In this document: positions 1 to 55,256 of the stretch, piece after piece
How the letters are laid out: each line of letters starts with the position of its first letter
How positions within the stretch are numbered: the stretch's first letter is position 1
NCBI GenBank assembly: GCA_041908845.1
Contig: JAYREN010000001.1
Coordinates: forward strand, 1-55,256
DNA length: 55,256 bases
Origin: Holophaga sp.
GTDB taxonomy: Bacteria; Acidobacteriota; Holophagae; Holophagales; Holophagaceae
Reading direction: 5' to 3'
Position numbers and translations under genes: made by a program
Notes under the pieces: generated by a model
The model's input: the letters and a program-made list of their open reading frames with translations, nothing else
Databases searched by the model: none
Told to the model about the DNA's origin: nothing

Positions 1-153
1 ACCCACGGCCCCGAGGGTGGCATCACCGATGGGGAATTCGCTGCGCTGAACCGGGCTGGATGGGCGCCCGTCTCCCTGGGCGCCAGCATCCTGAGGGCCG
101 TCACCTGCCCAGCCGCGATCCTCGGGGCCGTGCAGTTCCAGCTGGGCCGATGA
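1..153 (+). CDS. rsmE: 16S rRNA m3U1498 methyltransferase RsmE, C-terminal fragment (5' end outside the window)
   Basis: Frame 1 reads THGPEGGITDGEFAALNRAGWAPVSLGASILRAVTCPAAILGAVQFQLGR, ending at TGA 151-153. The GPEGG...LG..ILR block matches the conserved RsmE C-terminus. Confidence 0.6.
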   Translation, partial: THGPEGGITDGEFAALNRAGWAPVSLGASILRAVTCPAAILGAVQFQLGR

Positions 154-198
154 AGCAACGCTTTGGAACGGCGGCCAAATCCCGCAAACTGTTTATCT

Positions 199-1083
199 AT
201 GGCGCCTGACCGCTACGACCTTCCGATCTCCTTCGTCGACACCCCCGAGGCCCTCGGAGAGGCCCTGCCCCACTGGTTTTCCGCCCATCTCCTGGCTGTG
301 GACATCGAGTGCAGCCTCACCGGCGTGCATCACTGCGCCATGGCCCTGGTGCAGATCGCCACCCACGACCAGGCCTGGCTCGTGGATCCCATCGCCTTGG
401 GTGACCTCATGAAACCCGCCATGCGCGCCCTTGCGGAGGTCCCCTGGATCGTCCACGACTTCTCCGGGGATGGCGTGGTGTTCAAGCGTCTCTACGATGT
501 GATCCCCTGTTCGGTGATGGACACCATGATGCTGGCCCGGGCCCTGGGCTACCCCCAGCCTGGTCTCAAGACCCTTGCTCGGCTCAAGCTCGGCGTGGAG
601 ATTCCCAAGGAGGAGCAAGACAGCAATTGGATGCTGCGACCCCTGAGGGCCACCCAGATCAGCTATGCGGCGCGGGACGCGGCGCTGCTGCTGCCGCTCC
701 TGCGCCGTCTCGCCGATGAGGCCGAAACCAGGCGCACGGACCCGGAAATCGGCCCCCGCCTCGCCCACCTGCCCATGGAATTGCGTCATGTGGTGCAGCG
801 CATCCGGCAATACCGGGTACCCACCACTCACCCCGTAGTGGAAAAGGTCCGCGCCATGGGCCTGGGTCAGCTTGCGGAAGACCGTGCGCGCCGCCTTTCC
901 GAGCTCCGCCTCACCTGGGGCAACCAGGGCGATGTCGCCGCCGTGATGGAACTGGGCAATCGCTGGATCCTGGCCCGGGTCCAGCACCCACCGCGCTCCA
1001 AGGAGGCCCTGGAGCGCTGCATCCCCAACCCCCGCTTCCGCGCCAAGCGCCTGGAGGCGCTCTGGGAAGTGCTGGGATCCTGA
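199..1083 (+). CDS. RNase D-like DEDD 3'-5' exonuclease
   Basis: The track ORF 163..1083 starts at TTG; the first ATG is at 199 (MAPDRYDL). Exonuclease motifs are LAVDIE (ExoI DxE), IVHDFSGD (ExoII) and YAARDAALLL (ExoIII YxxxD). Confidence 0.75.
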   Translation: MAPDRYDLPISFVDTPEALGEALPHWFSAHLLAVDIECSLTGVHHCAMALVQIATHDQAWLVDPIALGDLMKPAMRALAEVPWIVHDFSGDGVVFKRLYDVIPCSVMDTMMLARALGYPQPGLKTLARLKLGVEIPKEEQDSNWMLRPLRATQISYAARDAALLLPLLRRLADEAETRRTDPEIGPRLAHLPMELRHVVQRIRQYRVPTTHPVVEKVRAMGLGQLAEDRARRLSELRLTWGNQGDVAAVMELGNRWILARVQHPPRSKEALERCIPNPRFRAKRLEALWEVLGS

Positions 1084-1145
1084 ACCAATATTCAAGTACC
1101 CGCCCCCCTGTGGTCGATTCCATTCCTACGACTCCGGAGCCCACC

Positions 1146-1925
1146 ATGTCCCAGGACGAAGTGATCATCCGTTTCCCCCAAGGACTTGTTGGATTCCCTG
1201 ATGCCAAGGAATTCAGGCTTTTCGAGCCCAGCGACGGCTACCCTTACAAATTCATGCAGTCCGTGACCTTCCCGGAGATTTCCTTCACCTGCATGGATGC
1301 TGCCGCCGTGAAGGCGGACTACGAAGTTCCCCTCGGCGATGCGGACTCCCAAACTCTGGCCCTGGTGGAGCCCCTGGAGGCCATGGTGCTGCTCATGGCG
1401 GTGGTCCCCGAGGACCCCACCCAGATGACTGCCAATCTCGCCGCGCCGCTGGTGATCAATACCCGCACCAAGGTGGGCGTGCACGTGGTCCTGGACAGCA
1501 CCCAGTTCCCCCTCAAGTACCCGGTATTCCCCTCGAAGTACGAGCTCCGCATCGCCTTCCCCGCGGGGCTGATCGGCTTCGCCCAGCACCATTCCTTTCG
1601 GCTCTTCGAACCCGTGGGGGGCTATCCCCTCAAGTTCCTCCAGTCCGTGGATGATCCAGATGTTTCGTTCTCCTGCATCGACGTGGCCGCCATCCAACCG
1701 GACTACGAGGTGGCGCTGGGGGAGGAGGACGCGGCGGCGCTCGCCCTGGAAGTACCCTCGGACGCCCTGGTCCTGGCCATGCTGGTCATCCCCGCGGACC
1801 CTCGGAAGATGACCGCCAATCTAGCGGGGCCCATCGTGATCAATGCCAGCACCCGAGTTGGTCGGCAGATCGCACTGAACACTCAGAAATTCCCCCTCAA
1901 GTTCCCTATTTTCCCCGAGAGCTGA
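1146..1925 (+). CDS. fliW: Flagellar assembly factor FliW, tandem two-domain form
   Basis: The track ORF 1110..1925 starts at GTG. ATG 1146 (MSQDEVIIRFPQGLVGF) is preceded by GGAG at 1136-1139. Two collinear FliW-like modules each carry F-P-x-G-L-x-G-F, FRLFEP, YP-KF-QSV, MTANL-(A/G)P-VIN and FPLK-P-F. The gene lies directly upstream of csrA. Confidence 0.85.
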   Translation: MSQDEVIIRFPQGLVGFPDAKEFRLFEPSDGYPYKFMQSVTFPEISFTCMDAAAVKADYEVPLGDADSQTLALVEPLEAMVLLMAVVPEDPTQMTANLAAPLVINTRTKVGVHVVLDSTQFPLKYPVFPSKYELRIAFPAGLIGFAQHHSFRLFEPVGGYPLKFLQSVDDPDVSFSCIDVAAIQPDYEVALGEEDAAALALEVPSDALVLAMLVIPADPRKMTANLAGPIVINASTRVGRQIALNTQKFPLKFPIFPES

Positions 1926-1937
1926 GGGATGTAGCCG

Positions 1938-2201
1938 ATGCTCGTCATCACCCGGAAGTCAGACGAATCAATCATCATCAATGGCAATATCGAAGTAATC
2001 GTTGTGGGCATCACCAAGGATGGGGTGCGCCTGGGCATCAATGCCCCCCGGGAAGTGCAAGTCCATCGGCGCGAAGTTTTCGAGGCCATTGCCGAAACCA
2101 ACCGTGCTTCCACCAATCCGGTGCCCAGTGCCCCGCTCCAGGACGCTGCCGCCCTGCTCCGGGCCAGTGCCCCTAAAGTCCGACTAACCAAGGGCCGATA
2201 A
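1938..2201 (+). CDS. csrA: Carbon storage regulator CsrA (flagellar FliW-associated type, extended C-terminus)
   Basis: MLVITRKSDESIIINGNIEVIVVGITKDGVRLGINAPREVQVHRREVFEAI matches the CsrA/RsmA core. An AGGGA RBS lies 8 nt upstream. The product is 87 aa with a tail of about 35 aa. Confidence 0.95.
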   Translation: MLVITRKSDESIIINGNIEVIVVGITKDGVRLGINAPREVQVHRREVFEAIAETNRASTNPVPSAPLQDAAALLRASAPKVRLTKGR

Positions 2202-2219
2202 GCACCGGATGGAGCAGCC

Positions 2220-2399
2220 ATGGACCTGAGCAGCATCTCCCCCGCCACCGTGATGGCACAGAAGTCCCAGAACCTGCAGGGCGAGATCGCCACCAACGTC
2301 CTCCGCAAGGTCCTGGACACAGAGGCGGCCCAGGCGGCCATGCTCATCCAGATGGCTCAGAAATCAGGGGTCGGCGTCAATATCGATACCCGCGCCTGA
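2220..2399 (+). CDS. YjfB-like putative motility protein (59 aa, below the ORF-track cutoff)
   Basis: Hand translation gives MDLSSISPATVMAQKSQNLQGEIATNVLRKVLDTEAAQAAMLIQMAQKSGVGVNIDTRA. GGAG lies 5 nt upstream of the ATG. The pattern resembles the small YjfB_motility family (N-terminal MD..S, a VLKK.LD-like core, a C-terminal G..ID..A), and the gene sits downstream of fliW-csrA. Confidence 0.6.
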   Translation: MDLSSISPATVMAQKSQNLQGEIATNVLRKVLDTEAAQAAMLIQMAQKSGVGVNIDTRA

Positions 2400-2425
2400 A
2401 TCGGCGTCGGTGCCATGGAGGCGCC

Positions 2426-2572
2426 ATGAAGATCACGGAACGGACTGCCCCTCCCCCCAAGCCTCCAGAACGGGATCGGCCCCAGCCGCCGCCCCCGCCC
2501 GTAGAGCGGCCCCAGGCCCCCGAACGCCCGAGATCCGGGGATGTAGGTCGGAACATCGATACCCAGGCCTGA
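2426..2572 (+). CDS. Small proline-rich ORF (48 aa) sharing the C-terminal NIDTxA motif with the preceding YjfB-like ORF
   Basis: Hand translation gives MKITERTAPPPKPPERDRPQPPPPPVERPQAPERPRSGDVGRNIDTQA. GGAGG lies 4 nt upstream. Its C-terminus SGDVGRNIDTQA parallels SGVGVNIDTRA of the neighbouring ORF. Confidence 0.35.
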   Translation: MKITERTAPPPKPPERDRPQPPPPPVERPQAPERPRSGDVGRNIDTQA

Positions 2573-2668
2573 GGTGAGGCTCATTCATTACCTTTGATCC
2601 CTGTTCATCTCCGGTGAAGAGAACTTTAAACCAGTGATGAACGGTCATCGCGGCCCTTCAGGGACCAG

Positions 2669-5509
2669 CTAGGCCATTCGTTTCAGATAGGGCTTTAAGT
2701 ACTGGCCCGTGATACTGCCTTTTTGCTTCGCCACCTCCTCGGGGGTGCCTTCGGCGATAACTAGGCCGCCCGCGGCCCCACCTTCCGGACCCAGATCCAG
2801 GATCCAGTCCGCAGTCTTGATCACGTCCAGGTTGTGCTCGATGACGACGAGGGTATTGCCGGTTTCGACGAGACGGTTCATGACCTCCAGCAGCTTCTGG
2901 ATGTCCTTGAGGTGTAGGCCCGTGGTGGGCTCGTCCAGGATGTAGAGGGTGCGCCCGGTGGCCCGCTTGGAGAGCTCCTTGGCAAGTTTCACCCGCTGGG
3001 CTTCGCCGCCAGACAACGTCGTCGCGCTCTGGCCCAGGCGAATGTAGCCCAACCCCACATCCATGAGGGTTTGCAGCTTGTTGGCCAGCACGGGGATGGG
3101 CGCAAACAATTCCAACGCCTCCTCCACGGTCATCGCCAGCACATCGGAGATGCTCTTGCCCTTGTAGTGCACCTCCATGGTCTCGCGGTTGTAGCGCTTG
3201 CCCTTGCACTGCTCGCAGGTGACATACACATCCGGAAGGAAGTGCATCTCGATGCGAATCACGCCATCGCCCTCACACTTGTCGCAGCGCCCGCCCTTCA
3301 CATTGAAGCTGAAGCGGCCCGCTGCATAGCCGCGCGCCTTGCTCTCCGGTAGCTGGGCGAAGAGCTCCCGCAGCGGCGTAAACAGGCCCGTGTAGGTGGC
3401 AGGGTTGCTGCGGGGCGTGCGACCTATGGGCGCCTGGTCAATGTCGATGACCTTGTCGATCTGGTCGAGGCCTTCGATCTTCTTGTGCTTGCCCACCACG
3501 TGGACGCCCTGGTGGAGCTGGTTGGCGAGGGCCTTGTAGAGGATCTCGTTCACCAGGGTGCTCTTGCCGCTGCCCGAGACCCCCGTCACGCAGGTGAGGA
3601 TGCCGATGGGGAATTTCACATCGATTCCCTGGAGGTTGTTCTCCCGGGCTCCCAGCACCTTGATGTGGCCGCGCTGAGCCTTGCGCCGTTTGCGGGGAAC
3701 GGCGATCTCCTCCTTTCCGCACATGAAGTGACCGGTGACGGAATCCGGATGCTGGGCGATCTCGGCAGGGGTGCCCTGGGCCACCAACCACCCGCCGTGT
3801 TCTCCAGCTCCGGGGCCCAGGTCCACCACATGATCGGCCTCCAGGATGGTCTCCAGATCATGTTCCACCACCAGCACCGTGTTGCCGAGGTCGCGCATGT
3901 CCTTGAGGGTCCTCAGCAGCTTGTGGTTGTCCCGCTGATGCAATCCGATGCTGGGCTCATCCAACACATACAGCACGCCCTGGAGCTTGGAGCCAATCTG
4001 GGTAGCCAGGCGGATGCGCTGGCCTTCGCCCCCGGATAGTGTCGCGGCGCTGCGGTCGAGCGTGAGATAGCCCAGGCCCACGTCGTCCAGGAAGCCCAGG
4101 CGCTCGTTGATCTCCTTCAGGATCTTCTCCGCGATGACAGCGTCTTTCCCCTCCAGGCTCAGGGCCCCGAACCAGGCCTTGGAATCCCGCACACTCTGCT
4201 GCACGACCTCGGACACATTCTTGCCGCCCACGAAGACGCTCAGGACTTCAGGTTTGAGGCGCTGGCCCCCGCAGGTCTCGCAGGGGATCACGCGCATGGA
4301 TTCCTCCATCTCGGCCCGGATCTCCTCGCTGCTGGTCTCCCTGTAGCGGCGCTCCAGGTTGCCGATGACGCCTTCAAAGGTGTGGAGGAATTCGTATTTG
4401 CTCCGGCCCTTCTCGTACTTGAAGCGCATGGCCCTCGAGCTGCCGTGCAGGAGGATTTCGCGAATCTCCGCGGGCAGCTTCTTCCAGGGCACGTCCAGAC
4501 TGAAGTTCAGCTTGCTGGAGAGCTGATCCATCATCTGGGCCCGCCAGCCGTCCTCGCTCACACTCTTCCAGCCGCTGGCCTGGAGGGCGCCCTGATTGAT
4601 GCTCAGCTCCGGGTTGGGAACGATGAGTTCTTCCGCGAACTGGCGCTTGAAGCCCAGGCCATCGCAGGCGGGGCAGGCGCCGTAGGGCGTGTTGAACGAA
4701 AAACTCCGGGGTTCCAGCTCAGGCAGACCGAGGCCGAAGCGGCCGCATTTCACGTTGTTGCAGGCCAGCTTGCTAGAGAAGAGCCGCTCCTTTCCGTCCA
4801 GATCGCAGAGGGCGCTGCCTTCCGCCAGGCCGCAGGCGATTTCCAGGCTGTCCGCCAGACGGGTGCGGATGGCCTCGCTGACCTTTAGGCGATCGATGAC
4901 CACCTCGATGGTGTGCTTCTTCTGCTTGTCCAGATCCGGCAGGCCCTCGGTGAGATCCAACAGAGCGCCGTTCACCCGGGCGCGAATGTAGCCGCGCTTC
5001 ATCAGATCCTGGAGCATCTTCTTGTACTCGCCCTTCCGCCCGCGCACCACGGGCGCGAGGATCTGGACCTTGGTGCCCTCCGGCGACTGAAGGATCTGAT
5101 CGGCCATCTCCTGGATTGTCTGGCTGGCGATGGGCTGCCCGCACTCCATGCACACGGGCTTGCCCGTGCGGGCGAAGAGCAGGCGCAGGTAGTCGTAGAT
5201 CTCCGTGACCGTGGCCACCGTGGAGCGGGGATTGCGGCTGGTGGTCTTCTGCTCGATGGAAATGGCCGGACTGAGGCCCTCGATGGAATCCACGTCAGGC
5301 TTTTCCATCTGGTCCAGGAACTGCCGCGCGTAGGCGCTCAGACTCTCCACGTAGCGCCGCTGGCCTTCTGCATAGAGGGTGTCGAAGGCCAGGCTGGACT
5401 TTCCGCTGCCGGAGAGCCCCGTGACCACGATGAGCCGGTTGCGCGGCAGCACGAGATCGATGTTCTTGAGGTTGTGCTCCCGGGCGCCGCGAATCGTGAT
5501 GTTTTCCAT
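2669..5509 (-). CDS. uvrA: Excinuclease ABC subunit A
   Basis: The 946-aa product has two ABC modules (Walker [10 protein letters not shown] and GVSGSGKST) and zinc-finger cysteines ([16 protein letters not shown]). The N-terminus [17 protein letters not shown] is canonical. Confidence 0.98.
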
Positions 5510-5600
5510 GTCAAGGCCTCTACACCCACTTTACGCTAAATTTTCGTCATCGTCGCGGGATCTGCCGCGCTTGTTCTTCGATGCGCCCTAGAATGAATGC

Positions 5601-6503
5601 ATGCATCCTGCGGAATTCTCCATCCTGCTGCACCGCGCCCTGGAGGGGCGCCTCGGCAGCCTGCTCGAACGCACGGCCCGGGAGGACTGGCGGCAGGATC
5701 CCGAGGCCCTCCACGAGGTGCGTGTCGCTTCCCGCCGAGTGCGGGCGGTCCTGGAACTCGTGGATCCCAACATCTACCCGAAATACAACCGCCACCTGCG
5801 CCGATTGAAGGCCCTAACGAGCGCGCTGGGCGCCAGCCGCGAGCATGATGTCCATCTGGCCCTGCTGACGTCCCAGCCCACCTCATCCATGGAGTCCTCT
5901 GCCCTTGCGGCCCTAGAACATGCCCAGGAACTGCTGGATCTCTCCCGGCGGCGGGCCCAGAAACGCATGGTCCACGAACTCTCCAGGCTCAGCGTGGCCG
6001 ACTGCGAGGGGCTGCTGCGGGTGCCTAGCCTGCCGGACCCCTTCGCTCCAGGCGATGCCCCGGCCTCAGCCAGGGCCTGCCTCGAACCCAAGCTTAGGGC
6101 CGCGCTCGAGCCCCTCTCGCGCCTCGCAATCCAGGAGGATGCAATGGGGATGCACGCCGTTCGGATCCAGATAAAGAAGACCCGGTACACCCTGGAGATC
6201 CTTGCGCCGGTCATCCAAGGCCAGGTGGAGCCCGCACTGGATCGCCTCCGAGAACTACAGACGATTCTCGGTGAACACCATGACCTGGCCACCCTGGAAG
6301 GCTTCCTGTGGCGTCTCCACGAAGGGCTCACGGCCAGAAATCGCATCCTGCTGGCCGCGGGTCTCCTAGAGGTCCTCGGGCGGGTGGCCGAGACGCGCCG
6401 CACTTGGTTCGACCGCTTCCGAGAACGGGCTCCCCAGCTCGACCTGGAAGGGTTCCTGACCACGCTCTGGCCTTCGGCCCCCTCCCGAGAGTGCGCCCCG
6501 TGA
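5601..6503 (+). CDS. CHAD domain-containing protein
   Basis: Helical His/Arg-rich motifs are typical of CHAD (EALHEVRVASRRVRAVLE; MHAVRIQIKKTRYTLE; LGEHHDL). The start is ATG at 5601. Confidence 0.75.
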   Translation: MHPAEFSILLHRALEGRLGSLLERTAREDWRQDPEALHEVRVASRRVRAVLELVDPNIYPKYNRHLRRLKALTSALGASREHDVHLALLTSQPTSSMESSALAALEHAQELLDLSRRRAQKRMVHELSRLSVADCEGLLRVPSLPDPFAPGDAPASARACLEPKLRAALEPLSRLAIQEDAMGMHAVRIQIKKTRYTLEILAPVIQGQVEPALDRLRELQTILGEHHDLATLEGFLWRLHEGLTARNRILLAAGLLEVLGRVAETRRTWFDRFRERAPQLDLEGFLTTLWPSAPSRECAP

Positions 6504-8137
6504 GGCTCCGCTTCCGTCGCCTCCTGCCCCTGGCCTGGTTCAAGAGCCTGCACGCCAAGCTCTTCATTGTGACGGCCCTGGTGACCAGCGGCATCACCGT
6601 GGCCGTGGCTCTGCAGATCATCCGAAATTCCCGCAAAGAGCTGGAGATCAGCACGAAGCAGATCGCCCTCGAAACATCCCAGGCGGTCGAGGCCGATATC
6701 CTGACCCGCGACCCTGACTTCAGCGATCCCCGGGGAATCGAAGGCGTTCTGGAGAGCTTTGCTGGGGAGGGCCGCTCGATCTTTCAGATCGATGTCTTCA
6801 AGGCCGAAGGCAAGGGACAGGTCAACTTCGTCATCTCTTCAGGGGACGAAGCGAGCATTGAATGGAAGCCCGGCATCTCCACCTATATGACGGTCGGAAC
6901 CCCCACGGCCGAGATCGTACCACTCGTCGACACGGATACCGGCCAGACCAGTCGGGGCTGGCGTGTGTTCTACCCCATCAACAATCCCAAGCCCGGCCGT
7001 CCTCCCCTTGGGCTGATTCGCACCTACTGCGACCTTGAGCGTTGGGAGGTCGTCTGGGAAAGGAATCTCCAGCGCACCCTGAGGCTGCTGCCACCCGTGC
7101 TCCTGGGAGAATTCATCCTGTTGTGGGTGATCCTGGGGGCCCTGCTCAGCGATCCACTGAAAGGCATCATGGAGGCCATGCGCAAGCTGGAGCGCGGCGA
7201 TCCTTCGGCCCGCGCCGATGTCCCCCGCAAGGATGAATTGGGCCAGATCGCCCTGCGTTTCAACCAGATGGCCTCCCAGCTGCAGCGAGCCTCTGCGGAG
7301 CGCGAAGCCCTGGTCGAGGAGATCCGTGGGCTCAACGCCAACCTTCAGGACCGGGTAGACCTCGCCCTGACGGAACTGCAGGCCAAGAATCAGGAACTGG
7401 AGCACCTCCTCGAACGCAATGCCCTTTTGCGGGAAGAACTAGGCCAGCAGGAGCGCCTGGCAGTGGCCGGCCAGCTCACGGCCGCCTTCGCCCATGAAGT
7501 GGGGACGCCCCTCAACCTGGTCAACAGTCATCTGCAACTCTTGCATGGCCAGACAGATCTGGGCGACCGCACCCGGGAACGTCTAGGCGTGATCCAGGCC
7601 CAGATCGAGCGGGTTGGTGAGATCGTGCGGAAACTTCTGGGGCACACCCGTCGTCCCAAGCTCAACCAGGAGCACCTCCCCTTTGATCAGCTCATGGCCG
7701 ACTTGCAGCGCCTCTGGGGGCCCTCACTCGCGACCCAGCGGATCGCCTTTGCCATTTCGGCCCCCTCTCCCTGCGTGCTGCGGGTGGACCGCAAGCAGAT
7801 GGAGCAGATCTTCATCAACCTGGTAAACAACGCGGTCTACGCCATGCCCGAAGGGGGCGCCATTCATCTCGCAGTGGAACCCGACCCTAATGCCACGGCC
7901 GCTGCACCGGCTTGGCAGTTCACACTGAGGGACGAGGGTACGGGGATTCCCGCCGAGCACCTCGCCAAAGTATTCAAGCCCATGTTCACCACGAAACCCG
8001 AAGGCAAGGGCACGGGCCTGGGCCTGGCCATCGTCCGGGAAATCGTGCGGTCCCACGGGGGTGAAGTGCGCATCGAAAGCGAGGAAGGCAAGGGCACAAC
8101 CGTGATCTTCACCCTGCCCGGCGCGCCACAAACTTAG
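6500..8137 (+). CDS. Membrane sensor histidine kinase with HAMP domain
   Basis: GTG 6500 overlaps the CHAD stop codon (GTGA); the upstream part of track ORF 6308..8137 overlaps the CHAD gene and was discarded. The product has two TM segments, a HAMP region (LSDPLKGIMEAMRKLERGD...), H-box AHEVGTPLN, N-box NLVNNAVYAM and G-boxes DEGTGI and GKGTGLGLAIV. Confidence 0.9.
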   Translation: MRLRFRRLLPLAWFKSLHAKLFIVTALVTSGITVAVALQIIRNSRKELEISTKQIALETSQAVEADILTRDPDFSDPRGIEGVLESFAGEGRSIFQIDVFKAEGKGQVNFVISSGDEASIEWKPGISTYMTVGTPTAEIVPLVDTDTGQTSRGWRVFYPINNPKPGRPPLGLIRTYCDLERWEVVWERNLQRTLRLLPPVLLGEFILLWVILGALLSDPLKGIMEAMRKLERGDPSARADVPRKDELGQIALRFNQMASQLQRASAEREALVEEIRGLNANLQDRVDLALTELQAKNQELEHLLERNALLREELGQQERLAVAGQLTAAFAHEVGTPLNLVNSHLQLLHGQTDLGDRTRERLGVIQAQIERVGEIVRKLLGHTRRPKLNQEHLPFDQLMADLQRLWGPSLATQRIAFAISAPSPCVLRVDRKQMEQIFINLVNNAVYAMPEGGAIHLAVEPDPNATAAAPAWQFTLRDEGTGIPAEHLAKVFKPMFTTKPEGKGTGLGLAIVREIVRSHGGEVRIESEEGKGTTVIFTLPGAPQT

Positions 8138-10491
8138 GGCGTCCTGCCGTTGCCAGAGACCACATTGGCCCCGAGGACACCCTGGGCACCGGAGCCTTGG
8201 TAGATGCCGTACCGCGTGTTGCCCGTGACTGTGTTGCCGGTGATGGTGTAGTTGGTGATCGTGGGATCCAGGTAGATGCCGTCGCCCTGGGTGCCGGTGA
8301 TGGTGTTGCCGGTGACCGTGGTGCTGTCGGCTTCGTCCCGCAGCCTCAGGCCCCAGTTCTTGTTGTCCCGCATCACGTTGTTGGTGACGCGATGGCCCGC
8401 GGTGTTGGAGATCTCGCAGCCGCCGCCGCCCGGCATGCCGTTGGCCGCGTTGAAGCCATTGCCCACCATTACGTTGCCGTCGATCAGGACGTTCTTGACG
8501 AAGGCGATGCCGCGATCCTTCAAGGCCAGGCCGTTCTGGATGCCGCCACCGGAGTTGTTGGTGAAGGTGCAGCCCAGGATCTGCATGTTGGCCACGGTCT
8601 CGCCCGCGTTGGGCTCGATGTCGATGCCGGCCTCGGGCAGGGTGCCCTGGGTGTTCTTGAAGGTGGAGTTCCGTACCACCACCCCATCGGCGTAGACCAC
8701 AGAGAGGCCCTGGCGGCGGTTGTGGTCGGCCACAACGTTGCAGAGAGTGATGTTGGTGCTGCCGGCGGAGCCTCCGATGTAGAACCCGTCGCCCCAGCAT
8801 TCCTTGGCAGTCACACCCTCGATGTAGACATCCTGCGAACTGGCCACGAAGATCCCCATGCCAGATTCGCCGCCGGTACCCGTGTGAGCACTCCGTTCAC
8901 CTTCGATCGTACCGCCGATGATGTTGACGTTGCTGACCCGGGGGAGGAACAGGACAGAATAGCCCCCCGAGGCATTCGGGATGGCCTTCAGCACCGCAGC
9001 GGAGCTCATACGGAAGGTCATGTTGCTGCGCAGTTGGAGGCCCTTGCCGCTGTTGAGGATGGCGTTGATCATGTAGGTGCCGTCGGGGACCAGGAGGGTA
9101 CCGCCGGTGCCGGCCACGACTTCGATAGCGGCCTGGATCGCGGCAGTGTCATCGGCGATGCCATCGCCCTTGGCGCCGTAGGTCTTGACGCTCACCACCA
9201 GGGGTGAGGTGGGGGCCGGAGCGCAGCCGCCCTGGACCGCCTGCACCGTCACGACGGCGGAAGCCTGCTTGGTGGTGTCGGCGGCGCTTGTGGCCGTCAG
9301 GGTATGGCTGCCCGCAGTCGCCGGAGCCGTGTAGGTGACAGTGTTCCCCGTCCCCGTTATGGTGCCCACCGTGGTATTACCATCGGCCACACCATCCACC
9401 TTCCAGGTGACATCGGTGTTTGGCGAACCCGAAACCGTAGCGGTGAAAGGCTGCGCGCTGCCCACCGCGAGGTTGGCGGAGGTGGAGCTGAGTGTCACTG
9501 ATACTACGGCCGGAGGGGGCGGTGGGGCCGTCACAGTGATCGAGGCCGTGGCGGTCTTGCTGGTGTCGGCGGCGCTGGTGGCCGTCAGGGTGTGGCTGCC
9601 AGCACTTGCCGGGGCCGTATAGGTGATGGTGCTTCCCGTCCCCGTGATCGTTCCCACGGTGCTGTTGCCATTGGCCACACCATCCACCTTCCAGGTGACC
9701 GCAATGTTGGACGAACCCGAGACCGTGGCGGTAAAGGGCTGCGTGCTGCCTGCCGCGAGGGTTGCAGAGGTGGAGCTTAGCGCCACCGAAACCACGGCGG
9801 GCGGCGGCGGCGGTGGTGGCGGAGGGGCCGTCACGGTGATCGAAGCCGTGGCGCTCTTGCTGGTGTCCGCCACACTGGTGGCTCGCAGGGTATAGATGCC
9901 CACGACTGCCGGGGCCTTATAGCTGACGCTGCTCCCACTGCCCGCAATGGTTCCCACGGCCGTGTTGCCATTCGTGACGCCATCCACGGACCAGACCACG
10001 GACGTATTGGTTGTACCCGATACGGAGGCATTGAAGGTCAACGATGCCCCGGTCACCAGGCTGCCCGTACCCGGAGTCAGGCTGACGTTCACCTTGGAGC
10101 CCTTGACCCGGACCATGGCGGATCCCCGGCGCGCTGGATAGGCCGAACTCGTGGCGGTCACGACATAATCGCCCGCGTTATCCGGCGCGGTGTAGGTCAC
10201 CGTGGCGCCACTCCCGGAGAGAATTCCTACCGTCTGATTCCCGCCGACGATGTCATTCACCGCCCAGATCACCCCGGTGTTGGTGGAACCTGAAACGACG
10301 GCCGTGAACGTCTCGGTCTGGCCCGGATCTACATCTGCGGGGCCCGGACTGACCACGACATTGACCGCAGTGGCGGGATCTCCAACAACTGGAGGCACGG
10401 GCTTGTCTCCAGCACCTCCGCAACCAAACTGAGCGATCGATCCTGCAATCACCATTCCCTGAACCAAGACAACACGAGTTCCGATTCGCAT
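8134..10491 (-). CDS. Surface lipoprotein with four Ig-like repeats and a C-terminal right-handed beta-helix (Pectate_lyase_3-like) domain
   Basis: The start is taken at MRIGTRVVLVQGMVIAGSIAQFG-C, a lipobox-like signal. Four repeats of about 90 aa follow (...TFTA.VSGS.N..V.W.V......N..VG.I.G.G..V.Y.AP...G...L.ATS...), separated by poly-Pro linkers. The C-terminal part has VKTYGAKGDGIADDTAAIQAAI plus repeated G/N/T-rich beta-helix turns. Confidence 0.85.
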   Translation of the reverse strand: MRIGTRVVLVQGMVIAGSIAQFGCGGAGDKPVPPVVGDPATAVNVVVSPGPADVDPGQTETFTAVVSGSTNTGVIWAVNDIVGGNQTVGILSGSGATVTYTAPDNAGDYVVTATSSAYPARRGSAMVRVKGSKVNVSLTPGTGSLVTGASLTFNASVSGTTNTSVVWSVDGVTNGNTAVGTIAGSGSSVSYKAPAVVGIYTLRATSVADTSKSATASITVTAPPPPPPPPPAVVSVALSSTSATLAAGSTQPFTATVSGSSNIAVTWKVDGVANGNSTVGTITGTGSTITYTAPASAGSHTLTATSAADTSKTATASITVTAPPPPPAVVSVTLSSTSANLAVGSAQPFTATVSGSPNTDVTWKVDGVADGNTTVGTITGTGNTVTYTAPATAGSHTLTATSAADTTKQASAVVTVQAVQGGCAPAPTSPLVVSVKTYGAKGDGIADDTAAIQAAIEVVAGTGGTLLVPDGTYMINAILNSGKGLQLRSNMTFRMSSAAVLKAIPNASGGYSVLFLPRVSNVNIIGGTIEGERSAHTGTGGESGMGIFVASSQDVYIEGVTAKECWGDGFYIGGSAGSTNITLCNVVADHNRRQGLSVVYADGVVVRNSTFKNTQGTLPEAGIDIEPNAGETVANMQILGCTFTNNSGGGIQNGLALKDRGIAFVKNVLIDGNVMVGNGFNAANGMPGGGGCEISNTAGHRVTNNVMRDNKNWGLRLRDEADSTTVTGNTITGTQGDGIYLDPTITNYTITGNTVTGNTRYGIYQGSGAQGVLGANVVSGNGRTP
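9241..9798 (-). repeat. Two near-identical tandem coding repeats of about 288 bp (Ig-like repeats 3 and 4), each preceded by a CCN/GGN poly-Pro tract
   Basis: AVVSVALSSTSATLAAGSTQPFTATVSGSSNIAVTWKVDGVANGNSTVGTITGTGSTITYTAPASAGSHTLTATSAADTSKTATASITVTAPPPPP compares with AVVSVTLSSTSANLAVGSAQPFTATVSGSPNTDVTWKVDGVADGNTTVGTITGTGNTVTYTAPATAGSHTLTATSAADTTKQASAVVTV. Confidence 0.85.
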
Positions 10492-10578
10492 AACCACCTC
10501 CGTCCGCCGTAGGTGCAACGGAGATGCCGCGAGAACCACGATGGGCCAATCGCTGTAACGGCCTTTAATTCAATACAT

Positions 10579-10610
10579 AAAAACAGCCCCCGGGTCGGTC
10601 CGGAAGGCTG
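10579..10610 (-). terminator. Putative intrinsic terminator downstream of the sigma-54 response regulator gene
   Basis: On the minus strand an imperfect GC-rich hairpin (CAGCC...GGCTG outer stem) is followed by TTTTT, 24 nt after the stop codon. Confidence 0.45.
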
Positions 10611-10633
10611 AGTCTGAATTCTGGATCCAGATT

Positions 10634-11989
10634 CTAGAATCTGGACGGCTCGGGACCGTAAGCCTTCAGCTTTTGGTAGAGGGTGCTTCGGGGGATATCC
10701 AGGCGGCGGGCGGCCCGATCCACGTGGCCCCCCTCCTCGTTGAGAATCTGGACGATGTGGTGGCGCTCCAGCTCCTTGAGGGTCATATGCGAAAAGCGAT
10801 CCTCGACCCGGCTCTGGGGGCTGGCGGCGAAATCCAGATCCAACTCATCGATTTCAGAGGTCTTGACACCCATCAGGGCACGCTCCAGGACATTCCTCAA
10901 TTCCCGGATATTGCCGGGCCATCCATGCTTCTGCAGCTTTTCCAGGGCCCCCCGGGTGAGATGGATGGGCTCTCTGCCACATTCCCGGGTGAGGCGATCC
11001 AGGAGCCGCTGGGAGAAATTCGGGATGTCCTCGGCCCGGTCCCGCAGAGGGGGGACCTGAAGCTGGATGGCGCTGATGCGATAGAAGAGGTCCGCCCTGA
11101 AAAGTTGCTCCTCCACCAGCCTTTCCAGCTTCTGGTGGGTGGCGGCGATCATGCGGAAGTCGACCTTTCGATCCTGAACGGCGCCCAGGCGGCGAAACCG
11201 TTTTTCCTCGAGTGCCTTCAGCAGTTTCGGCTGGATCTGGAGATCCATGTCTCCGATCTCATCCAGAAAGATCGTGCCCCGATGGGCCGCCTCCAACAGC
11301 CCAATCTTGGTGCCGACCGCCCCGGTGAAGGCGCCCTTCTCGTGGCCGAACAACTCCGTTTCCAGGAATTCCTTGGTGAAGCCTCCGCAGTTGAGCTCCA
11401 GCATGGGCTCCGCGGCCCTCGAGCTGTTCCGGCGCAGCCATCTCGCCAGCTCGCTCTTACCCGTTCCCGTCTCGCCCTGGATGAGGATGGGGCTCTCCGT
11501 GGCCGCTGCCAGCCGGGCCTGCTCCTCCAGCTTGAGGATCGCCGCGCTGGAACCGATGAAGGGGTCCACAGCCTGCTGGGGCTGCTCGCGGGAATCCCGC
11601 GCCAACTGCTTGCGGCGGTTGCGCTGGTTCTCGAGCACCCGATCCAGAACCACCATGAGGGCAGGCAGGTCGAGGGGCTTTACCAGGAATTGCTCGGCCC
11701 CCAGCTGGATCGCCCGCACCGCCAGTTCGATACTGGCGTGGGCCGTGAGCAGGATGATGGGCACGCCGGCATCGATCGCCTTCAACCGGGGGAGCAGATC
11801 CAGGGAGTTGCCATCCGGCAGGGAGTAGTCCAGGGTCACCGCATCGTAGACATCCGCCCGGTACTTGATTTCCGCCTCGGCGCAGCTTTCGGCCTCGTCC
11901 ACGATGTGGCCGTGGAGCTCCAGGAAATCGCGGATGGCGAAGAGGGTGATCTCGTCATCATCCACCACCAGGATTTTCGCCTTCGCCAT
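10634..11989 (-). CDS. Sigma-54-dependent response regulator (NtrC family: REC + AAA+ + Fis-type HTH)
   Basis: The product has a REC domain (KILVVDDDE, LDYSLPDGN) and an AAA+ domain (Walker A GETGTGKS, GAFTGA loop in EKGAFTGAV, Walker B FLDEIGD). The C-terminal HTH is AARRLDIPRSTLYQKLK. Confidence 0.95.
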   Translation of the reverse strand: MAKAKILVVDDDEITLFAIRDFLELHGHIVDEAESCAEAEIKYRADVYDAVTLDYSLPDGNSLDLLPRLKAIDAGVPIILLTAHASIELAVRAIQLGAEQFLVKPLDLPALMVVLDRVLENQRNRRKQLARDSREQPQQAVDPFIGSSAAILKLEEQARLAAATESPILIQGETGTGKSELARWLRRNSSRAAEPMLELNCGGFTKEFLETELFGHEKGAFTGAVGTKIGLLEAAHRGTIFLDEIGDMDLQIQPKLLKALEEKRFRRLGAVQDRKVDFRMIAATHQKLERLVEEQLFRADLFYRISAIQLQVPPLRDRAEDIPNFSQRLLDRLTRECGREPIHLTRGALEKLQKHGWPGNIRELRNVLERALMGVKTSEIDELDLDFAASPQSRVEDRFSHMTLKELERHHIVQILNEEGGHVDRAARRLDIPRSTLYQKLKAYGPEPSRF

Positions 11990-12022
11990 GGACCCTCCGG
12001 GTCGAACGGGAGCCGAGGTGGC

Positions 12023-13129
12023 TCAGATTGCCGGCAGCGAGAAACGGATCGCCACGCCTCCCCGTGGGCTGAGGCCCGCCAGCAGCTCACCTCCATGCGC
12101 CTCCAGGATTCGGCGGGCGACGGGCAGCGCAAGCCGCCCCAGGCCCGCAGGTCGGTAATAGAAGGGCTCGAAGAGCCTGGTGGGATCCAGATCGCCCAAT
12201 TCCAACGGCGCCTCCAGGCGACCCTGAATCCGAGCCTGGCCTGGCTCACCGACAACTCCCACGAGGATCTCGACCGGACCAGAGCCTTGGAACTGGAGGG
12301 CGAGATCCATCAGATGAATGAAGGCCAGGCGCAGCCCCTCTGCATCGCCTCGCAGCGCGGGCAAGGCCCCCTCGGTCCGGAGCACCGGGTGGTTCCCGGC
12401 ATCTCCGGCTTTCGCCCTGTGGTGTTCGCAGGCCTCCCGCAGAACGGCTTCCAGGGAGAGTTCCGCCCAGGGTCGCCTGCCCGGATCCCCGTATTCCAGC
12501 AGCTCATCGACAAAGACCCCCAGGCGGTCGAGGCTCTTCCGAATGTTCGCCTGGAATTTGACGGTCTCGGCCTGGCCCTGGAACCGTGCCTCGAAGGCAT
12601 CGAGGCTGGCGGAAATGCCAAAGATGAAATTCCGCAACTCATGCACAAGTCCTGGCACGAAAGACGCGCCCGAGGGGCCTCGGCCCAGGGACCGCCGTTC
12701 CTCTTCGGAGCGCACCGGGACGAAGCTCCCCAACTGGGTCACCAGCCGCTGGAGCCCCGCACGCTCCCCCGCCAAGAGAGGTTCGGGCGACTGGGCCAGG
12801 ACAAACAAGTTGCCGAGGCTCTCCCTCTCCCCGTAGGAGAACACCTCCAGCAACCAAAGCCCCTCCCGCCCCTGTCTCGCCTGGCCTGCTCCGCTTTCAG
12901 ACAAAGGGATGGTCGCTTCCAGCTCCCTTTTCTTGGCCTCCCGGAGTTCGGCGCTGGCATGCCAGACGCCCGAGCCTTCGCGCAGCGCAAGGATCCGGTT
13001 CGCGCCCAGAAAAGCTGCTGCCAGGGCCATCCATGCCTCGGGCCCCGACCCGCGGGGGGCATCTTTCGAGGGCCATTCTCCAGGGGGAGCCGCGCCGTTC
13101 TTGATCGAGAATCGAGCCTTCGGATCCAC
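12023..13129 (-). CDS. Cytoplasmic sensor histidine kinase (GAF/PAS-like N-terminus), cognate of the downstream NtrC-type regulator
   Basis: The H-box region is VHELRNFIFGISASL and the HATPase end is ARRILEAHGGELLAGLSPRGGVAIRFSLP. No TM segments are seen. A 33-nt gap separates it from the response regulator gene. The start (GTG at 13129) is uncertain. Confidence 0.75.
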   Translation of the reverse strand: MDPKARFSIKNGAAPPGEWPSKDAPRGSGPEAWMALAAAFLGANRILALREGSGVWHASAELREAKKRELEATIPLSESGAGQARQGREGLWLLEVFSYGERESLGNLFVLAQSPEPLLAGERAGLQRLVTQLGSFVPVRSEEERRSLGRGPSGASFVPGLVHELRNFIFGISASLDAFEARFQGQAETVKFQANIRKSLDRLGVFVDELLEYGDPGRRPWAELSLEAVLREACEHHRAKAGDAGNHPVLRTEGALPALRGDAEGLRLAFIHLMDLALQFQGSGPVEILVGVVGEPGQARIQGRLEAPLELGDLDPTRLFEPFYYRPAGLGRLALPVARRILEAHGGELLAGLSPRGGVAIRFSLPAI

Positions 13130-13268
13130 GGGGCATCTCTCCGTACTGGTAGGTGAATCTTACGCCAATCTGAATTCGGATCGTTAAATTCCGCGAATGG
13201 ATCACACGGATATCGACATCCACGTTACCCCGGCTGGAATGGTGTAATCTAACCCCGAGGTTGATGAA

Positions 13269-14417
13269 ATGAAGGTTGGTTTTTTCATATGGGCCCTGAA
13301 GCCTGCCGGTGCGGAACGAGTGCTGTCCATCCTCGCCAACGCCTGGGCTGCGCGTGGTTGGGACGTGGTCGTGTTCACCATGGACGCCCCGGACGCCACC
13401 TCCTTCTATCCCCTCGCACCCTCCATCGAACTGCGCCACCTGAACCTTCTGCGGAGCAGCGGCGGCTCCATGGTGTCCGCACTCACCAACAACCTCACTC
13501 GCATCCGGTCACTGCGGTCGGTGCTGGTGGAAACGCGTCCGGATGTCGTCGTTTCCTTCATCGACAAGACCAACATCGTGGCCCTCCTGGCGAGCCGAGG
13601 CCTGGGCCTGCCCGTGATCATCTCCGAGCGGACGGATCCCTCCAGGCGTTCCATCGGGCGCCTCTGGGACACGCTGCGAAGGCTCACCTACCCCTTCGCC
13701 GATGGCGTCGTCTTCCAGTCCCAGGCCGTTGCCGACTGGTTTTCTTCTCGCATCACTCGACGCGGCATGGTCATTCCCAATCCCGTACCCGCCCCGCCCG
13801 CTGCGAGTGGGCCACTCCCGAAGGACCCCGAAAAACCCCGCGTGGTCACCATGGGGCGGCTCGTGCCCGTGAAGGGCTTTGATGTCCTCATTGAAGCCTT
13901 CGCCGCCATCCAAAACCAGGTGCCGACCTGGTGCCTCGAGATGTGGGGCGCGGGTCCCGAACTGGAGCCCCTCAAGCAGCGAGCCAAAGATCTGGGTGTG
14001 TCCGAGCGAATCCATTTCTGTGGCGTCACCCAACAGCCCTTCGAGATGCTGCGCCAGGGGGATCTCTTCGTCATGTCCTCCCATGCCGAGGGTTTTCCCA
14101 ATGCCCTCGTGGAGGCCATGGCCTGTGGGCTTCCCGTCATCAGTACCCGGTTTGGCGGCGCGGCCGAAGACATTATCCAGGACGGTGAGAACGGCCTATT
14201 GGTGCCTCCTGCCGACCCGAAGGCCCTGGCCGAAGCCATGCTGAAGCTCATGCTTGATCCCGCCGCGCGCTCCCGTCTCAGCGCCCGGGCCACGGGCGTC
14301 GTCCAGCGCTTCTCCACCGAGCGGGTACTCGCCCTCTGGGACGAGGCGATTGACCGTGCCGTGAGCCGCAGGTCGGGAAAAACCCGAGCCTCGCGCATGA
14401 CCCTTCCGGCCCAGTAG
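13269..14417 (+). CDS. Glycosyltransferase family 4 (GT-B)
   Basis: The N-terminus is MKVGFFIWALKPAGAERV. The C-terminal GT1/GT4 signature is DLFVMSSHAEGFPNALVEAMACGLPVISTRFGG...GENGLLV. Confidence 0.85.
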   Translation: MKVGFFIWALKPAGAERVLSILANAWAARGWDVVVFTMDAPDATSFYPLAPSIELRHLNLLRSSGGSMVSALTNNLTRIRSLRSVLVETRPDVVVSFIDKTNIVALLASRGLGLPVIISERTDPSRRSIGRLWDTLRRLTYPFADGVVFQSQAVADWFSSRITRRGMVIPNPVPAPPAASGPLPKDPEKPRVVTMGRLVPVKGFDVLIEAFAAIQNQVPTWCLEMWGAGPELEPLKQRAKDLGVSERIHFCGVTQQPFEMLRQGDLFVMSSHAEGFPNALVEAMACGLPVISTRFGGAAEDIIQDGENGLLVPPADPKALAEAMLKLMLDPAARSRLSARATGVVQRFSTERVLALWDEAIDRAVSRRSGKTRASRMTLPAQ

Positions 14418-14419
14418 AT

Positions 14420-14965
14420 TTAGGCGTCTTCCTTGAGCGGCTGAGTACGCCCGCCCTTGCGGGTCATCTTCAGTAGGAAGGTTCGCTTGTCCCGCTTGTA
14501 CTCCGCTTCGTCATAGTCCGGAGTCGCGGCCAGCGACCACTCCGCGTACTGCTCGATGGACATGATGGGCTTGGCCGGATTACCAGAGGCCAGGACATTG
14601 GGCGGAATGGTGCGCGTCACCACGGAGCCCGCGGCGATCACTGAATTGGGGCCAATGGTGACCCCCGGCATGATCATGACCCGCTGGCCCAGAAGGCAGT
14701 TGTCCATGATGTTGATGCGACCGTACTTGATCACCTTTCTATACCGCTCTTGGTGTCGGAACACATGGGTTCCACCGTCATGGGTGATGAAGACCACGCC
14801 ATCGGCGATGCCGACATGCTTGCCGATGGTGATCAAGTAGGGCTCGGAGCCGAAGTCTGGAAGGCTCATGAAGTCGCAGTCATCGGCGATGGTGAGCCCC
14901 TGCCTGCGCAGCCTCCAGATCTTGAGGTCGAGCCAGAGATCCGCGAGCCAGTACAGCAACATCAT
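14420..14965 (-). CDS. Hexapeptide-repeat (left-handed beta-helix) sugar O/N-acetyltransferase
   Basis: The track ORF starts at TTG 14995; the first ATG pair (MMLLYWL) is at 14965. Hexapeptide repeats are IMDNCLLGQRVMIMPGVTIGPNSVIAAGSVVTRTIPPNVLASGNPAK. Confidence 0.8.
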   Translation of the reverse strand: MMLLYWLADLWLDLKIWRLRRQGLTIADDCDFMSLPDFGSEPYLITIGKHVGIADGVVFITHDGGTHVFRHQERYRKVIKYGRINIMDNCLLGQRVMIMPGVTIGPNSVIAAGSVVTRTIPPNVLASGNPAKPIMSIEQYAEWSLAATPDYDEAEYKRDKRTFLLKMTRKGGRTQPLKEDA

Positions 14966-15023
14966 GGGAACCCCAATCCGCAAGCCGCTGGGCAACCCAC
15001 TCCAGCGAGGGATGAACGACTTT

Positions 15024-16154
15024 TCACTTCAGGAGTGCTGAATATACATTCAGGTATTTCTCCGCCACGATGTCAACCCGGTAGTTGGACTGCACCCGGT
15101 GAAGGGCGGCCTGACCCAAGGCCAGCCGTTCTGTATCTGGCAAGGACAGCACTTCCCGAAGGGCGCTTGCCAGCGCATTGGAATCCGAGGGCGGCACGGC
15201 ACGGCCCGTCTCCGCAACGATCAGCCGGGAATCACCCACATCCGTCACCACGCATGGCACCGCACAGGCCATCGCCTCGCCCAGCACGCTCGGGAAGGCC
15301 TCGCCGATGGACGAAGAACAGGCCACATCGAGGGCAGCATTGATCCGGGGCATGTCTCGGCGCAGCCCCAGAAGGTGGACCCGGCTGAGGTCCAACCCCT
15401 CGGTCCATTCGACGACCTGGGGCGTCTCCAGCGTCATGCCCGCGCCACAGAGAAGGGCATGCACGGGATGCCCGTTGATCTCCGCAGGCAGTTCACCCCA
15501 GGCCTTGAAGAAATTACCGTGGTCCTTGAGGGGATCGAGGCGCCCCACCAGGCCCACCAGCAGGGCGTTCTCCGGAATGCCGAGGGCCGTCCGCAGGGCC
15601 ATTCTAGCCTCCGGATCGGGGCGGAAGAGATCGAGATCGAAGCCGTTGGGGATGACCACCATCCGATCGGCGTCGTAGCCGAGCTTCGCATGGACCGCCC
15701 TGGAGGCCTCGGAACAGCAGACGATCTTCCGGGGAAGCCGACGGGACAGCCGAGCGCAGAGCCTGGCGATGCCCAGCGTCATGCGGCGGTTCATGTCCTT
15801 ATTCAGATTGCTGTGGTGGACTCCCCAGACCACGGGCGTGCGGGGTCTGAAGACCCGGGCCAGGCCCCCGAGCAGATCCGCGTGGTACATCCACGTCTGC
15901 ACAACATCCGGCTCGAAGCGGGAGAGGTGCTTGAGGAGCCGGAATAATCCCCGAGGATCCGGCACCCCCTGGCGAATGCCCAGGCAATGGACCGGCACGC
16001 CCAGCGCCTCGAATTCGGGCACCAGGGTCCCCGGCGGCAGCAGAGAGATCACCTCCATCTCGACGCCGCGCTTGAGGTGGCACCGAACCATCTTCAGCAG
16101 CATGGTCTCCGCGCCGCCCGTGTGCAGCCCCGTGATGAGATGGAGGACTCTCAA
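15024..16154 (-). CDS. Glycosyltransferase family 4 (GT-B)
   Basis: The N-terminus is MRVLHLITGLHTGGAETMLL. The C-terminal motif is SSIGEAFPSVLGEAMACAVPCVVTDVGD. Confidence 0.85.
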   Translation of the reverse strand: MRVLHLITGLHTGGAETMLLKMVRCHLKRGVEMEVISLLPPGTLVPEFEALGVPVHCLGIRQGVPDPRGLFRLLKHLSRFEPDVVQTWMYHADLLGGLARVFRPRTPVVWGVHHSNLNKDMNRRMTLGIARLCARLSRRLPRKIVCCSEASRAVHAKLGYDADRMVVIPNGFDLDLFRPDPEARMALRTALGIPENALLVGLVGRLDPLKDHGNFFKAWGELPAEINGHPVHALLCGAGMTLETPQVVEWTEGLDLSRVHLLGLRRDMPRINAALDVACSSSIGEAFPSVLGEAMACAVPCVVTDVGDSRLIVAETGRAVPPSDSNALASALREVLSLPDTERLALGQAALHRVQSNYRVDIVAEKYLNVYSALLK

Positions 16155-16185
16155 GCGGAAACCCCCAGTGCGAGACCCGCGGCCC

Positions 16186-17388
16186 TCACTTGCATGCCTC
16201 CGTCAGCACGGCGCTCACCACGTTCACCGTGTCCTCCAGGTTCTGTTCCGTGAGAGTGGGATGAACCACGAACATCAGGCTGGTCTCGCCCAGCTTCCGG
16301 GCCACGGGGAGGCGCTCCACCTGGGCGAAGGGGCTCTCGGTGAAGGCCTTCTCCAGGTATATCTCGCTGCAGCTCCCACTGAAACAGGGAATGCCACGGT
16401 CGGTGATCTCGTTCATGATCCGGTCCCGGCTCCAGCCCTCCTTCAGCCGCTCGGGTCGGACGAAGGCGTAGGCCTTGTAGGCGGCGTGACCAATCTCAGC
16501 GGGCGCAGGGGTCGTTCGGATGCAGTCGAATCGGCTCAGCGTTTCATTCAAGCGAGCCATGTTCGCCCGGCGCTGGCGGGTCCACTCCGGCAGCTTCCGA
16601 AGCTGAACGCGTCCGATCGCTGCCTGGAGCTCCGTCATCCGCCAGTTGGTGCCGAAGGAATCGTGCAGCCAGCGGAATCCCGGTTCGTGCTTGCGGTTGT
16701 ACACCGAGTCCCAGTTCTTGCCATGATCCTTGAAGCTCCAGGCTCGTTCCCAGAGCGCCCGATCATTCGTTGTGAGCATCCCGCCTTCGCCGCCGGTGGT
16801 GATGATCTTGTCCTGGCAGAAGGAGAAGGCCGCCACATGACCCAGCGAGCCTACGGGACGTCCCTTGTACGTGGCTCCGTTCGCCTGGGCGCAGTCCTCG
16901 ATCACCTTGAGGCCATGGCGATTGGCGAGCTCCATGATCGGATCCATGTCGCAGGGCCACCCCGCCAGATGGACCGCAATGATCGCCTTGGTCCTCGGAG
17001 TGATGACCCTTGCGATGGATTCTGCCGTGATGTTCTGAGTCACGGCATCCACGTCGGCCAGCACAGGGACGCAGCCCCGCATGACCGCGCAACTGGCGCT
17101 GGCGATGAATGTCCGTGGCGTCGTGATGATTTCCGCACCCGCCGGAATGCCCAGGGCGTAGATCGCGAGTTCCAGCGCCGAAGTGCCATTGCAGAGGGCG
17201 ATGGCATGGTCGCAGGCGGCGGCCTTTGCGTATTCCCTCTCGAATTCCCGCGCCTCCTGCCCGGTCCAGTAGTTGACCTGCCCACTCTCCAGGACTTTCA
17301 CCGTCGCGGCGATTTCGTCGGGAGCGTAGTAGGGCCATGGCCCAAAGGGCTGGGTGCGGCGAGAATCATAGGTTGGGGCAGAAGCCAT
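16186..17388 (-). CDS. DegT/DnrJ/EryC1/StrS-family PLP-dependent sugar aminotransferase (PglE/PseC-like)
   Basis: The product is 400 aa with CNGTSALELA, a PLP-lysine context FSFCQDKIITTGGEGGML and typical family length. Confidence 0.9.
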   Translation of the reverse strand: MASAPTYDSRRTQPFGPWPYYAPDEIAATVKVLESGQVNYWTGQEAREFEREYAKAAACDHAIALCNGTSALELAIYALGIPAGAEIITTPRTFIASASCAVMRGCVPVLADVDAVTQNITAESIARVITPRTKAIIAVHLAGWPCDMDPIMELANRHGLKVIEDCAQANGATYKGRPVGSLGHVAAFSFCQDKIITTGGEGGMLTTNDRALWERAWSFKDHGKNWDSVYNRKHEPGFRWLHDSFGTNWRMTELQAAIGRVQLRKLPEWTRQRRANMARLNETLSRFDCIRTTPAPAEIGHAAYKAYAFVRPERLKEGWSRDRIMNEITDRGIPCFSGSCSEIYLEKAFTESPFAQVERLPVARKLGETSLMFVVHPTLTEQNLEDTVNVVSAVLTEACK

Positions 17389-17450
17389 GGCGGGTCCACT
17401 CGAGGGCGTGAAGAGGGTTCGTTGAGGTGGTTGAATCCAGGCGATCGGGC

Positions 17451-19379
17451 CTAATGCCCATCCCTGGGAATGGGATGCGCGCAGTACTTTCCGAGTCCCA
17501 GAGCGGAAGGCACGTAGGATGGAACGAGGGCCTGGAACTGGGCGACGAGTTCACGCCGCCGGGCGCCTTCATCCTCGATGGCCAGGGCGTTCCGCAGCGC
17601 GGCAAGTCCGGCACGGACCTCTGTGGGCGAATCACCCACCAACGCCGACTCCAAGACCTTGCTGTGCACTCTGGTTTGGCCGATCTCCGCCATATTGAAC
17701 AACTCTTCAAAGAGTTTCTCGCCGGGGCGGATGCCCGTGGATTGGATCTCGATGTCCCGCTCTGGCACCATGCCGGAAAGGGTGATCATGTCCTTGGCCA
17801 GATCGAGAATGGCGACCGGCTCACCCATGTCCAGCACGTACACCTTGCCGGTCTCACCCAGCAGACCTGCCTGGAGCACCAGCTGACTCGCCTCGGGAAT
17901 GGTCATGAAGTAGCGGGTCATCCGGAAATCGGTGATGGTCACCGGCCCTCCTCGGGAGATCTGGTCCCTGAAGATGGGCACCACGCTGCCCCGACTGCCC
18001 AGGACATTGCCGAACCTCACACTTACGTACTGACTTCCCGGCTGCGCCTGGGTGGCGCCACAGCGCACCACCCCTTCCGCGAGGCACTTGGAAACGCCCA
18101 GGGCATTGGTCGGGTTGACGGACTTATCGGTGGAGATGTTCACGAACACCTGGGTCTGCACCGCCAGCGCCGCTTCCAGAACACTCAGTGTACCGAAAAC
18201 ATTGTTCTCGATGGCTTCCTCAGGATTCAGCTCCAGGAAGGGCACGTGCTTGTGGGCTGCGGCATGAAAGACAATCTGGGGGCGCCAACGTAGGAATACC
18301 TGCCTTAGGCGGGTGGCATCCCTGATGTCGCACAACTCAACAGCCAGAGGCAGGTTGGGCGAAATCTCCCGCAGCTCCCGTTCAACGATCCAGAGGCTGT
18401 TTTCGCCTCGCCCCAGAAGCACAATACGGGCGGGCTTGAACACTGCCAACTGGCGGGCCAACTCGCTGCCAATGGAGCCCCCCGCTCCCGTGATCAGCAC
18501 GACGGCATCCCCCAGAACGCGCTGCAGGGCCGTCTGGTCGAGGTGTATGGGATCACGGCGCAGCAAATCCTCAATGGAAATGTCTCGCAGATCCGGCTTC
18601 CAGGACTGGTTGCCCAGAAGGTTATAGATGCCCGGGACAGTCTTTGTTTCAATTCCCGCAGCGCGAATGACATTGCTCAACTGACGGATCATTTTCCCGG
18701 GCGCACTGGGAATCGCGATGACCACCTTGGTGATTCGCTGCTCTTTGATGATGAAATCCAGGAGATCCGTTGTGCCCAGCACTGGAATTCCCTGGATTCT
18801 CAGCCCCTGCTTCTCGAAGGCGTCATCCACGTATCCGACGACGTGGCAGGCGAGTTCGGGATGCCGATCCAGTTCCCGCGAGACCAGCAGCCCAGCTCTA
18901 CCCGCGCCCACGATCAGAGTCCTCGAACCCGTGGCCGTGGGCGAGAGAATACTGGGCAGGAACGGCAAGATACCTTCGTAGATCGATCGGGCAATAATTC
19001 TGAGCATGGCCCAGAAAATTCCCGTGAACATGCTGGTCAAAAAGAGGAAGAGATAGACCCTTCCTCCGTGATTCCTTCCAACAACAAGAACGATGACTGT
19101 AGAGAATAAAAACAGAGTGATGCCAGCCATAACAATTTCAAAAAAATCCTTGATGCCAATCATCCGGTAGTGAATCCGTGTGAGGCGGAATAGCGCGCTC
19201 ACGATGACTACCAGGATCACCCAGTCGATGATGTCGATGGTGATGATGGCCTCACCCTGGATCAGGTCGAACACTACGAGCCACCCCAGGGCCCCCATCT
19301 GCCCGTCCAACACGAGCTTTATGAGCTGTCGGAACCAGTGGCTTTTGGCGGTTTTTCGGAATGATTCGATGATCGGCAT
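17451..19379 (-). CDS. Membrane-anchored NDP-sugar 4,6-dehydratase (CapD/PglF/WbpM family)
   Basis: The N-terminus has multiple TM segments. The Rossmann motif is LITGAGGSIGSEL and the catalytic region is ISTDKSVNPTNALGVSK. Confidence 0.9.
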   Translation of the reverse strand: MPIIESFRKTAKSHWFRQLIKLVLDGQMGALGWLVVFDLIQGEAIITIDIIDWVILVVIVSALFRLTRIHYRMIGIKDFFEIVMAGITLFLFSTVIVLVVGRNHGGRVYLFLFLTSMFTGIFWAMLRIIARSIYEGILPFLPSILSPTATGSRTLIVGAGRAGLLVSRELDRHPELACHVVGYVDDAFEKQGLRIQGIPVLGTTDLLDFIIKEQRITKVVIAIPSAPGKMIRQLSNVIRAAGIETKTVPGIYNLLGNQSWKPDLRDISIEDLLRRDPIHLDQTALQRVLGDAVVLITGAGGSIGSELARQLAVFKPARIVLLGRGENSLWIVERELREISPNLPLAVELCDIRDATRLRQVFLRWRPQIVFHAAAHKHVPFLELNPEEAIENNVFGTLSVLEAALAVQTQVFVNISTDKSVNPTNALGVSKCLAEGVVRCGATQAQPGSQYVSVRFGNVLGSRGSVVPIFRDQISRGGPVTITDFRMTRYFMTIPEASQLVLQAGLLGETGKVYVLDMGEPVAILDLAKDMITLSGMVPERDIEIQSTGIRPGEKLFEELFNMAEIGQTRVHSKVLESALVGDSPTEVRAGLAALRNALAIEDEGARRRELVAQFQALVPSYVPSALGLGKYCAHPIPRDGH

Positions 19380-19660
19380 CTTCGGCGTCTCAGGTTTTGC
19401 GATTCAGAATCCTCGTTCGAGCCTCATTGGACCTGCTCGGGATTGGGACAGAGTGGTTAGGTCTTGAGGATTCTACCAAACATCCTCGAAATTATCCCAA
19501 AGCCCTTCATACCCCGTTGACAAAGATTCCCTTCAAACCCGATTACATCCCACCGACAGAAGGGAAAGGGGCAAAGCCTGGGCCCAGAAACATCCTGTCC
19601 CGTCTCAAAACAAGAGGAGGACCCTCAAGGTATCAGGACGCAGCTCGGTCTCGCGACGCA

Positions 19661-19685
19661 AGAGGCCTCCGCACTGGAGGCCTCT
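19661..19685 (-). terminator. Perfect 10-bp stem hairpin downstream of tRNA-Phe (no clear U-tract)
   Basis: AGAGGCCTCC-gcact-GGAGGCCTCT lies about 25 nt 3' of the tRNA on the minus strand. Confidence 0.4.
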
Positions 19686-19708
19686 GGAAATGGGAAATGG
19701 TTGTTCTT

Positions 19709-19784
19709 TGGTGCCTGGAGGCGGAATCGAACCGTCGACACATGGATTTTCAGTCCATTGCTCTACCAACTGAGCTACCCAGGC
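19709..19784 (-). tRNA. tRNA-Phe (anticodon GAA), CCA encoded
   Basis: The reverse complement GCCTGGGTAGCTCAGTTGGTAGAGCAATGGACTGAAAATCCATGTGTCGACGGTTCGATTCCGCCTCCAGGCACCA folds as a cloverleaf. The anticodon loop is CTGAAAA and the T-loop is TTCGATT. There is one A-C mismatch in the T-stem and one G-U pair in the acceptor stem. Confidence 0.92.
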
Positions 19785-19873
19785 GGGAATAGACAGACTA
19801 TCAGGGATCACCGCATTTTCAAGTGCGATCCTGAGTTGGATTAAGGCATCCTTGAAGGTTCGGAGCGTCCCGC

Positions 19874-20551
19874 ATGGCTGCCAATGTCAAAAGCAAAGAG
19901 ATCCAGGTTCAGAAACCGGCCCAGAGCCTTCAGGCTTTCCAGCAAAAGCTGGCCGCTGGCGCGGATACCCAAGTCACTCTGCTGAAGCCCCTGCTCATCG
20001 GCACCGGGGTCGTGGCGACCCTGGTGATCGGATTCTTCGGCTTTCGGGCCTGGCGTGCGAACGCCCTCGAAAAGCACGAAGCCGCCGTGGCGGAACTCCT
20101 CATGGAGGTCCAGGGCGACGGCCTCACTCCGGTGGCGCCTGCTGACTTGGAGAAGCGCATGCGAGAGCGCCTGCCCCGTCTTGAAACCCTCGCGAAGGGA
20201 GCCCCCGGTCCCGCCGCCGAAATCACCCAGGGCATGTTGGCCTCCTGGCGCCTGCAGTTGGACGGAACGGCCTCCCTTCCGGCCCTGGGATCGAATCCCT
20301 GGGACCGCCTCCGGGTGGCCCAGCGGCAGGTGGCCCTGGGTCAGGTTGAGGAAGCTGCCGCCAGCCTCAAGTCTCTTCGCAGCGCCGCGAAGCCCGACGC
20401 ACCCTGGTCGCCGCTTTACTGGGCAACCCTCCTGGATCTGCATCGCCTGAAGGGCGATCGGGCCGAGGCATGGAAGGACTACGCGGAATACAAGGCCCTC
20501 TTCAAGGATCGCGCCGACGAATCCCTCGAAAAGGTTCTGGCCAGCATCTGA
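19874..20551 (+). CDS. Single-pass membrane protein with helical TPR-like ectodomain (YfgM-like architecture), function unknown
   Basis: The start is ATG 19874. A TM segment LLIGTGVVATLVIGFFGF follows a charged N-tail, and about 165 aa of helical Ala/Leu/Arg-rich sequence comes after it. Confidence 0.6.
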   Translation: MAANVKSKEIQVQKPAQSLQAFQQKLAAGADTQVTLLKPLLIGTGVVATLVIGFFGFRAWRANALEKHEAAVAELLMEVQGDGLTPVAPADLEKRMRERLPRLETLAKGAPGPAAEITQGMLASWRLQLDGTASLPALGSNPWDRLRVAQRQVALGQVEEAAASLKSLRSAAKPDAPWSPLYWATLLDLHRLKGDRAEAWKDYAEYKALFKDRADESLEKVLASI

Positions 20552-20585
20552 AACCCATCAAGGTCTGCCCGCCTAGGGAGGCTCC

Positions 20586-21887
20586 ATGCGCATGTACGAT
20601 CTCATCTACACCAAGAAACTCGGGGGAGCTCTGACTCCCGAGCAGATCGCCTTCTGGGTGAAGGGCGCCGCCGACGGCAGTGTGCCGGATGAACAGAGTT
20701 CCGCCCTGCTGATGGCCATCTGCTGGCGAGGCATGAATACCGAAGAGACCCTGGCCCTCACCCTGAACATGCGCGATTCCGGCGATCGCGTGGATCTCTC
20801 CGCCATTCCGGGGATCAAGGTCGACAAGCACAGCACCGGGGGCGTGGGGGACAAGACCACCCTGATCTTGGGCCCCATCGTGGCGGCCTGTGGCGTTCCT
20901 TGCGCGATGTTCAGTGGCCGGGGCCTGGGTCACACCGGCGGCACCGTTGATAAGTACGCCGCCGTACCGGGCCTGAAGGTCGAACTGAGCATCGATCAGT
21001 TCAAGGAAAGCCTGCGGAAGACCGGCTTCGCCAACAGCGCCCAGACCGGAGACATCTGCCCCGCCGACCGCAAGCTCTATGCCCTGCGAGATGTGACAGC
21101 CACGGTCGAATCCATTCCACTCATTACCGCCAGCATCATGTCCAAGAAACTCGCTGGGGGCAGCGACGCCCTGGTGCTGGATGTGAAGTGCGGCGGCGGC
21201 GCCTTCATGAAGACCCAGGAAGACGCCAAGGCCCTGGCCCAGAGCATGGTCAATGTGGGCAAGGCCCACGGGATGAAGATCAAGGCTCTCATCACCCGCA
21301 TGGAGGAGCCCCTTGGGTGGGCCATCGGCAATGCCCTCGAAGTCATGGAGTCCGTGGAAATCCTCAAGGGACAGCACGGCGATAGCGACTTGGCCCAGAT
21401 GAGCTTCCGCCTTGCCGCCGAGATGCTGGTATTGGGTGGTGCAGCCAAGGATCTGAGCGAGGCTGAAAGCAAGGTGACACAGGCCATCCACTCCGGTCGC
21501 GCCATGGAGACCTTCCGCGCCTGGACCACCTTCAATGGGGGCGATGCCACCGCCCTGGAGGACTTCACCCGCCTTCCCCAGCCCGGCCAGGTCATCGAAA
21601 TCAAGGCCCAGAAGGATGCCTGGATCCACGCTGTGGATAGCCGCGCCCTGGGTATCCTTGCCATGGAACTCGGCGCCGGACGCCGCAACAAGGACGATGT
21701 CCTCGATCTGGGCGTAGGCATCCGGCTGCACCGAAATCTGGGAGATTCCGTGAAAGCGGGGGAGACGCTCTTCACCGTCTACGCCAAGGCCGGAACCGAA
21801 GTGCCCCAGGACCGATATCTAGCCGCCCTGAGCCTGCAGGCGGCCCAGGCACCCAAGCACCCCTGGCTGCTCGACACGATCGAATAG
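20586..21887 (+). CDS. deoA: Thymidine/pyrimidine-nucleoside phosphorylase
   Basis: The product is 433 aa with the family signature VDKHSTGGVGDKTTLILGPIVAACG...SGRGLGHTGGTVDK. A GGGAGG RBS lies upstream. Confidence 0.93.
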   Translation: MRMYDLIYTKKLGGALTPEQIAFWVKGAADGSVPDEQSSALLMAICWRGMNTEETLALTLNMRDSGDRVDLSAIPGIKVDKHSTGGVGDKTTLILGPIVAACGVPCAMFSGRGLGHTGGTVDKYAAVPGLKVELSIDQFKESLRKTGFANSAQTGDICPADRKLYALRDVTATVESIPLITASIMSKKLAGGSDALVLDVKCGGGAFMKTQEDAKALAQSMVNVGKAHGMKIKALITRMEEPLGWAIGNALEVMESVEILKGQHGDSDLAQMSFRLAAEMLVLGGAAKDLSEAESKVTQAIHSGRAMETFRAWTTFNGGDATALEDFTRLPQPGQVIEIKAQKDAWIHAVDSRALGILAMELGAGRRNKDDVLDLGVGIRLHRNLGDSVKAGETLFTVYAKAGTEVPQDRYLAALSLQAAQAPKHPWLLDTIE

Positions 21888-21910
21888 CCAATCCATTCAA
21901 TTCCAAAGGA

Positions 21911-21949
21911 ACGAGCCAGCACCGGATTCCCCGGTGCTGGCTCGTTTTG
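21911..21949 (+). terminator. Rho-independent terminator after the phosphorylase gene
   Basis: A 15-bp perfect stem ACGAGCCAGCACCGG / CCGGTGCTGGCTCGT with a 5-nt loop is followed by TTTT. Confidence 0.75.
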
Positions 21950-22129
21950 CAATGGAATCAGGAAAGGTTCCCACTTTTTTTGTTCGGTGTGACTTTTCTA
22001 TTGCAATTGGCGCGAGCCAAGCGCATAAAGGGGCGTCCTTCCTTCCCAATCTTGAGTTTAGAAACCCGATCCGAGGGTTCCCCGCTTGTACCCCCTGCGG
22101 CCCAGCCGCATATCTAAAGGAGCAACTTC

Positions 22130-25100
22130 ATGAGTCGCACCATCGCCCGCTTAGGCTTCACCGCTCTCGCACTGGCAGCGGGAACCGTGGCCTTCGCCCA
22201 GAGCAGCACCACTGGCGCCCTGAATGGCCTCATCACCGATGCCCAGGGCAACCCCGTTGCCGGTGCCACTGTCCGTATCACTTCTGCTCAGGTAACCCGC
22301 CTGGAGACCACCGCGGCGAATGGCACCTATCGCTTCGGTCTCTTAAACCCTGGGGCATGGCGAATCACCGTCACGAAGGCCGGGATGCAGACCCTGAGCC
22401 GCGATATTGTCGTCAACACCAACACAACTCATCCGGTCAATTTCAAAATCGCGGCCGTCACGAGCGCAACTGTCGAGGTTGTGGGGACCCAGGCGATCGC
22501 CGCTGACGTCACGTCCACACAGACAGGCTACACCGCAAACATGGGAGACTTGGCCCAGATCCCCATCGGGCGAGACATCAATTCCGTGGCTAACTTCTCT
22601 CCTGGGGTCGTCGATTCTGGCCTACTGGGCGGCATCTCCATCGCTGGCGCCTCAGGTCTTGAAAACCAGTACATCGTTGACGGCCTGATGTCCAACGATC
22701 TCCGGGAAGGCTTTTCGGGAGCAGGCATGCCCTCCGATTTCGTCGACCAGGTGGAAGTTCAGACCGGCGGCTACAAGCCTGAATTCAGCGCCCTCGGCGG
22801 TGTGTTCAATGTCGTGACCAAGTCCGGCAACAACGATTTCAGCGGTTCCACTTGGTTCACCACCGACCTTCGCGGCAGCCAGGCCGTGGCAAAGCGGAAT
22901 GATCTCTTCCGCCAAGCCGAGGCCAACAACCGTTTCGACTTCGGTGCGGCTGCCGGAGGCGCCATCCTGAAGGACAAGCTCTTCTACTTCCTGGGGGCCA
23001 ACAACACCAGCACCGAGACCCCCGACTCCGCCCAGACCCCCAACAATAACGGTCTGACCAATTCCCAGCAGAAGACCAGCAACCTCCAGATCTACGGCAA
23101 GATCAACTGGTACATGGCCATGGATCATCAGCTGGCCTTTACCGCCAAGATCGACCGCTTCGAGGACAAGCTGCCCCTCGCCTATCCCACGAACGGCACG
23201 GCCCAGCTCGGCCGCACCTTCAAGAGTGATACCGACAACTTTGGCCTCAACTACGACTGGACCATCAGTTCTTCTCTCTTCCTGTCGGCGAAGTACGGCC
23301 AGACGAAGTTCAAGGACACTCAGACGCCCGTCGCCATTGGCACCACCATGATTCAGGACAACATCTGGTTCTCGGCGGGCCCGGGCTCCCTTCCCGGCGG
23401 TAACCCCGCTGGACTTCCGGCAGGCACCCGTTTCACCACCGGTGGCATTGGTCGGTACACACCCCTGAGTGAATCCACCACGTCCCAGTTCAAGGTGGAC
23501 CTGAGCTGGTTCCTGGGGAACCACAACCTGAAATTCGGTATCAGCATGACCAATGCTGACTTCACCCTCCTGGATGGCCAAAGCGGTCCTATGGATACCC
23601 CTTACGGTGGGACGGGCGTCTATCCCTATCGCATCGCCACCCGATCCAATGGCGGAGCCTTCAACGGCATCGATAAAATTTACTACTACAATGACGCCAC
23701 GGTCGAGGCCAAGTATCAGGCTATCTACGCCCAGGACACCTGGGAAATCACTCCTGGCCTGCGCTTCTTCTACGGGTTCCGCTTTGAGAGCCAGGAGCTC
23801 ACGGGCAACGATGGAAAAATCTTCCTGAAGAAGTTCGACGATTTCATGGACCAGTTGCAGCCCCGCCTGGGAATGACCTGGGACGTGAACAAGGACGGCA
23901 GGACCAAGCTCTCCGCATCCTTCGCCAAGTACTTCGAACAGATCCCCATGCAGCCGGCCATGCGCCAAGGCGGCAACGAAACCTACGTCCGCAACCGGTA
24001 CAGTGCCTCACAGTCAACCTACATCGCGGCAACCGGTGCCTGGGCGATCAACGCGGGGGCAACGCCTACCATCACTGACTTCGCAGGCCAATTCGCAGCC
24101 TCCCCCCTGGCAGATGGAACCAGGCTCCCGGAACGCCGGGAGACGACCCTGGGTATCGACCACACCCTGACCAATGGGTGGTCCGTGGGCATCCACGCCA
24201 AGCATCGTGAACTCGTGAATCCCATGGAAGATTCCGTCATCTCCGATATCTATGGGAACACCAAGGATTCGGGCCTTGCCATTGATAATGATGGTTACTG
24301 CCCTGGTTACGCCATCATCTGGAACCCCCAGCCGGGTGCCGTGTCTTGGACCGCCAACGCCAACAGCCTTACCCCTGGCGCCAAGATCTCCTGGGAGAGC
24401 ACCCCTTACCAGAGAGCCTTCAACATCTACCAGTCCGTGGACTTGACCCTGGAAAAGAAGACCACCAAGTGGTTCATCTCAGCCAGCTACACCTGGAGCC
24501 GCCTCTACGGAACCTACGAGGGTCTGGGTCAGGCCTCCAATGGCCAAGCCGATGCCAACATCACCTCATCCTTCGACTACTGGACCTATGTCGGCAAGGG
24601 TGAACTGCCCCTGGACCGCACCCATGTGGCTAAGATCTTCGGTAGCTACACCTTCGACGTTCTCAAGGGCAGCCTGACCGCCGGCTTCAATATCACGGCC
24701 CAGAGCGGTACGCCCGTGAGCCTCTTCGACGATGGTTCCACCACCAATGGCAGAGCGCCTGGAACCGACACCGCCAACAATGGCTATGACGGTTTTGTTT
24801 ACGATCCTGCGACTAACAATCCCTACCTCAACAACTCCCAGTTCCTGGACATCGGTGGGTACGGGGATGCCATCCCGGCCAACTTCAAGTACGGCCAGTA
24901 TGGCCGCACACCCACCAACATCAACACCGATGTGAAGCTTGAGTACGCCATCAAATTTAAGCGCTTCACCTTCAAGCCCTCCATCGACATCTTCAATCTG
25001 TTCAATAAGCGCAGCGGTAACTCCATCTACCAGCTGGCGACGGATCAGAACGGCAATCCCGATAATCGCTACGGCGTTGAGAATGGCTGGATGGTGGGTC

Positions 25101-25135
25101 GTCGCTTCCGTTTCGGCCTCAAGCTCCAGTTCTAA
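22130..25135 (+). CDS. TonB-dependent outer-membrane receptor with N-terminal CarboxypepD_reg-like domain
   Basis: The signal peptide is MSRTIARLGFTALALAAGTVAFA-QS. The CarboxypepD_reg motif is GALNGLITDAQGNPVAGATVRITS. The product is 1001 aa of beta-rich sequence ending in an aromatic residue (...FRFGLKLQF). An AAAGGAG RBS lies upstream. Confidence 0.88.
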   Translation: MSRTIARLGFTALALAAGTVAFAQSSTTGALNGLITDAQGNPVAGATVRITSAQVTRLETTAANGTYRFGLLNPGAWRITVTKAGMQTLSRDIVVNTNTTHPVNFKIAAVTSATVEVVGTQAIAADVTSTQTGYTANMGDLAQIPIGRDINSVANFSPGVVDSGLLGGISIAGASGLENQYIVDGLMSNDLREGFSGAGMPSDFVDQVEVQTGGYKPEFSALGGVFNVVTKSGNNDFSGSTWFTTDLRGSQAVAKRNDLFRQAEANNRFDFGAAAGGAILKDKLFYFLGANNTSTETPDSAQTPNNNGLTNSQQKTSNLQIYGKINWYMAMDHQLAFTAKIDRFEDKLPLAYPTNGTAQLGRTFKSDTDNFGLNYDWTISSSLFLSAKYGQTKFKDTQTPVAIGTTMIQDNIWFSAGPGSLPGGNPAGLPAGTRFTTGGIGRYTPLSESTTSQFKVDLSWFLGNHNLKFGISMTNADFTLLDGQSGPMDTPYGGTGVYPYRIATRSNGGAFNGIDKIYYYNDATVEAKYQAIYAQDTWEITPGLRFFYGFRFESQELTGNDGKIFLKKFDDFMDQLQPRLGMTWDVNKDGRTKLSASFAKYFEQIPMQPAMRQGGNETYVRNRYSASQSTYIAATGAWAINAGATPTITDFAGQFAASPLADGTRLPERRETTLGIDHTLTNGWSVGIHAKHRELVNPMEDSVISDIYGNTKDSGLAIDNDGYCPGYAIIWNPQPGAVSWTANANSLTPGAKISWESTPYQRAFNIYQSVDLTLEKKTTKWFISASYTWSRLYGTYEGLGQASNGQADANITSSFDYWTYVGKGELPLDRTHVAKIFGSYTFDVLKGSLTAGFNITAQSGTPVSLFDDGSTTNGRAPGTDTANNGYDGFVYDPATNNPYLNNSQFLDIGGYGDAIPANFKYGQYGRTPTNINTDVKLEYAIKFKRFTFKPSIDIFNLFNKRSGNSIYQLATDQNGNPDNRYGVENGWMVGRRFRFGLKLQF

Positions 25136-25154
25136 TTACCTGAAAGGCTTTTCC

Positions 25155-25186
25155 AAAAGGGGGATCCGATTGGATCCCCTTTTTTG
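25155..25186. terminator. Bidirectional intrinsic terminator between convergent genes
   Basis: AAAAGGGGGATCC-gatt-GGATCCCCTTTTTT has an A-tract upstream and a T-tract downstream. It lies between the receptor gene (+) and the LytTR regulator gene (-). Confidence 0.8.
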
Positions 25187-25199
25187 TATGCTCGGCATG

Positions 25200-25952
25200 T
25201 CACAGCCCCAGCACTTCCTTGATCCTGGGCGTCACGCTGCGACTCACTTCCAGGTCCACGCCCTCCGCCACCCGCACGGCGGCCCTGCCGCCCTCCAGGG
25301 GGCGCAAGGCGAGGACAGCCTCGGGGCGAAGGAGGAGGTGGCGCTGGATGCGCATGAGGCCGGCGGAAGGGAAGGCCTCTTCCACTTCGCTCAGACTGGT
25401 CCAGTCGGTGCGCTGGCGGGTGTGTTTGCCGCCGATGGGGGCCCAGGCATAGACCACCTCTTCTTCCACCTCGAAGTGGGTGGTGCGCTTCAGTTCCAGG
25501 AAGACATGGCCTTCTCCCGCCTTTACGGGGAAACGGGGCGTCGCGCCCAGGGCCGTTTTCAGCTCTCCGGCCCTGCGCCGGGGCACGGCGCCCTGGCGCA
25601 GGCGGGCGAGGGCCTTTCCCAGGCGCTCGGCGGAAACGGGCTTGAGCAGGTAGTCCGTGGCGGAGGCCTCGAAGGCCCGCACGGCGTGCTCCGAGAAGGC
25701 CGTCACGAAGACGACCGGCGGGCAATCCTGGCCATCGGCCAGTTCCGCAACGACTTCCAGGCCCGAGATCCCGGGCATCTGGATATCCAGGAATAGCGCT
25801 TCGACCTCGGGACCCGCCTTAAGCCATTCCAGGACCGATGGCCCGTCGGGCAATTCCGCCAGCACCTCGCAGCCGCCCTCCCGCAACAGGCGGCCCAGCC
25901 GGGCGCGGGCCAGGGGTTCGTCATCAGCCAGGGCGACTTTCATTGGGGTCAT
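25200..25952 (-). CDS. LytR/AlgR-family response regulator (REC + LytTR DNA-binding domain)
   Basis: ATG 25952 overlaps the kinase stop codon (ATGA). The REC domain has MKVALADDEPLAR and FLDIQMPG, and the C-terminal half is LytTR-like. Confidence 0.88.
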   Translation of the reverse strand: MTPMKVALADDEPLARARLGRLLREGGCEVLAELPDGPSVLEWLKAGPEVEALFLDIQMPGISGLEVVAELADGQDCPPVVFVTAFSEHAVRAFEASATDYLLKPVSAERLGKALARLRQGAVPRRRAGELKTALGATPRFPVKAGEGHVFLELKRTTHFEVEEEVVYAWAPIGGKHTRQRTDWTSLSEVEEAFPSAGLMRIQRHLLLRPEAVLALRPLEGGRAAVRVAEGVDLEVSRSVTPRIKEVLGL

Positions 25953-27022
25953 GGCTTCCTCCCGATCCGGTTCCATTCGATTCGCACCTCGGCAAGGGTG
26001 TGCTCGTCCTCGCCCCAGAGCCGAAAATGAGCATGGTCACCGTAAGCCAGGAAGAGCCGGGCCTCCAGGTTCCCCACGCCGACGCCGCTGCCCAACAGCA
26101 GAGGCAGGGGCTTGCCGCTGTTGACCACCCGCAGCACAAGGTCATCGCCTTCTCGCCGCAGCGTGATGTCCAAAGCACCGCCTGCCAGTGCTGGGGCGAT
26201 GCCATGCTTGATGGCATTTTCGACCATGGGCTGAAGCAGGAAGGGCGGCGTTTCCAGACTCTCGAGGGTTTCATCCCAGTCCCATCGAACGTCGAGACGC
26301 TGTCCCAGCCGCATGGATTCCACCGCCAGGTAGCGGGTGACGAGCACGCGCTCATCCCGCAGAGCCGCGCTGGGTTTACTGCCGTGGTCCAGCAACGCCC
26401 GATAGAGCGAAGCGAGATCCAGGATGCCCTTTTCGGCGGCAATGGGGTCCGTGTGCACGAGTTCAGCCAACCCATTCAGCGCGTTGAAGAGGGCGTGGGG
26501 GCTGAGTTGGCCCCGCAGGAGCACCCAATGGGCCTCTCGCAACTTCTTCTCTGTCTCCACCTTGATAATGCGGGTGCGCTCCCAGAGGGTGATGAAGTAC
26601 CCCGCGAGCATGGTGATGGGCACCCAGATGGCCAGCGCCGAACCGAGGGCCAAGGAAGCCAAGGGCTGGGCCGTATCCAGCTTGAAGAGGGTACCGAGCA
26701 GGATCAGGAATCCACCCAGGATCAGGATGAAGACGCTGGCGAAGACCCCGGACTGAATCAGCCCCCTCAGAAAGGGGGCGTGGGTGGCCCGTCCCCGGGT
26801 CCAGAGCCAGGGCGCGGGGGACAGCCAGAGCACGAGGATGGGCAGGCCAAAGGAGCCAAGCACGGCACTGAGCAGATCCACGGGGTGGTAGGTCCAGGGC
26901 ACCAAAACCATGGCTCCGGCGCTGACGAGGGCCAGCAGCAGGCCAAAACCGAAGACCAGCACCCGCACCCATGGACTGCGGATGCGGTCCTTTTCATAGG
27001 CAATCACATCCGGAAGGCGCAT
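25949..27022 (-). CDS. LytS/YehU-type sensor histidine kinase
   Basis: The N-terminus has multiple TM segments. The His_kinase H-box is LRGQLSPHALFNALNGL. The HATPase_c motifs are VENAIKHG and GSGVGVGNLEARL. Confidence 0.88.
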   Translation of the reverse strand: MRLPDVIAYEKDRIRSPWVRVLVFGFGLLLALVSAGAMVLVPWTYHPVDLLSAVLGSFGLPILVLWLSPAPWLWTRGRATHAPFLRGLIQSGVFASVFILILGGFLILLGTLFKLDTAQPLASLALGSALAIWVPITMLAGYFITLWERTRIIKVETEKKLREAHWVLLRGQLSPHALFNALNGLAELVHTDPIAAEKGILDLASLYRALLDHGSKPSAALRDERVLVTRYLAVESMRLGQRLDVRWDWDETLESLETPPFLLQPMVENAIKHGIAPALAGGALDITLRREGDDLVLRVVNSGKPLPLLLGSGVGVGNLEARLFLAYGDHAHFRLWGEDEHTLAEVRIEWNRIGRKP

Positions 27023-27111
27023 GCCCCGATTATGACGTCACCCCGTCAACATCGTCACGGTGCCGCCCAGACGGGATTCCCCTTGGGTAACCTGTCATTA
27101 CCTGGGGGCCA

Positions 27112-27588
27112 ATGGCGCTTACATTCAGGGAAGGACACGACCTGCCGATGACAGAGAGAGCGACCATCCGGGAGGGCCTTCTGGATATCCTCGTCATCGA
27201 TGACAGCAAGTACATTCGAGCCTTCACGCGCATCCACCTGCAGGAGGCCGGGTATGCCGTGCAGGAGGTGGAGCCCGCTTCTCTTTTCGAGGTACTCGAG
27301 GCCATCCATACCCATCGGCCCGCCCTTGTCATCACCGACTACGAGATGCCTTGGTGCAGTGGAGAAACGATCCTGCGCAGCATCCGTGAGGATGCGGCCA
27401 TCCGCGACACGGCGGTCCTGGTCCTGACCTCCCACCGTGAAGCGGAACTGGTGGAGCGCCTCAGCCGGTGGGATCTCGTGGGCTATGTGCTCAAGCCCAT
27501 CGCTCCCGAAAGCCTGGTGGACACCGTGCACCAGTTCTTCCGACAGCGTTCTGCCCAGGAGGCTGAAGATCTCGGAACCCCTGGCTGA
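27112..27588 (+). CDS. Single-domain CheY-like response regulator
   Basis: Receiver motifs are ILVIDDS, ALVITDYEMP, LVLTS and LKPI. There is no output domain. The start could instead be the internal Met at 27148. Confidence 0.85.
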   Translation: MALTFREGHDLPMTERATIREGLLDILVIDDSKYIRAFTRIHLQEAGYAVQEVEPASLFEVLEAIHTHRPALVITDYEMPWCSGETILRSIREDAAIRDTAVLVLTSHREAELVERLSRWDLVGYVLKPIAPESLVDTVHQFFRQRSAQEAEDLGTPG

Positions 27589-28281
27589 TCAACGGGGCGA
27601 AGCACCCTGGACCACCGCCGGACGCTGTTGCTGGATCTCCAGGGCCAAGGCCTTCACACCGTTGATGAGGAACTGCATGGCCACCGCCGCCAGGATCAGA
27701 CCCATCAGCTTGTTCACGATCTTGATACCCAGGGCGCCGAAGCGCGCCATCACCCGCGGGGCCTGGCGGAGGAACTGGTAGCAGATCCATCCGTTGAGGA
27801 AGATCGCCCCCAGCACCACCAGGTACTCGGAGAAGCTGACCCCCGCGATCATTCCCATCACGGTGGAGATGGTGCCGGGCCCCGCCAGCAAGGGGATGCC
27901 GAAGGGGATGATCGCGAAATCGTCCGGCAGCTTCTTGGCGGCTTCCGCCTTTTCCTGCTCCGTGGCGCGTTCGCGCGGGTCCTCGCCGTAGAGCATGGAG
28001 AGCGCTCGGTAGAGCACCAGCACGCCGCCCACAAAGCGCATGGCGAGGGCCGTGAAGCCGAAGAAACTGAAGATGAACTGCCCCACCAGCGCGAAGAGCA
28101 CCATGGTGATCGTGGCGGTGAGACTGGCCTTGCGGGCCGCACGACGCAGGGAGGCCGTATCCATTCCCGTGGTCGCCGTGGCGAAGAGCATGGCCGAACT
28201 GGGCGGATTGATCACCGAGAACAGCGTGGCGATCACTCCCAGGATGAACGACCAGGTTGGCAGCGGCAGAAGGGTCGGCAT
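27589..28281 (-). CDS. MarC-family (UPF0056) integral membrane protein
   Basis: The product is a 230-aa multi-TM protein with the N-terminal INPPSSAMLFATAT motif typical of MarC/NAAT. Confidence 0.8.
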   Translation of the reverse strand: MPTLLPLPTWSFILGVIATLFSVINPPSSAMLFATATTGMDTASLRRAARKASLTATITMVLFALVGQFIFSFFGFTALAMRFVGGVLVLYRALSMLYGEDPRERATEQEKAEAAKKLPDDFAIIPFGIPLLAGPGTISTVMGMIAGVSFSEYLVVLGAIFLNGWICYQFLRQAPRVMARFGALGIKIVNKLMGLILAAVAMQFLINGVKALALEIQQQRPAVVQGASPR

Positions 28282-28299
28282 GCCCTATCCTATCGCTGC

Positions 28300-28953
28300 A
28301 TGGACGAAACGATGCCGTACCGTGAACAACACAAGCTCAGACTCAGCTGGATGCCCTGGCTGTACTTTTCCCTCAAGGAGCGCCATCGCGCCTGGGCCGA
28401 AGCCTGGCAGCTGGAAGTCCAGGACCGGCTCCGCGCCCTCGAAACGGTGGCGATCGGCGGAGGTGGCTTCATCGCCCCCGAGGCCCGGATCTTCGGCGAG
28501 CCCGGTCGGGGCATCCGCATTGGCAACCGCTGCGCCATTGCCGCCGAAGCATTCCTCCATGGCCCCATCACCCTGGGCGACGATGTTTCCATCAACGCTC
28601 GGGCCAGCCTGGATGGGGGCGGTCGGGGAATCACCATCGGCGCAGGCACCCGCATCGCCAGCGGCGCCGCCCTCTACGCCTTCAATCACGGCATGGCGCC
28701 GGATCACCTCATCCGCGAACAACCCGTAACTTCGGAGGGAATCTGGATCGGCTCAGATGTCTGGATCGGCGCCCTGGCGGGCATCACCGATGGGGCGCGC
28801 ATCGGTGATCATGCTGTCGTGGCCATGGGCGCCGTCGTGACCGGGGAAGTAGCACCCTGGGCCATCGTGGCAGGAGTGCCCGCCCGGGTGATCGGAGACC
28901 GCCGGGATCGCCCCTTGGCCGGGGGAGAAGGCCCGACTGCCACCCTTTCCTGA
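28300..28953 (+). CDS. Hexapeptide-repeat acetyltransferase
   Basis: ATG 28300 (MDETMPYREQ) is used; the upstream part of track ORF 27628..28953 is antisense to the MarC gene and was discarded. Left-handed beta-helix repeats are IGNRCAIAAEAFLHGPITLGDDVSINARA...IGSDVWIGALAGITDGARIGDHAVVAMGAVV. Confidence 0.8.
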   Translation: MDETMPYREQHKLRLSWMPWLYFSLKERHRAWAEAWQLEVQDRLRALETVAIGGGGFIAPEARIFGEPGRGIRIGNRCAIAAEAFLHGPITLGDDVSINARASLDGGGRGITIGAGTRIASGAALYAFNHGMAPDHLIREQPVTSEGIWIGSDVWIGALAGITDGARIGDHAVVAMGAVVTGEVAPWAIVAGVPARVIGDRRDRPLAGGEGPTATLS

Positions 28954-28966
28954 AGGCGGACGGGCC

Positions 28967-29680
28967 CTACCAAGGTTCCTTGGCGACCTGGATCGAATCG
29001 AAGCGGGATGGGATAGCCGCTGCCTGCCAATCCATGTCGATTCCGCTCACGCCACACTGATCCAGGGCCCGTTTTAGGGCCTCCACCCGTGCCTGGAAGA
29101 GACTCGCGGGCACCAGGGGATCCTTCGGAACCCGCAAGACCCAGCGTCCCTCTAGGCCCCAGGCCTCCACCCAGGCCTTGAGCTTGACCCGGGCCGCCGG
29201 GGAGAGTTCGGCGCTGCCCTTGAGGAAGAAGATGGGTTCTTGATGTGTTTTTCCCGGGGAAGGACTCCTCGGGATCGTGAGCTGCGGCACGCGGGGCGCC
29301 AAGTCACCTATGGGACGCAATCTGGTGTCGGGGGCGAGTCCCTGCTGGATCGGCAACCGCGCTGCCCTTTCGTGGCGCACGATGAGATCGCCCTTCAGGG
29401 GATAGGTCTCACCGGGGGTGGTCAATCGCGCCAGGGCATAGCCGTCCTTGAGGGCCGTGACCTGAAGGCGCCCAAGGGGGCGGCGCTCCCCAGTGCGCCG
29501 GAGGGTCAGGTACTCATTCAGGTACAGCGCCTGGGCGCCCTGCCCCTCGAGCCGGTAGAGGCGTTCCGCCTCGTCGTAGGGCGGCATCCCGCTGCGCACG
29601 ACACCCGCTACCTGAAGGGGTGGCGTCGCCGCGAGCATCGGGCCCACGAAGAATCCCAGCAGCATCTGCCTCATGCCCAC
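28967..29680 (-). CDS. Secreted hypothetical protein
   Basis: An N-terminal signal-like segment MRQMLLGFFVGPMLAA is present. No motif was recognised. The gene lies in the same-strand cluster downstream of folC. Confidence 0.55.
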   Translation of the reverse strand: MGMRQMLLGFFVGPMLAATPPLQVAGVVRSGMPPYDEAERLYRLEGQGAQALYLNEYLTLRRTGERRPLGRLQVTALKDGYALARLTTPGETYPLKGDLIVRHERAARLPIQQGLAPDTRLRPIGDLAPRVPQLTIPRSPSPGKTHQEPIFFLKGSAELSPAARVKLKAWVEAWGLEGRWVLRVPKDPLVPASLFQARVEALKRALDQCGVSGIDMDWQAAAIPSRFDSIQVAKEPW

Positions 29681-29699
29681 CCCATCGGCTCGGAGGAGC

Positions 29700-30977
29700 T
29701 CAGGTCTGAGGAACGACGCCCAGGCCCCGCAGCAGATCCCCCAACATGAACAGGGATCCGGTCACCAGTCGAATATCGGCATCCGGCGTCCTCAGGCGGG
29801 CGGCCAGCCCGTCAATATCCAGCAGGGGAAAGTCCTCACCCCAGGCGGCTCGCAGGACTTCCACCGAGGCATAGCGCTCGTTGGCGCCCTTCACCAGCGT
29901 CACGGACCGGGGGTTCATGGCCTTCAGGGCGGCGGCCATTTGGGGCAGGTCCTTGTCGCCCATGGCGCCGAAGTACAGATGGGGCCGGACCCCGCAGGTG
30001 AGGGCATGCCGAGCCACGGTGGCTGCGCCATCAGGGTTGTGGGCGCCGTCCACCCAGACTCCCGGAAGGCCCGGAATTTCCCACATGCGCCCAGGCCACC
30101 GGGTCGCGGCGATGCCCTCCCACATCTCCCCTTCGGGAATGGGGAAGCCGATGCGGCGCAACTGATGCAGGGTTTCCAGGGCCGTGGCCAGGTTTTCCAG
30201 CTGATGAATACCCGGCAGGCCGATGACTCGCCCCTGGGTGAGGCTGTGGTCCCAGCGGATCTCGTCGGCCTGGAGGCTCGGCGCGGGGCAGAGCTCCGGC
30301 CGACACTCCAGCAGGGGCAAGACCCACTGTGGATCGAGGGTGGGCCCCAGCACGAGGGGGCGGCCCTCCCGGGCGGTGCAGAGTTTTTCCTGGCCGATGG
30401 CTTCCCGGGTCTCCCCCAGAAAGGCCGTGTGGTCCAGGCCGACATTGGTGAGCACCGTGAGCAGAGGATCGAGGGCGTTCGTGGCATCCCAGCGACCGCC
30501 CATGCCGACTTCCACGATGGCCACCTCCACGCCCGTCATGCGGAAGGCCAGCATGGCGGAGGTAATCATCAGCTCGAAGTAGGTGGCCTGGATCCCGGCG
30601 CGAACCTCGCAGTCGAAGGCTTCGCTGAGGAGCAGATCCAGGGCGGAGGCGCCGATGAAATGGCCGTCGATCCAGATCCGCTCCGTGGGGGCGATGAGAT
30701 GCGGTGACGTGGTCCAGCCCACGGTGAGGCCGCAGGCCCGCAGGGCCTGGGCGAGAAAGGCGCCCGTGGAGCCCTTGCCATTGGTCCCGGCGATGAGCAC
30801 ACAAGGAAAGCCCCGTTCTGGATGACCGAGCCCCTCGAGCAGCAGGTTCGGATTGCCGAGCCCGCGCTTGATGCCCCAGTGTCCCCGGGCCTCCAGCCGC
30901 TGGATATTCGGGAAGGTCTGCCAATCCAGCGCGCCTTCCATGGAAGGAAAGGGGCTTCCGGTCTCAGGGGCCGACAT
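29700..30977 (-). CDS. folC: Bifunctional folylpolyglutamate synthase / dihydrofolate synthase
   Basis: The Mur-ligase ATP site is IAGTNGKGSTGAF, and the 425-aa length and layout fit FolC. Confidence 0.9.
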   Translation of the reverse strand: MSAPETGSPFPSMEGALDWQTFPNIQRLEARGHWGIKRGLGNPNLLLEGLGHPERGFPCVLIAGTNGKGSTGAFLAQALRACGLTVGWTTSPHLIAPTERIWIDGHFIGASALDLLLSEAFDCEVRAGIQATYFELMITSAMLAFRMTGVEVAIVEVGMGGRWDATNALDPLLTVLTNVGLDHTAFLGETREAIGQEKLCTAREGRPLVLGPTLDPQWVLPLLECRPELCPAPSLQADEIRWDHSLTQGRVIGLPGIHQLENLATALETLHQLRRIGFPIPEGEMWEGIAATRWPGRMWEIPGLPGVWVDGAHNPDGAATVARHALTCGVRPHLYFGAMGDKDLPQMAAALKAMNPRSVTLVKGANERYASVEVLRAAWGEDFPLLDIDGLAARLRTPDADIRLVTGSLFMLGDLLRGLGVVPQT

Positions 30978-30978
30978 C

Positions 30979-31836
30979 TCAGGCCTTCTTGGGTCCGTGC
31001 TTCAGGGACTCGAAGAGGCGCTCAAGTTCATCTTCGCTACCAAAATGAAGCAGAAGAGCTCCGCCCTTGCCCTTGGGCTTGATCTCCACCCGGGTGCCCC
31101 AGGCCTGGGTCAACTCTTCGGCAGCGGCCTTGAGGAAGACGCTGGGGTTGTGCCGTTTGGCTCGGGCCTTCCGTTGCCGGGCCAACTGGTGCACCTTGGC
31201 CTCCAGCGCGCGAACGGAAAGCTGCTTGGCCACGATTTCGTTGGCGAGGCTCTCCTGAGTGCGGACTTCTTCCACGCCCAGGAGCACTTTGGCGTGCCCC
31301 GTGGACACCGTGCCCGAGGCGACCATGTCCTGGATCGGCGCGGGGAGGCGCAGCAGGCGCAGCGTGTTGGCCACCTGGGGGCGGCTCTTGCCCACGCGGT
31401 CTGCCACCTGCTCCTGGGTGAGCCGCAGATGCTCGCCCAGCTGCCAGTAGGCCTTGGCCTCCTCGATGGCGTTCAGCTCCTGGCGCTGGATGTTCTCCAC
31501 CAGGGCGAACTCCAGGAGACGGTCCTCGGGCACCTCTTTGAGCACCACGGGCACCATGGTGAGCCCGGCCCGCTTGGCGGCGCGCCAGCGGCGCTCCCCC
31601 GCGATGATCTCGAACTTGTCGCCCACCTTGCGCGCCACGATGGGCTGGACCATGCCATGCAGCTTGAGGCTGGCTGCCAGATCCTCCAGTGCTTGCTCGT
31701 CGAAATGGATGCGCGGCTGATAACGGTTCGCCACGAGGCTGCCCACGGGAAGTTCCCGAGAGTTGGCATCCTCCGGTGCGATCTGGTTCATGAGCGATGT
31801 GAGACCCCGCCCCAAGGCGGGCCGTTTCAGGTTCAT
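30979..31836 (-). CDS. parB: Chromosome partitioning protein ParB/Spo0J
   Basis: ATG 31836 overlaps the parA stop codon (ATGA). The ParB box is IIAGERRWRAAKRAGL, preceded by the N-terminal RGLTSL. Confidence 0.93.
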   Translation of the reverse strand: MNLKRPALGRGLTSLMNQIAPEDANSRELPVGSLVANRYQPRIHFDEQALEDLAASLKLHGMVQPIVARKVGDKFEIIAGERRWRAAKRAGLTMVPVVLKEVPEDRLLEFALVENIQRQELNAIEEAKAYWQLGEHLRLTQEQVADRVGKSRPQVANTLRLLRLPAPIQDMVASGTVSTGHAKVLLGVEEVRTQESLANEIVAKQLSVRALEAKVHQLARQRKARAKRHNPSVFLKAAAEELTQAWGTRVEIKPKGKGGALLLHFGSEDELERLFESLKHGPKKA

Positions 31837-32618
31837 CGTTCCCCCTCCAGGAGCGCGGGCTCGAACTGGCCCAGCCATTCGCGCGCCAGGCTCAGATAGG
31901 CCTGAGCGCCCTTGGATTTCAGGTCGTAGAAGGCCACCGGCTTACCGTGACTGGGCGCCTCGGCCAAACGGATGTTGCGGGGAATGAAGGTCTGAAAAAC
32001 CTTGCCCGGAAAGGCCTGACGCACCTCGTTGGCCACGGCGGCCCCCAGGTTGGTGCGCTCCTCGGCCATGGTGAGCAAGATCCCCCCCATCTTGAGACGC
32101 GGATTCGGCCCGGCCTGCACGCGGCGGATGGTCTCGACCAGTTCGGCCAGACCATCCAGCGCGAAAAACTCGCAGGGCATGGGCACGATCACTTCGTCGG
32201 CGGCCGTAAGCGCGTTGAGGGTGATCATGCCGAGGGAAGGCGGTGGATCGATGAGGATGAAATCGTAGTCGTCCCGCACCGCATCCAGGGCCTTGCGAAG
32301 CACCTGCAGCTCGGGCAGCTCGAAGAGCTCGAACTCAAGCTGAGCGAGATCCTTGCCGGCGGGGATCACCTGGAGCATAGGTACTTCAGTGCTGAGGATC
32401 AGCGCCTTCGCCGGCGCGCCCTTCATCAACGCAAAGGCACCCGCTCGCTGATCGGGCTTGGGGAATCCCAGACCCGTGGTGCTGTGGCCCTGGGGATCGA
32501 AGTCGATCAGCAGGACCATTTTTTCCAGCATGGCGAGGGAGGCGGCCAGATTGATCGCCGTGGTGGTCTTGCCCACTCCACCCTTCTGATTGGCCAAGGC
32601 CACGATCCGCGCAGACAT
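31833..32618 (-). CDS. parA: Chromosome partitioning ATPase ParA/Soj
   Basis: The deviant Walker A is NQKGGVGKTTTAINLA, and the 261-aa length fits ParA. Confidence 0.95.
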   Translation of the reverse strand: MSARIVALANQKGGVGKTTTAINLAASLAMLEKMVLLIDFDPQGHSTTGLGFPKPDQRAGAFALMKGAPAKALILSTEVPMLQVIPAGKDLAQLEFELFELPELQVLRKALDAVRDDYDFILIDPPPSLGMITLNALTAADEVIVPMPCEFFALDGLAELVETIRRVQAGPNPRLKMGGILLTMAEERTNLGAAVANEVRQAFPGKVFQTFIPRNIRLAEAPSHGKPVAFYDLKSKGAQAYLSLAREWLGQFEPALLEGER

Positions 32619-32732
32619 GCTAGAACCTCGACTTCACAGCAAATGGGCTGGATGGGTGAGAACGCACCGATCGACCTCGGATGTGGAACATTCAGAGTCT
32701 ATCACGTTCCACGGATCCCATGTGTTGCGGGC

Positions 32733-33533
32733 TCAGTGGCGATTCACCAAGACCGGATCCGGTTCAAACATGCCGATGCGCCGCACCGGTCCTGCGAGCC
32801 AGAGCCCCGACCAGCGGCCCTCGTTCAGACCTTCCAGCGTGACCCGCACGGGGTCCTCACCAACAGGCTGGAATTGCCACGCGGTCGTGCCGGTGCGTTG
32901 GGCCAGCCAAGCGCCCGCCACTGCGCACCCTTGACCACAGCACAGAGTCTCCCCTTCCACCCCGCGTTCCCAACTGCGGATGCGGGCGAGACCCGTGGCT
33001 ACCACCTGAATGATGCTTACGTTCGCGCCTTCGGGCAGATCTGGGTGATGGCGTAGGGGCGGCGCGAATTCCGCGAGGTTCACCCGATCCACGTCCGACA
33101 CCTCGACCACCAGGTGAGGCGTGCCGGTCCACCCAAAGGCATGGGGCAGCGCCAGCGGCAGAAGAGTCTGGCGCAGGACGTGCTCCGGTCCCTCCGACAG
33201 ACGCAGGCCCACGTTGTCGGCAGCCAGCCGCAACCGGACGGCCTCACCACTTACCCTCGCCTCGAGATCACCCCTCATTTCTGGTGGGAGAAGACTCGCC
33301 GCTGCGCGGGTGCCGTTGGAGCAGAAGGTCCTGGAACCATCCGGCTCCCAGTGATCCATCTCCCAGGGTGTGCCCTCAATTCGGGGCTGAAGCAGGAACA
33401 GCCCGTCCAATCCCAATCCCCCACCCCGCGGGCAGAGAATCCGGGCGAACTCCGGGCCGGAAAAATCTCGTGGTGCTTCATTCGCCCAGAGATAGGCGAA
33501 GACATTTCCCGACGCGGCCGCGATGCAGAGCAT
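32733..33533 (-). CDS. dapF: Diaminopimelate epimerase
   Basis: SGNVF corresponds to GNDF. Two catalytic-Cys contexts are present, FCSNGTRAA and ETLCCGQGCAVAGA, together with GTPHLVVEV. Confidence 0.78.
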   Translation of the reverse strand: MLCIAAASGNVFAYLWANEAPRDFSGPEFARILCPRGGGLGLDGLFLLQPRIEGTPWEMDHWEPDGSRTFCSNGTRAAASLLPPEMRGDLEARVSGEAVRLRLAADNVGLRLSEGPEHVLRQTLLPLALPHAFGWTGTPHLVVEVSDVDRVNLAEFAPPLRHHPDLPEGANVSIIQVVATGLARIRSWERGVEGETLCCGQGCAVAGAWLAQRTGTTAWQFQPVGEDPVRVTLEGLNEGRWSGLWLAGPVRRIGMFEPDPVLVNRH

Positions 33534-33548
33534 GTTTAATCCTGCGGA

Positions 33549-33857
33549 TCAGCGGCGCTCGCCGCGCTCGCGAAAGCTGTAGACCGTTTCCCCGGGACGG
33601 GCGTAGCCCTGGCGTCGGGCCAGGGCCTCGAAGAGTTCAGGGTCCTTGGAGGCCAGGCGACGCACTTCCTCGGCCAGCTCGCGGTTCTGCCGCGCCTTCT
33701 GGAGCAGTTCTGTCTTGAAGCCATGGAGTTCTGCCTGCCGCTTCCTCAGCGCGGGAACCCCATCTGGCGCCAGAAGCAGGATGCCCGACGAAAGCACGGC
33801 GGAGAATCCCAGCGCGCCCCACAGGGTGCGTGATTGTAGAATCCAGGCGGCGTTCAC
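33549..33857 (-). CDS. ftsB: Septum formation initiator FtsB/DivIC family
   Basis: The 102-aa product has an N-terminal TM segment, a coiled coil (RKRQAELHGFKTELLQKARQNRELAEEVRRL) and a tail ending ARRQGYARPGETVY. It lies immediately downstream of eno. Confidence 0.8.
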   Translation of the reverse strand: MNAAWILQSRTLWGALGFSAVLSSGILLLAPDGVPALRKRQAELHGFKTELLQKARQNRELAEEVRRLASKDPELFEALARRQGYARPGETVYSFRERGERR

Positions 33858-33861
33858 GGCC

Positions 33862-36649
<2,788 letters not shown>

Positions 36650-36940
36650 TTACTCTCCTTCAGAGTGCCCTGATCCTGTGACCGGCCATCCCGTGATCTC
36701 AATGTCAGGACTACTTCTAGTGATCAACTAAAGCAGCGTTCTATTGCAGGTCAACAAAATTTCGAGTTGCTCAACGAAAATATATTCCCTGGATCGCCAT
36801 CTCTCAACCCTTTGCCTGAAGGGCTGAACGGGAGGACACTGCACCTTGGCACATCGCCACATCGCCCCTGCCCCCGCGTCGCTACTCGTTTTTTGACGTT
36901 TCCCATCCCCACGAATACCACCCCGATCACGGAGAAAAAA

Positions 36941-37567
36941 ATGGAACCGATCGTCCTGGATCATCCCCTCGCTCACCACAAGCTCACCCTCGCAAGGGAC
37001 CGGAAAACCCATGGCAGCCTCTTTCGGCAGCTGATCGAGGAACTCGGATTGCTGCTCGCGGTGGAGAGCACACGCAACCTGCCCACCGTGACCATCGTCG
37101 TAGAAACCCCACTGGAGCGCATCCAGGGGCAACGGCTGAACCCCCTCGATCCGGTGCTCGTGCCCGTGCTCCGGGCAGGCCTCGGCCTGCTCCCCTCCTT
37201 CCTCCAACTCCTCCCCACCGCCAAGGTGGGCCACCTCGGGCTCTACCGGGACCATGACTCCCTGGTTCCGGTGCCCTACTACCGCAACTTTCCCCCGCTC
37301 CTGGAGGAACGCCCGGTCTTCGTCCTGGACCCCATGCTCGCCACCGGCGGCAGCGCCTCGGAGGCTGTGCGCCAGTTGAAGGCCGCGGGCGCGCGCCAGA
37401 TCACGCTGGCCTCCGTCCTCGCCGCCCCGGAGGGCATTGCTCGCCTCCAGGCGGATCACCCAGATCTCCGGATGGTCGTCGCCGCCATCGACCGCCAGCT
37501 GAACGAGCGCGGCTACATCCTTCCCGGCCTCGGCGATGCCGGAGATCGGATCTTCGGTACGGCCTGA
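36941..37567 (+). CDS. upp: Uracil phosphoribosyltransferase
   Basis: ATG 36941 follows GGAG at 36931; the track ORF's upstream extension was discarded. The PRPP loop is VFVLDPMLATGGSA and the C-terminus is YILPGLGDAGDRIFGT. Confidence 0.93.
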   Translation: MEPIVLDHPLAHHKLTLARDRKTHGSLFRQLIEELGLLLAVESTRNLPTVTIVVETPLERIQGQRLNPLDPVLVPVLRAGLGLLPSFLQLLPTAKVGHLGLYRDHDSLVPVPYYRNFPPLLEERPVFVLDPMLATGGSASEAVRQLKAAGARQITLASVLAAPEGIARLQADHPDLRMVVAAIDRQLNERGYILPGLGDAGDRIFGTA

Positions 37568-37599
37568 GGCGGGTCAGGGCCACATCATATCTATTGTCA

Positions 37600-39324
37600 A
37601 TGTCGCCCATGCAGTCAGCGGAAAGGCTGTTCTCGATGAGCAAACCGGTCAGGCATTGGATCATTCAAAGCACCGGCGCTCTCGGTGATGTCTGTATGGC
37701 GCTCTGCGCCTGTAAGGCGCTCAGGGTGGCTGACCCCAGTTGTTCAATCTGGTTCGTGACCAGTCCCAACCACCTACCGTTGGCAGCGGCCTGCCCCTAC
37801 ATAGACGAATTCTTTGCCTATGGGAATTACGTCCGGATCGTCGATGCCATGCACGAGGCCGCCTGGCGCAATCCCGATTTCGCCTTTCGGCTCCTCGACC
37901 ACGTCCGGTTCGGCCTGGACCCCCTAAATCAAGTGGAGGCCTACCTCGCCAACCTCAAACAGCCACTCTGCCAGGCCGACAGCAAGACCCTGGACCTGAT
38001 CCTCCCCACCCCTACCTCGGGCTCCACCCCGGAACCCCTCCCGCCATGCCCAACTGGGAAACGCCGGATCGTGTTCCACGCCGCCCATAACGATCCCAAT
38101 CGCACTTGGCCGAAGCAGGCCTGGGAGGCCCTCGGCCGAAAGGTGCTAAACGAAGGACATCAACTGATCCTTATAGGGGAAAGCGCTATCAATTTTCAGG
38201 AGAAAGCCTTCTGCCTGGATCTTCCCGGGGCCATTGATTTCCTGGGCCAGTTCGATTCCCTCAAGGTCGTGGAACTCCTGAGGCTCTGTGACCTCTTCGT
38301 TTCTTCCGATAGCGGCCCAATCCAACTGGCCGGAGCATCGGACATTGCCATTTGCGGTATCTACACCGCCGCTGCAGGGCGCAGCCGTATTCCCTTCCGC
38401 CACGGACAGCCCTTATGGGGCGCCAGTCTAGTCGAACCTGAATGTCCCCACCGGGCCTGCTTCCGCTTCATGTCCGCGCCGGAACACATCAAGCATTTTC
38501 AACAGGCACTGAAGGAGGGAGGAAGAGTCATCAACGATCTACTGTCCACGTGGTGCCTGGAGGCTGACACCTATCACTGCCTCCGTGACATAACACCAGA
38601 AAGGGTTTGGCAGGCCATGACCCCTTGGATCCTGGTCACACCGATGGAACGGGAGGCCATGCTCAAGCAGGTGGAAACCATAGCAGCCTCCGGACAACCC
38701 CAACGTGCTCTAAATCTTTTGGAGACGTTGCCAGAGGTCCCATCCGAGGCAGCAACGGTCATGCTCCGTGCACAGCTACTCCAGAGCCTTGGTCGAGTGG
38801 ACGAGTCCTTCGAGCTGCTGCGACAGTGGCTACCCTTGTGGCCCTTGCATGGTGGAGTGGTCAACCTGATGGGGCTCGCCAGCCTTCGCGCAGGGGACAG
38901 CGACGCCGCCCGGAAATTCTTCAATAAGGCCAAGGACCTTCCGGATTCCGGGCACGCCGTGTCTCGCAATCTCGCATTCCTGGACGCGCTCCAGGCCCTG
39001 GAGACGAATTCCCTGGATCAAACGATAAGCGCCCTGGACGACATCATCGGAATGCCCTCCGGCTTCGATACCGTGGGAGAAGGCGAGATCGCGGTGCTCC
39101 GCCTCACGGTCATGCTTCTCCGAGGCCACTTGGAGGATGGACTACGCTTTGCGGACCAGGCCCTTTGTCAGGAAAAGCAGAACGCTGATCTCCACTTTCT
39201 GAGAGGAGAGCTCCTGCTCCGACTCGATTTGCCGACAGAGGCCAGGAGTTCGTTCGAGGCCTGCCTTTCCTTGAGCCCGGCTCATGCCCTGGCCACAGAA
39301 CACCTCAAGGCACTCACGACCTGA
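37600..39324 (+). CDS. GT9-like (heptosyltransferase-fold) glycosyltransferase with C-terminal TPR domain
   Basis: The N-terminal half has GALGDV, NDPNRTWPKQAWEALG and FVSSDSGPIQLAGA (the GT9 DSGP.HLA motif). The C-terminal 230 aa or so are TPR-like helices. The start is ambiguous (TTG 37594, ATG 37600, 37609 or 37636). Confidence 0.75.
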   Translation: MSPMQSAERLFSMSKPVRHWIIQSTGALGDVCMALCACKALRVADPSCSIWFVTSPNHLPLAAACPYIDEFFAYGNYVRIVDAMHEAAWRNPDFAFRLLDHVRFGLDPLNQVEAYLANLKQPLCQADSKTLDLILPTPTSGSTPEPLPPCPTGKRRIVFHAAHNDPNRTWPKQAWEALGRKVLNEGHQLILIGESAINFQEKAFCLDLPGAIDFLGQFDSLKVVELLRLCDLFVSSDSGPIQLAGASDIAICGIYTAAAGRSRIPFRHGQPLWGASLVEPECPHRACFRFMSAPEHIKHFQQALKEGGRVINDLLSTWCLEADTYHCLRDITPERVWQAMTPWILVTPMEREAMLKQVETIAASGQPQRALNLLETLPEVPSEAATVMLRAQLLQSLGRVDESFELLRQWLPLWPLHGGVVNLMGLASLRAGDSDAARKFFNKAKDLPDSGHAVSRNLAFLDALQALETNSLDQTISALDDIIGMPSGFDTVGEGEIAVLRLTVMLLRGHLEDGLRFADQALCQEKQNADLHFLRGELLLRLDLPTEARSSFEACLSLSPAHALATEHLKALTT

Positions 39325-40543
39325 TGGGTCGCCACAGCATTTGTTCATAGGCATCTGAGTCTAGAAGCTGCCCTAGATCCAGAGGCGGAATGCCCAGCCC
39401 CGGGTCGGCCGGGGAGACAAGCAGCCTCGGCTTCGTCCCGGAGGATGCCAGAGCGTGTCGCACCCCCTCCGTGACCGCCTCGCCCGGGATCTGCCCAAGG
39501 CAGTGGTGCCCCCCTTGATCGCAGGCCCAATCACAGAAATAGCAGGCCAGGGGGTGACAGACCACCGTCGCCCAGGCACTCACTGGCGCGTAACGCCCAA
39601 AGGCTCCACCGCCAACGAGGACGACATGGGGTACCTTTCGAGCGGCGCAGAGGAAAACCCAGGGCCCCTCTACACCCACCACCACCCTGCACAAGGAAAG
39701 CGTTTCCAGCACCTCGGAAGCAGCGAGCGAACCCCGGAGATCCAGACACCGCGATTTCCCCCACCATGCCACATCTTCCCCAAGCGCTCCACGGCCTCCT
39801 GGCCCTAGGAGAATGACCCCCATGTTCGGATCCGAGTGAAGAATGGGCCCCAGAGACTCACCCCAGGCATGAAAACCTGTCGAATCCCCCGGGCCACACC
39901 ACAGGCCTAGCCAAGCGGATGGTTTTGACCCGCCCTTCGCCCCCAAACGCCTGGCTGAAGATCGGCATGCCTCCTTGCAGACTGGCCATGAAAGTCGCTC
40001 CTCTCCGGGGTCCATTCCTAGGGCCAGGACAAAATGGCGATACCGGTCCGGTTCAGCGTGGGGCGCGTCCAGAAGATCGACGAGGTGCGTATAGAAGCCG
40101 TCCCAGCCATTGGCATCGATTTCATCCTCACCCCGGTTCACTGCTGTCTTCCAGCCAATCCGTTCAGGGGCATCACTGGCCAGAATGGCTATGTCCACAA
40201 GGGCATTTCGTGTGGGAGAGGGCACCAGCGCCAAATCGAATTTTTCTGGCCGGATGGAATTAATCAGCTGTCTCACCGCTATTTCTTCCCAAATCGGGAT
40301 CGCCAGCGCCATCTCCGCGTTTTCCGGAATGGCGATCACGCCATCAATCCCAGGATGGGCCTGGACGGCCCCGAGTTGGCCGGCGGGGACCAGCGCCGTG
40401 ATTTTTGCATTAGGGTGGCGCACCCGAAGCCCATGAAGGAGGCACCCAGCGAGGATTGCCTCGGGCAACCCCAGATTGAGCACCACAAGAATCTTCTGAA
40501 TCGAGTCCGCGGGACGGTGAAAGGGGGCCTTCGGCAATGTCAT
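39314..40543 (-). CDS. GT9-like glycosyltransferase
   Basis: KILVVLNLGLPEAILAGCLLHGLRVRHPNAKITALV is a GT9-type N-terminus. The second Rossmann half contains VGVEGPWVFLCAA. The start overlaps the stop of the upstream gene by 4 nt. Confidence 0.65.
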   Translation of the reverse strand: MTLPKAPFHRPADSIQKILVVLNLGLPEAILAGCLLHGLRVRHPNAKITALVPAGQLGAVQAHPGIDGVIAIPENAEMALAIPIWEEIAVRQLINSIRPEKFDLALVPSPTRNALVDIAILASDAPERIGWKTAVNRGEDEIDANGWDGFYTHLVDLLDAPHAEPDRYRHFVLALGMDPGEERLSWPVCKEACRSSARRLGAKGGSKPSAWLGLWCGPGDSTGFHAWGESLGPILHSDPNMGVILLGPGGRGALGEDVAWWGKSRCLDLRGSLAASEVLETLSLCRVVVGVEGPWVFLCAARKVPHVVLVGGGAFGRYAPVSAWATVVCHPLACYFCDWACDQGGHHCLGQIPGEAVTEGVRHALASSGTKPRLLVSPADPGLGIPPLDLGQLLDSDAYEQMLWRPIRS

Positions 40544-41901
40544 GGGAGCACCTTCGGGGACCGAGGGCAGCCATTCAAGGCCGACTCAAGGCGATTTACG
40601 GCATCAGGAAAGCCGTGTCGCTCACGGATGAAGGCCTTGGCCTGTGCACCCAGGCGAGCAGTCAGAGCGCCATCCTCCCATAGGCGGAGGCAAGCCCGAG
40701 CGAAATCGTCCGGGCTATTGGCGACCAACCCTTGATGCCCATCCTCAAGGCCGCAGGCTAATGCAATTCCTGCAAACGAAACCACCGGCACCCCACACGC
40801 CATGGACTCCATGACCTTCACCTGTTGGCCGGTGCCACCCAGCAGTGGGCAGATCGAAAACCGCGCATCCGCATACAGGGTATCGAGGTCGTCCACAAAG
40901 CCGAGCAGGTCCAAGCCCGGAGTGGGGAGCAAATGCTTGCAAATCGGGCCCGCCACCCGGAGCCGGAAGTCGGGTGCGGAACGCAGGATGATCGGCAGAA
41001 TGTGCTGGACGAAATTGGCGAGCCCCTGAAGATTGAAACAATTCATGGCAGCCAAAAAAATGGGGGCTCCGGCGTATCTATTGGGCAGATCTCGCGGTTC
41101 GAAAACCAGTGGCAGATGGTGGACTCTGGCGGGGGACAGGTGGCGCTGAAAGATCTGACCCTCCCAGTCGGACACGGCAATTGCCAGATCGAACGCATCC
41201 ACTGCGGCAAGTTCCGCCTCCAATCCTTCCACGGTGTCGAGGCGAATGGCCTCCAGGAAACTGTGATGGACCACCCTTGGCGATAGCTTAACTAGGTCGT
41301 ACGGGCCACCCTTGAAGTGGGGATTCAATTGGGCCTGAAGGTGCGCGTTCAGAGATAGCAGATCCTGGCTCAGGAGCACCTTAGTGATGCTGCGCGCAGA
41401 AGGAGAGCACGCGAGAGGCGCCCACTTCGCATAGTTCACGAGCAGCAGGTCTGGCGCTTCCCGTTCTAGAAATGTTTCAAACCAAGTTCGCAGCCCAGGA
41501 GGATTCCATCGGCTCGTTTCAAAATTGGTCTGCCACGAAAACCGAACCGAGCACCAAGCCCAATCCGAACTACGAGGCTCATAGATGTGAACCTTCGCTG
41601 CGAAATCTCGCTCGAAGGCCCTCTTTCGTTCCTCCGTCCAAGGCTCATCGTGAAAGAGTGGGGAGGAAGCCACGGTCAGATCAAAACCCAACGCCTGGAA
41701 CATTCGCACAACTTGACAGAAGTATCTATGTGCTCCAGTTGCACTTGGATATGGACTAAATGGGACGAAGACCACTGCCCGGCCTCGTCTGCGTGACATG
41801 GACACCAGCATATCTCCAGAGAACCAAGGTTGAATTCGACTACTCTGCCACACGGCACGAGACTTGGGTTTCGAATTCCACAGAGGAGGGACCTGATTCA
41901 C
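40540..41901 (-). CDS. GT-B glycosyltransferase (GT4/GT1-like)
   Basis: The C-terminal motif is CPLLGGTGQQVKVMESMACGVPVVS...GLVANSPDDF. The true start may be an internal Met at 41811 or 41799 (MSRRRGRAVVFVPFSPYP). Confidence 0.7.
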   Translation of the reverse strand: MNQVPPLWNSKPKSRAVWQSSRIQPWFSGDMLVSMSRRRGRAVVFVPFSPYPSATGAHRYFCQVVRMFQALGFDLTVASSPLFHDEPWTEERKRAFERDFAAKVHIYEPRSSDWAWCSVRFSWQTNFETSRWNPPGLRTWFETFLEREAPDLLLVNYAKWAPLACSPSARSITKVLLSQDLLSLNAHLQAQLNPHFKGGPYDLVKLSPRVVHHSFLEAIRLDTVEGLEAELAAVDAFDLAIAVSDWEGQIFQRHLSPARVHHLPLVFEPRDLPNRYAGAPIFLAAMNCFNLQGLANFVQHILPIILRSAPDFRLRVAGPICKHLLPTPGLDLLGFVDDLDTLYADARFSICPLLGGTGQQVKVMESMACGVPVVSFAGIALACGLEDGHQGLVANSPDDFARACLRLWEDGALTARLGAQAKAFIRERHGFPDAVNRLESALNGCPRSPKVLP

Positions 41902-41958
41902 CTAGCGAATTCGAGCTAGGATTGGGGATCTGCCAGACAGCTGAATAAAGGGGATCAT

Positions 41959-44118
41959 GTGAGGATCGAGCGCATTGTTTTAACGGGCGATTTCTTCCGG
42001 ACTTCGGATCACCGCGAGCCAAACCAACTCGGCAACGTCTTCAGGTTGCACGGTCTGATTTCAAAAGCGTTGGTCAAAGCAACGGGCATCCAGCCGACCG
42101 TCTGGTTCGGGCAGGAATATCCACTGGGCAGGTGTGAAGGGCAAGGGACTCCTGTGCCGGAGGAATATTTCCGGGCAATGTACAGAACCCCCAGTTTGTT
42201 GTCATGGATTGACACCTTCTTCAAGGAACCAACGGATGCCCTCCTGGAGGCATTGGCGCCCGCATTTGACGGATCCCTGGTCATTGCCTTCGAGTTGTCC
42301 CCCTTACTCGAACGCACACTGGATCGGCTTGGAGTCCCGTGGATCGACATCTTGTGGAGCCCCATACGGTTCCTCCCGGATCTAGCCTTCTCCTTCAGAA
42401 GCTCTCGCCACGTTGACCTTTCCCGTTGTGGCAACCATTGGCTGAAGAGAGGGCATTTGGACCTGGCCGTGGAACACCTCCGCGATTACTACAGCAAGAC
42501 CCCTTGCCTCCGTGGAGATGATCTTGTCTTTTTCGCACAGACCAACGTGGACCGAACCCTCCTGACGCCCCAGGGGCTCTATGCCATCGAAGATGCCGTC
42601 AGCGGCATCTTGGAGCGGTTGGGGGACCGGAAACTCTGGATCAAACCCCACCCGCTTCAGTTAGACAATCCCATCCTTTCTCTCCTGAAAGACAAGGCAC
42701 GGGGCGAGTTGATCCCCGATTCCACCTACGCCCTCCTGGCCTCCGATGTCCCCCTCGAGGTCGTCACCATTTCATCCTCCGTCGCCCATGAGGCGCGGCT
42801 TTTCGGGAAGAAGGTCACCACCTTCAACAGCCATTTCCTCGACCACGTCTATGACGGGCCGATGAGCCTGAACGACTGCTGCACTCCGCCCTTCTGGTCG
42901 CGACTGCTCCAGCCGCTCCTCCCAGTACAGGAAACACCGGAAGAGGAGCCCCTGGCGCCCGTTTCTCCGAACGTCGTCCGCAGAATAGTTGGGTTTTACG
43001 GTCTGGACCAGGCCGTTTGGGGAGATGATCGCCCTGCGGATGTGGATGGCTTGGCCGAACTGTTCTCGAAGGTGGAGGCATTCCTCGAGCTCAGACAGAT
43101 CGAGACTGCAGAAACGCTCGTTCAGGAGAGACTGGAACAAGGCATCGAGGCAGAACGCCTGTGCCTGTCTGTTGCCCTAGGGAACATCCAACTCCAGAAG
43201 GCGGATCCGAACCAGGGGCTTGAGCTTTTCCTTCGTCTGGTCGTGGAGTTCTCGGACGATTCGATCGTCTATGTGAACCTTTGCGGCGCCTTCCTGCAAT
43301 GTGGACAGACGGATTCCGCCAACGCCTGGCTGAAAATCGCCCAGAAAAAGTTCCCGAAGGATCCTGATCTTGCGCAACTCGCCCAATCCTTCCCCGAGGC
43401 CATCTCGAAGGTCCAAACAGAGGATCGGCTCTTCTGGATGGACAAGTATCATGCATGGGAAAAATCCATGCGGACTCATGCCGGTCAGGCCTTCTCGACC
43501 AGGACCCTTCGCAGGATCGAGGCCTACCTGCCCGAACAGGTGGAGTGTTCCGTTGAGACAGGATGCGGAAAATCCACGATCCTGTTTTCTAATCTATCCA
43601 AACACCACAAGGTTTTCGCCTTGGATGACCGTTCCCTGGCGGAGCAGTCCTCGGTCCTCTTCTTCCAGGATTGCCCCATCAGCAGGCCCGAGCGCGTGGA
43701 GTTCATTTATGGACCCACCCAGCGCACGCTACCGCCCTACGCCGAGCACGGCCTGTACGATGTAATTCTCCTGGATGGGCCTCACGGCTACCCTTTCCCG
43801 GAGCTGGAGTACCTCTGCCTGTTCCCGCATCTCAAAAAGGGGGGAATCCTGATCGTGGATGATGTCCAGATCCCCACCATCGGGCGCCTAGGAGACTTCC
43901 TGGCGGAAGACGAGATGTTCGAGCCCTTGGCGTTGGTCGAAGGCACAGCGCTTTTCCGTCGGACAGAGGCCCCGACCTTTGACTCCTGCGGCGACGGCTG
44001 GTGGACTCAGCGCTACAACCGGCGTCGCATCTCACCCAAGCGCCCCTTTTTCCTCCAGGACGGCCCCGTAGCTGATCACTTTTCTCCGAGGAAACTCGAC
44101 GAAAAGCTGAATCCCTAA
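41959..44118 (+). CDS. Three-module enzyme: Capsule_synth(KpsC/KpsS)-like glycosyltransferase N-domain, TPR middle, class I SAM-methyltransferase C-domain
   Basis: The start is GTG 41959, after AAAGGGGA. The N-domain has LVFFAQTNVDRTLL and LWIKPHPLQ. The TPR-like segment is near residues 370-480. The C-domain has VETGCGKST (SAM motif I) and VILLDGPHGYPFPE...GGILIVDDV. Confidence 0.65.
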   Translation: MRIERIVLTGDFFRTSDHREPNQLGNVFRLHGLISKALVKATGIQPTVWFGQEYPLGRCEGQGTPVPEEYFRAMYRTPSLLSWIDTFFKEPTDALLEALAPAFDGSLVIAFELSPLLERTLDRLGVPWIDILWSPIRFLPDLAFSFRSSRHVDLSRCGNHWLKRGHLDLAVEHLRDYYSKTPCLRGDDLVFFAQTNVDRTLLTPQGLYAIEDAVSGILERLGDRKLWIKPHPLQLDNPILSLLKDKARGELIPDSTYALLASDVPLEVVTISSSVAHEARLFGKKVTTFNSHFLDHVYDGPMSLNDCCTPPFWSRLLQPLLPVQETPEEEPLAPVSPNVVRRIVGFYGLDQAVWGDDRPADVDGLAELFSKVEAFLELRQIETAETLVQERLEQGIEAERLCLSVALGNIQLQKADPNQGLELFLRLVVEFSDDSIVYVNLCGAFLQCGQTDSANAWLKIAQKKFPKDPDLAQLAQSFPEAISKVQTEDRLFWMDKYHAWEKSMRTHAGQAFSTRTLRRIEAYLPEQVECSVETGCGKSTILFSNLSKHHKVFALDDRSLAEQSSVLFFQDCPISRPERVEFIYGPTQRTLPPYAEHGLYDVILLDGPHGYPFPELEYLCLFPHLKKGGILIVDDVQIPTIGRLGDFLAEDEMFEPLALVEGTALFRRTEAPTFDSCGDGWWTQRYNRRRISPKRPFFLQDGPVADHFSPRKLDEKLNP

Positions 44119-44135
44119 GGCAATCGGGTGCGCTC

Positions 44136-45794
44136 CTATTCCAACGGGGGTGGTTCGAACCCCGATTCCACAACGGGTAAGTCCACGACACCTGCCGGAT
44201 GGTCCCCGTCGAACCCCTGATGTGCCTGAAACGGGAAGAAGGCCCCCAAGCGATCGAGGTCGCCCTCATTGTGCGTCAGTTCTGGCAGCGAAAACCTCTG
44301 GTAACGCCCTATCAGGGCGAGACAGTACCCGCAGCGCACCATCTCGACTTTTCGGCAGTCCACGCCGAGGCGGACTAGGTTGTAGAGCATCAAGCCTAAA
44401 TTGAACACGTGGACATGGCCGCTGACCACCTCGGGCTTAGGGGGGGGCCAGATCAGGCAGAAGGCCCCCCCGGGACGGAGGCAGGAAAAGAACCGTCGCA
44501 GAAATCGCTCTGTGTCTGGGACGTGCTCGATGGTGTGGGAGCTGTAGACAGCATCATAGGTGTCTGGGAGTTGGACTCCCAAGAAGTCCCCAACAAGGTA
44601 GTTGGCGGCGGATCCGGAATACCCCGCCATCACCACTTCCTTAGGGACTAGGTCCACGCCCGTGACGACCATTCCCTTCTCGAAGAATTGACGCCATACG
44701 GGACCTGATCCGCAGCCGATATCCAGGATGGAGGATGCCTCGTACCGCTCGACAAAATACCGGGTCACCTCATCTCGGCCGCCGATGGGTTTTCCCAAAT
44801 CGAAGTGACGCCCGGACTGCTTTTGATGGTGTGGGGACGAGGGCGTCATGGGGCTAGGCTCTAGGACTTCCATGAGCAGGCACACCTCCTCATTCTCCGG
44901 CGCCAACGCGTAAGCCGTGCAGGCGGCTGCGCCGGCCTCATCAAGTTGCCCGGCCCGGAGAAAGGCGCCTCCGAGATTCACGAGCACAAGAGGATCGCTT
45001 GGAAAGTCCCCGGCAAGGCCCTTGAGGATTTCAATCGCCTGTAGGACCTCATCCTGAACCAGCAGGACATTCGCTCGGGCGAGGCGCAGCAAACGGTCTC
45101 CAGGATTGTGTCGGAGCCCCTCACCAAGCGTCTCCTGTGCTTCTTCCAGAGCCTCCGAATTCAGAAGGCTTTGGGCCACGGCAAGCACCTGCTCGACTTC
45201 AAACGAAGCCGGGAGGGGTCGTCCCTTGGTGAAGACAGCTATCTCCCGAGCTGGATCACCCAGGCGTAGCTCTACACGCTCGAGACGATACCTGGCATCG
45301 ACGTCCCGAAGGAGCGCCAACCATTTCCCGGGGGGCATGATGCTCAAGTGGCTGTGGCCGTCGTCGTAGCAGGCGATCTTGTGGAAGGCCATGGCGCTCA
45401 GGGAATCGATCCTGCGAAGAATCTCCGGCAGCGTTTCGGGCGCCAGGTGCTCGAGGAAGTCAGCGCTGACAACCAAATCTGGCTGGCCAACCGGAAGCTC
45501 CCGGTACATGTCCACCCGCTGAAAGGACACGTTGGAATTCCTGGATATCACTTCCCGGATGCGGGGAGAGACGGCCCAGTCGCATCCTGTAACACACCTG
45601 AAAAAGGGCGCGGCCAATTCGATGAACCTGCCGTTCCCGCAGGCAATTTCAAGGAGCGATTCCGCCCCGAATGCCCGGATCTGATCGAGCTCCTCCAGCA
45701 ACCAATTGTTGGCCTGATAACTGGCTTCCTCCTCATGGAGTCGCTGGTAGTAGGCTGCATCTCGAAGAGGATATGGAGGTTCCGGGAGCTTCAT
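44136..45794 (-). CDS. Dual SAM-dependent methyltransferase with central TPR segment
   Basis: The N-terminal methyltransferase has LLEIACGNGRF...VVSADFLEHL. The central part is TPR-like helices. The C-terminal methyltransferase has ILDIGCGSGPVW...YDAVYSSHTIEHV...LRPGGAF. Confidence 0.75.
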   Translation of the reverse strand: MKLPEPPYPLRDAAYYQRLHEEEASYQANNWLLEELDQIRAFGAESLLEIACGNGRFIELAAPFFRCVTGCDWAVSPRIREVISRNSNVSFQRVDMYRELPVGQPDLVVSADFLEHLAPETLPEILRRIDSLSAMAFHKIACYDDGHSHLSIMPPGKWLALLRDVDARYRLERVELRLGDPAREIAVFTKGRPLPASFEVEQVLAVAQSLLNSEALEEAQETLGEGLRHNPGDRLLRLARANVLLVQDEVLQAIEILKGLAGDFPSDPLVLVNLGGAFLRAGQLDEAGAAACTAYALAPENEEVCLLMEVLEPSPMTPSSPHHQKQSGRHFDLGKPIGGRDEVTRYFVERYEASSILDIGCGSGPVWRQFFEKGMVVTGVDLVPKEVVMAGYSGSAANYLVGDFLGVQLPDTYDAVYSSHTIEHVPDTERFLRRFFSCLRPGGAFCLIWPPPKPEVVSGHVHVFNLGLMLYNLVRLGVDCRKVEMVRCGYCLALIGRYQRFSLPELTHNEGDLDRLGAFFPFQAHQGFDGDHPAGVVDLPVVESGFEPPPLE

Positions 45795-45917
45795 GGTCGA
45801 CTCCGCATACTGGCGATGATTCCAGCACCAGATGGCGAAATCGAGAAGTCCGGCTTTAGCCTCAAAAATAATTTACTACATTTGTTTGCAACGTTTAAAT
45901 AATTTTCAAAAAACCCC

Positions 45918-45945
45918 TAAAGAACAGCCCCACCCCACCCGAAAA
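45918..45945 (+). promoter_or_regulatory. Sigma-28 (FliA)-like promoter candidate for the flagellin gene
   Basis: TAAAGAAC-N-CCCGAAAA compares with the consensus TAAA-N15-GCCGATAA. Here the -35 TAAAG is intact, the spacer is 16 nt and the -10 matches 6 of 8. An AT-rich tract lies immediately upstream (45845-45915). Confidence 0.4.
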
Positions 45946-45978
45946 GGTTTAGGTCGGGGGCTCCCCCCAACCAAACCC

Positions 45979-46017
45979 GGCAGCACGGATGCTGCCAAGG
46001 CACATCACGGAGGATGT
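45979..46017 (+). promoter_or_regulatory. Two GGA-loop hairpins in the flagellin 5' leader (candidate CsrA binding sites; the second sequesters the SD)
   Basis: Hairpin 1 is GGCAGCA-CGGA-TGCTGCC (45979-45996). Hairpin 2 is ACATC-ACGGAG-GATGT (46002-46017), which contains the GGAGGA SD just before ATG 46019. Confidence 0.55.
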
Positions 46018-46018
46018 C

Positions 46019-46672
46019 ATGCCTTCTATTCTCAATAACGTTGCGGCTCTCACCGCCACCCGTCAGCTGGGTATCACCTCGATCGGCATGAGGCAGACCA
46101 TCGAGCGCCTCACCACCGGCAAGCGCATCAATCACGCTTCCGATGACGCCGCGGGCCTGGCGAACGCCAACAGCTATCTGGCTGATTCCAAGGTCGCCAC
46201 CGAGCGTCGCAAGCTCGCCACCCAGGACTACTACGCGGCTGCGGCTGATGATGGTTACCTGGATGAGGCTACCAACCTGATCATGCGCACCATGGAACTG
46301 GCCGCCGGTGGCAACGCCTCCGCCGCTGAAATGGCGTCGGTTTCCGCCCTGGCCATTGCTGCTGCCGCCAAAACTAGCGCCGCCACTTCTGTATCGGCCA
46401 TTACCGACCTAGCCTCGGCTTCCACCGCTCTGGGCGTGGTCAACACGGCCCGCAGCACCATCGCGGCCACCATGGCCGAGGCTCTGAGCAACGCCAACCT
46501 CTACGGTATCGAGGCTGAAGCCAAGACCGCCCAGATGAGCAACATCATGGATGCCGATATGGGCGCCGAGGTGGTGAGCCTCACCAAGTGGCAGATCCTG
46601 AGCCAGTCGGGCACCAGTGCGCTGACCAACGCGAATCAGGCGAGTCAGACCGTACTCGGTCTCCTCCGGTAG
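46019..46672 (+). CDS. fliC: Flagellin, unusually short (217 aa)
   Basis: The N-terminus is MPSILNNVAALTATRQLGITSIGMRQTIERLTTGKRINHASDDAAGLA. The C-terminus is IMDADMGAEVVSLTKWQILSQSGTSALTNANQASQTVLGLLR. The upstream part of track ORF 45989.. was discarded. Confidence 0.92.
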   Translation: MPSILNNVAALTATRQLGITSIGMRQTIERLTTGKRINHASDDAAGLANANSYLADSKVATERRKLATQDYYAAAADDGYLDEATNLIMRTMELAAGGNASAAEMASVSALAIAAAAKTSAATSVSAITDLASASTALGVVNTARSTIAATMAEALSNANLYGIEAEAKTAQMSNIMDADMGAEVVSLTKWQILSQSGTSALTNANQASQTVLGLLR

Positions 46673-46689
46673 TCGGGTTTTATGATGCG

Positions 46690-46722
46690 CCGTAGGGGAC
46701 GGGCCTGGCTCGTCCCCTACGG
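46690..46722 (+). terminator. 12-bp perfect stem-loop between flagellin and flaG (attenuator or mRNA-stabilising hairpin; weak U-tract)
   Basis: CCGTAGGGGACG-ggcctggct-CGTCCCCTACGG lies 18 nt after the flagellin stop. The AAGGAG RBS of flaG follows. Confidence 0.5.
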
Positions 46723-46743
46723 TGTCTCATAAGGAGACCTCCC

Positions 46744-47130
46744 ATGACCGATCAAGTGAACCCTCTGGGTGGCTTGGTTGCGGGAATGGCGAAGACTATC
46801 CCGGTCGCTTCCCCTGTTCCCTTCAAGCCTCCCCCCAAACCTGCCGAAGCCCGGGCCCCAAGCCCGGAAAGGCGGGACCAAGGTGTGTCCAAGGAAAGCC
46901 TGGAAGCCGCCGCCACCGACGTTCAGGACTACTTCCAGCAGGTGCCCACGGATATCAAGTTCGTGGTGGATAAGGCTACGGGCACCTACTACTTCAAGAT
47001 CATCGATCCTGAGACCCGGGAGATCATCCGCCAAGTGCCATCCGAAGAAGTGTTGGCCATGGCCCGGAAACTGCGGGAACTTAGCAACTCCCGGAATGCC
47101 TCCGGCGTGCTCATGGACAAGGAAGGCTGA
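46744..47130 (+). CDS. flaG: Flagellar protein FlaG
   Basis: The 128-aa product has the conserved FlaG C-terminal block IKFVVDKATGTYYFKIIDPETREIIRQVPSEEVLAMARKL. It lies between flagellin and fliD. Confidence 0.88.
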   Translation: MTDQVNPLGGLVAGMAKTIPVASPVPFKPPPKPAEARAPSPERRDQGVSKESLEAAATDVQDYFQQVPTDIKFVVDKATGTYYFKIIDPETREIIRQVPSEEVLAMARKLRELSNSRNASGVLMDKEG

Positions 47131-47148
47131 GGCCTGAGGGGGTTTGCC

Positions 47149-48792
47149 ATGGCGACAACCATGAGTTTCCAGGGCGTCACGACGGGACTTCAGACCGACA
47201 ATCTGATCAAGGCCATCATCGCCCGGGACAGCGGTGGGGTGGAGCGCCTCCAGGGCCGTCAGGCCCTCAACACCAAGCGCTCCGCCGCCCTGGCGTCCAT
47301 GCGTTCGGGCATGACCAACATCACCGTGAGCATGGCCAAGCTCTTCGACAGCTTCGCCAACCGATCTGTTTCCAGCACGGATTCCACCGGAGCCTTCGCC
47401 ACCGCCACCGCCACCGGGGCGGCCAGCGGTAGTTACGAGGTCAAGGTCGCCTCGGTCGCCACCAAGGGCCAGCTGGGCCCCACCGTGGTGGATGAGCTGC
47501 CCACCACCCTGGCCATGGCGGATGCCAACACGGCGATCACCAGTGGCACCGGAAATTTCACGGTGACCGGCACCGACGGCGTGGCCAAGACCTTTGAACT
47601 CACCAACAACAGCCTCAACGGCCTAAGGGATGCCATCAACGCCTCGGGCGCCGGGGTCACGGCGACCGTCGTCAACACCGGCAAGGGCGGCAATCAGTAC
47701 CAGCTCGTGCTCACGGCCAAGGAGACGGGCACGGGCACCACCAGCGGTGTTGTTTCCCTGCGGGCGTCCGGGTTTACCAGTACCGAGGCTTCCCTGGGCG
47801 ACCTGGCCGGAGGGCTCTCCTCGACTCCAGCGGGAACCGCCAAGGATGCGGTCTTTTCGATCAACGGGATCGAAATGACCCGCAAGAGCAATGTCGTTAC
47901 CGATGCGGTGGACGGGGTCACCTTCACCCTGAAGAAGGGTGACGCCACCAACACCACCACCCTCACTGTGGGCCAAGACAAGGCCAACGCCACGGCGGCC
48001 ATGCAGGATGTCATCGCCAAATTCAACGCGGTTCTCAAGACTTACAAGGATGCCTCGGCGGTCTCCAAGACCGACACGGGAGTCACCAACCAGGGCCCGC
48101 TGACCAGCGATGCGGTGGCCCGCTCGGTCATCAACGACCTGCGCAGCGTGCTCCGGGGCAACCCTGATGGCCTGCCGGATTCTGCCACGTTCAAGTCCGC
48201 CGCGGACCTTGGCATCAAGACCAACGCCGACGGCACCCTGAGTCTGGATACCACGATCTTCCAGGCCGCCCTCGACAAGGATCCGGTGGCGGTCAAGAAC
48301 GTCTTCGCCTTCTCTGGCAGTTCCACGAACGGGGCGGTTTCCTTCGCTTCCGGAACCTCCAAAACGGCCACCGGCCCCGTGGATTTCGCCATCACCACCG
48401 GTGCCGGGGGAACTCTCACGGGCTCGCTCACGGTGGGGGGCACGACGTATGCCGACCTCAGCGTGACCAACGGCGTCCTCACGGGGCCTGCGGGCACTCC
48501 CCTGGAGGGATTGAAGCTGAATGTCACCGGTCCCGGCACGGGCGCACTGACGCTCACTCGAGGCATTGGTTCAAAGCTGCAGGATATGATCACCAGCCTC
48601 ACTTCTTATTCGGGGACCATCGAAACGACTCGCACCAGCATCGAGGCCCAGAACAAGATCCTGGCCACCCGTATCGAGTCCGGGCAGGCCAATCTGGAGA
48701 AGAAACGTCTCGCCCTCAAGGCGCAGTTCGACAAGATGGAGACCATGGTCTCCCAGCTGCGGGCCTCCAGTTCGAGCCTCAGCGGGATCTGA
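47149..48792 (+). CDS. fliD: Flagellar filament capping protein FliD
   Basis: The N-terminus is GVTTGLQTDNLIKAIIARDSGGVERLQ. The C-terminal coiled coil is TSIEAQNKILATRIESGQANLEKKRLALKAQFDKMETMVSQL. Confidence 0.92.
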   Translation: MATTMSFQGVTTGLQTDNLIKAIIARDSGGVERLQGRQALNTKRSAALASMRSGMTNITVSMAKLFDSFANRSVSSTDSTGAFATATATGAASGSYEVKVASVATKGQLGPTVVDELPTTLAMADANTAITSGTGNFTVTGTDGVAKTFELTNNSLNGLRDAINASGAGVTATVVNTGKGGNQYQLVLTAKETGTGTTSGVVSLRASGFTSTEASLGDLAGGLSSTPAGTAKDAVFSINGIEMTRKSNVVTDAVDGVTFTLKKGDATNTTTLTVGQDKANATAAMQDVIAKFNAVLKTYKDASAVSKTDTGVTNQGPLTSDAVARSVINDLRSVLRGNPDGLPDSATFKSAADLGIKTNADGTLSLDTTIFQAALDKDPVAVKNVFAFSGSSTNGAVSFASGTSKTATGPVDFAITTGAGGTLTGSLTVGGTTYADLSVTNGVLTGPAGTPLEGLKLNVTGPGTGALTLTRGIGSKLQDMITSLTSYSGTIETTRTSIEAQNKILATRIESGQANLEKKRLALKAQFDKMETMVSQLRASSSSLSGI

Positions 48793-48818
48793 GACATCCA
48801 ATTCCCGCGCCACAAATG

Positions 48819-48845
48819 GCCCCCTGCCGTCAGGGGGCTTTTTCT
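48819..48845 (+). terminator. Rho-independent terminator after fliD
   Basis: GCCCCCTG-ccgt-CAGGGGGC is followed by TTTTTCT. Confidence 0.8.
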
Positions 48846-48903
48846 TTCCCGGCCGAACCTCTCCCCAGGCAAGGGTTTCCATGAGAAAACGTAGAGCCAT
48901 CGC

Positions 48904-50382
48904 TTGAAGGGGAAACAGAGGGTGCATCCGAACCATGCCAAGTTCCTGGCCAGGGCCCATGCCCTTGACCGCTCCGGGCGCGGCCCGGAGGCTCTTGCCG
49001 CCTACCGGGAGTACCTGACCCTGGAACCAGGCCATGCGGAAGCCTGGGCGGATTACGCGGGTCAACTGCTGGTGCTTCGCCAGTCGAAGGAAGCGGAAGC
49101 AGCCTGCGGGAAGGCCCTGGCGCTCGACCCTCGGAACCTTTCCGCGCGCATCAACCTGGGCTGCGTCCACATGCAGAAAGGTCAGTGGGAATCGGCTCTC
49201 GGTCAGTTCCGGGCCGTGCTGGCCGCGAATCCCGGCCGGGTGGATGCCCGCCGCGCCTTGGCGGAGTGTCTCCTGAAGGCGGGGCACCTGGATCAGGCGG
49301 AACAGGAATTGATGCGAATCCTAGGTCAGGACGCCCGGAGCCTTGAGGCCCATCAGCTGCTTGGCCACATCTACTACTCCCAGGGCCGTTGGGAAGATTT
49401 CCAGACCGAGATCGATCGCTTCCGGGTCCTGGACCCTGCCTGTGCCTACCTGGATTTCGAGCAAGGCTTCCTCGATCTGCTGTTCGGACGGATGCCCCAG
49501 GGCTGGAAGGGCCACGAGGCGCGCCTGCGCATTCCCGGCCTAGTGGGACCAACGCGCACCTTTTCTCAACCCGCCTGGCAGGGCGAGTCTTTCAAAGGGA
49601 AGACCCTCCTTCTCTGTTACGAACAGGGGCTGGGGGACACGCTCATGTTCATCCGCTACGCCCCTCAGGTGAAGGCCCTTGGGGGTCGGGTGATTCTCGA
49701 GGCCCAGCCCTCCCTCGCGGCGGTGGCCGCCACCTGCCCTGGAGTGGATCGGGTCATCCCCAGGGGCGAGCCGCTGCCCGCCTTCGATCTCTACGCGTCC
49801 CTGCTCTCCCTGCCCTGGTTGTTCCGCACGGAACTCTCCACCATTCCAGCCGAGATCCCCTATCTGGATGTACCACCCCAGGTGCCCCATCGCCAGGTGC
49901 TTTCGGAACTTCTGGCCCTGACCCAGGGCAGAATCCGCATCGGCCTTGTCTGGGCTGGCAATCCCAACCACAAGCGGGACGGGGAACGCTCCATTCCCGC
50001 GGCGGCCCTGGCCCCCCTGGCCGCCTTGCCGGGGGTGGCCTGGTTCAGTTTTCAGCTGGGACGCACGGATGCTCCGGCCTTGCCCAATCTGGTTCCCCTG
50101 GCGCCCCTGCTCAGTGATTTCACCGATACGGCCTACGCCCTGAGCGGCATGGACCTGGTGATCAGCGTGGATACGGCCCTCACCCATCTTTCCGGAGCTC
50201 TGGGTATTCCCACCCTGCTGCTCCTCACCTTCCAACCGGACTGGCGCTGGATGCTGGACCGGGAGGACAGCCCTTGGTATCCCAGCCTGCATCTGTACCG
50301 ACAGCCCCAGGCGGGGGATTGGGGCTCGGTCATCCGGCGCCTGGTGGATGATTTGGCCCCTGAAGCTCCAGCCCAGCCCTGA
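48904..50382 (+). CDS. TPR-domain protein with C-terminal GT9-like glycosyltransferase fold (candidate flagellin glycosyltransferase), paralogue 1
   Basis: The N-terminal 170 aa or so are TPR repeats. The C-terminal part has LLLCYEQGLGDTLMFIRYAP, RIGLVWAGNPNHKRDGERSIP and MDLVISVDTALTHLSGALGIPT. The start (TTG 48904 or GTG 48922) is uncertain. Confidence 0.75.
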   Translation: MKGKQRVHPNHAKFLARAHALDRSGRGPEALAAYREYLTLEPGHAEAWADYAGQLLVLRQSKEAEAACGKALALDPRNLSARINLGCVHMQKGQWESALGQFRAVLAANPGRVDARRALAECLLKAGHLDQAEQELMRILGQDARSLEAHQLLGHIYYSQGRWEDFQTEIDRFRVLDPACAYLDFEQGFLDLLFGRMPQGWKGHEARLRIPGLVGPTRTFSQPAWQGESFKGKTLLLCYEQGLGDTLMFIRYAPQVKALGGRVILEAQPSLAAVAATCPGVDRVIPRGEPLPAFDLYASLLSLPWLFRTELSTIPAEIPYLDVPPQVPHRQVLSELLALTQGRIRIGLVWAGNPNHKRDGERSIPAAALAPLAALPGVAWFSFQLGRTDAPALPNLVPLAPLLSDFTDTAYALSGMDLVISVDTALTHLSGALGIPTLLLLTFQPDWRWMLDREDSPWYPSLHLYRQPQAGDWGSVIRRLVDDLAPEAPAQP

Positions 50383-51577
50383 AGGATTTCTCGTGGAATC
50401 TCCGCCCCCTCTTTCGTCAACAACCCCTGCTGGAACACCCTCGGGCGGGCGCCTCGAGGATCGGCTGGTGCAAGCGGATGCCTGGGTCCGGGAGGGCAGC
50501 CTCCAGCAGGCTCGCGAACTGCTGCTGCAGTGCCTCGCCCAAGCACCGGACAGTGCGGCCATTCACAGTCGCCTCACGACGGTGTACCTCCGCCTGCGGG
50601 ACTGGAACGGTCTGCGGTCCGAACTCGAATACGCCCAACGAAACCTGCCTGCGGATCTGGCGGAGTACGAGCACAGCTACCTGAGCCTGCTATTCGGCGA
50701 GATGCCCAAGGGCTGGGATCAATGGGAGGTCCGCCTGCGGATCCCCGGCAAGGTGGGACCGCCGCGCACCTTCACCCAGCCTCGGTGGACGGGCGAGCCC
50801 TTCCCCGACCGAACCCTGCTGCTCCACTTCGAGCAAGGCTTCGGCGATACCTTCATGTTCCTGCGCTACGCGCCCCTGGTGAAGACTCGGGGCGGAAGGG
50901 TCGTTCTCCTGGCGCAGAAACAGATCGCCGCGGTGGCCGCCACCTGTCCCGGCATCGATGCGGTCATCCCGGAAGGAGCCCCGCTCCCCGCCTTTGATCT
51001 GCACCTTTCCCTGCCCTCCCTTCCCTACGTGTTCCGCACAGATCTGAACTCCATCCCCTGCGAAATTCCTTACCTTGACGTGCCCGAACAAGTGCCCAAC
51101 CGTCAGGCGCTCGCTCGCCTTCTGGCCAAGGGCGATGGGCGGGTGCGCATCGGCTGCTCGTGGGCGGGGAGCCCCAAGCACAAGCGGGACAAGGAGCGCT
51201 CCATTCCATTGAAGACCTTTGGTCTGCTGGCGGCGCTGCCCGACGTGGCCTGGTACAGCTTCCAGTTCGGGGTGATGAACAACCCGGCCCTGCCGGGCAT
51301 CACCCCCCTTGCCCCTGCCCTGCAGAATTTTTCAGACACCGCCTACGCCCTGAGTGGCATGGACCTGGTGATAACCGTGGACACGGCCCTGGCCCACCTC
51401 GCCGGGGCCATGGGCATCCCAACCCTGCTCCTGGTCCACTTCCAGCCGGATTTCCGATGGTTGCTGAACCGGGAGGATAGTCCCTGGTACCCGACCCTTA
51501 GGATCTTCCGGCAACCCACCCCGGGGGACTGGGAGGCCACCCTTCGGAATGTCGTCCAGGAATTGACGCAGGCGTGA
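50348..51577 (+). CDS. TPR-domain protein with C-terminal GT9-like glycosyltransferase fold, paralogue 2
   Basis: The catalytic half is collinear with paralogue 1 (LLLHFEQGFGDTFMFLRYAP, RIGCSWAGSPKHKRDKERSIP, MDLVITVDTALAHLAGAMGIPT). ATG 50348 overlaps the upstream gene by 35 nt; GTG 50393 is an alternative start. Confidence 0.75.
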   Translation: MIWPLKLQPSPEGFLVESPPPLSSTTPAGTPSGGRLEDRLVQADAWVREGSLQQARELLLQCLAQAPDSAAIHSRLTTVYLRLRDWNGLRSELEYAQRNLPADLAEYEHSYLSLLFGEMPKGWDQWEVRLRIPGKVGPPRTFTQPRWTGEPFPDRTLLLHFEQGFGDTFMFLRYAPLVKTRGGRVVLLAQKQIAAVAATCPGIDAVIPEGAPLPAFDLHLSLPSLPYVFRTDLNSIPCEIPYLDVPEQVPNRQALARLLAKGDGRVRIGCSWAGSPKHKRDKERSIPLKTFGLLAALPDVAWYSFQFGVMNNPALPGITPLAPALQNFSDTAYALSGMDLVITVDTALAHLAGAMGIPTLLLVHFQPDFRWLLNREDSPWYPTLRIFRQPTPGDWEATLRNVVQELTQA

Positions 51578-51614
51578 TGTCCGGGCCTTGCCTGAATATC
51601 ACACGGGGGCCATA

Positions 51615-51637
51615 GGGACCAGGCGGTCCCCCCTTTT
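51615..51637 (+). terminator. Short GC hairpin plus T-run between convergent genes
   Basis: GGGACC-aggc-GGTCCC is followed by CCCTTTT. Confidence 0.45.
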
Positions 51638-51661
51638 AGACTAGGTATCCGAAGGCGAGGC

Positions 51662-51949
51662 TCAAGTCGCCTTGTAGCCTTTGAGGGCGCGGGCGCCCTG
51701 TCCCTGCAGATTCAATTCCCTGCGCAGGAGATCCCGCTGCTCGGCGAGAGCCTCGGCCCGAGCATCCAGGCTCTTGGATAGGGCGTGAGCCCGTGTCACG
51801 ATCGCGGCCCATCCTGGCCCCCGCGAAGCGGAGAGCACGGCCTGATCGAAGCCTTCCCGCCAGGCGGCGATGGCCTCCGGTTCTGGCAGTTCTCCTTGAA
51901 GCAATTGCTCCAGGGCATCTAGGGCAAGCACCACTTCTCGGTCGCTCAC
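51662..51949 (-). CDS. Small helical protein downstream of fliS (possible FliT-like chaperone, by position only)
   Basis: The 95-aa Ala/Leu/Glu/Arg-rich helical ORF overlaps the fliS stop by 4 nt. No diagnostic motif was recognised. Confidence 0.5.
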   Translation of the reverse strand: MSDREVVLALDALEQLLQGELPEPEAIAAWREGFDQAVLSASRGPGWAAIVTRAHALSKSLDARAEALAEQRDLLRRELNLQGQGARALKGYKAT

Positions 51950-52374
51950 ACGGACAGGCCGTCAATGGAGCCCGCTGGCTGATTTCCGGAACTCTTCCGG
52001 CGGTGGAGTTCTTCCCAGGTTTCTTTCAGTTCGCCCATGTGATTGAAGATCACCCGAAGGCGACCCGGTTCCCCGTTGAGCGAACCCTCGTAGAGTTCAT
52101 TCGTCCACCAGTCGTACAGGCGAATGAGGTTTTCCACGACTTCGCCCCCATCATCGAGATTGAGGCGCTCCTTGAGTCCCACGATGATGTCTGAAATCCG
52201 CCCAATGTACACGGCCTGATTGGGCAGGTCTCCGGTCTCCATGGCCTTGATCATCAGATTGAGGAACCGCTGCCCACCCTCCAGCAGCAGCGCCGCCACC
52301 TGCTCGGGACTCGCGCCCTGGATGCGCTGCACCAGGTAATGGTTGGTGGCTTTCCCTCCGGGGTATCCCTGCAT
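51946..52374 (-). CDS. fliS: Flagellin-specific export chaperone FliS
   Basis: The 142-aa product has ASPEQVAALLLEGGQRFL and VENLIRLYDWWTNEL, which are FliS four-helix-bundle signatures. A GAGAGGA RBS lies upstream. Confidence 0.9.
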   Translation of the reverse strand: MQGYPGGKATNHYLVQRIQGASPEQVAALLLEGGQRFLNLMIKAMETGDLPNQAVYIGRISDIIVGLKERLNLDDGGEVVENLIRLYDWWTNELYEGSLNGEPGRLRVIFNHMGELKETWEELHRRKSSGNQPAGSIDGLSV

Positions 52375-52391
52375 GACAATCCTCTCAACGA

Positions 52392-52424
52392 GTATCGGCC
52401 AGGACTCTCCCGCGTATTATTTCT
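52392..52424 (-). promoter_or_regulatory. Sigma-28-like promoter candidate upstream of fliS
   Basis: On the minus strand GCCGATAC matches 7 of 8 positions of the GCCGATAA -10 and lies 17 nt before the fliS ATG. The -35 region is only A-rich (GAAATAATA) with no clean TAAA at 15-nt spacing. Confidence 0.3.
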
Positions 52425-52500
52425 GTCCGGCGAGCGGGGATCATGATCAGCAATGGGCCAATGGTATCTCTTCGACCGACTGCCCGTGGATCTTGATCCG

Positions 52501-53904
52501 TCAGGCCCGGTCCTTCCCCCCGCCCAGCATGGCCCTGAAGCGCCCGAAGAGGCCTGCGCTCTCGGAAACCTCCTCGTCGGGCTCCTTGGGGTTGACGTCT
52601 GCGGGAATGGCCACCGATGGATCGAGTTCCAGGGCCTTCTTGAAGCAGGCCTTGGCGTTGGCCTTGAATCCTTTCCGGTGGTAGACCTCTCCCATGAGTG
52701 CCCAGGGTTCGGCGGCCTTGGGCTGCAGTCTGGAGGCGGCCTGGAGGGCCTCGATCGCCCGGGTGGACCAAGCCGGATTCACGAGACGGTGTTTGCCCAG
52801 CAGCAGCCATGGCTCGTAAGCCTGGTCGCTGTCCGGGTCGAGTTTCACGCACTGCTCTAGAAAACGGATGGCCTCTGCCGTGCGGTCCTGAACCAGCAGG
52901 GTCCGTGCCTTCGCGAACAATTTCTTGGCCCGAAGGAGGGGACTCTCGGTGGCAAGTTCAGCCTCGTGCAGAGGGATCGACGGGATCTCCGCATAGGCCG
53001 GGAAGGCAACCCCAGGAGCACTATCATCCAACTCGATCGGCGTTTCTTCCCCGGCTCGGGGTTCGAAGTCCAGCGGCGGCAGCGCCGTGGGCGTGTTGGA
53101 GGGCAGATGAGCCGAAGACATCACGGGAGGGGTTATCGCTTCCAGCGGGATGGGCTGGGGTTCCGGGGAAGGCTCCACCAGAGGCAGGGAGCCCTGGGAA
53201 AGGGAGATGGACCCCAGCGCCCAGAGGGTCACCAGGAGTCGCGCTGCCACACCTTCAGGGAGGTTGCTGAGTGAAAGAAAAGTCTCGAAGCCCACGGGCT
53301 CACGCCCCAGGAAGGAGAGCGCGTAGGCCGTTTGCGGGGTGAGAGGCAGATCGCTCATGGACTCCAGCAGATCTCCGTGGGCCTCCCAGCGCCATTCCTT
53401 CTCCAGGAAGAGGAGATCGCAGAGTTCGTCCTCGTTGTGGGCCTCTCTGAAGGTGCTCCAGACAAAGTGTCGATGGTTCACGCGAAAGCGCAGATCATCG
53501 CTCAACTGTTGCTGCACGCCCCCTGGTTTCCATTCCATGTGGACGATGGTGTGTTCCAGGGCGTGGATCATCACCTGCTCCTGGAGTGAGCCCAGGTGGA
53601 GATCCCGCTCCTCGATGGTCATCAGGCCCCACTGAATGACCTTTTCGCCCAGGCGAAACCGTTCCTCGTTGGCGAGCAGTTCGTTGAGGGCGGCGTAGTC
53701 CAGGATTCCCTGGCGCAGGAGGTAGTTCCCGAACTGCTCCCCCGCCACATCGCTCTGGAGATACACGATGTTGCCGTCCGCCCAGTAGAAGCGCCTGCAA
53801 CCATCATTCTGCTCCAGAACAAGGGTGCCTTCAGCTCTCTGTTGGCAGAGCGCCCCCATGATGGCGGGCAGGATCTGGGGCAGGTCTGGCCGGGTCACAG
53901 GCAC
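52501..53904 (-). CDS. DUF4388 (PatA-N-like) domain protein with C-terminal TPR repeats
   Basis: The N-terminus LPAIMGALCQQRAEGTLVLEQNDGCRRFYWADGNIVYLQSDVAGEQFGNYLL fits the DUF4388 pattern. A Pro-rich linker and C-terminal TPR helices follow. Confidence 0.7.
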   Translation of the reverse strand: MPVTRPDLPQILPAIMGALCQQRAEGTLVLEQNDGCRRFYWADGNIVYLQSDVAGEQFGNYLLRQGILDYAALNELLANEERFRLGEKVIQWGLMTIEERDLHLGSLQEQVMIHALEHTIVHMEWKPGGVQQQLSDDLRFRVNHRHFVWSTFREAHNEDELCDLLFLEKEWRWEAHGDLLESMSDLPLTPQTAYALSFLGREPVGFETFLSLSNLPEGVAARLLVTLWALGSISLSQGSLPLVEPSPEPQPIPLEAITPPVMSSAHLPSNTPTALPPLDFEPRAGEETPIELDDSAPGVAFPAYAEIPSIPLHEAELATESPLLRAKKLFAKARTLLVQDRTAEAIRFLEQCVKLDPDSDQAYEPWLLLGKHRLVNPAWSTRAIEALQAASRLQPKAAEPWALMGEVYHRKGFKANAKACFKKALELDPSVAIPADVNPKEPDEEVSESAGLFGRFRAMLGGGKDRA

Positions 53905-54040
53905 TCCCCACGAATAGGTGATGGGTCAATCATGCAACTAATCCAAGAGATACCAACCGATGCCACCCTTCCATTGGCCTCGGGCGGAGGAGGCCGTATT
54001 CTTTCGTGTGCTCCCATTTTGCACCGAATCAGGTGGATTC

Positions 54041-55256
54041 ATGTTTGAAAAACTTGGCAGGTTCCAGATCAAAAGACTTCTTGGCCAGGGCGCCATGGGC
54101 GAGGTCTACCTCGGCCTGGATCCTGCCATCGGGCGTGAGGTGGCCATCAAGACCATCATCCCCAACGCCGCCCAAGGCGAGGAAGCCAAGGCCCGCTTCG
54201 AACGGGAAGCCCGGGCCGCAGGAGTCTTGAACCATCCCCATCTCGTCACCATCTACGAGTTCGGCGAAGACCAGGGCGTGCTCTTCATCGCCATGGAGTA
54301 CGTCCGGGGCCATGACCTGGAGGAGCTCTTCCGCGATCAGTCCCTGAGCCGCTCCGAGGCCCTTGAGGTGCTGGCCCAGGTCTGCGAAGGCCTCAATTTC
54401 GCCCATCGCAACGGCATCGTGCATCGGGACATCAAGCCCTCCAACGTGCGGGTAACCCGTGATGGAAAGCGCATCCACGCCAAGGTGATGGATTTCGGTG
54501 TGGCTCGGGTGAGTAATTCCGACATGACCGCCACCGGCATGGTGATGGGCACCGTCAGCTACATGGCCCCGGAATACATCCGCTCCGGAAAGCCCGATCC
54601 CCGCTCGGATCTCTTTGCCGTGGGCGTGATGCTCTACGAAGTCCTATCGGGCCGCAAGCCCTTCTCCGGCGATACCACACCCACCATCCTCTACAAGATC
54701 GTCAACGAGCCCCCGGACCCCATCGATTTCGAGAGCCTTCAGGGCATCAGCCCGGCCATCCGAATGGTCCTGGATCGGTCCCTCGCCAAGGATCCGGATG
54801 CGCGATTCCAAACCGCCGAGGACCTCGCCAAGGCCCTCCGGGCCGCCAAGGATCCCACCTGGCAGGGCGAGATCGAAGAAGCGACTTCTCGGCTGATGGC
54901 CGCTGCACCTACGGCGCCCGTGCCTCCCCAGGGGCTTCCGCCCGCACCCCCAGCCCCGGCCACCGTGGGCGTGCCGACCCCGCCGCGAGCGTCCCAGGCC
55001 CCGCGCCGCTCCAATACGGGTCTGATCCTGGCCGCCAGCCTCGGCGGACTAATCCTCCTCGCCGGAGGCGGGTTCGCGGCCTACCGCGCCTTCGGTCGAC
55101 CGAAGAGCCCCGAAGTGGCCCAGCCCGCGGCCGGAGGAACGGCCTCGGTAGACGAAGGCCAGGCGCTTCCATCCCGTGAAACCACCTCCAAAATTCCGGG
55201 CCGAACCCCCACCCCGCAATTGCTTGGCCAAGTTCCCACACCCCCCGAGTCCCCCG
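54041..55256 (+). CDS. Hanks-type Ser/Thr protein kinase, membrane-anchored (3' end outside the window)
   Basis: Hand-translated from ATG 54041. Motifs are GQGAMGEVY, VAIK, HRDIKPSN, DFG and SYMAPE, then a Pro-rich linker and a TM segment GLILAASLGGLILLAGGGFAAY. No stop codon occurs before the window end. Confidence 0.9.
   Translation, partial: MFEKLGRFQIKRLLGQGAMGEVYLGLDPAIGREVAIKTIIPNAAQGEEAKARFEREARAAGVLNHPHLVTIYEFGEDQGVLFIAMEYVRGHDLEELFRDQSLSRSEALEVLAQVCEGLNFAHRNGIVHRDIKPSNVRVTRDGKRIHAKVMDFGVARVSNSDMTATGMVMGTVSYMAPEYIRSGKPDPRSDLFAVGVMLYEVLSGRKPFSGDTTPTILYKIVNEPPDPIDFESLQGISPAIRMVLDRSLAKDPDARFQTAEDLAKALRAAKDPTWQGEIEEATSRLMAAAPTAPVPPQGLPPAPPAPATVGVPTPPRASQAPRRSNTGLILAASLGGLILLAGGGFAAYRAFGRPKSPEVAQPAAGGTASVDEGQALPSRETTSKIPGRTPTPQLLGQVPTPPESP

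Follow-up and report, generated by a model that had tools for sequence, protein, structure and literature searches.

Tandem FliW in Holophagaceae: two complete FliW modules in one polypeptide encoded upstream of csrA

The FliW-CsrA-flagellin system is a textbook partner switch that couples translation to secretion, and its behaviour depends on the stoichiometry of FliW and CsrA. In Bacillus subtilis, FliW residues P26, F58, N108, A111 and Q124 bind CsrA around N55, and A122 and K123 are required for CsrA inhibition, with K123 forming a salt bridge to CsrA D41; the CsrA dimer takes up to two FliW molecules, one of which suffices to block RNA binding, and FliW works at 1:1 with CsrA via translational coupling (bioRxiv 10.1101/2020.07.02.184341). 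The two FliW molecules bound by a CsrA dimer occupy opposite sides of it (PMC7829508). As determined by HDX, the footprint left by flagellin spans FliW residues 22-28 and 95-115 (PMC6070490); because this footprint overlaps the CsrA cluster, binding of one partner to an ordinary FliW should preclude binding of the other. The nearest described case to the protein reported here is that of Helicobacter pylori, where FliW occurs as a pair of paralogues encoded by separate genes (PMC11905337).

The DNA analysed in this study is a 55,256-nucleotide (nt) stretch from Holophaga sp. (contig JAYREN010000001.1 of GenBank assembly GCA_041908845.1), referred to below as the window. Its relevant features are collected in Table 1. 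The fliW open reading frame (ORF) is unbroken from the ATG at 1146 to the TGA at 1923-1925. A GTG at 1110 is an alternative start; the ATG at 1146 is the supported one, because the N-termini of homologues read M-[SA]-Q-[DE]. An earlier note on this DNA had claimed that this ORF holds two complete FliW modules upstream of csrA, and had predicted two FliW hits in a profile search. Both statements are correct: the Pfam FliW model PF02623 (122 positions) matches the protein twice end to end (residues 8-127 and 136-255), scoring 217.5 bits on the whole protein and 106 and 116 bits on the halves alone (cut-off 25), and NCBIfam FliW equivalog models also match twice. One of these, NF009793, gives 204 bits on the whole protein (cut-off 130), while single halves score 101 and 107 bits and fall under this equivalog cut-off. 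The halves, judged by eye in the earlier note to be gap-free and about half identical, share 69 of 125 residues (55%) with no gaps (E = 6e-53). The module ends that it gave (1529 and 1913) stand, and its starts are one codon off (I7 is at nt 1164 and L134 at nt 1545). We thus confirm that the gene encodes two complete FliW modules in one polypeptide and is a real in-frame duplication.

Table 1. Coordinates of the tandem fliW locus and of other flagellar features in the window.
Feature	Coordinates	Strand	Evidence
GGAG ribosome-binding site of tandem fliW, 6 nt before ATG 1146	1136..1139	+	sequence
tandem fliW gene, 259 aa, two FliW modules, one ORF	1146..1925	+	ORF, PF02623 matches, orthologues
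N-module, residues 5-128	1158..1529	+	profile matches, half-half alignment, residue mapping
linker, four residues (P-S-K-Y)	1530..1541	+	alignment, sequence
C-module, residues 133-256	1542..1913	+	profile matches, half-half alignment, residue mapping
csrA ribosome-binding site GAGGGA, over fliW stop codon, 8 nt before ATG 1938	1924..1929	+	sequence
csrA, 87 aa, C-terminal extension	1938..2201	+	Pfam CsrA 79 bits, NCBIfam CsrA
yjfB-like small motility gene, 59 aa, third in fliW-csrA-yjfB unit	2220..2399	+	Pfam YjfB_motility 35.9 bits
flagellin mRNA leader, two hairpins, putative CsrA sites	45979..46025	+	sequence, RNA fold
minimal flagellin, about 217 aa from ATG 46019	46019..46672	+	Pfam Flagellin_N, Flagellin_C
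flaG	46744..47130	+	Pfam FlaG, 73.5 bits
fliD (filament cap)	47149..48792	+	Pfam FliD_N, FliD_C
fliS (flagellin export chaperone)	51946..52374	-	Pfam FliS, 88.5 bits

At the DNA level, the two halves of the gene are 64.5% identical, and GC3 is 0.81 in each. Identity at third codon positions is only 49%, indicating that the duplication is old. No in-frame ATG, GTG or TTG is present between residues 115 and 156, and separate translation of the C-module is therefore ruled out. A scan of positions 900-2800 for consensus sigma-70 promoters and intrinsic terminators found none.

Each module was folded with confidence by AlphaFold2 (pLDDT 88). In Foldseek searches, the predicted modules match the FliW crystal structures 5DMD and 5DMB with target-normalised TM scores of 0.81-0.83; with 2AJ7 included, the scores are 0.75-0.83 and the E values 1e-10 to 1e-11. 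Both modules are thus predicted to have the FliW beta-barrel fold. AlphaFold2 defined no fixed orientation of one module relative to the other (pTM 0.54 with 43 sequences and 0.53 with 115 sequences).

The csrA gene begins 12 nt past the fliW stop codon in the same orientation, and the position of its ribosome-binding site allows translational coupling of fliW and csrA. The best solved-structure match of the window CsrA is 5DMB_D, the FliW-bound CsrA of Geobacillus. I14 and N55 are conserved in it, and it has E at residue 39 and Q at residue 41. The order fliW-csrA(-yjfB) is common to tandem and single-module Holophagales loci, with a fliW-to-csrA gap of mostly 6-24 nt and with yjfB kept downstream of csrA in most related loci. 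Four tandem loci, L025-L028, constitute a deep subclade. Outside it, 23 of the 24 tandem loci that could be assessed have csrA as the next gene downstream. L025-L027 have a tandem fliW without csrA downstream, from which it follows that the linkage is not obligatory. A 3'-5' exonuclease gene is located upstream of fliW both in the window and in tandem locus L028.

Other features of a partner switch are also present in the window: csrA is co-oriented with and adjoins fliW and encodes N55 and a C-terminal extension, and both fliS and filament genes are found. The flagellin begins MPSILNN (the mechanically called ORF starts further upstream, at 45989). In its predicted leader, CACGGA occurs at 45984 and 46006, 22 nt apart, placing a GGA in or next to each hairpin loop; this hexamer is common across the window (48 copies versus approximately 35 expected). 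The second hairpin overlaps the Shine-Dalgarno sequence GGAGGA at 46009-46014, and the leader folds at -31.6 kcal/mol (z = -2.9). The two GGA hairpins, putative CsrA sites, recall the hag leader of B. subtilis, in which CsrA has two targets; with the hexamer this common, they count as supporting evidence only.

A search of 5.8 billion proteins yielded 391 relatives of the tandem protein. The 120 that were listed are all 240-295 aa in length (nearly all 256-267 aa), with 58-94% identity and 92-100% query cover (at least 97% in all but one), and their carriers include Holophaga foetida, Mesoterricola sediminis and M. silvestris. The same two-module architecture is shared by over 100 protein clusters. 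Scanning a single genome for each species gave 80 loci, nearly all from Holophagales-type MAGs or isolates, and all stop-to-stop ORFs of these loci were searched with a module HMM. A single two-module ORF is present at 28 loci (including those of H. foetida DSM 6591 and Mesoterricola MAGs) and one single-module ORF at the other 52 (including those of Geothrix rubra, G. limicola and Ca. Geothrix skivensis). Two separate fliW genes were found at none of the 80 loci. A few of the 80 bear other taxon labels; these look mis-binned.

Together with the window gene, the 28 species-representative loci provide a set of 29 tandem genes. All 29 are free of internal stops, and their pairwise dN/dS values of approximately 0.1-0.45 in each half indicate purifying selection on both modules. 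The linker between the modules varies in sequence; its length is fixed at four residues in the main clade, and it is deleted (zero residues) in L025-L028. We considered whether the ORF could be an artefact, with a pair of neighbouring fliW genes joined by an error in sequencing or assembly, or by a mutation that occurred recently in this one genome. Nothing was found in favour of this explanation, which has virtually no chance of being correct and is effectively refuted: the 29 uninterrupted genes, among them those of an isolate genome and of closed MAG chromosomes, exclude the lost stop codon or frameshift about which the earlier note was concerned, both halves are under purifying selection, and the modules are too divergent in DNA sequence for repeat-collapse errors. 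The uniqueness of the fusion was overstated. Tandem FliW is found throughout the Holophaga/Mesoterricola branch of Holophagaceae, where it is vertically inherited, and it recurs elsewhere (discussed below).

In a first neighbour-joining (NJ) tree of modules, the C-modules grouped with Geothrix-type single modules. A bootstrapped NJ tree (Kimura distances) supports monophyly of all Holophagales modules (96.5%), with less than 30% support for each of the N, C and single-module groupings. Because of this low support, loss of a module in Geothrix and a later origin of the tandem are indistinguishable in the NJ tree, as are a shared and a separate origin of the L025-L028 tandems. The single-module genes L029, L053 and L065 nest among the C-modules in the NJ module tree, and may be collapses of a tandem to a single module.

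The CsrA-contact residues of Oshiro et al. were mapped onto the modules via the sequence of 5DMB. The window N-module has F47, N97 and P101 (equivalent to F58, N108 and P112), with V112/H113 at the K123/Q124 positions, and the C-module has F175, N225, P229, R240 and Q241 (equivalent to F58, N108, P112, K123 and Q124). At the A111 position, the residue is A in the N-module and G in the C-module. Across the set, 27-29 of the 29 N-modules (27 for Q124), all 29 C-modules and 51-52 of the 52 single-module relatives retain F58, N108, P112, N116 and Q124. The K123 position differs: Arg is found in 28/29 C-modules, 10/29 N-modules and 10/52 single-module relatives. On the side of CsrA, I14 and N55 are invariant across loci, and residue 39 is acidic in 23/23 tandem loci. 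Among single-module loci, Arg123 occurs in 7/12 of those with an acidic CsrA residue 39 and in 3/39 of those with a non-acidic one (raw counts, with kinship ignored). We infer from this pattern that E39 and R240 may form the salt-bridge pair between CsrA and FliW in the window, replacing D41 (here Q). Both modules look like working FliWs, with only the C-module consistently equipped for inhibition.

We favour the reading that the tandem protein is a bivalent FliW in a standard flagellin-FliW-CsrA partner switch, with a C-module that inhibits CsrA and an N-module that provides a second site; we estimate the probability of this reading at roughly 55%. One polypeptide would carry two independently folded FliW beta-barrels separated by a joint of about four residues, and the switch would otherwise be standard, with csrA 12 nt downstream, CsrA N55 kept and dual GGA hairpins in the flagellin leader. 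Since both modules keep the partner-binding core, the protein would be bivalent. Arg fixed at the K123 position together with the retained Q124 suggests that the C-module is the obligate CsrA inhibitor. The N-module would serve as a second binding site, and V/H at 123/124 suggests that in the window its likelier role is to hold flagellin, or to bind CsrA in a non-inhibitory way. If translation is coupled, there would be two FliW sites per CsrA chain, and such a doubling would move the set-point of flagellin homeostasis and change its cooperativity. The data show the architecture, the residue patterns, synteny, conservation and purifying selection; the partner assigned to each module and the effect on the switch are inferred. 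The partner-binding residues in both modules are also compatible with a tandem FliW that holds CsrA and flagellin together, as the earlier note suggested; a two-module FliW of this type would lift the mutual exclusion of the two partners.

The modules may instead be equivalent and independent, having arisen by duplication and loss of a stop codon, such that sites are doubled relative to coupled CsrA with no new mechanism. N- and C-modules have in common 26 positions that are at least 90% conserved, and signatures specific to one module are almost absent: only one position is fixed differently between them, so that the whole case for a division of labour comes from positions 123/124. The dN/dS values are alike in both modules, young tandems elsewhere (77-82% identity between N and C) resemble simple duplications, and in one lineage tandem forms coexist with single forms produced by collapse, and a third copy lies upstream. 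A mere increase in dosage does not, however, readily account for Arg123 being fixed in C-modules and not in N-modules, for the conserved linker length or for the clade-wide retention of the fusion; in addition, the absence of two separate adjacent fliW genes from all Holophagales loci scanned suggests that the fused state itself is maintained. We regard this simpler explanation as unlikely, although it carries appreciable weight.

Geometry bears on two further alternatives. In the first, one tandem FliW would act as an intramolecular clamp, filling both sites of one CsrA homodimer at 1:1 with high avidity. The CsrA dimer does have two symmetric FliW sites, the residues around the N55 contact are kept in both modules, and recurrent tandem FliW adjoins csrA in the five lineages checked, as might be expected if selection had matched FliW to a dimeric partner. 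However, those sites are on opposite sides of the dimer (PMC7829508) and the linker is only four residues long (zero in L025-L028), making the clamp doubtful. Further points against it are that a single FliW per CsrA dimer already blocks RNA binding, that the N-module often lacks the inhibitory basic residue at 123 and that AlphaFold2 defines no geometry for the two modules; overall, we give it only a small chance. In the second, bivalent tandem FliW and the CsrA dimer, unable to close on each other, would cross-link into chains or larger assemblies that sequester CsrA. The geometric objection to the clamp fits this arrangement too, and a precedent is available in CesT, the homodimers of which reportedly form irregular multimers with CsrA dimers (PMC5864733). 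The N-module here may nevertheless bind CsrA poorly, having V/H at 123/124, and we consider cross-linking very unlikely.

The distribution of tandem FliW outside Holophagales was assessed using HMMER over 1.84 billion cluster representatives, which returned 3350 FliW relatives. The best 150 were classified; because two-module proteins score about double against a tandem query, they are expected near the top of the ranking. Twelve of these 150 are two-module proteins, one of them representing the Holophagales tandem family, and 138 are single-module proteins (median 158 aa), in agreement with the premise of the earlier note that FliW is ordinarily a single-domain protein. Tandem FliW is therefore rare (at least 12 of 3350 representatives). 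The eleven others are P0124, P0125, P0128, P0129, P0131, P0141, P0147/P0278, P0153, P0171, P0202 and P0252. Ten of them were scanned and have two Pfam FliW matches each, and P0252 has two matches to a module HMM that we built. Identity between the N- and C-modules of these proteins is 31-82%, and the GC content of their loci ranges from 26 to 58%, suggesting diverse hosts. In a module tree, the N-modules of seven of these proteins cluster together, as do their C-modules, pointing to a single ancient fusion; for P0124, P0125, P0131 and P0252, each N-module is sister to the C-module of the same protein. FliW fusion has thus arisen independently several times elsewhere, through at least four to five duplications. 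A profile search with an alignment of the non-Holophagales tandems recovered mostly single FliWs of Bacillales, and a single-sequence search with P0278 matched only P0278 itself.

The csrA gene is immediately downstream in all five non-Holophagales tandem contexts examined. One of these, L084, has the order single fliW, tandem fliW, csrA; the 90% cluster of its tandem protein also contains 166-aa forms, which look like recombinational collapses of the tandem, as if the process were still in motion in that lineage. Recurrence beside csrA raises the prospect that FliW fusion is a convergent adaptation to dimeric CsrA, converting a graded 1:1 switch into a cooperative one. This proposal is tentative, and we consider it possible though rather unlikely. 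If it is true, CsrA would be freed only once two flagellins load one FliW chain, or else chains or clamps of bivalent FliW and CsrA would sequester CsrA with much higher avidity.

The tandem architecture is undescribed in the literature searched: no paper describing or characterizing a two-module FliW was found there, and the earlier note's caveat that such proteins might prove common and already characterized does not apply. Tandem proteins are labelled simply "FliW", and architecture-blind surveys of FliW and CsrA therefore miss the difference. A covalent FliW pair that is conserved and recurrent is a natural test of valency and stoichiometry in the partner switch, for which close single-module Geothrix relatives are built-in controls. 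Its appeal lies in convergent recurrence beside csrA, combined with a natural comparison of tandem and single forms within one bacterial family.

Compared with FliW of B. subtilis and Geobacillus thermodenitrificans (5DMB, 5DMD), each tandem module matches both the profile end to end and the crystal structure. F58, N108, P112 and N116 are kept in both modules, and Q124 is kept in the window C-module and replaced by H in the N-module. As in those systems, csrA is directly downstream in an arrangement permissive for coupling, CsrA carries I14, N55 and an extended C-terminus, and two GGA motifs, here putative CsrA sites, are present in the flagellin leader. There are also differences: the protein here has two modules and 259 aa, whereas the Bacillus/Geobacillus proteins are approximately 143-151 aa, and both modules lack the N-terminal segment of about 16 residues found in Bacillus-type FliW. 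CsrA residue 41 is Q rather than D/E, and fliW-csrA-yjfB is located 44 kb from flagellin instead of inside an flgK-flgL-fliW-csrA operon.

Like the tandem protein, H. pylori FliW1 and FliW2 are two diverged copies (39.5% identical to each other) that coexist with one CsrA bearing a C-terminal extension, and a division of labour between the copies has been proposed there too (PMC11905337). In contrast to the modules described here, which are covalently joined at 1:1 by a four-residue linker, the H. pylori copies are encoded by unlinked genes with different promoters and an approximately 10-fold difference in expression (PMC11905337). CesT of enteropathogenic E. coli is a conceptual analogue only, in that a bivalent antagonist meets a bivalent CsrA dimer; CesT has an unrelated fold, covers the RNA-binding site and is a non-covalent dimer (PMC5864733).

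The other metagenomic tandem FliWs also have two modules each (272-326 aa), with csrA immediately downstream wherever the context was examined. They are 27-37% identical to the window protein, are products of separate duplication events, and in some cases have a spacer of approximately 33 residues between the modules. Four of the five contexts are inside flgN-flgK-flgL-fliW-csrA operons; the fifth (L084) is not. Finally, the single-module FliWs of Geothrix and other Holophagaceae (L029-L080) occupy the same fliW-csrA-yjfB locus. Geothrix-type proteins are 53-57% identical to either tandem module, and the accompanying CsrA is nearly identical. They differ in having one module, with mostly F/Y/L at position 123 (R in the tandem) and T at residue 107 (A in the tandem), and their CsrA has AE at residues 53-54 and mostly S at residue 39, while CsrA of tandem loci has EA at 53-54.

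The flagellin gene of the window encodes a very short protein of approximately 217 aa, which lacks the variable middle domain and consists solely of the helical Flagellin_N and Flagellin_C regions. The leader of this gene carries two CACGGA motifs with a spacing of 22 nt: both GGAs are placed in or beside a hairpin loop (fold z = -2.9), and the second motif overlaps the Shine-Dalgarno sequence, GGAGGA. The leader looks like a candidate dual CsrA binding site. Directly upstream of the flagellin gene, TPR-linked glycosyltransferase and methyltransferase genes form a block, and DegT, Polysacc_synt_2 and GT4 genes are found elsewhere in the window; together, these may constitute a flagellin glycosylation/modification island.

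Features discussed in the text (window coordinates unless a locus is named)
Feature	Position	Strand	Remark
csrA	1938-2201	+	
Proline-rich ORF, 48 aa	2426-2572	+	directly after the yjfB-like gene
DegT, Polysacc_synt_2 and GT4 genes	13.2-19.4 kb		
Indole-3-glycerol-phosphate synthase domain with C-terminal histone H1-like HC2 region	35195-36649	-	Pfam HC2, 64 bits
Glycosyltransferase/methyltransferase block	37594-45794		
Flagellin leader	45979-46025		
Flagellin gene	46019-46672	+	
Tandem fliW, locus L025	193-972		
fliW-csrA region, locus L084	3183-5362		

Two other ORFs in the window merit mention. The C-terminus of the proline-rich ORF (GRNIDTQA) resembles that of the yjfB-like protein (GVNIDTRA), and the ORF may encode a further small protein of the YjfB-like type, in degenerate form. 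The fusion of indole-3-glycerol-phosphate synthase to HC2 is an odd pairing.

In three loci of a deep Holophagales subclade (L025, L026 and L027), the linker-less tandem fliW is not followed by csrA; the tandem protein is thus retained there without csrA as a neighbour. The gene that follows in L025 is dxs, which lies on the other strand. L084, a locus from an unrelated lineage, has the gene order single fliW, tandem fliW, csrA, and the N- and C-modules of its tandem FliW are 77% identical. The 90% cluster containing this protein (P0131, P0275, P0276 and P0277) also includes forms of 166 aa resembling recombinants between the N- and C-modules, and FliW module count seems both to expand and to collapse in this lineage.

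Five contigs with a clearly Holophagaceae-type fliW-csrA (L009, L029, L046, L014 and L019) bear the MAG labels Deltaproteobacteria, Bacillota, Betaproteobacteria or Solibacteraceae, and are probably mis-binned or mislabelled.

Every Holophagales CsrA, in the window and in loci L001-L080, has the conserved C-terminal motif P-[IL]-Q-D-A-A-A-L-L-R-A, which lies approximately 10 residues past N55 and is followed by a basic tail. Within loci L001-L080, those with tandem FliW have EA at CsrA residues 53-54 and, in each of the two modules, TAN around FliW residue 107; in most loci with a single module, the residues are AE and TTN, respectively. Both positions adjoin the contact of CsrA N55 with FliW N108 (B. 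subtilis/Geobacillus numbering for FliW). This pattern may represent co-adaptation, but comes down to what is essentially a single phylogenetic switch.

Follow-up and report, generated by a model that had tools for sequence, protein, structure and literature searches.

A strain-variable island beside the flagellin gene of Holophaga sp. may encode cytoplasmic flagellin glycosylation with new enzymology

Introduction

Flagellin glycosylation islands adjoining flagellin genes are known from Pseudomonas aeruginosa (a-type GI), Campylobacter, Aeromonas, and Clostridioides difficile. FlmG of Caulobacter and Brevundimonas uses a TPR domain to bind flagellin and a GT-B domain to select the donor (PMC7591256; 10.1101/2022.03.25.485807); the donor is CMP-Pse or CMP-Leg, and FlmG is reportedly confined to Caulobacterales (10.1101/2023.12.03.569772). 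Maf-1 of Shewanella oneidensis consists of a MAF_flag10 GT-A domain and a C-terminal TPR that binds flagellin, with Pse as the donor (10.1101/2023.12.03.569772). The founding member of GT140, a family of retaining Kdo transferases, is KrkA; it carries a fused ribosyltransferase and polymerises the Escherichia coli K13 capsule, which is exported via an ABC system (PMC12887879). Among protein heptosyltransferases, TibC and AAH act on autotransporters (PMC4358343).

Here we describe five genes, g1–g5, next to the flagellin gene of Holophaga sp., which we are inclined to regard as an island for the cytoplasmic glycosylation of flagellin that varies between strains and involves new enzymology.

Results

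Extent and composition of the island

In the window, by which we mean the whole 55,256-nt stretch analysed, five intact genes span positions 37594–45794 (approximately 8.2 kb) directly upstream of the flagellin gene (Table 1), in agreement with a sequence-only reading that had placed five large genes between upp and the flagellin gene. DNA homology to the close relative L024 ended at position 37587 and restarted at 45809 (blastn). The G+C content of the island was 58.9% versus 63.0% in the rest of the window, of which it was the lowest-G+C 8.2-kb stretch. GC3 of the island genes was 0.62–0.71, whereas 32 other window genes had a mean of 0.797 and a minimum of 0.723, and all five island genes fell below each of the 32 (Mann-Whitney p=2e-6). 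These values upheld the compositional difference that the earlier reading had proposed from hand counts of 30/60 and 42/60 G+C, both exact on recount. The sequence comparison indicated that the cassette was acquired or exchanged between upp and the flagellin promoter. The dN/dS values of 0.09–0.27 indicated purifying selection on the island genes, which are accordingly taken as functional.

Transmembrane segments were predicted in none of the island products, and all five are predicted to be soluble cytoplasmic enzymes. The Wzx, Wzy, WbaP, and ABC-exporter families had no Pfam match among the island genes and the other window ORFs scanned, nor in the Pfam tables of the relatives' islands; by these scans, no lipid-carrier, flippase, or export genes accompany the island, an absence that we count as established. 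The classical genes Maf and NeuB/PseI, noted earlier as not seen, had no match among 46 window ORFs (Pfam, E<=0.001–0.01). Unlike FlmG systems, the window ORFs scanned contained no Pse or Leg synthesis genes, and sugar-nucleotide synthesis genes were absent from the island. No sigma-28 promoter was found upstream of any island gene, which counts against flagellin as the target.

Table 1. Coordinates of the island, its genes, and the adjoining filament locus
Feature	Position	Strand	Evidence
upp (uracil phosphoribosyltransferase), conserved left flank of slot	36941..37567	+	NCBIfam PRK00129, E=1e-75
Exchangeable cassette (island)	37588..45808	.	blastn breakpoints versus L024; low G+C; GC3 test
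g1, GT9-fold glycosyltransferase (N-terminal) and TPR (C-terminal)	37594..39324	+	Pfam; 5-orthologue alignment
g2, GT9-family glycosyltransferase without TPR	39314..40543	-	Family profile; AF2 model
g3, GT4 glycosyltransferase	40540..41901	-	Pfam Glyco_trans_1_4, E=3e-20
g4 domain 1, GT140 (KrkA-like), retaining CMP-Kdo-type transferase	41959..42963	+	PDB 9yfx alignment
g4 domain 2, TPR	43186..43383	+	Pfam TPR_14/TPR_19, weak
g4 domain 3, Methyltransf_24 SAM methyltransferase	43552..44118	+	Pfam, E=4e-10
g5, methyltransferase, TPR, and Methyltransf_11	44136..45794	-	Pfam
Flagellin sigma-28-type promoter, TAAAG-N15-CCCGAAA	45918..45944	+	Conserved in L003, L024, L017
5'-UTR hairpin GGCAGCACGGATGCTGCC, GGA in loop (predicted CsrA-type site)	45979..45996	+	
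Minimal flagellin, 217 aa, D0/D1 only	46019..46672	+	Pfam Flagellin_N/C; alignment
flaG	46744..47130	+	Pfam FlaG, E=2e-20
fliD (filament cap)	47149..48792	+	Pfam FliD_N/C
g8, TPR (N-terminal) and GT9-fold GT-B domain (C-terminal), FlmG-like architecture	48904..50382	+	
g9, g8 paralogue with shorter TPR region	50348..51577	+	
orf95, conserved 95-aa ORF of unknown function	51662..51949	-	No Pfam match
fliS (flagellin chaperone)	51946..52374	-	Pfam FliS, E=5e-25

Glycosyltransferases g1, g2, and g3

The g1 protein matched Glyco_transf_9 at aa 155–260 with 41 bits (cutoff 22) and TPR at aa 365–569 in Pfam; a GD motif was present, and four Cys residues (C284, C289, C321, and C329) were invariant among five orthologues. 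The true start of g1 is likely near position 37636. The g2 protein had no Pfam match and, in a set of 5.8 billion proteins, just 10 relatives; its family profile matched WaaF (1psw; E=4e-24) and the GT9 structure 3tov (E=8e-17), and the best structural matches of its AF2 model (pLDDT 75, pTM 0.81) were GT9 structures, with a target-normalised TM of 0.72–0.79. It also had four invariant Cys residues: C333, C336, C340, and C347. The four-Cys clusters of g1 and g2 lie at the position of the TibC iron finger, and the GT9-fold matches of g2, g8, and g9 included WaaC, WaaF, and TibC. The enzymes share the GT9-type GT-B fold and the N-terminal G-D/E motif with WaaC/WaaF and TibC/AAH (BAHT), but identity with solved GT9 structures was just 12–20%, the N-terminal beta-barrel of TibC was absent, and g1, g8, and g9 carry a TPR fusion that WaaC, WaaF, and TibC do not. 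For g3, the tabulated coordinates are those of the longest ORF; the orthologues align only from aa 11, and the real start is probably downstream.

Multidomain proteins g4 and g5

The whole g4 gene (41959–44118, plus strand) encodes GT140, TPR, and Methyltransf_24 domains, and neither g2 nor g4 had more than 14 relatives among the 5.8 billion proteins. The N-terminal domain of g4 had been called Capsule_synth-like; it had no Pfam match at the E<=0.01 reporting limit, Capsule_synth (KpsC/KpsS) included, and was instead homologous to KrkA (PDB 9yfx; E=2e-16). Conserved residues in this domain were E112, R137, D198, K229-x-H231-P232, Y257, S273/S274, and E278. With roles taken from the equivalent KrkA residues (PMC12887879), the conserved or invariant set comprises the general base Glu (E112), the nucleophile Asp (D198), the HP motif, the Arg responsible for Kdo O5/O7 binding, and the Ser-Ser pair and Glu that contact CMP. 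The motif is the canonical K-x-H-P in g4 versus S-x-H-P in KrkA. Unlike KrkA, g4 combines its GT140 domain with a TPR and a methyltransferase, and its gene neighbours the flagellin gene, with no export genes present. The sequence-only reading had proposed a pathway unlike the described Pse/Leg systems; however, g4 is of the GT140 CMP-Kdo type, and its chemistry is therefore related to that of CMP-ulosonic-acid systems, not wholly apart from Pse/Leg.

A blastp comparison of g4 with g5 showed homology between the g4 TPR and the g5 TPR/linker (E=1.5e-7). The methyltransferase domain of g4, comprising aa 532–636 and the C-terminal tail, had weak PDB matches to the sugar O-methyltransferases 4cdz, 3ssm, and 8ia9 (E=0.03–0.75). 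In g5, a methyltransferase (aa ~12–190), a TPR (aa ~200–305), and a Methyltransf_11 domain (aa ~340–540) follow one another; both methyltransferase domains were confirmed separately, each with its own homologues, and the nearest plasmid-borne homologues of both were in Sinorhizobium capsule (rkp-3-like) regions. Among 1.84 billion, a single 50%-identity cluster representative showed the full g5 architecture.

The filament locus

The sigma-28-type motif of the flagellin promoter had one other copy in the window, ahead of a YjfB_motility gene. A second GGA sits within the flagellin Shine-Dalgarno sequence ACGGAGGA, and CsrA and FliW are encoded in the same window (1110–2201). In the flagellin, Ser/Thr made up 27% of the loop at aa 96–150, and there were six Lys residues in total, one of them in the loop. 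The two TPR-GT9-like genes noted earlier beyond fliD are g8 and g9, which were 57.6% identical to each other and resemble FlmG in architecture and in being encoded at the filament locus; g1 has the opposite domain order, with the glycosyltransferase first. In this order g1 resembles Maf-1, although its fold is GT-B versus GT-A in Maf-1. Flagellin docking through TPR, which the earlier reading had pointed to in FlmG, has experimental precedent in both FlmG and Maf-1 (PMC7591256; 10.1101/2023.12.03.569772).

Slot exchange among relatives

The relatives L003 and L026, whose upp was 99.5% identical, carried the same island at the same position. In L024 the slot between upp and flagellin held a double-GT4 gene and an unknown gene, despite a nearly identical flagellin. 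In other Holophagaceae the sets upstream of flagellin were NeuB-like with cupin/TPP-enzyme/GT2/methyltransferase, NTP-transferase/dehydratase/DegT (aminosugar-type), or GT9 with a g8-like gene, and some relatives had no island. In L025, a g1–g3 sub-block adjoined orf95-fliS, a second insertion point inside the filament locus, and was accompanied by the GDP-heptose genes HddA (E=4e-118) and HddC, a parallel to GT9 heptosyltransferases; in L002, a GT140-like fusion adjoined homologues of GmhA, GmhB-HddC, and HddA. In L001/L016 (808-kb contig), the g1–g4 block was ~62 kb from fla-flaG-fliD, beside prophage-like genes; linkage of island and flagellin is therefore not obligatory.

The core conserved across the family was fla-flaG-fliD-(TPR-GT9)-fliS, with orf95 always upstream of fliS in the relatives compared. 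The proposal of a modification island gained from the finding of an exchangeable filament-locus cassette; however, the genes that the family keeps in the filament locus are g8/g9, not the island. Outside the clade, relatives of the catalytic domains occurred in capsule/polysaccharide loci or standalone, never beside a flagellin gene. In Azospirillum, a member of the TPR-GT9-fold family adjoined a giant calcium-binding RTX-like protein and a type I secretion system, so this family has targets besides flagellin.

Discussion

Like known flagellin islands, the Holophaga island is a variable glycosyltransferase/methyltransferase block adjoining the flagellin gene, varies between close relatives with near-identical flagellin, and is atypical in composition for its genome. 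It differs from them in its phylum (Acidobacteriota, Holophagaceae), in its enzymes (GT140, GT9, and TPR-fused methyltransferases), and in lacking sugar-nucleotide synthesis genes and Maf.

We considered whether the island makes a surface glycan that is not on flagellin, for example a glycolipid, a variant of the LPS core, or a polymer resembling a capsule; the upp–fla junction would then be a hot spot at which surface-glycan cassettes recombine, and TPR would assemble a multi-enzyme complex. The LPS inner core is built in the order WaaA/WaaC/WaaF/WaaG, which a GT140 Kdo transferase, two GT9 enzymes, and a GT4 enzyme mirror; the capsule or polysaccharide loci of distant GT140 and methyltransferase relatives, the unlinked g1–g4 of L001, and the lack of sigma-28 promoters at the island genes point the same way. 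However, no priming transferase, flippase, polymerase, ligase, or ABC exporter occurred in or near the island in five genomes, its products are all soluble, and to our knowledge LPS-core enzymes are normally without TPR fusions. Moreover, the block lies within the filament locus at two insertion points that are independent of each other, and in relatives the same slot carries gene sets of the NeuB and aminosugar types, as is typical of flagellin islands. We therefore regard this explanation as unlikely.

The TPR domains could instead recognise FliD, FlaG, hook-associated proteins, pilins, adhesins, or some further secreted or surface protein as the substrate, but this is quite improbable. The Azospirillum neighbourhood of the g8/g9 family and the action of TibC/AAH on autotransporters (PMC4358343) would fit such a target, but the cassette directly adjoins the flagellin promoter, a candidate adhesin was not found nearby (Pfam), the flagellin loop is Ser/Thr-rich, and the partners conserved with these genes are fla, flaG, fliD, and fliS. 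That g5, the island gene closest to flagellin and with a TPR that could bind protein, methylates flagellin lysines in a FliB-like manner and not a glycan is very improbable, since both its methyltransferase domains are closest to those of polysaccharide/capsule loci, lysine-methyltransferase families had no match at E<=0.01, and lysines are so few in flagellin.

For glycosylation of flagellin, we infer the target, the sugars (Kdo, heptose, and O-methyl), and the order of steps from the sequences. The five enzymes probably modify flagellin (217 aa) ahead of its export by the flagellar type III system, and the TPR domains of g1, g4, and g5 would hold them on flagellin, by analogy with FlmG and Maf-1; the conserved g8/g9 enzymes likewise carry TPR. 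TPR domains are generic, and some capsule polymerases carry them too, which counts against this reading. The order is proposed because conservation is nested (g1–g3, then g1–g4, then g1–g5). First, g8/g9 or the TPR-bearing g1 would place a primary O-linked sugar on Ser/Thr of the exposed loop. Heptose-type sugars would then be added by g1 and g2, and a hexose by g3, after which the GT140 domain of g4 may add a beta-linked Kdo or related CMP-activated ulosonic acid by double displacement via Asp198. Finally, the three SAM methyltransferase domains (the g4 C-terminus and both of g5) would O-methylate the glycan. The donors may be drawn from general LPS-type pools, e.g. CMP-Kdo and NDP-heptose, which would explain the absence of sugar-nucleotide synthesis genes from the island. 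Most likely, the island would decorate the filament with an unusual methylated glycan of the Kdo/heptose type.

Gene content and boundaries of the cassette upstream of the flagellin gene

The five open reading frames that the sequence-only reading had listed between upp and the flagellin gene (g1–g5) were all present, and their domain content was checked by a Pfam scan. The closest genome was the chromosome of an uncultured Holophaga sp. MAG, OY760195.1 (L003), with identical synteny, 99.5% identity in upp, and 87–94% identity in the island proteins. When the window was compared with another close relative, L024, whose flagellin was almost identical, DNA homology stopped at 37587, 20 nt past upp, and returned at 45809, approximately 210 bp short of the flagellin start codon. 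The island is a cassette, with limits nearly coincident with the gene span of the earlier reading; g5 begins 224 bp ahead of the flagellin gene and is transcribed divergently from it.

Features of the window and their coordinates
Feature	Position	Strand	Content
FliW	1110–1925		tandem two-domain
CsrA	1938–2201
sigma-28-type promoter	2174–2200		drives YjfB_motility gene
YjfB_motility gene	2220–2399
Bacillosamine-type sugar locus	13269–19379		GT4, hexapeptide acetyltransferase, second GT4, DegT aminotransferase, PglF-like 4,6-dehydratase
Indole-3-glycerol-phosphate synthase	35195–36649	−	C-terminal histone-H1-like (HC2) low-complexity tail
Cassette	37588–45808
g1	37594–39324	+	GT9, TPR
g1 four-Cys segment (aa 284–329)	38443–38580
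g2	39314–40543	−	GT9 by profile and modelled fold
g3	40540–41901	−	GT4
g4	41959–44118	+	GT140-like, weak TPR, Methyltransf_24
g5	44136–45794	−	methyltransferase, TPR, methyltransferase
Flagellin 5′UTR	45945–46018
GGA-loop hairpin	45979–45996
Flagellin	46019–46672		217 aa
g8	48904–50382	+	TPR, GT9 fold
g9	50348–51577	+	TPR, GT9
orf95	51662–51949	−	95 aa, no Pfam family

The interval between upp and the flagellin gene was occupied differently in L024, which carried genes for a double-GT4 protein of 1,072 aa and an unknown protein of 498 aa. In more distant Holophagaceae, the slot directly upstream of the flagellin gene contained an NTP-transferase, a dehydratase, and a DegT aminotransferase (L038), a 655-aa GT9 protein with a g8-like gene (L039), or a transposase (L042), and there was no island in L030 and L035. 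In L017 and L034 the slot held a NeuB-like synthase with a fused cupin domain (2137–3648 and 7737–9245, respectively), neighbored by an acetolactate-synthase-like TPP enzyme, a GT2, methyltransferases, and a radical-SAM enzyme; these genes represent an unusual putative nonulosonic-acid-type pathway. The gene content varied between the window, L003, and L026 on the one hand and L024, L017, L034, L038, and L039 on the other, whereas the flanks and the flagellin gene were conserved, and the order fla-flaG-fliD-(g8 ± g9)-orf95-fliS was kept throughout the relatives compared. In this order, orf95 always lies directly upstream of fliS with a 4-nt overlap; it has orthologues in L003, L016, L017, L024, L025, L034, and L040 and is an uncharacterized filament-locus component of Holophagaceae. 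Upstream of upp, the indole-3-glycerol-phosphate synthase–HC2 fusion was retained in L016, L017, and L025.

The complete g1–g5 module was found in the window, L003, and L026, and smaller modules in L001 (g1–g4) and L025 (g1–g3). In the first three the island adjoins the flagellin gene. L001 is a counter-example: approximately 62 kb of its contig separate g1–g4 from the filament genes, with prophage-like genes alongside the block. In L025, g1–g3 adjoin orf95-fliS, a second insertion point, and are joined there by HddA (E = 4e-118) and HddC homologues as well as by pyruvyl transferases and a TPR-GT34 protein; such GDP-heptose partners were not found in the window.

The two hand counts of G+C in the earlier reading were exact on recount, and the compositional difference they had indicated was borne out (58.9% G+C in the island, 63.0% in the rest of the window), no other 8.2-kb stretch of the window having so low a G+C. 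The GC3 of each island gene (0.62–0.71) fell below even the lowest value among 32 other genes (0.723, with a mean of 0.797; p = 2e-6), and the L001 g1–g4 block was again lower in GC3 than its flanks. Relatives were few: g4 had 14 (only two of full length) and g2 had 10 in 5.8 billion proteins, and the whole architecture of g5 occurred in a single representative out of 1.84 billion clustered at 50% identity, although its single methyltransferase domains, each on its own, were common. The longest-ORF sequence of g4 had no exact match in the database, its relatives being reached by homology, and g1 had no match among plasmid sequences. All island genes were under purifying selection (dN/dS 0.09–0.27). 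Gene decay was ruled out by these ratios and by intact ORFs in three to five genomes.

Domain assignment of the island proteins

The N-terminus of g4 had been labeled Capsule_synth-like, a label that we could not reproduce: the first 335 residues gave no Pfam match at E ≤ 0.01, Capsule_synth (KpsC/KpsS family) included. Instead, residues 107–327 matched the GT140 domain of KrkA (phmmer E = 1.8e-16), the founding GT140 member, which acts as a retaining CMP-Kdo transferase on the K13 capsule of E. coli (PMC12887879); its D193C variant trapped the sugar as a covalent adduct. Glu112, Asp198, and Arg137 of g4 aligned with Glu102, Asp193, and Arg127 of KrkA, and His231-Pro232, Tyr257, Ser273/Ser274, and Glu278 with His227-Pro228, Tyr255, Ser271/Ser272, and Glu276. 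The aligned residues, which cover the general base, the nucleophile, the Kdo-binding Arg, the HP motif, and the CMP contacts of KrkA, were invariant in all 14 known homologues. By similarity and active-site residues, the first 335 residues of g4 are a KrkA-like GT140 domain, and Kdo transfer from CMP-Kdo is predicted. There was no flagellin gene near the distant GT140-like homologues at L004–L015 and L018–L020, and the GT140-like domain alone is not flagellum-associated.

A GT9 assignment with a GT-B fold was obtained by Pfam, profile, or fold match for g1, g2, g8, and g9. The Glyco_transf_9 match of g1 (41 bits) exceeded the gathering score of 22. g2 had no Pfam match; a family profile of its ten known relatives matched E. 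coli WaaF (E = 4e-24) and Veillonella GT9 3tov (E = 8e-17), and the best structural matches of its AlphaFold model (pLDDT 75, pTM 0.81) were GT9 structures, which together place g2 in GT9 by profile and modelled fold. In both g1 and g2 (residues 333–347 in the latter), four invariant cysteines lie close to where the C-lobe ends, at a place equivalent to the Fe(Cys)4 iron finger of the protein heptosyltransferase TibC. This Cys4 cluster may bind a metal and is a hint of a GT9 lineage directed at proteins. The BAHT class (TibC/AAH) is characterized by the iron finger, an N-terminal beta-barrel, and a dodecamer; no beta-barrel domain was seen in g1 and g2, and the profile match to TibC reached only E = 0.12.

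g8 and g9, located beyond fliD, are paralogues with 57.6% identity. Their Pfam GT9 scores were 22.3 and 24.3 bits (cutoff 22), and the model of the C-terminal domain of g8 (AF2, pLDDT 92.9) adopted a GT-B/GT9 fold, with TibC alongside the GT9 enzymes 3tov, WaaC, and WaaF among its best matches. g8 and g9 have the architecture of the FlmG class, an N-terminal TPR followed by a C-terminal GT-B domain. No CMP-Pse/CMP-Leg pathway genes were found with them in the window, where NeuB/PseI/LegI had no match among the 46 ORFs scanned by Pfam. FlmG is reported to be confined to Caulobacterales (10.1101/2023.12.03.569772). The GT domain of g8/g9 gave at least 7,913 matches, Azospirillum, Ralstonia, and Burkholderia replicons among them, and in Rhodovastum one family member is encoded close to flagellin, flaF, and flbT. 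A further TPR-GT9-fold member, in L021 (Azospirillum sp. TSA2s plasmid p2, 84586–101467), is flanked by a giant calcium-binding (RTX-like) protein on one side and a type I secretion system on the other, which suggests that the family may also glycosylate T1SS substrates. The bacillosamine-type sugar locus elsewhere in the window may be part of a general glycosylation or O-antigen pathway.

Flagellin and its regulation

The flagellin consists of D0/D1 only and is Ala-rich, the presumed exposed loop (residues 96–150) containing 27% Ser/Thr and 36% Ala; 10 extra N-terminal residues in the longest ORF are probably not translated. To our knowledge, it is among the shortest flagellins. A sigma-28 motif derived from the conserved sequence preceding flagellin genes was searched for across the window, where copies occurred only before the flagellin gene and the yjfB-like gene. 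Since the motif was never found before island genes, co-regulation was left without support; the genes may belong to an earlier expression class, which is compatible with the scan. The hairpin in the flagellin 5′UTR was conserved in four relatives, and the Shine-Dalgarno sequence carries a second GGA. Both match CsrA binding sites, and a complete FliW-CsrA-flagellin regulatory module is encoded in the window.

Proposed function of the island

Beyond domain identity and synteny, all functions discussed here are what we infer from sequence. No membrane segments were predicted in the five island proteins, and a membrane-bound pathway was ruled out, as no hydrophobic stretch that could form a transmembrane helix was found. 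Neither the window ORFs scanned nor the Pfam tables of the L001, L025, and L026 flanks gave a match to a priming transferase, a flippase, a polymerase, a ligase, or an exporter, and the same ORFs and tables showed none of the export and lipid-anchor families of a group 2-type capsule or LPS-core locus (KpsMT/E/D, KpsC/S, WaaA/WaaL, Wzx/Wzy). Soluble enzymes and absent export genes would fit cytoplasmic protein glycosylation before secretion, as carried out on flagellin by FlmG and Maf, in both of which a TPR domain binds flagellin (PMC7591256; 10.1101/2023.12.03.569772).

The island probably serves to glycosylate flagellin in the cytoplasm. Two features, the GT9 fold and the GDP-heptose genes travelling with g1–g3 in L025, suggest heptose as a component; in L002, a complete GmhA/GmhB-HddC/HddA set adjoins a GT140-like fusion. 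The intact GT140 active site suggests Kdo or another CMP-activated ulosonic acid. Sugar O-methylation is suggested by the nearest plasmid-borne homologues of both g5 methyltransferase domains, which belong to Sinorhizobium capsule regions, and by a weak resemblance of the g4 Methyltransf_24 domain to TylF/MycE-type sugar O-methyltransferases. The first sugar may be installed by the conserved g8/g9 or by the TPR-bearing g1; to judge from the module nesting, g1–g3 would act early and g4 and g5 would add peripheral decorations.

A more far-reaching and rather improbable reading is that capsule- and LPS-core-type enzymes (a retaining GT140 Kdo transferase, two GT9 heptosyltransferase-like enzymes, a GT4, and sugar methyltransferases) were retargeted to protein, each by TPR fusion, and form a cytoplasmic assembly line for a methylated Kdo-heptose, LPS-inner-core-like oligosaccharide on the minimal 217-aa flagellin.

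That the island makes a surface glycan independent of flagellin is unlikely. In its favor, the enzyme set is LPS-core-like, distant homologues occur in capsule context, the L001 g1–g4 copy is unlinked, and the island lacks sigma-28 promoters; against it count the missing export and anchor genes and the repeated placement of the island in the filament locus. A protein other than flagellin as the target, to which the Azospirillum family member beside the RTX-like protein and its secretion system would point, is improbable, and methylation of flagellin lysines by g5 is unlikely.

Characterized flagellin glycosylation mostly involves Maf or FlmG with Pse/Leg, and a few further systems, in Proteobacteria and Firmicutes, use rhamnose, viosamine, or GlcNAc. 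Genomically, the island is a flagellin glycosylation island of a known kind, in which glycan genes adjoin fla and the content varies. What is new is the phylum, Acidobacteriota, the enzyme families (GT140, GT9 with a Cys4 cluster, and the MT-TPR-MT protein), the fusion of TPR to three catalytic types inside one cassette, and the implied Kdo/heptose/methyl chemistry. A full-text literature search found no report of acidobacterial flagellin glycosylation or of natural Kdo- or heptose-containing flagellin glycans; Kdo has so far been placed on flagellin only via Maf promiscuity in E. coli (PMC11339370). If the TPR-retargeting proposal is true, the filament would carry a glycan with Kdo or heptose, the first of its kind on a natural flagellin, g4 would be the first enzyme of the retaining Kdo transferase families to act on a protein, and the newly defined GT140 family would reach beyond capsules. 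TPR fusion would then be a general modular route for redirecting polysaccharide enzymes onto a protein substrate, and the island a compact soluble enzyme set with which Kdo-, heptose-, or methyl-sugar epitopes could be engineered onto a very small flagellin scaffold. In the Holophagaceae, the cassette-swapping slot is a natural system in which to study how filament surfaces diversify, for instance when phages or predators exert pressure.
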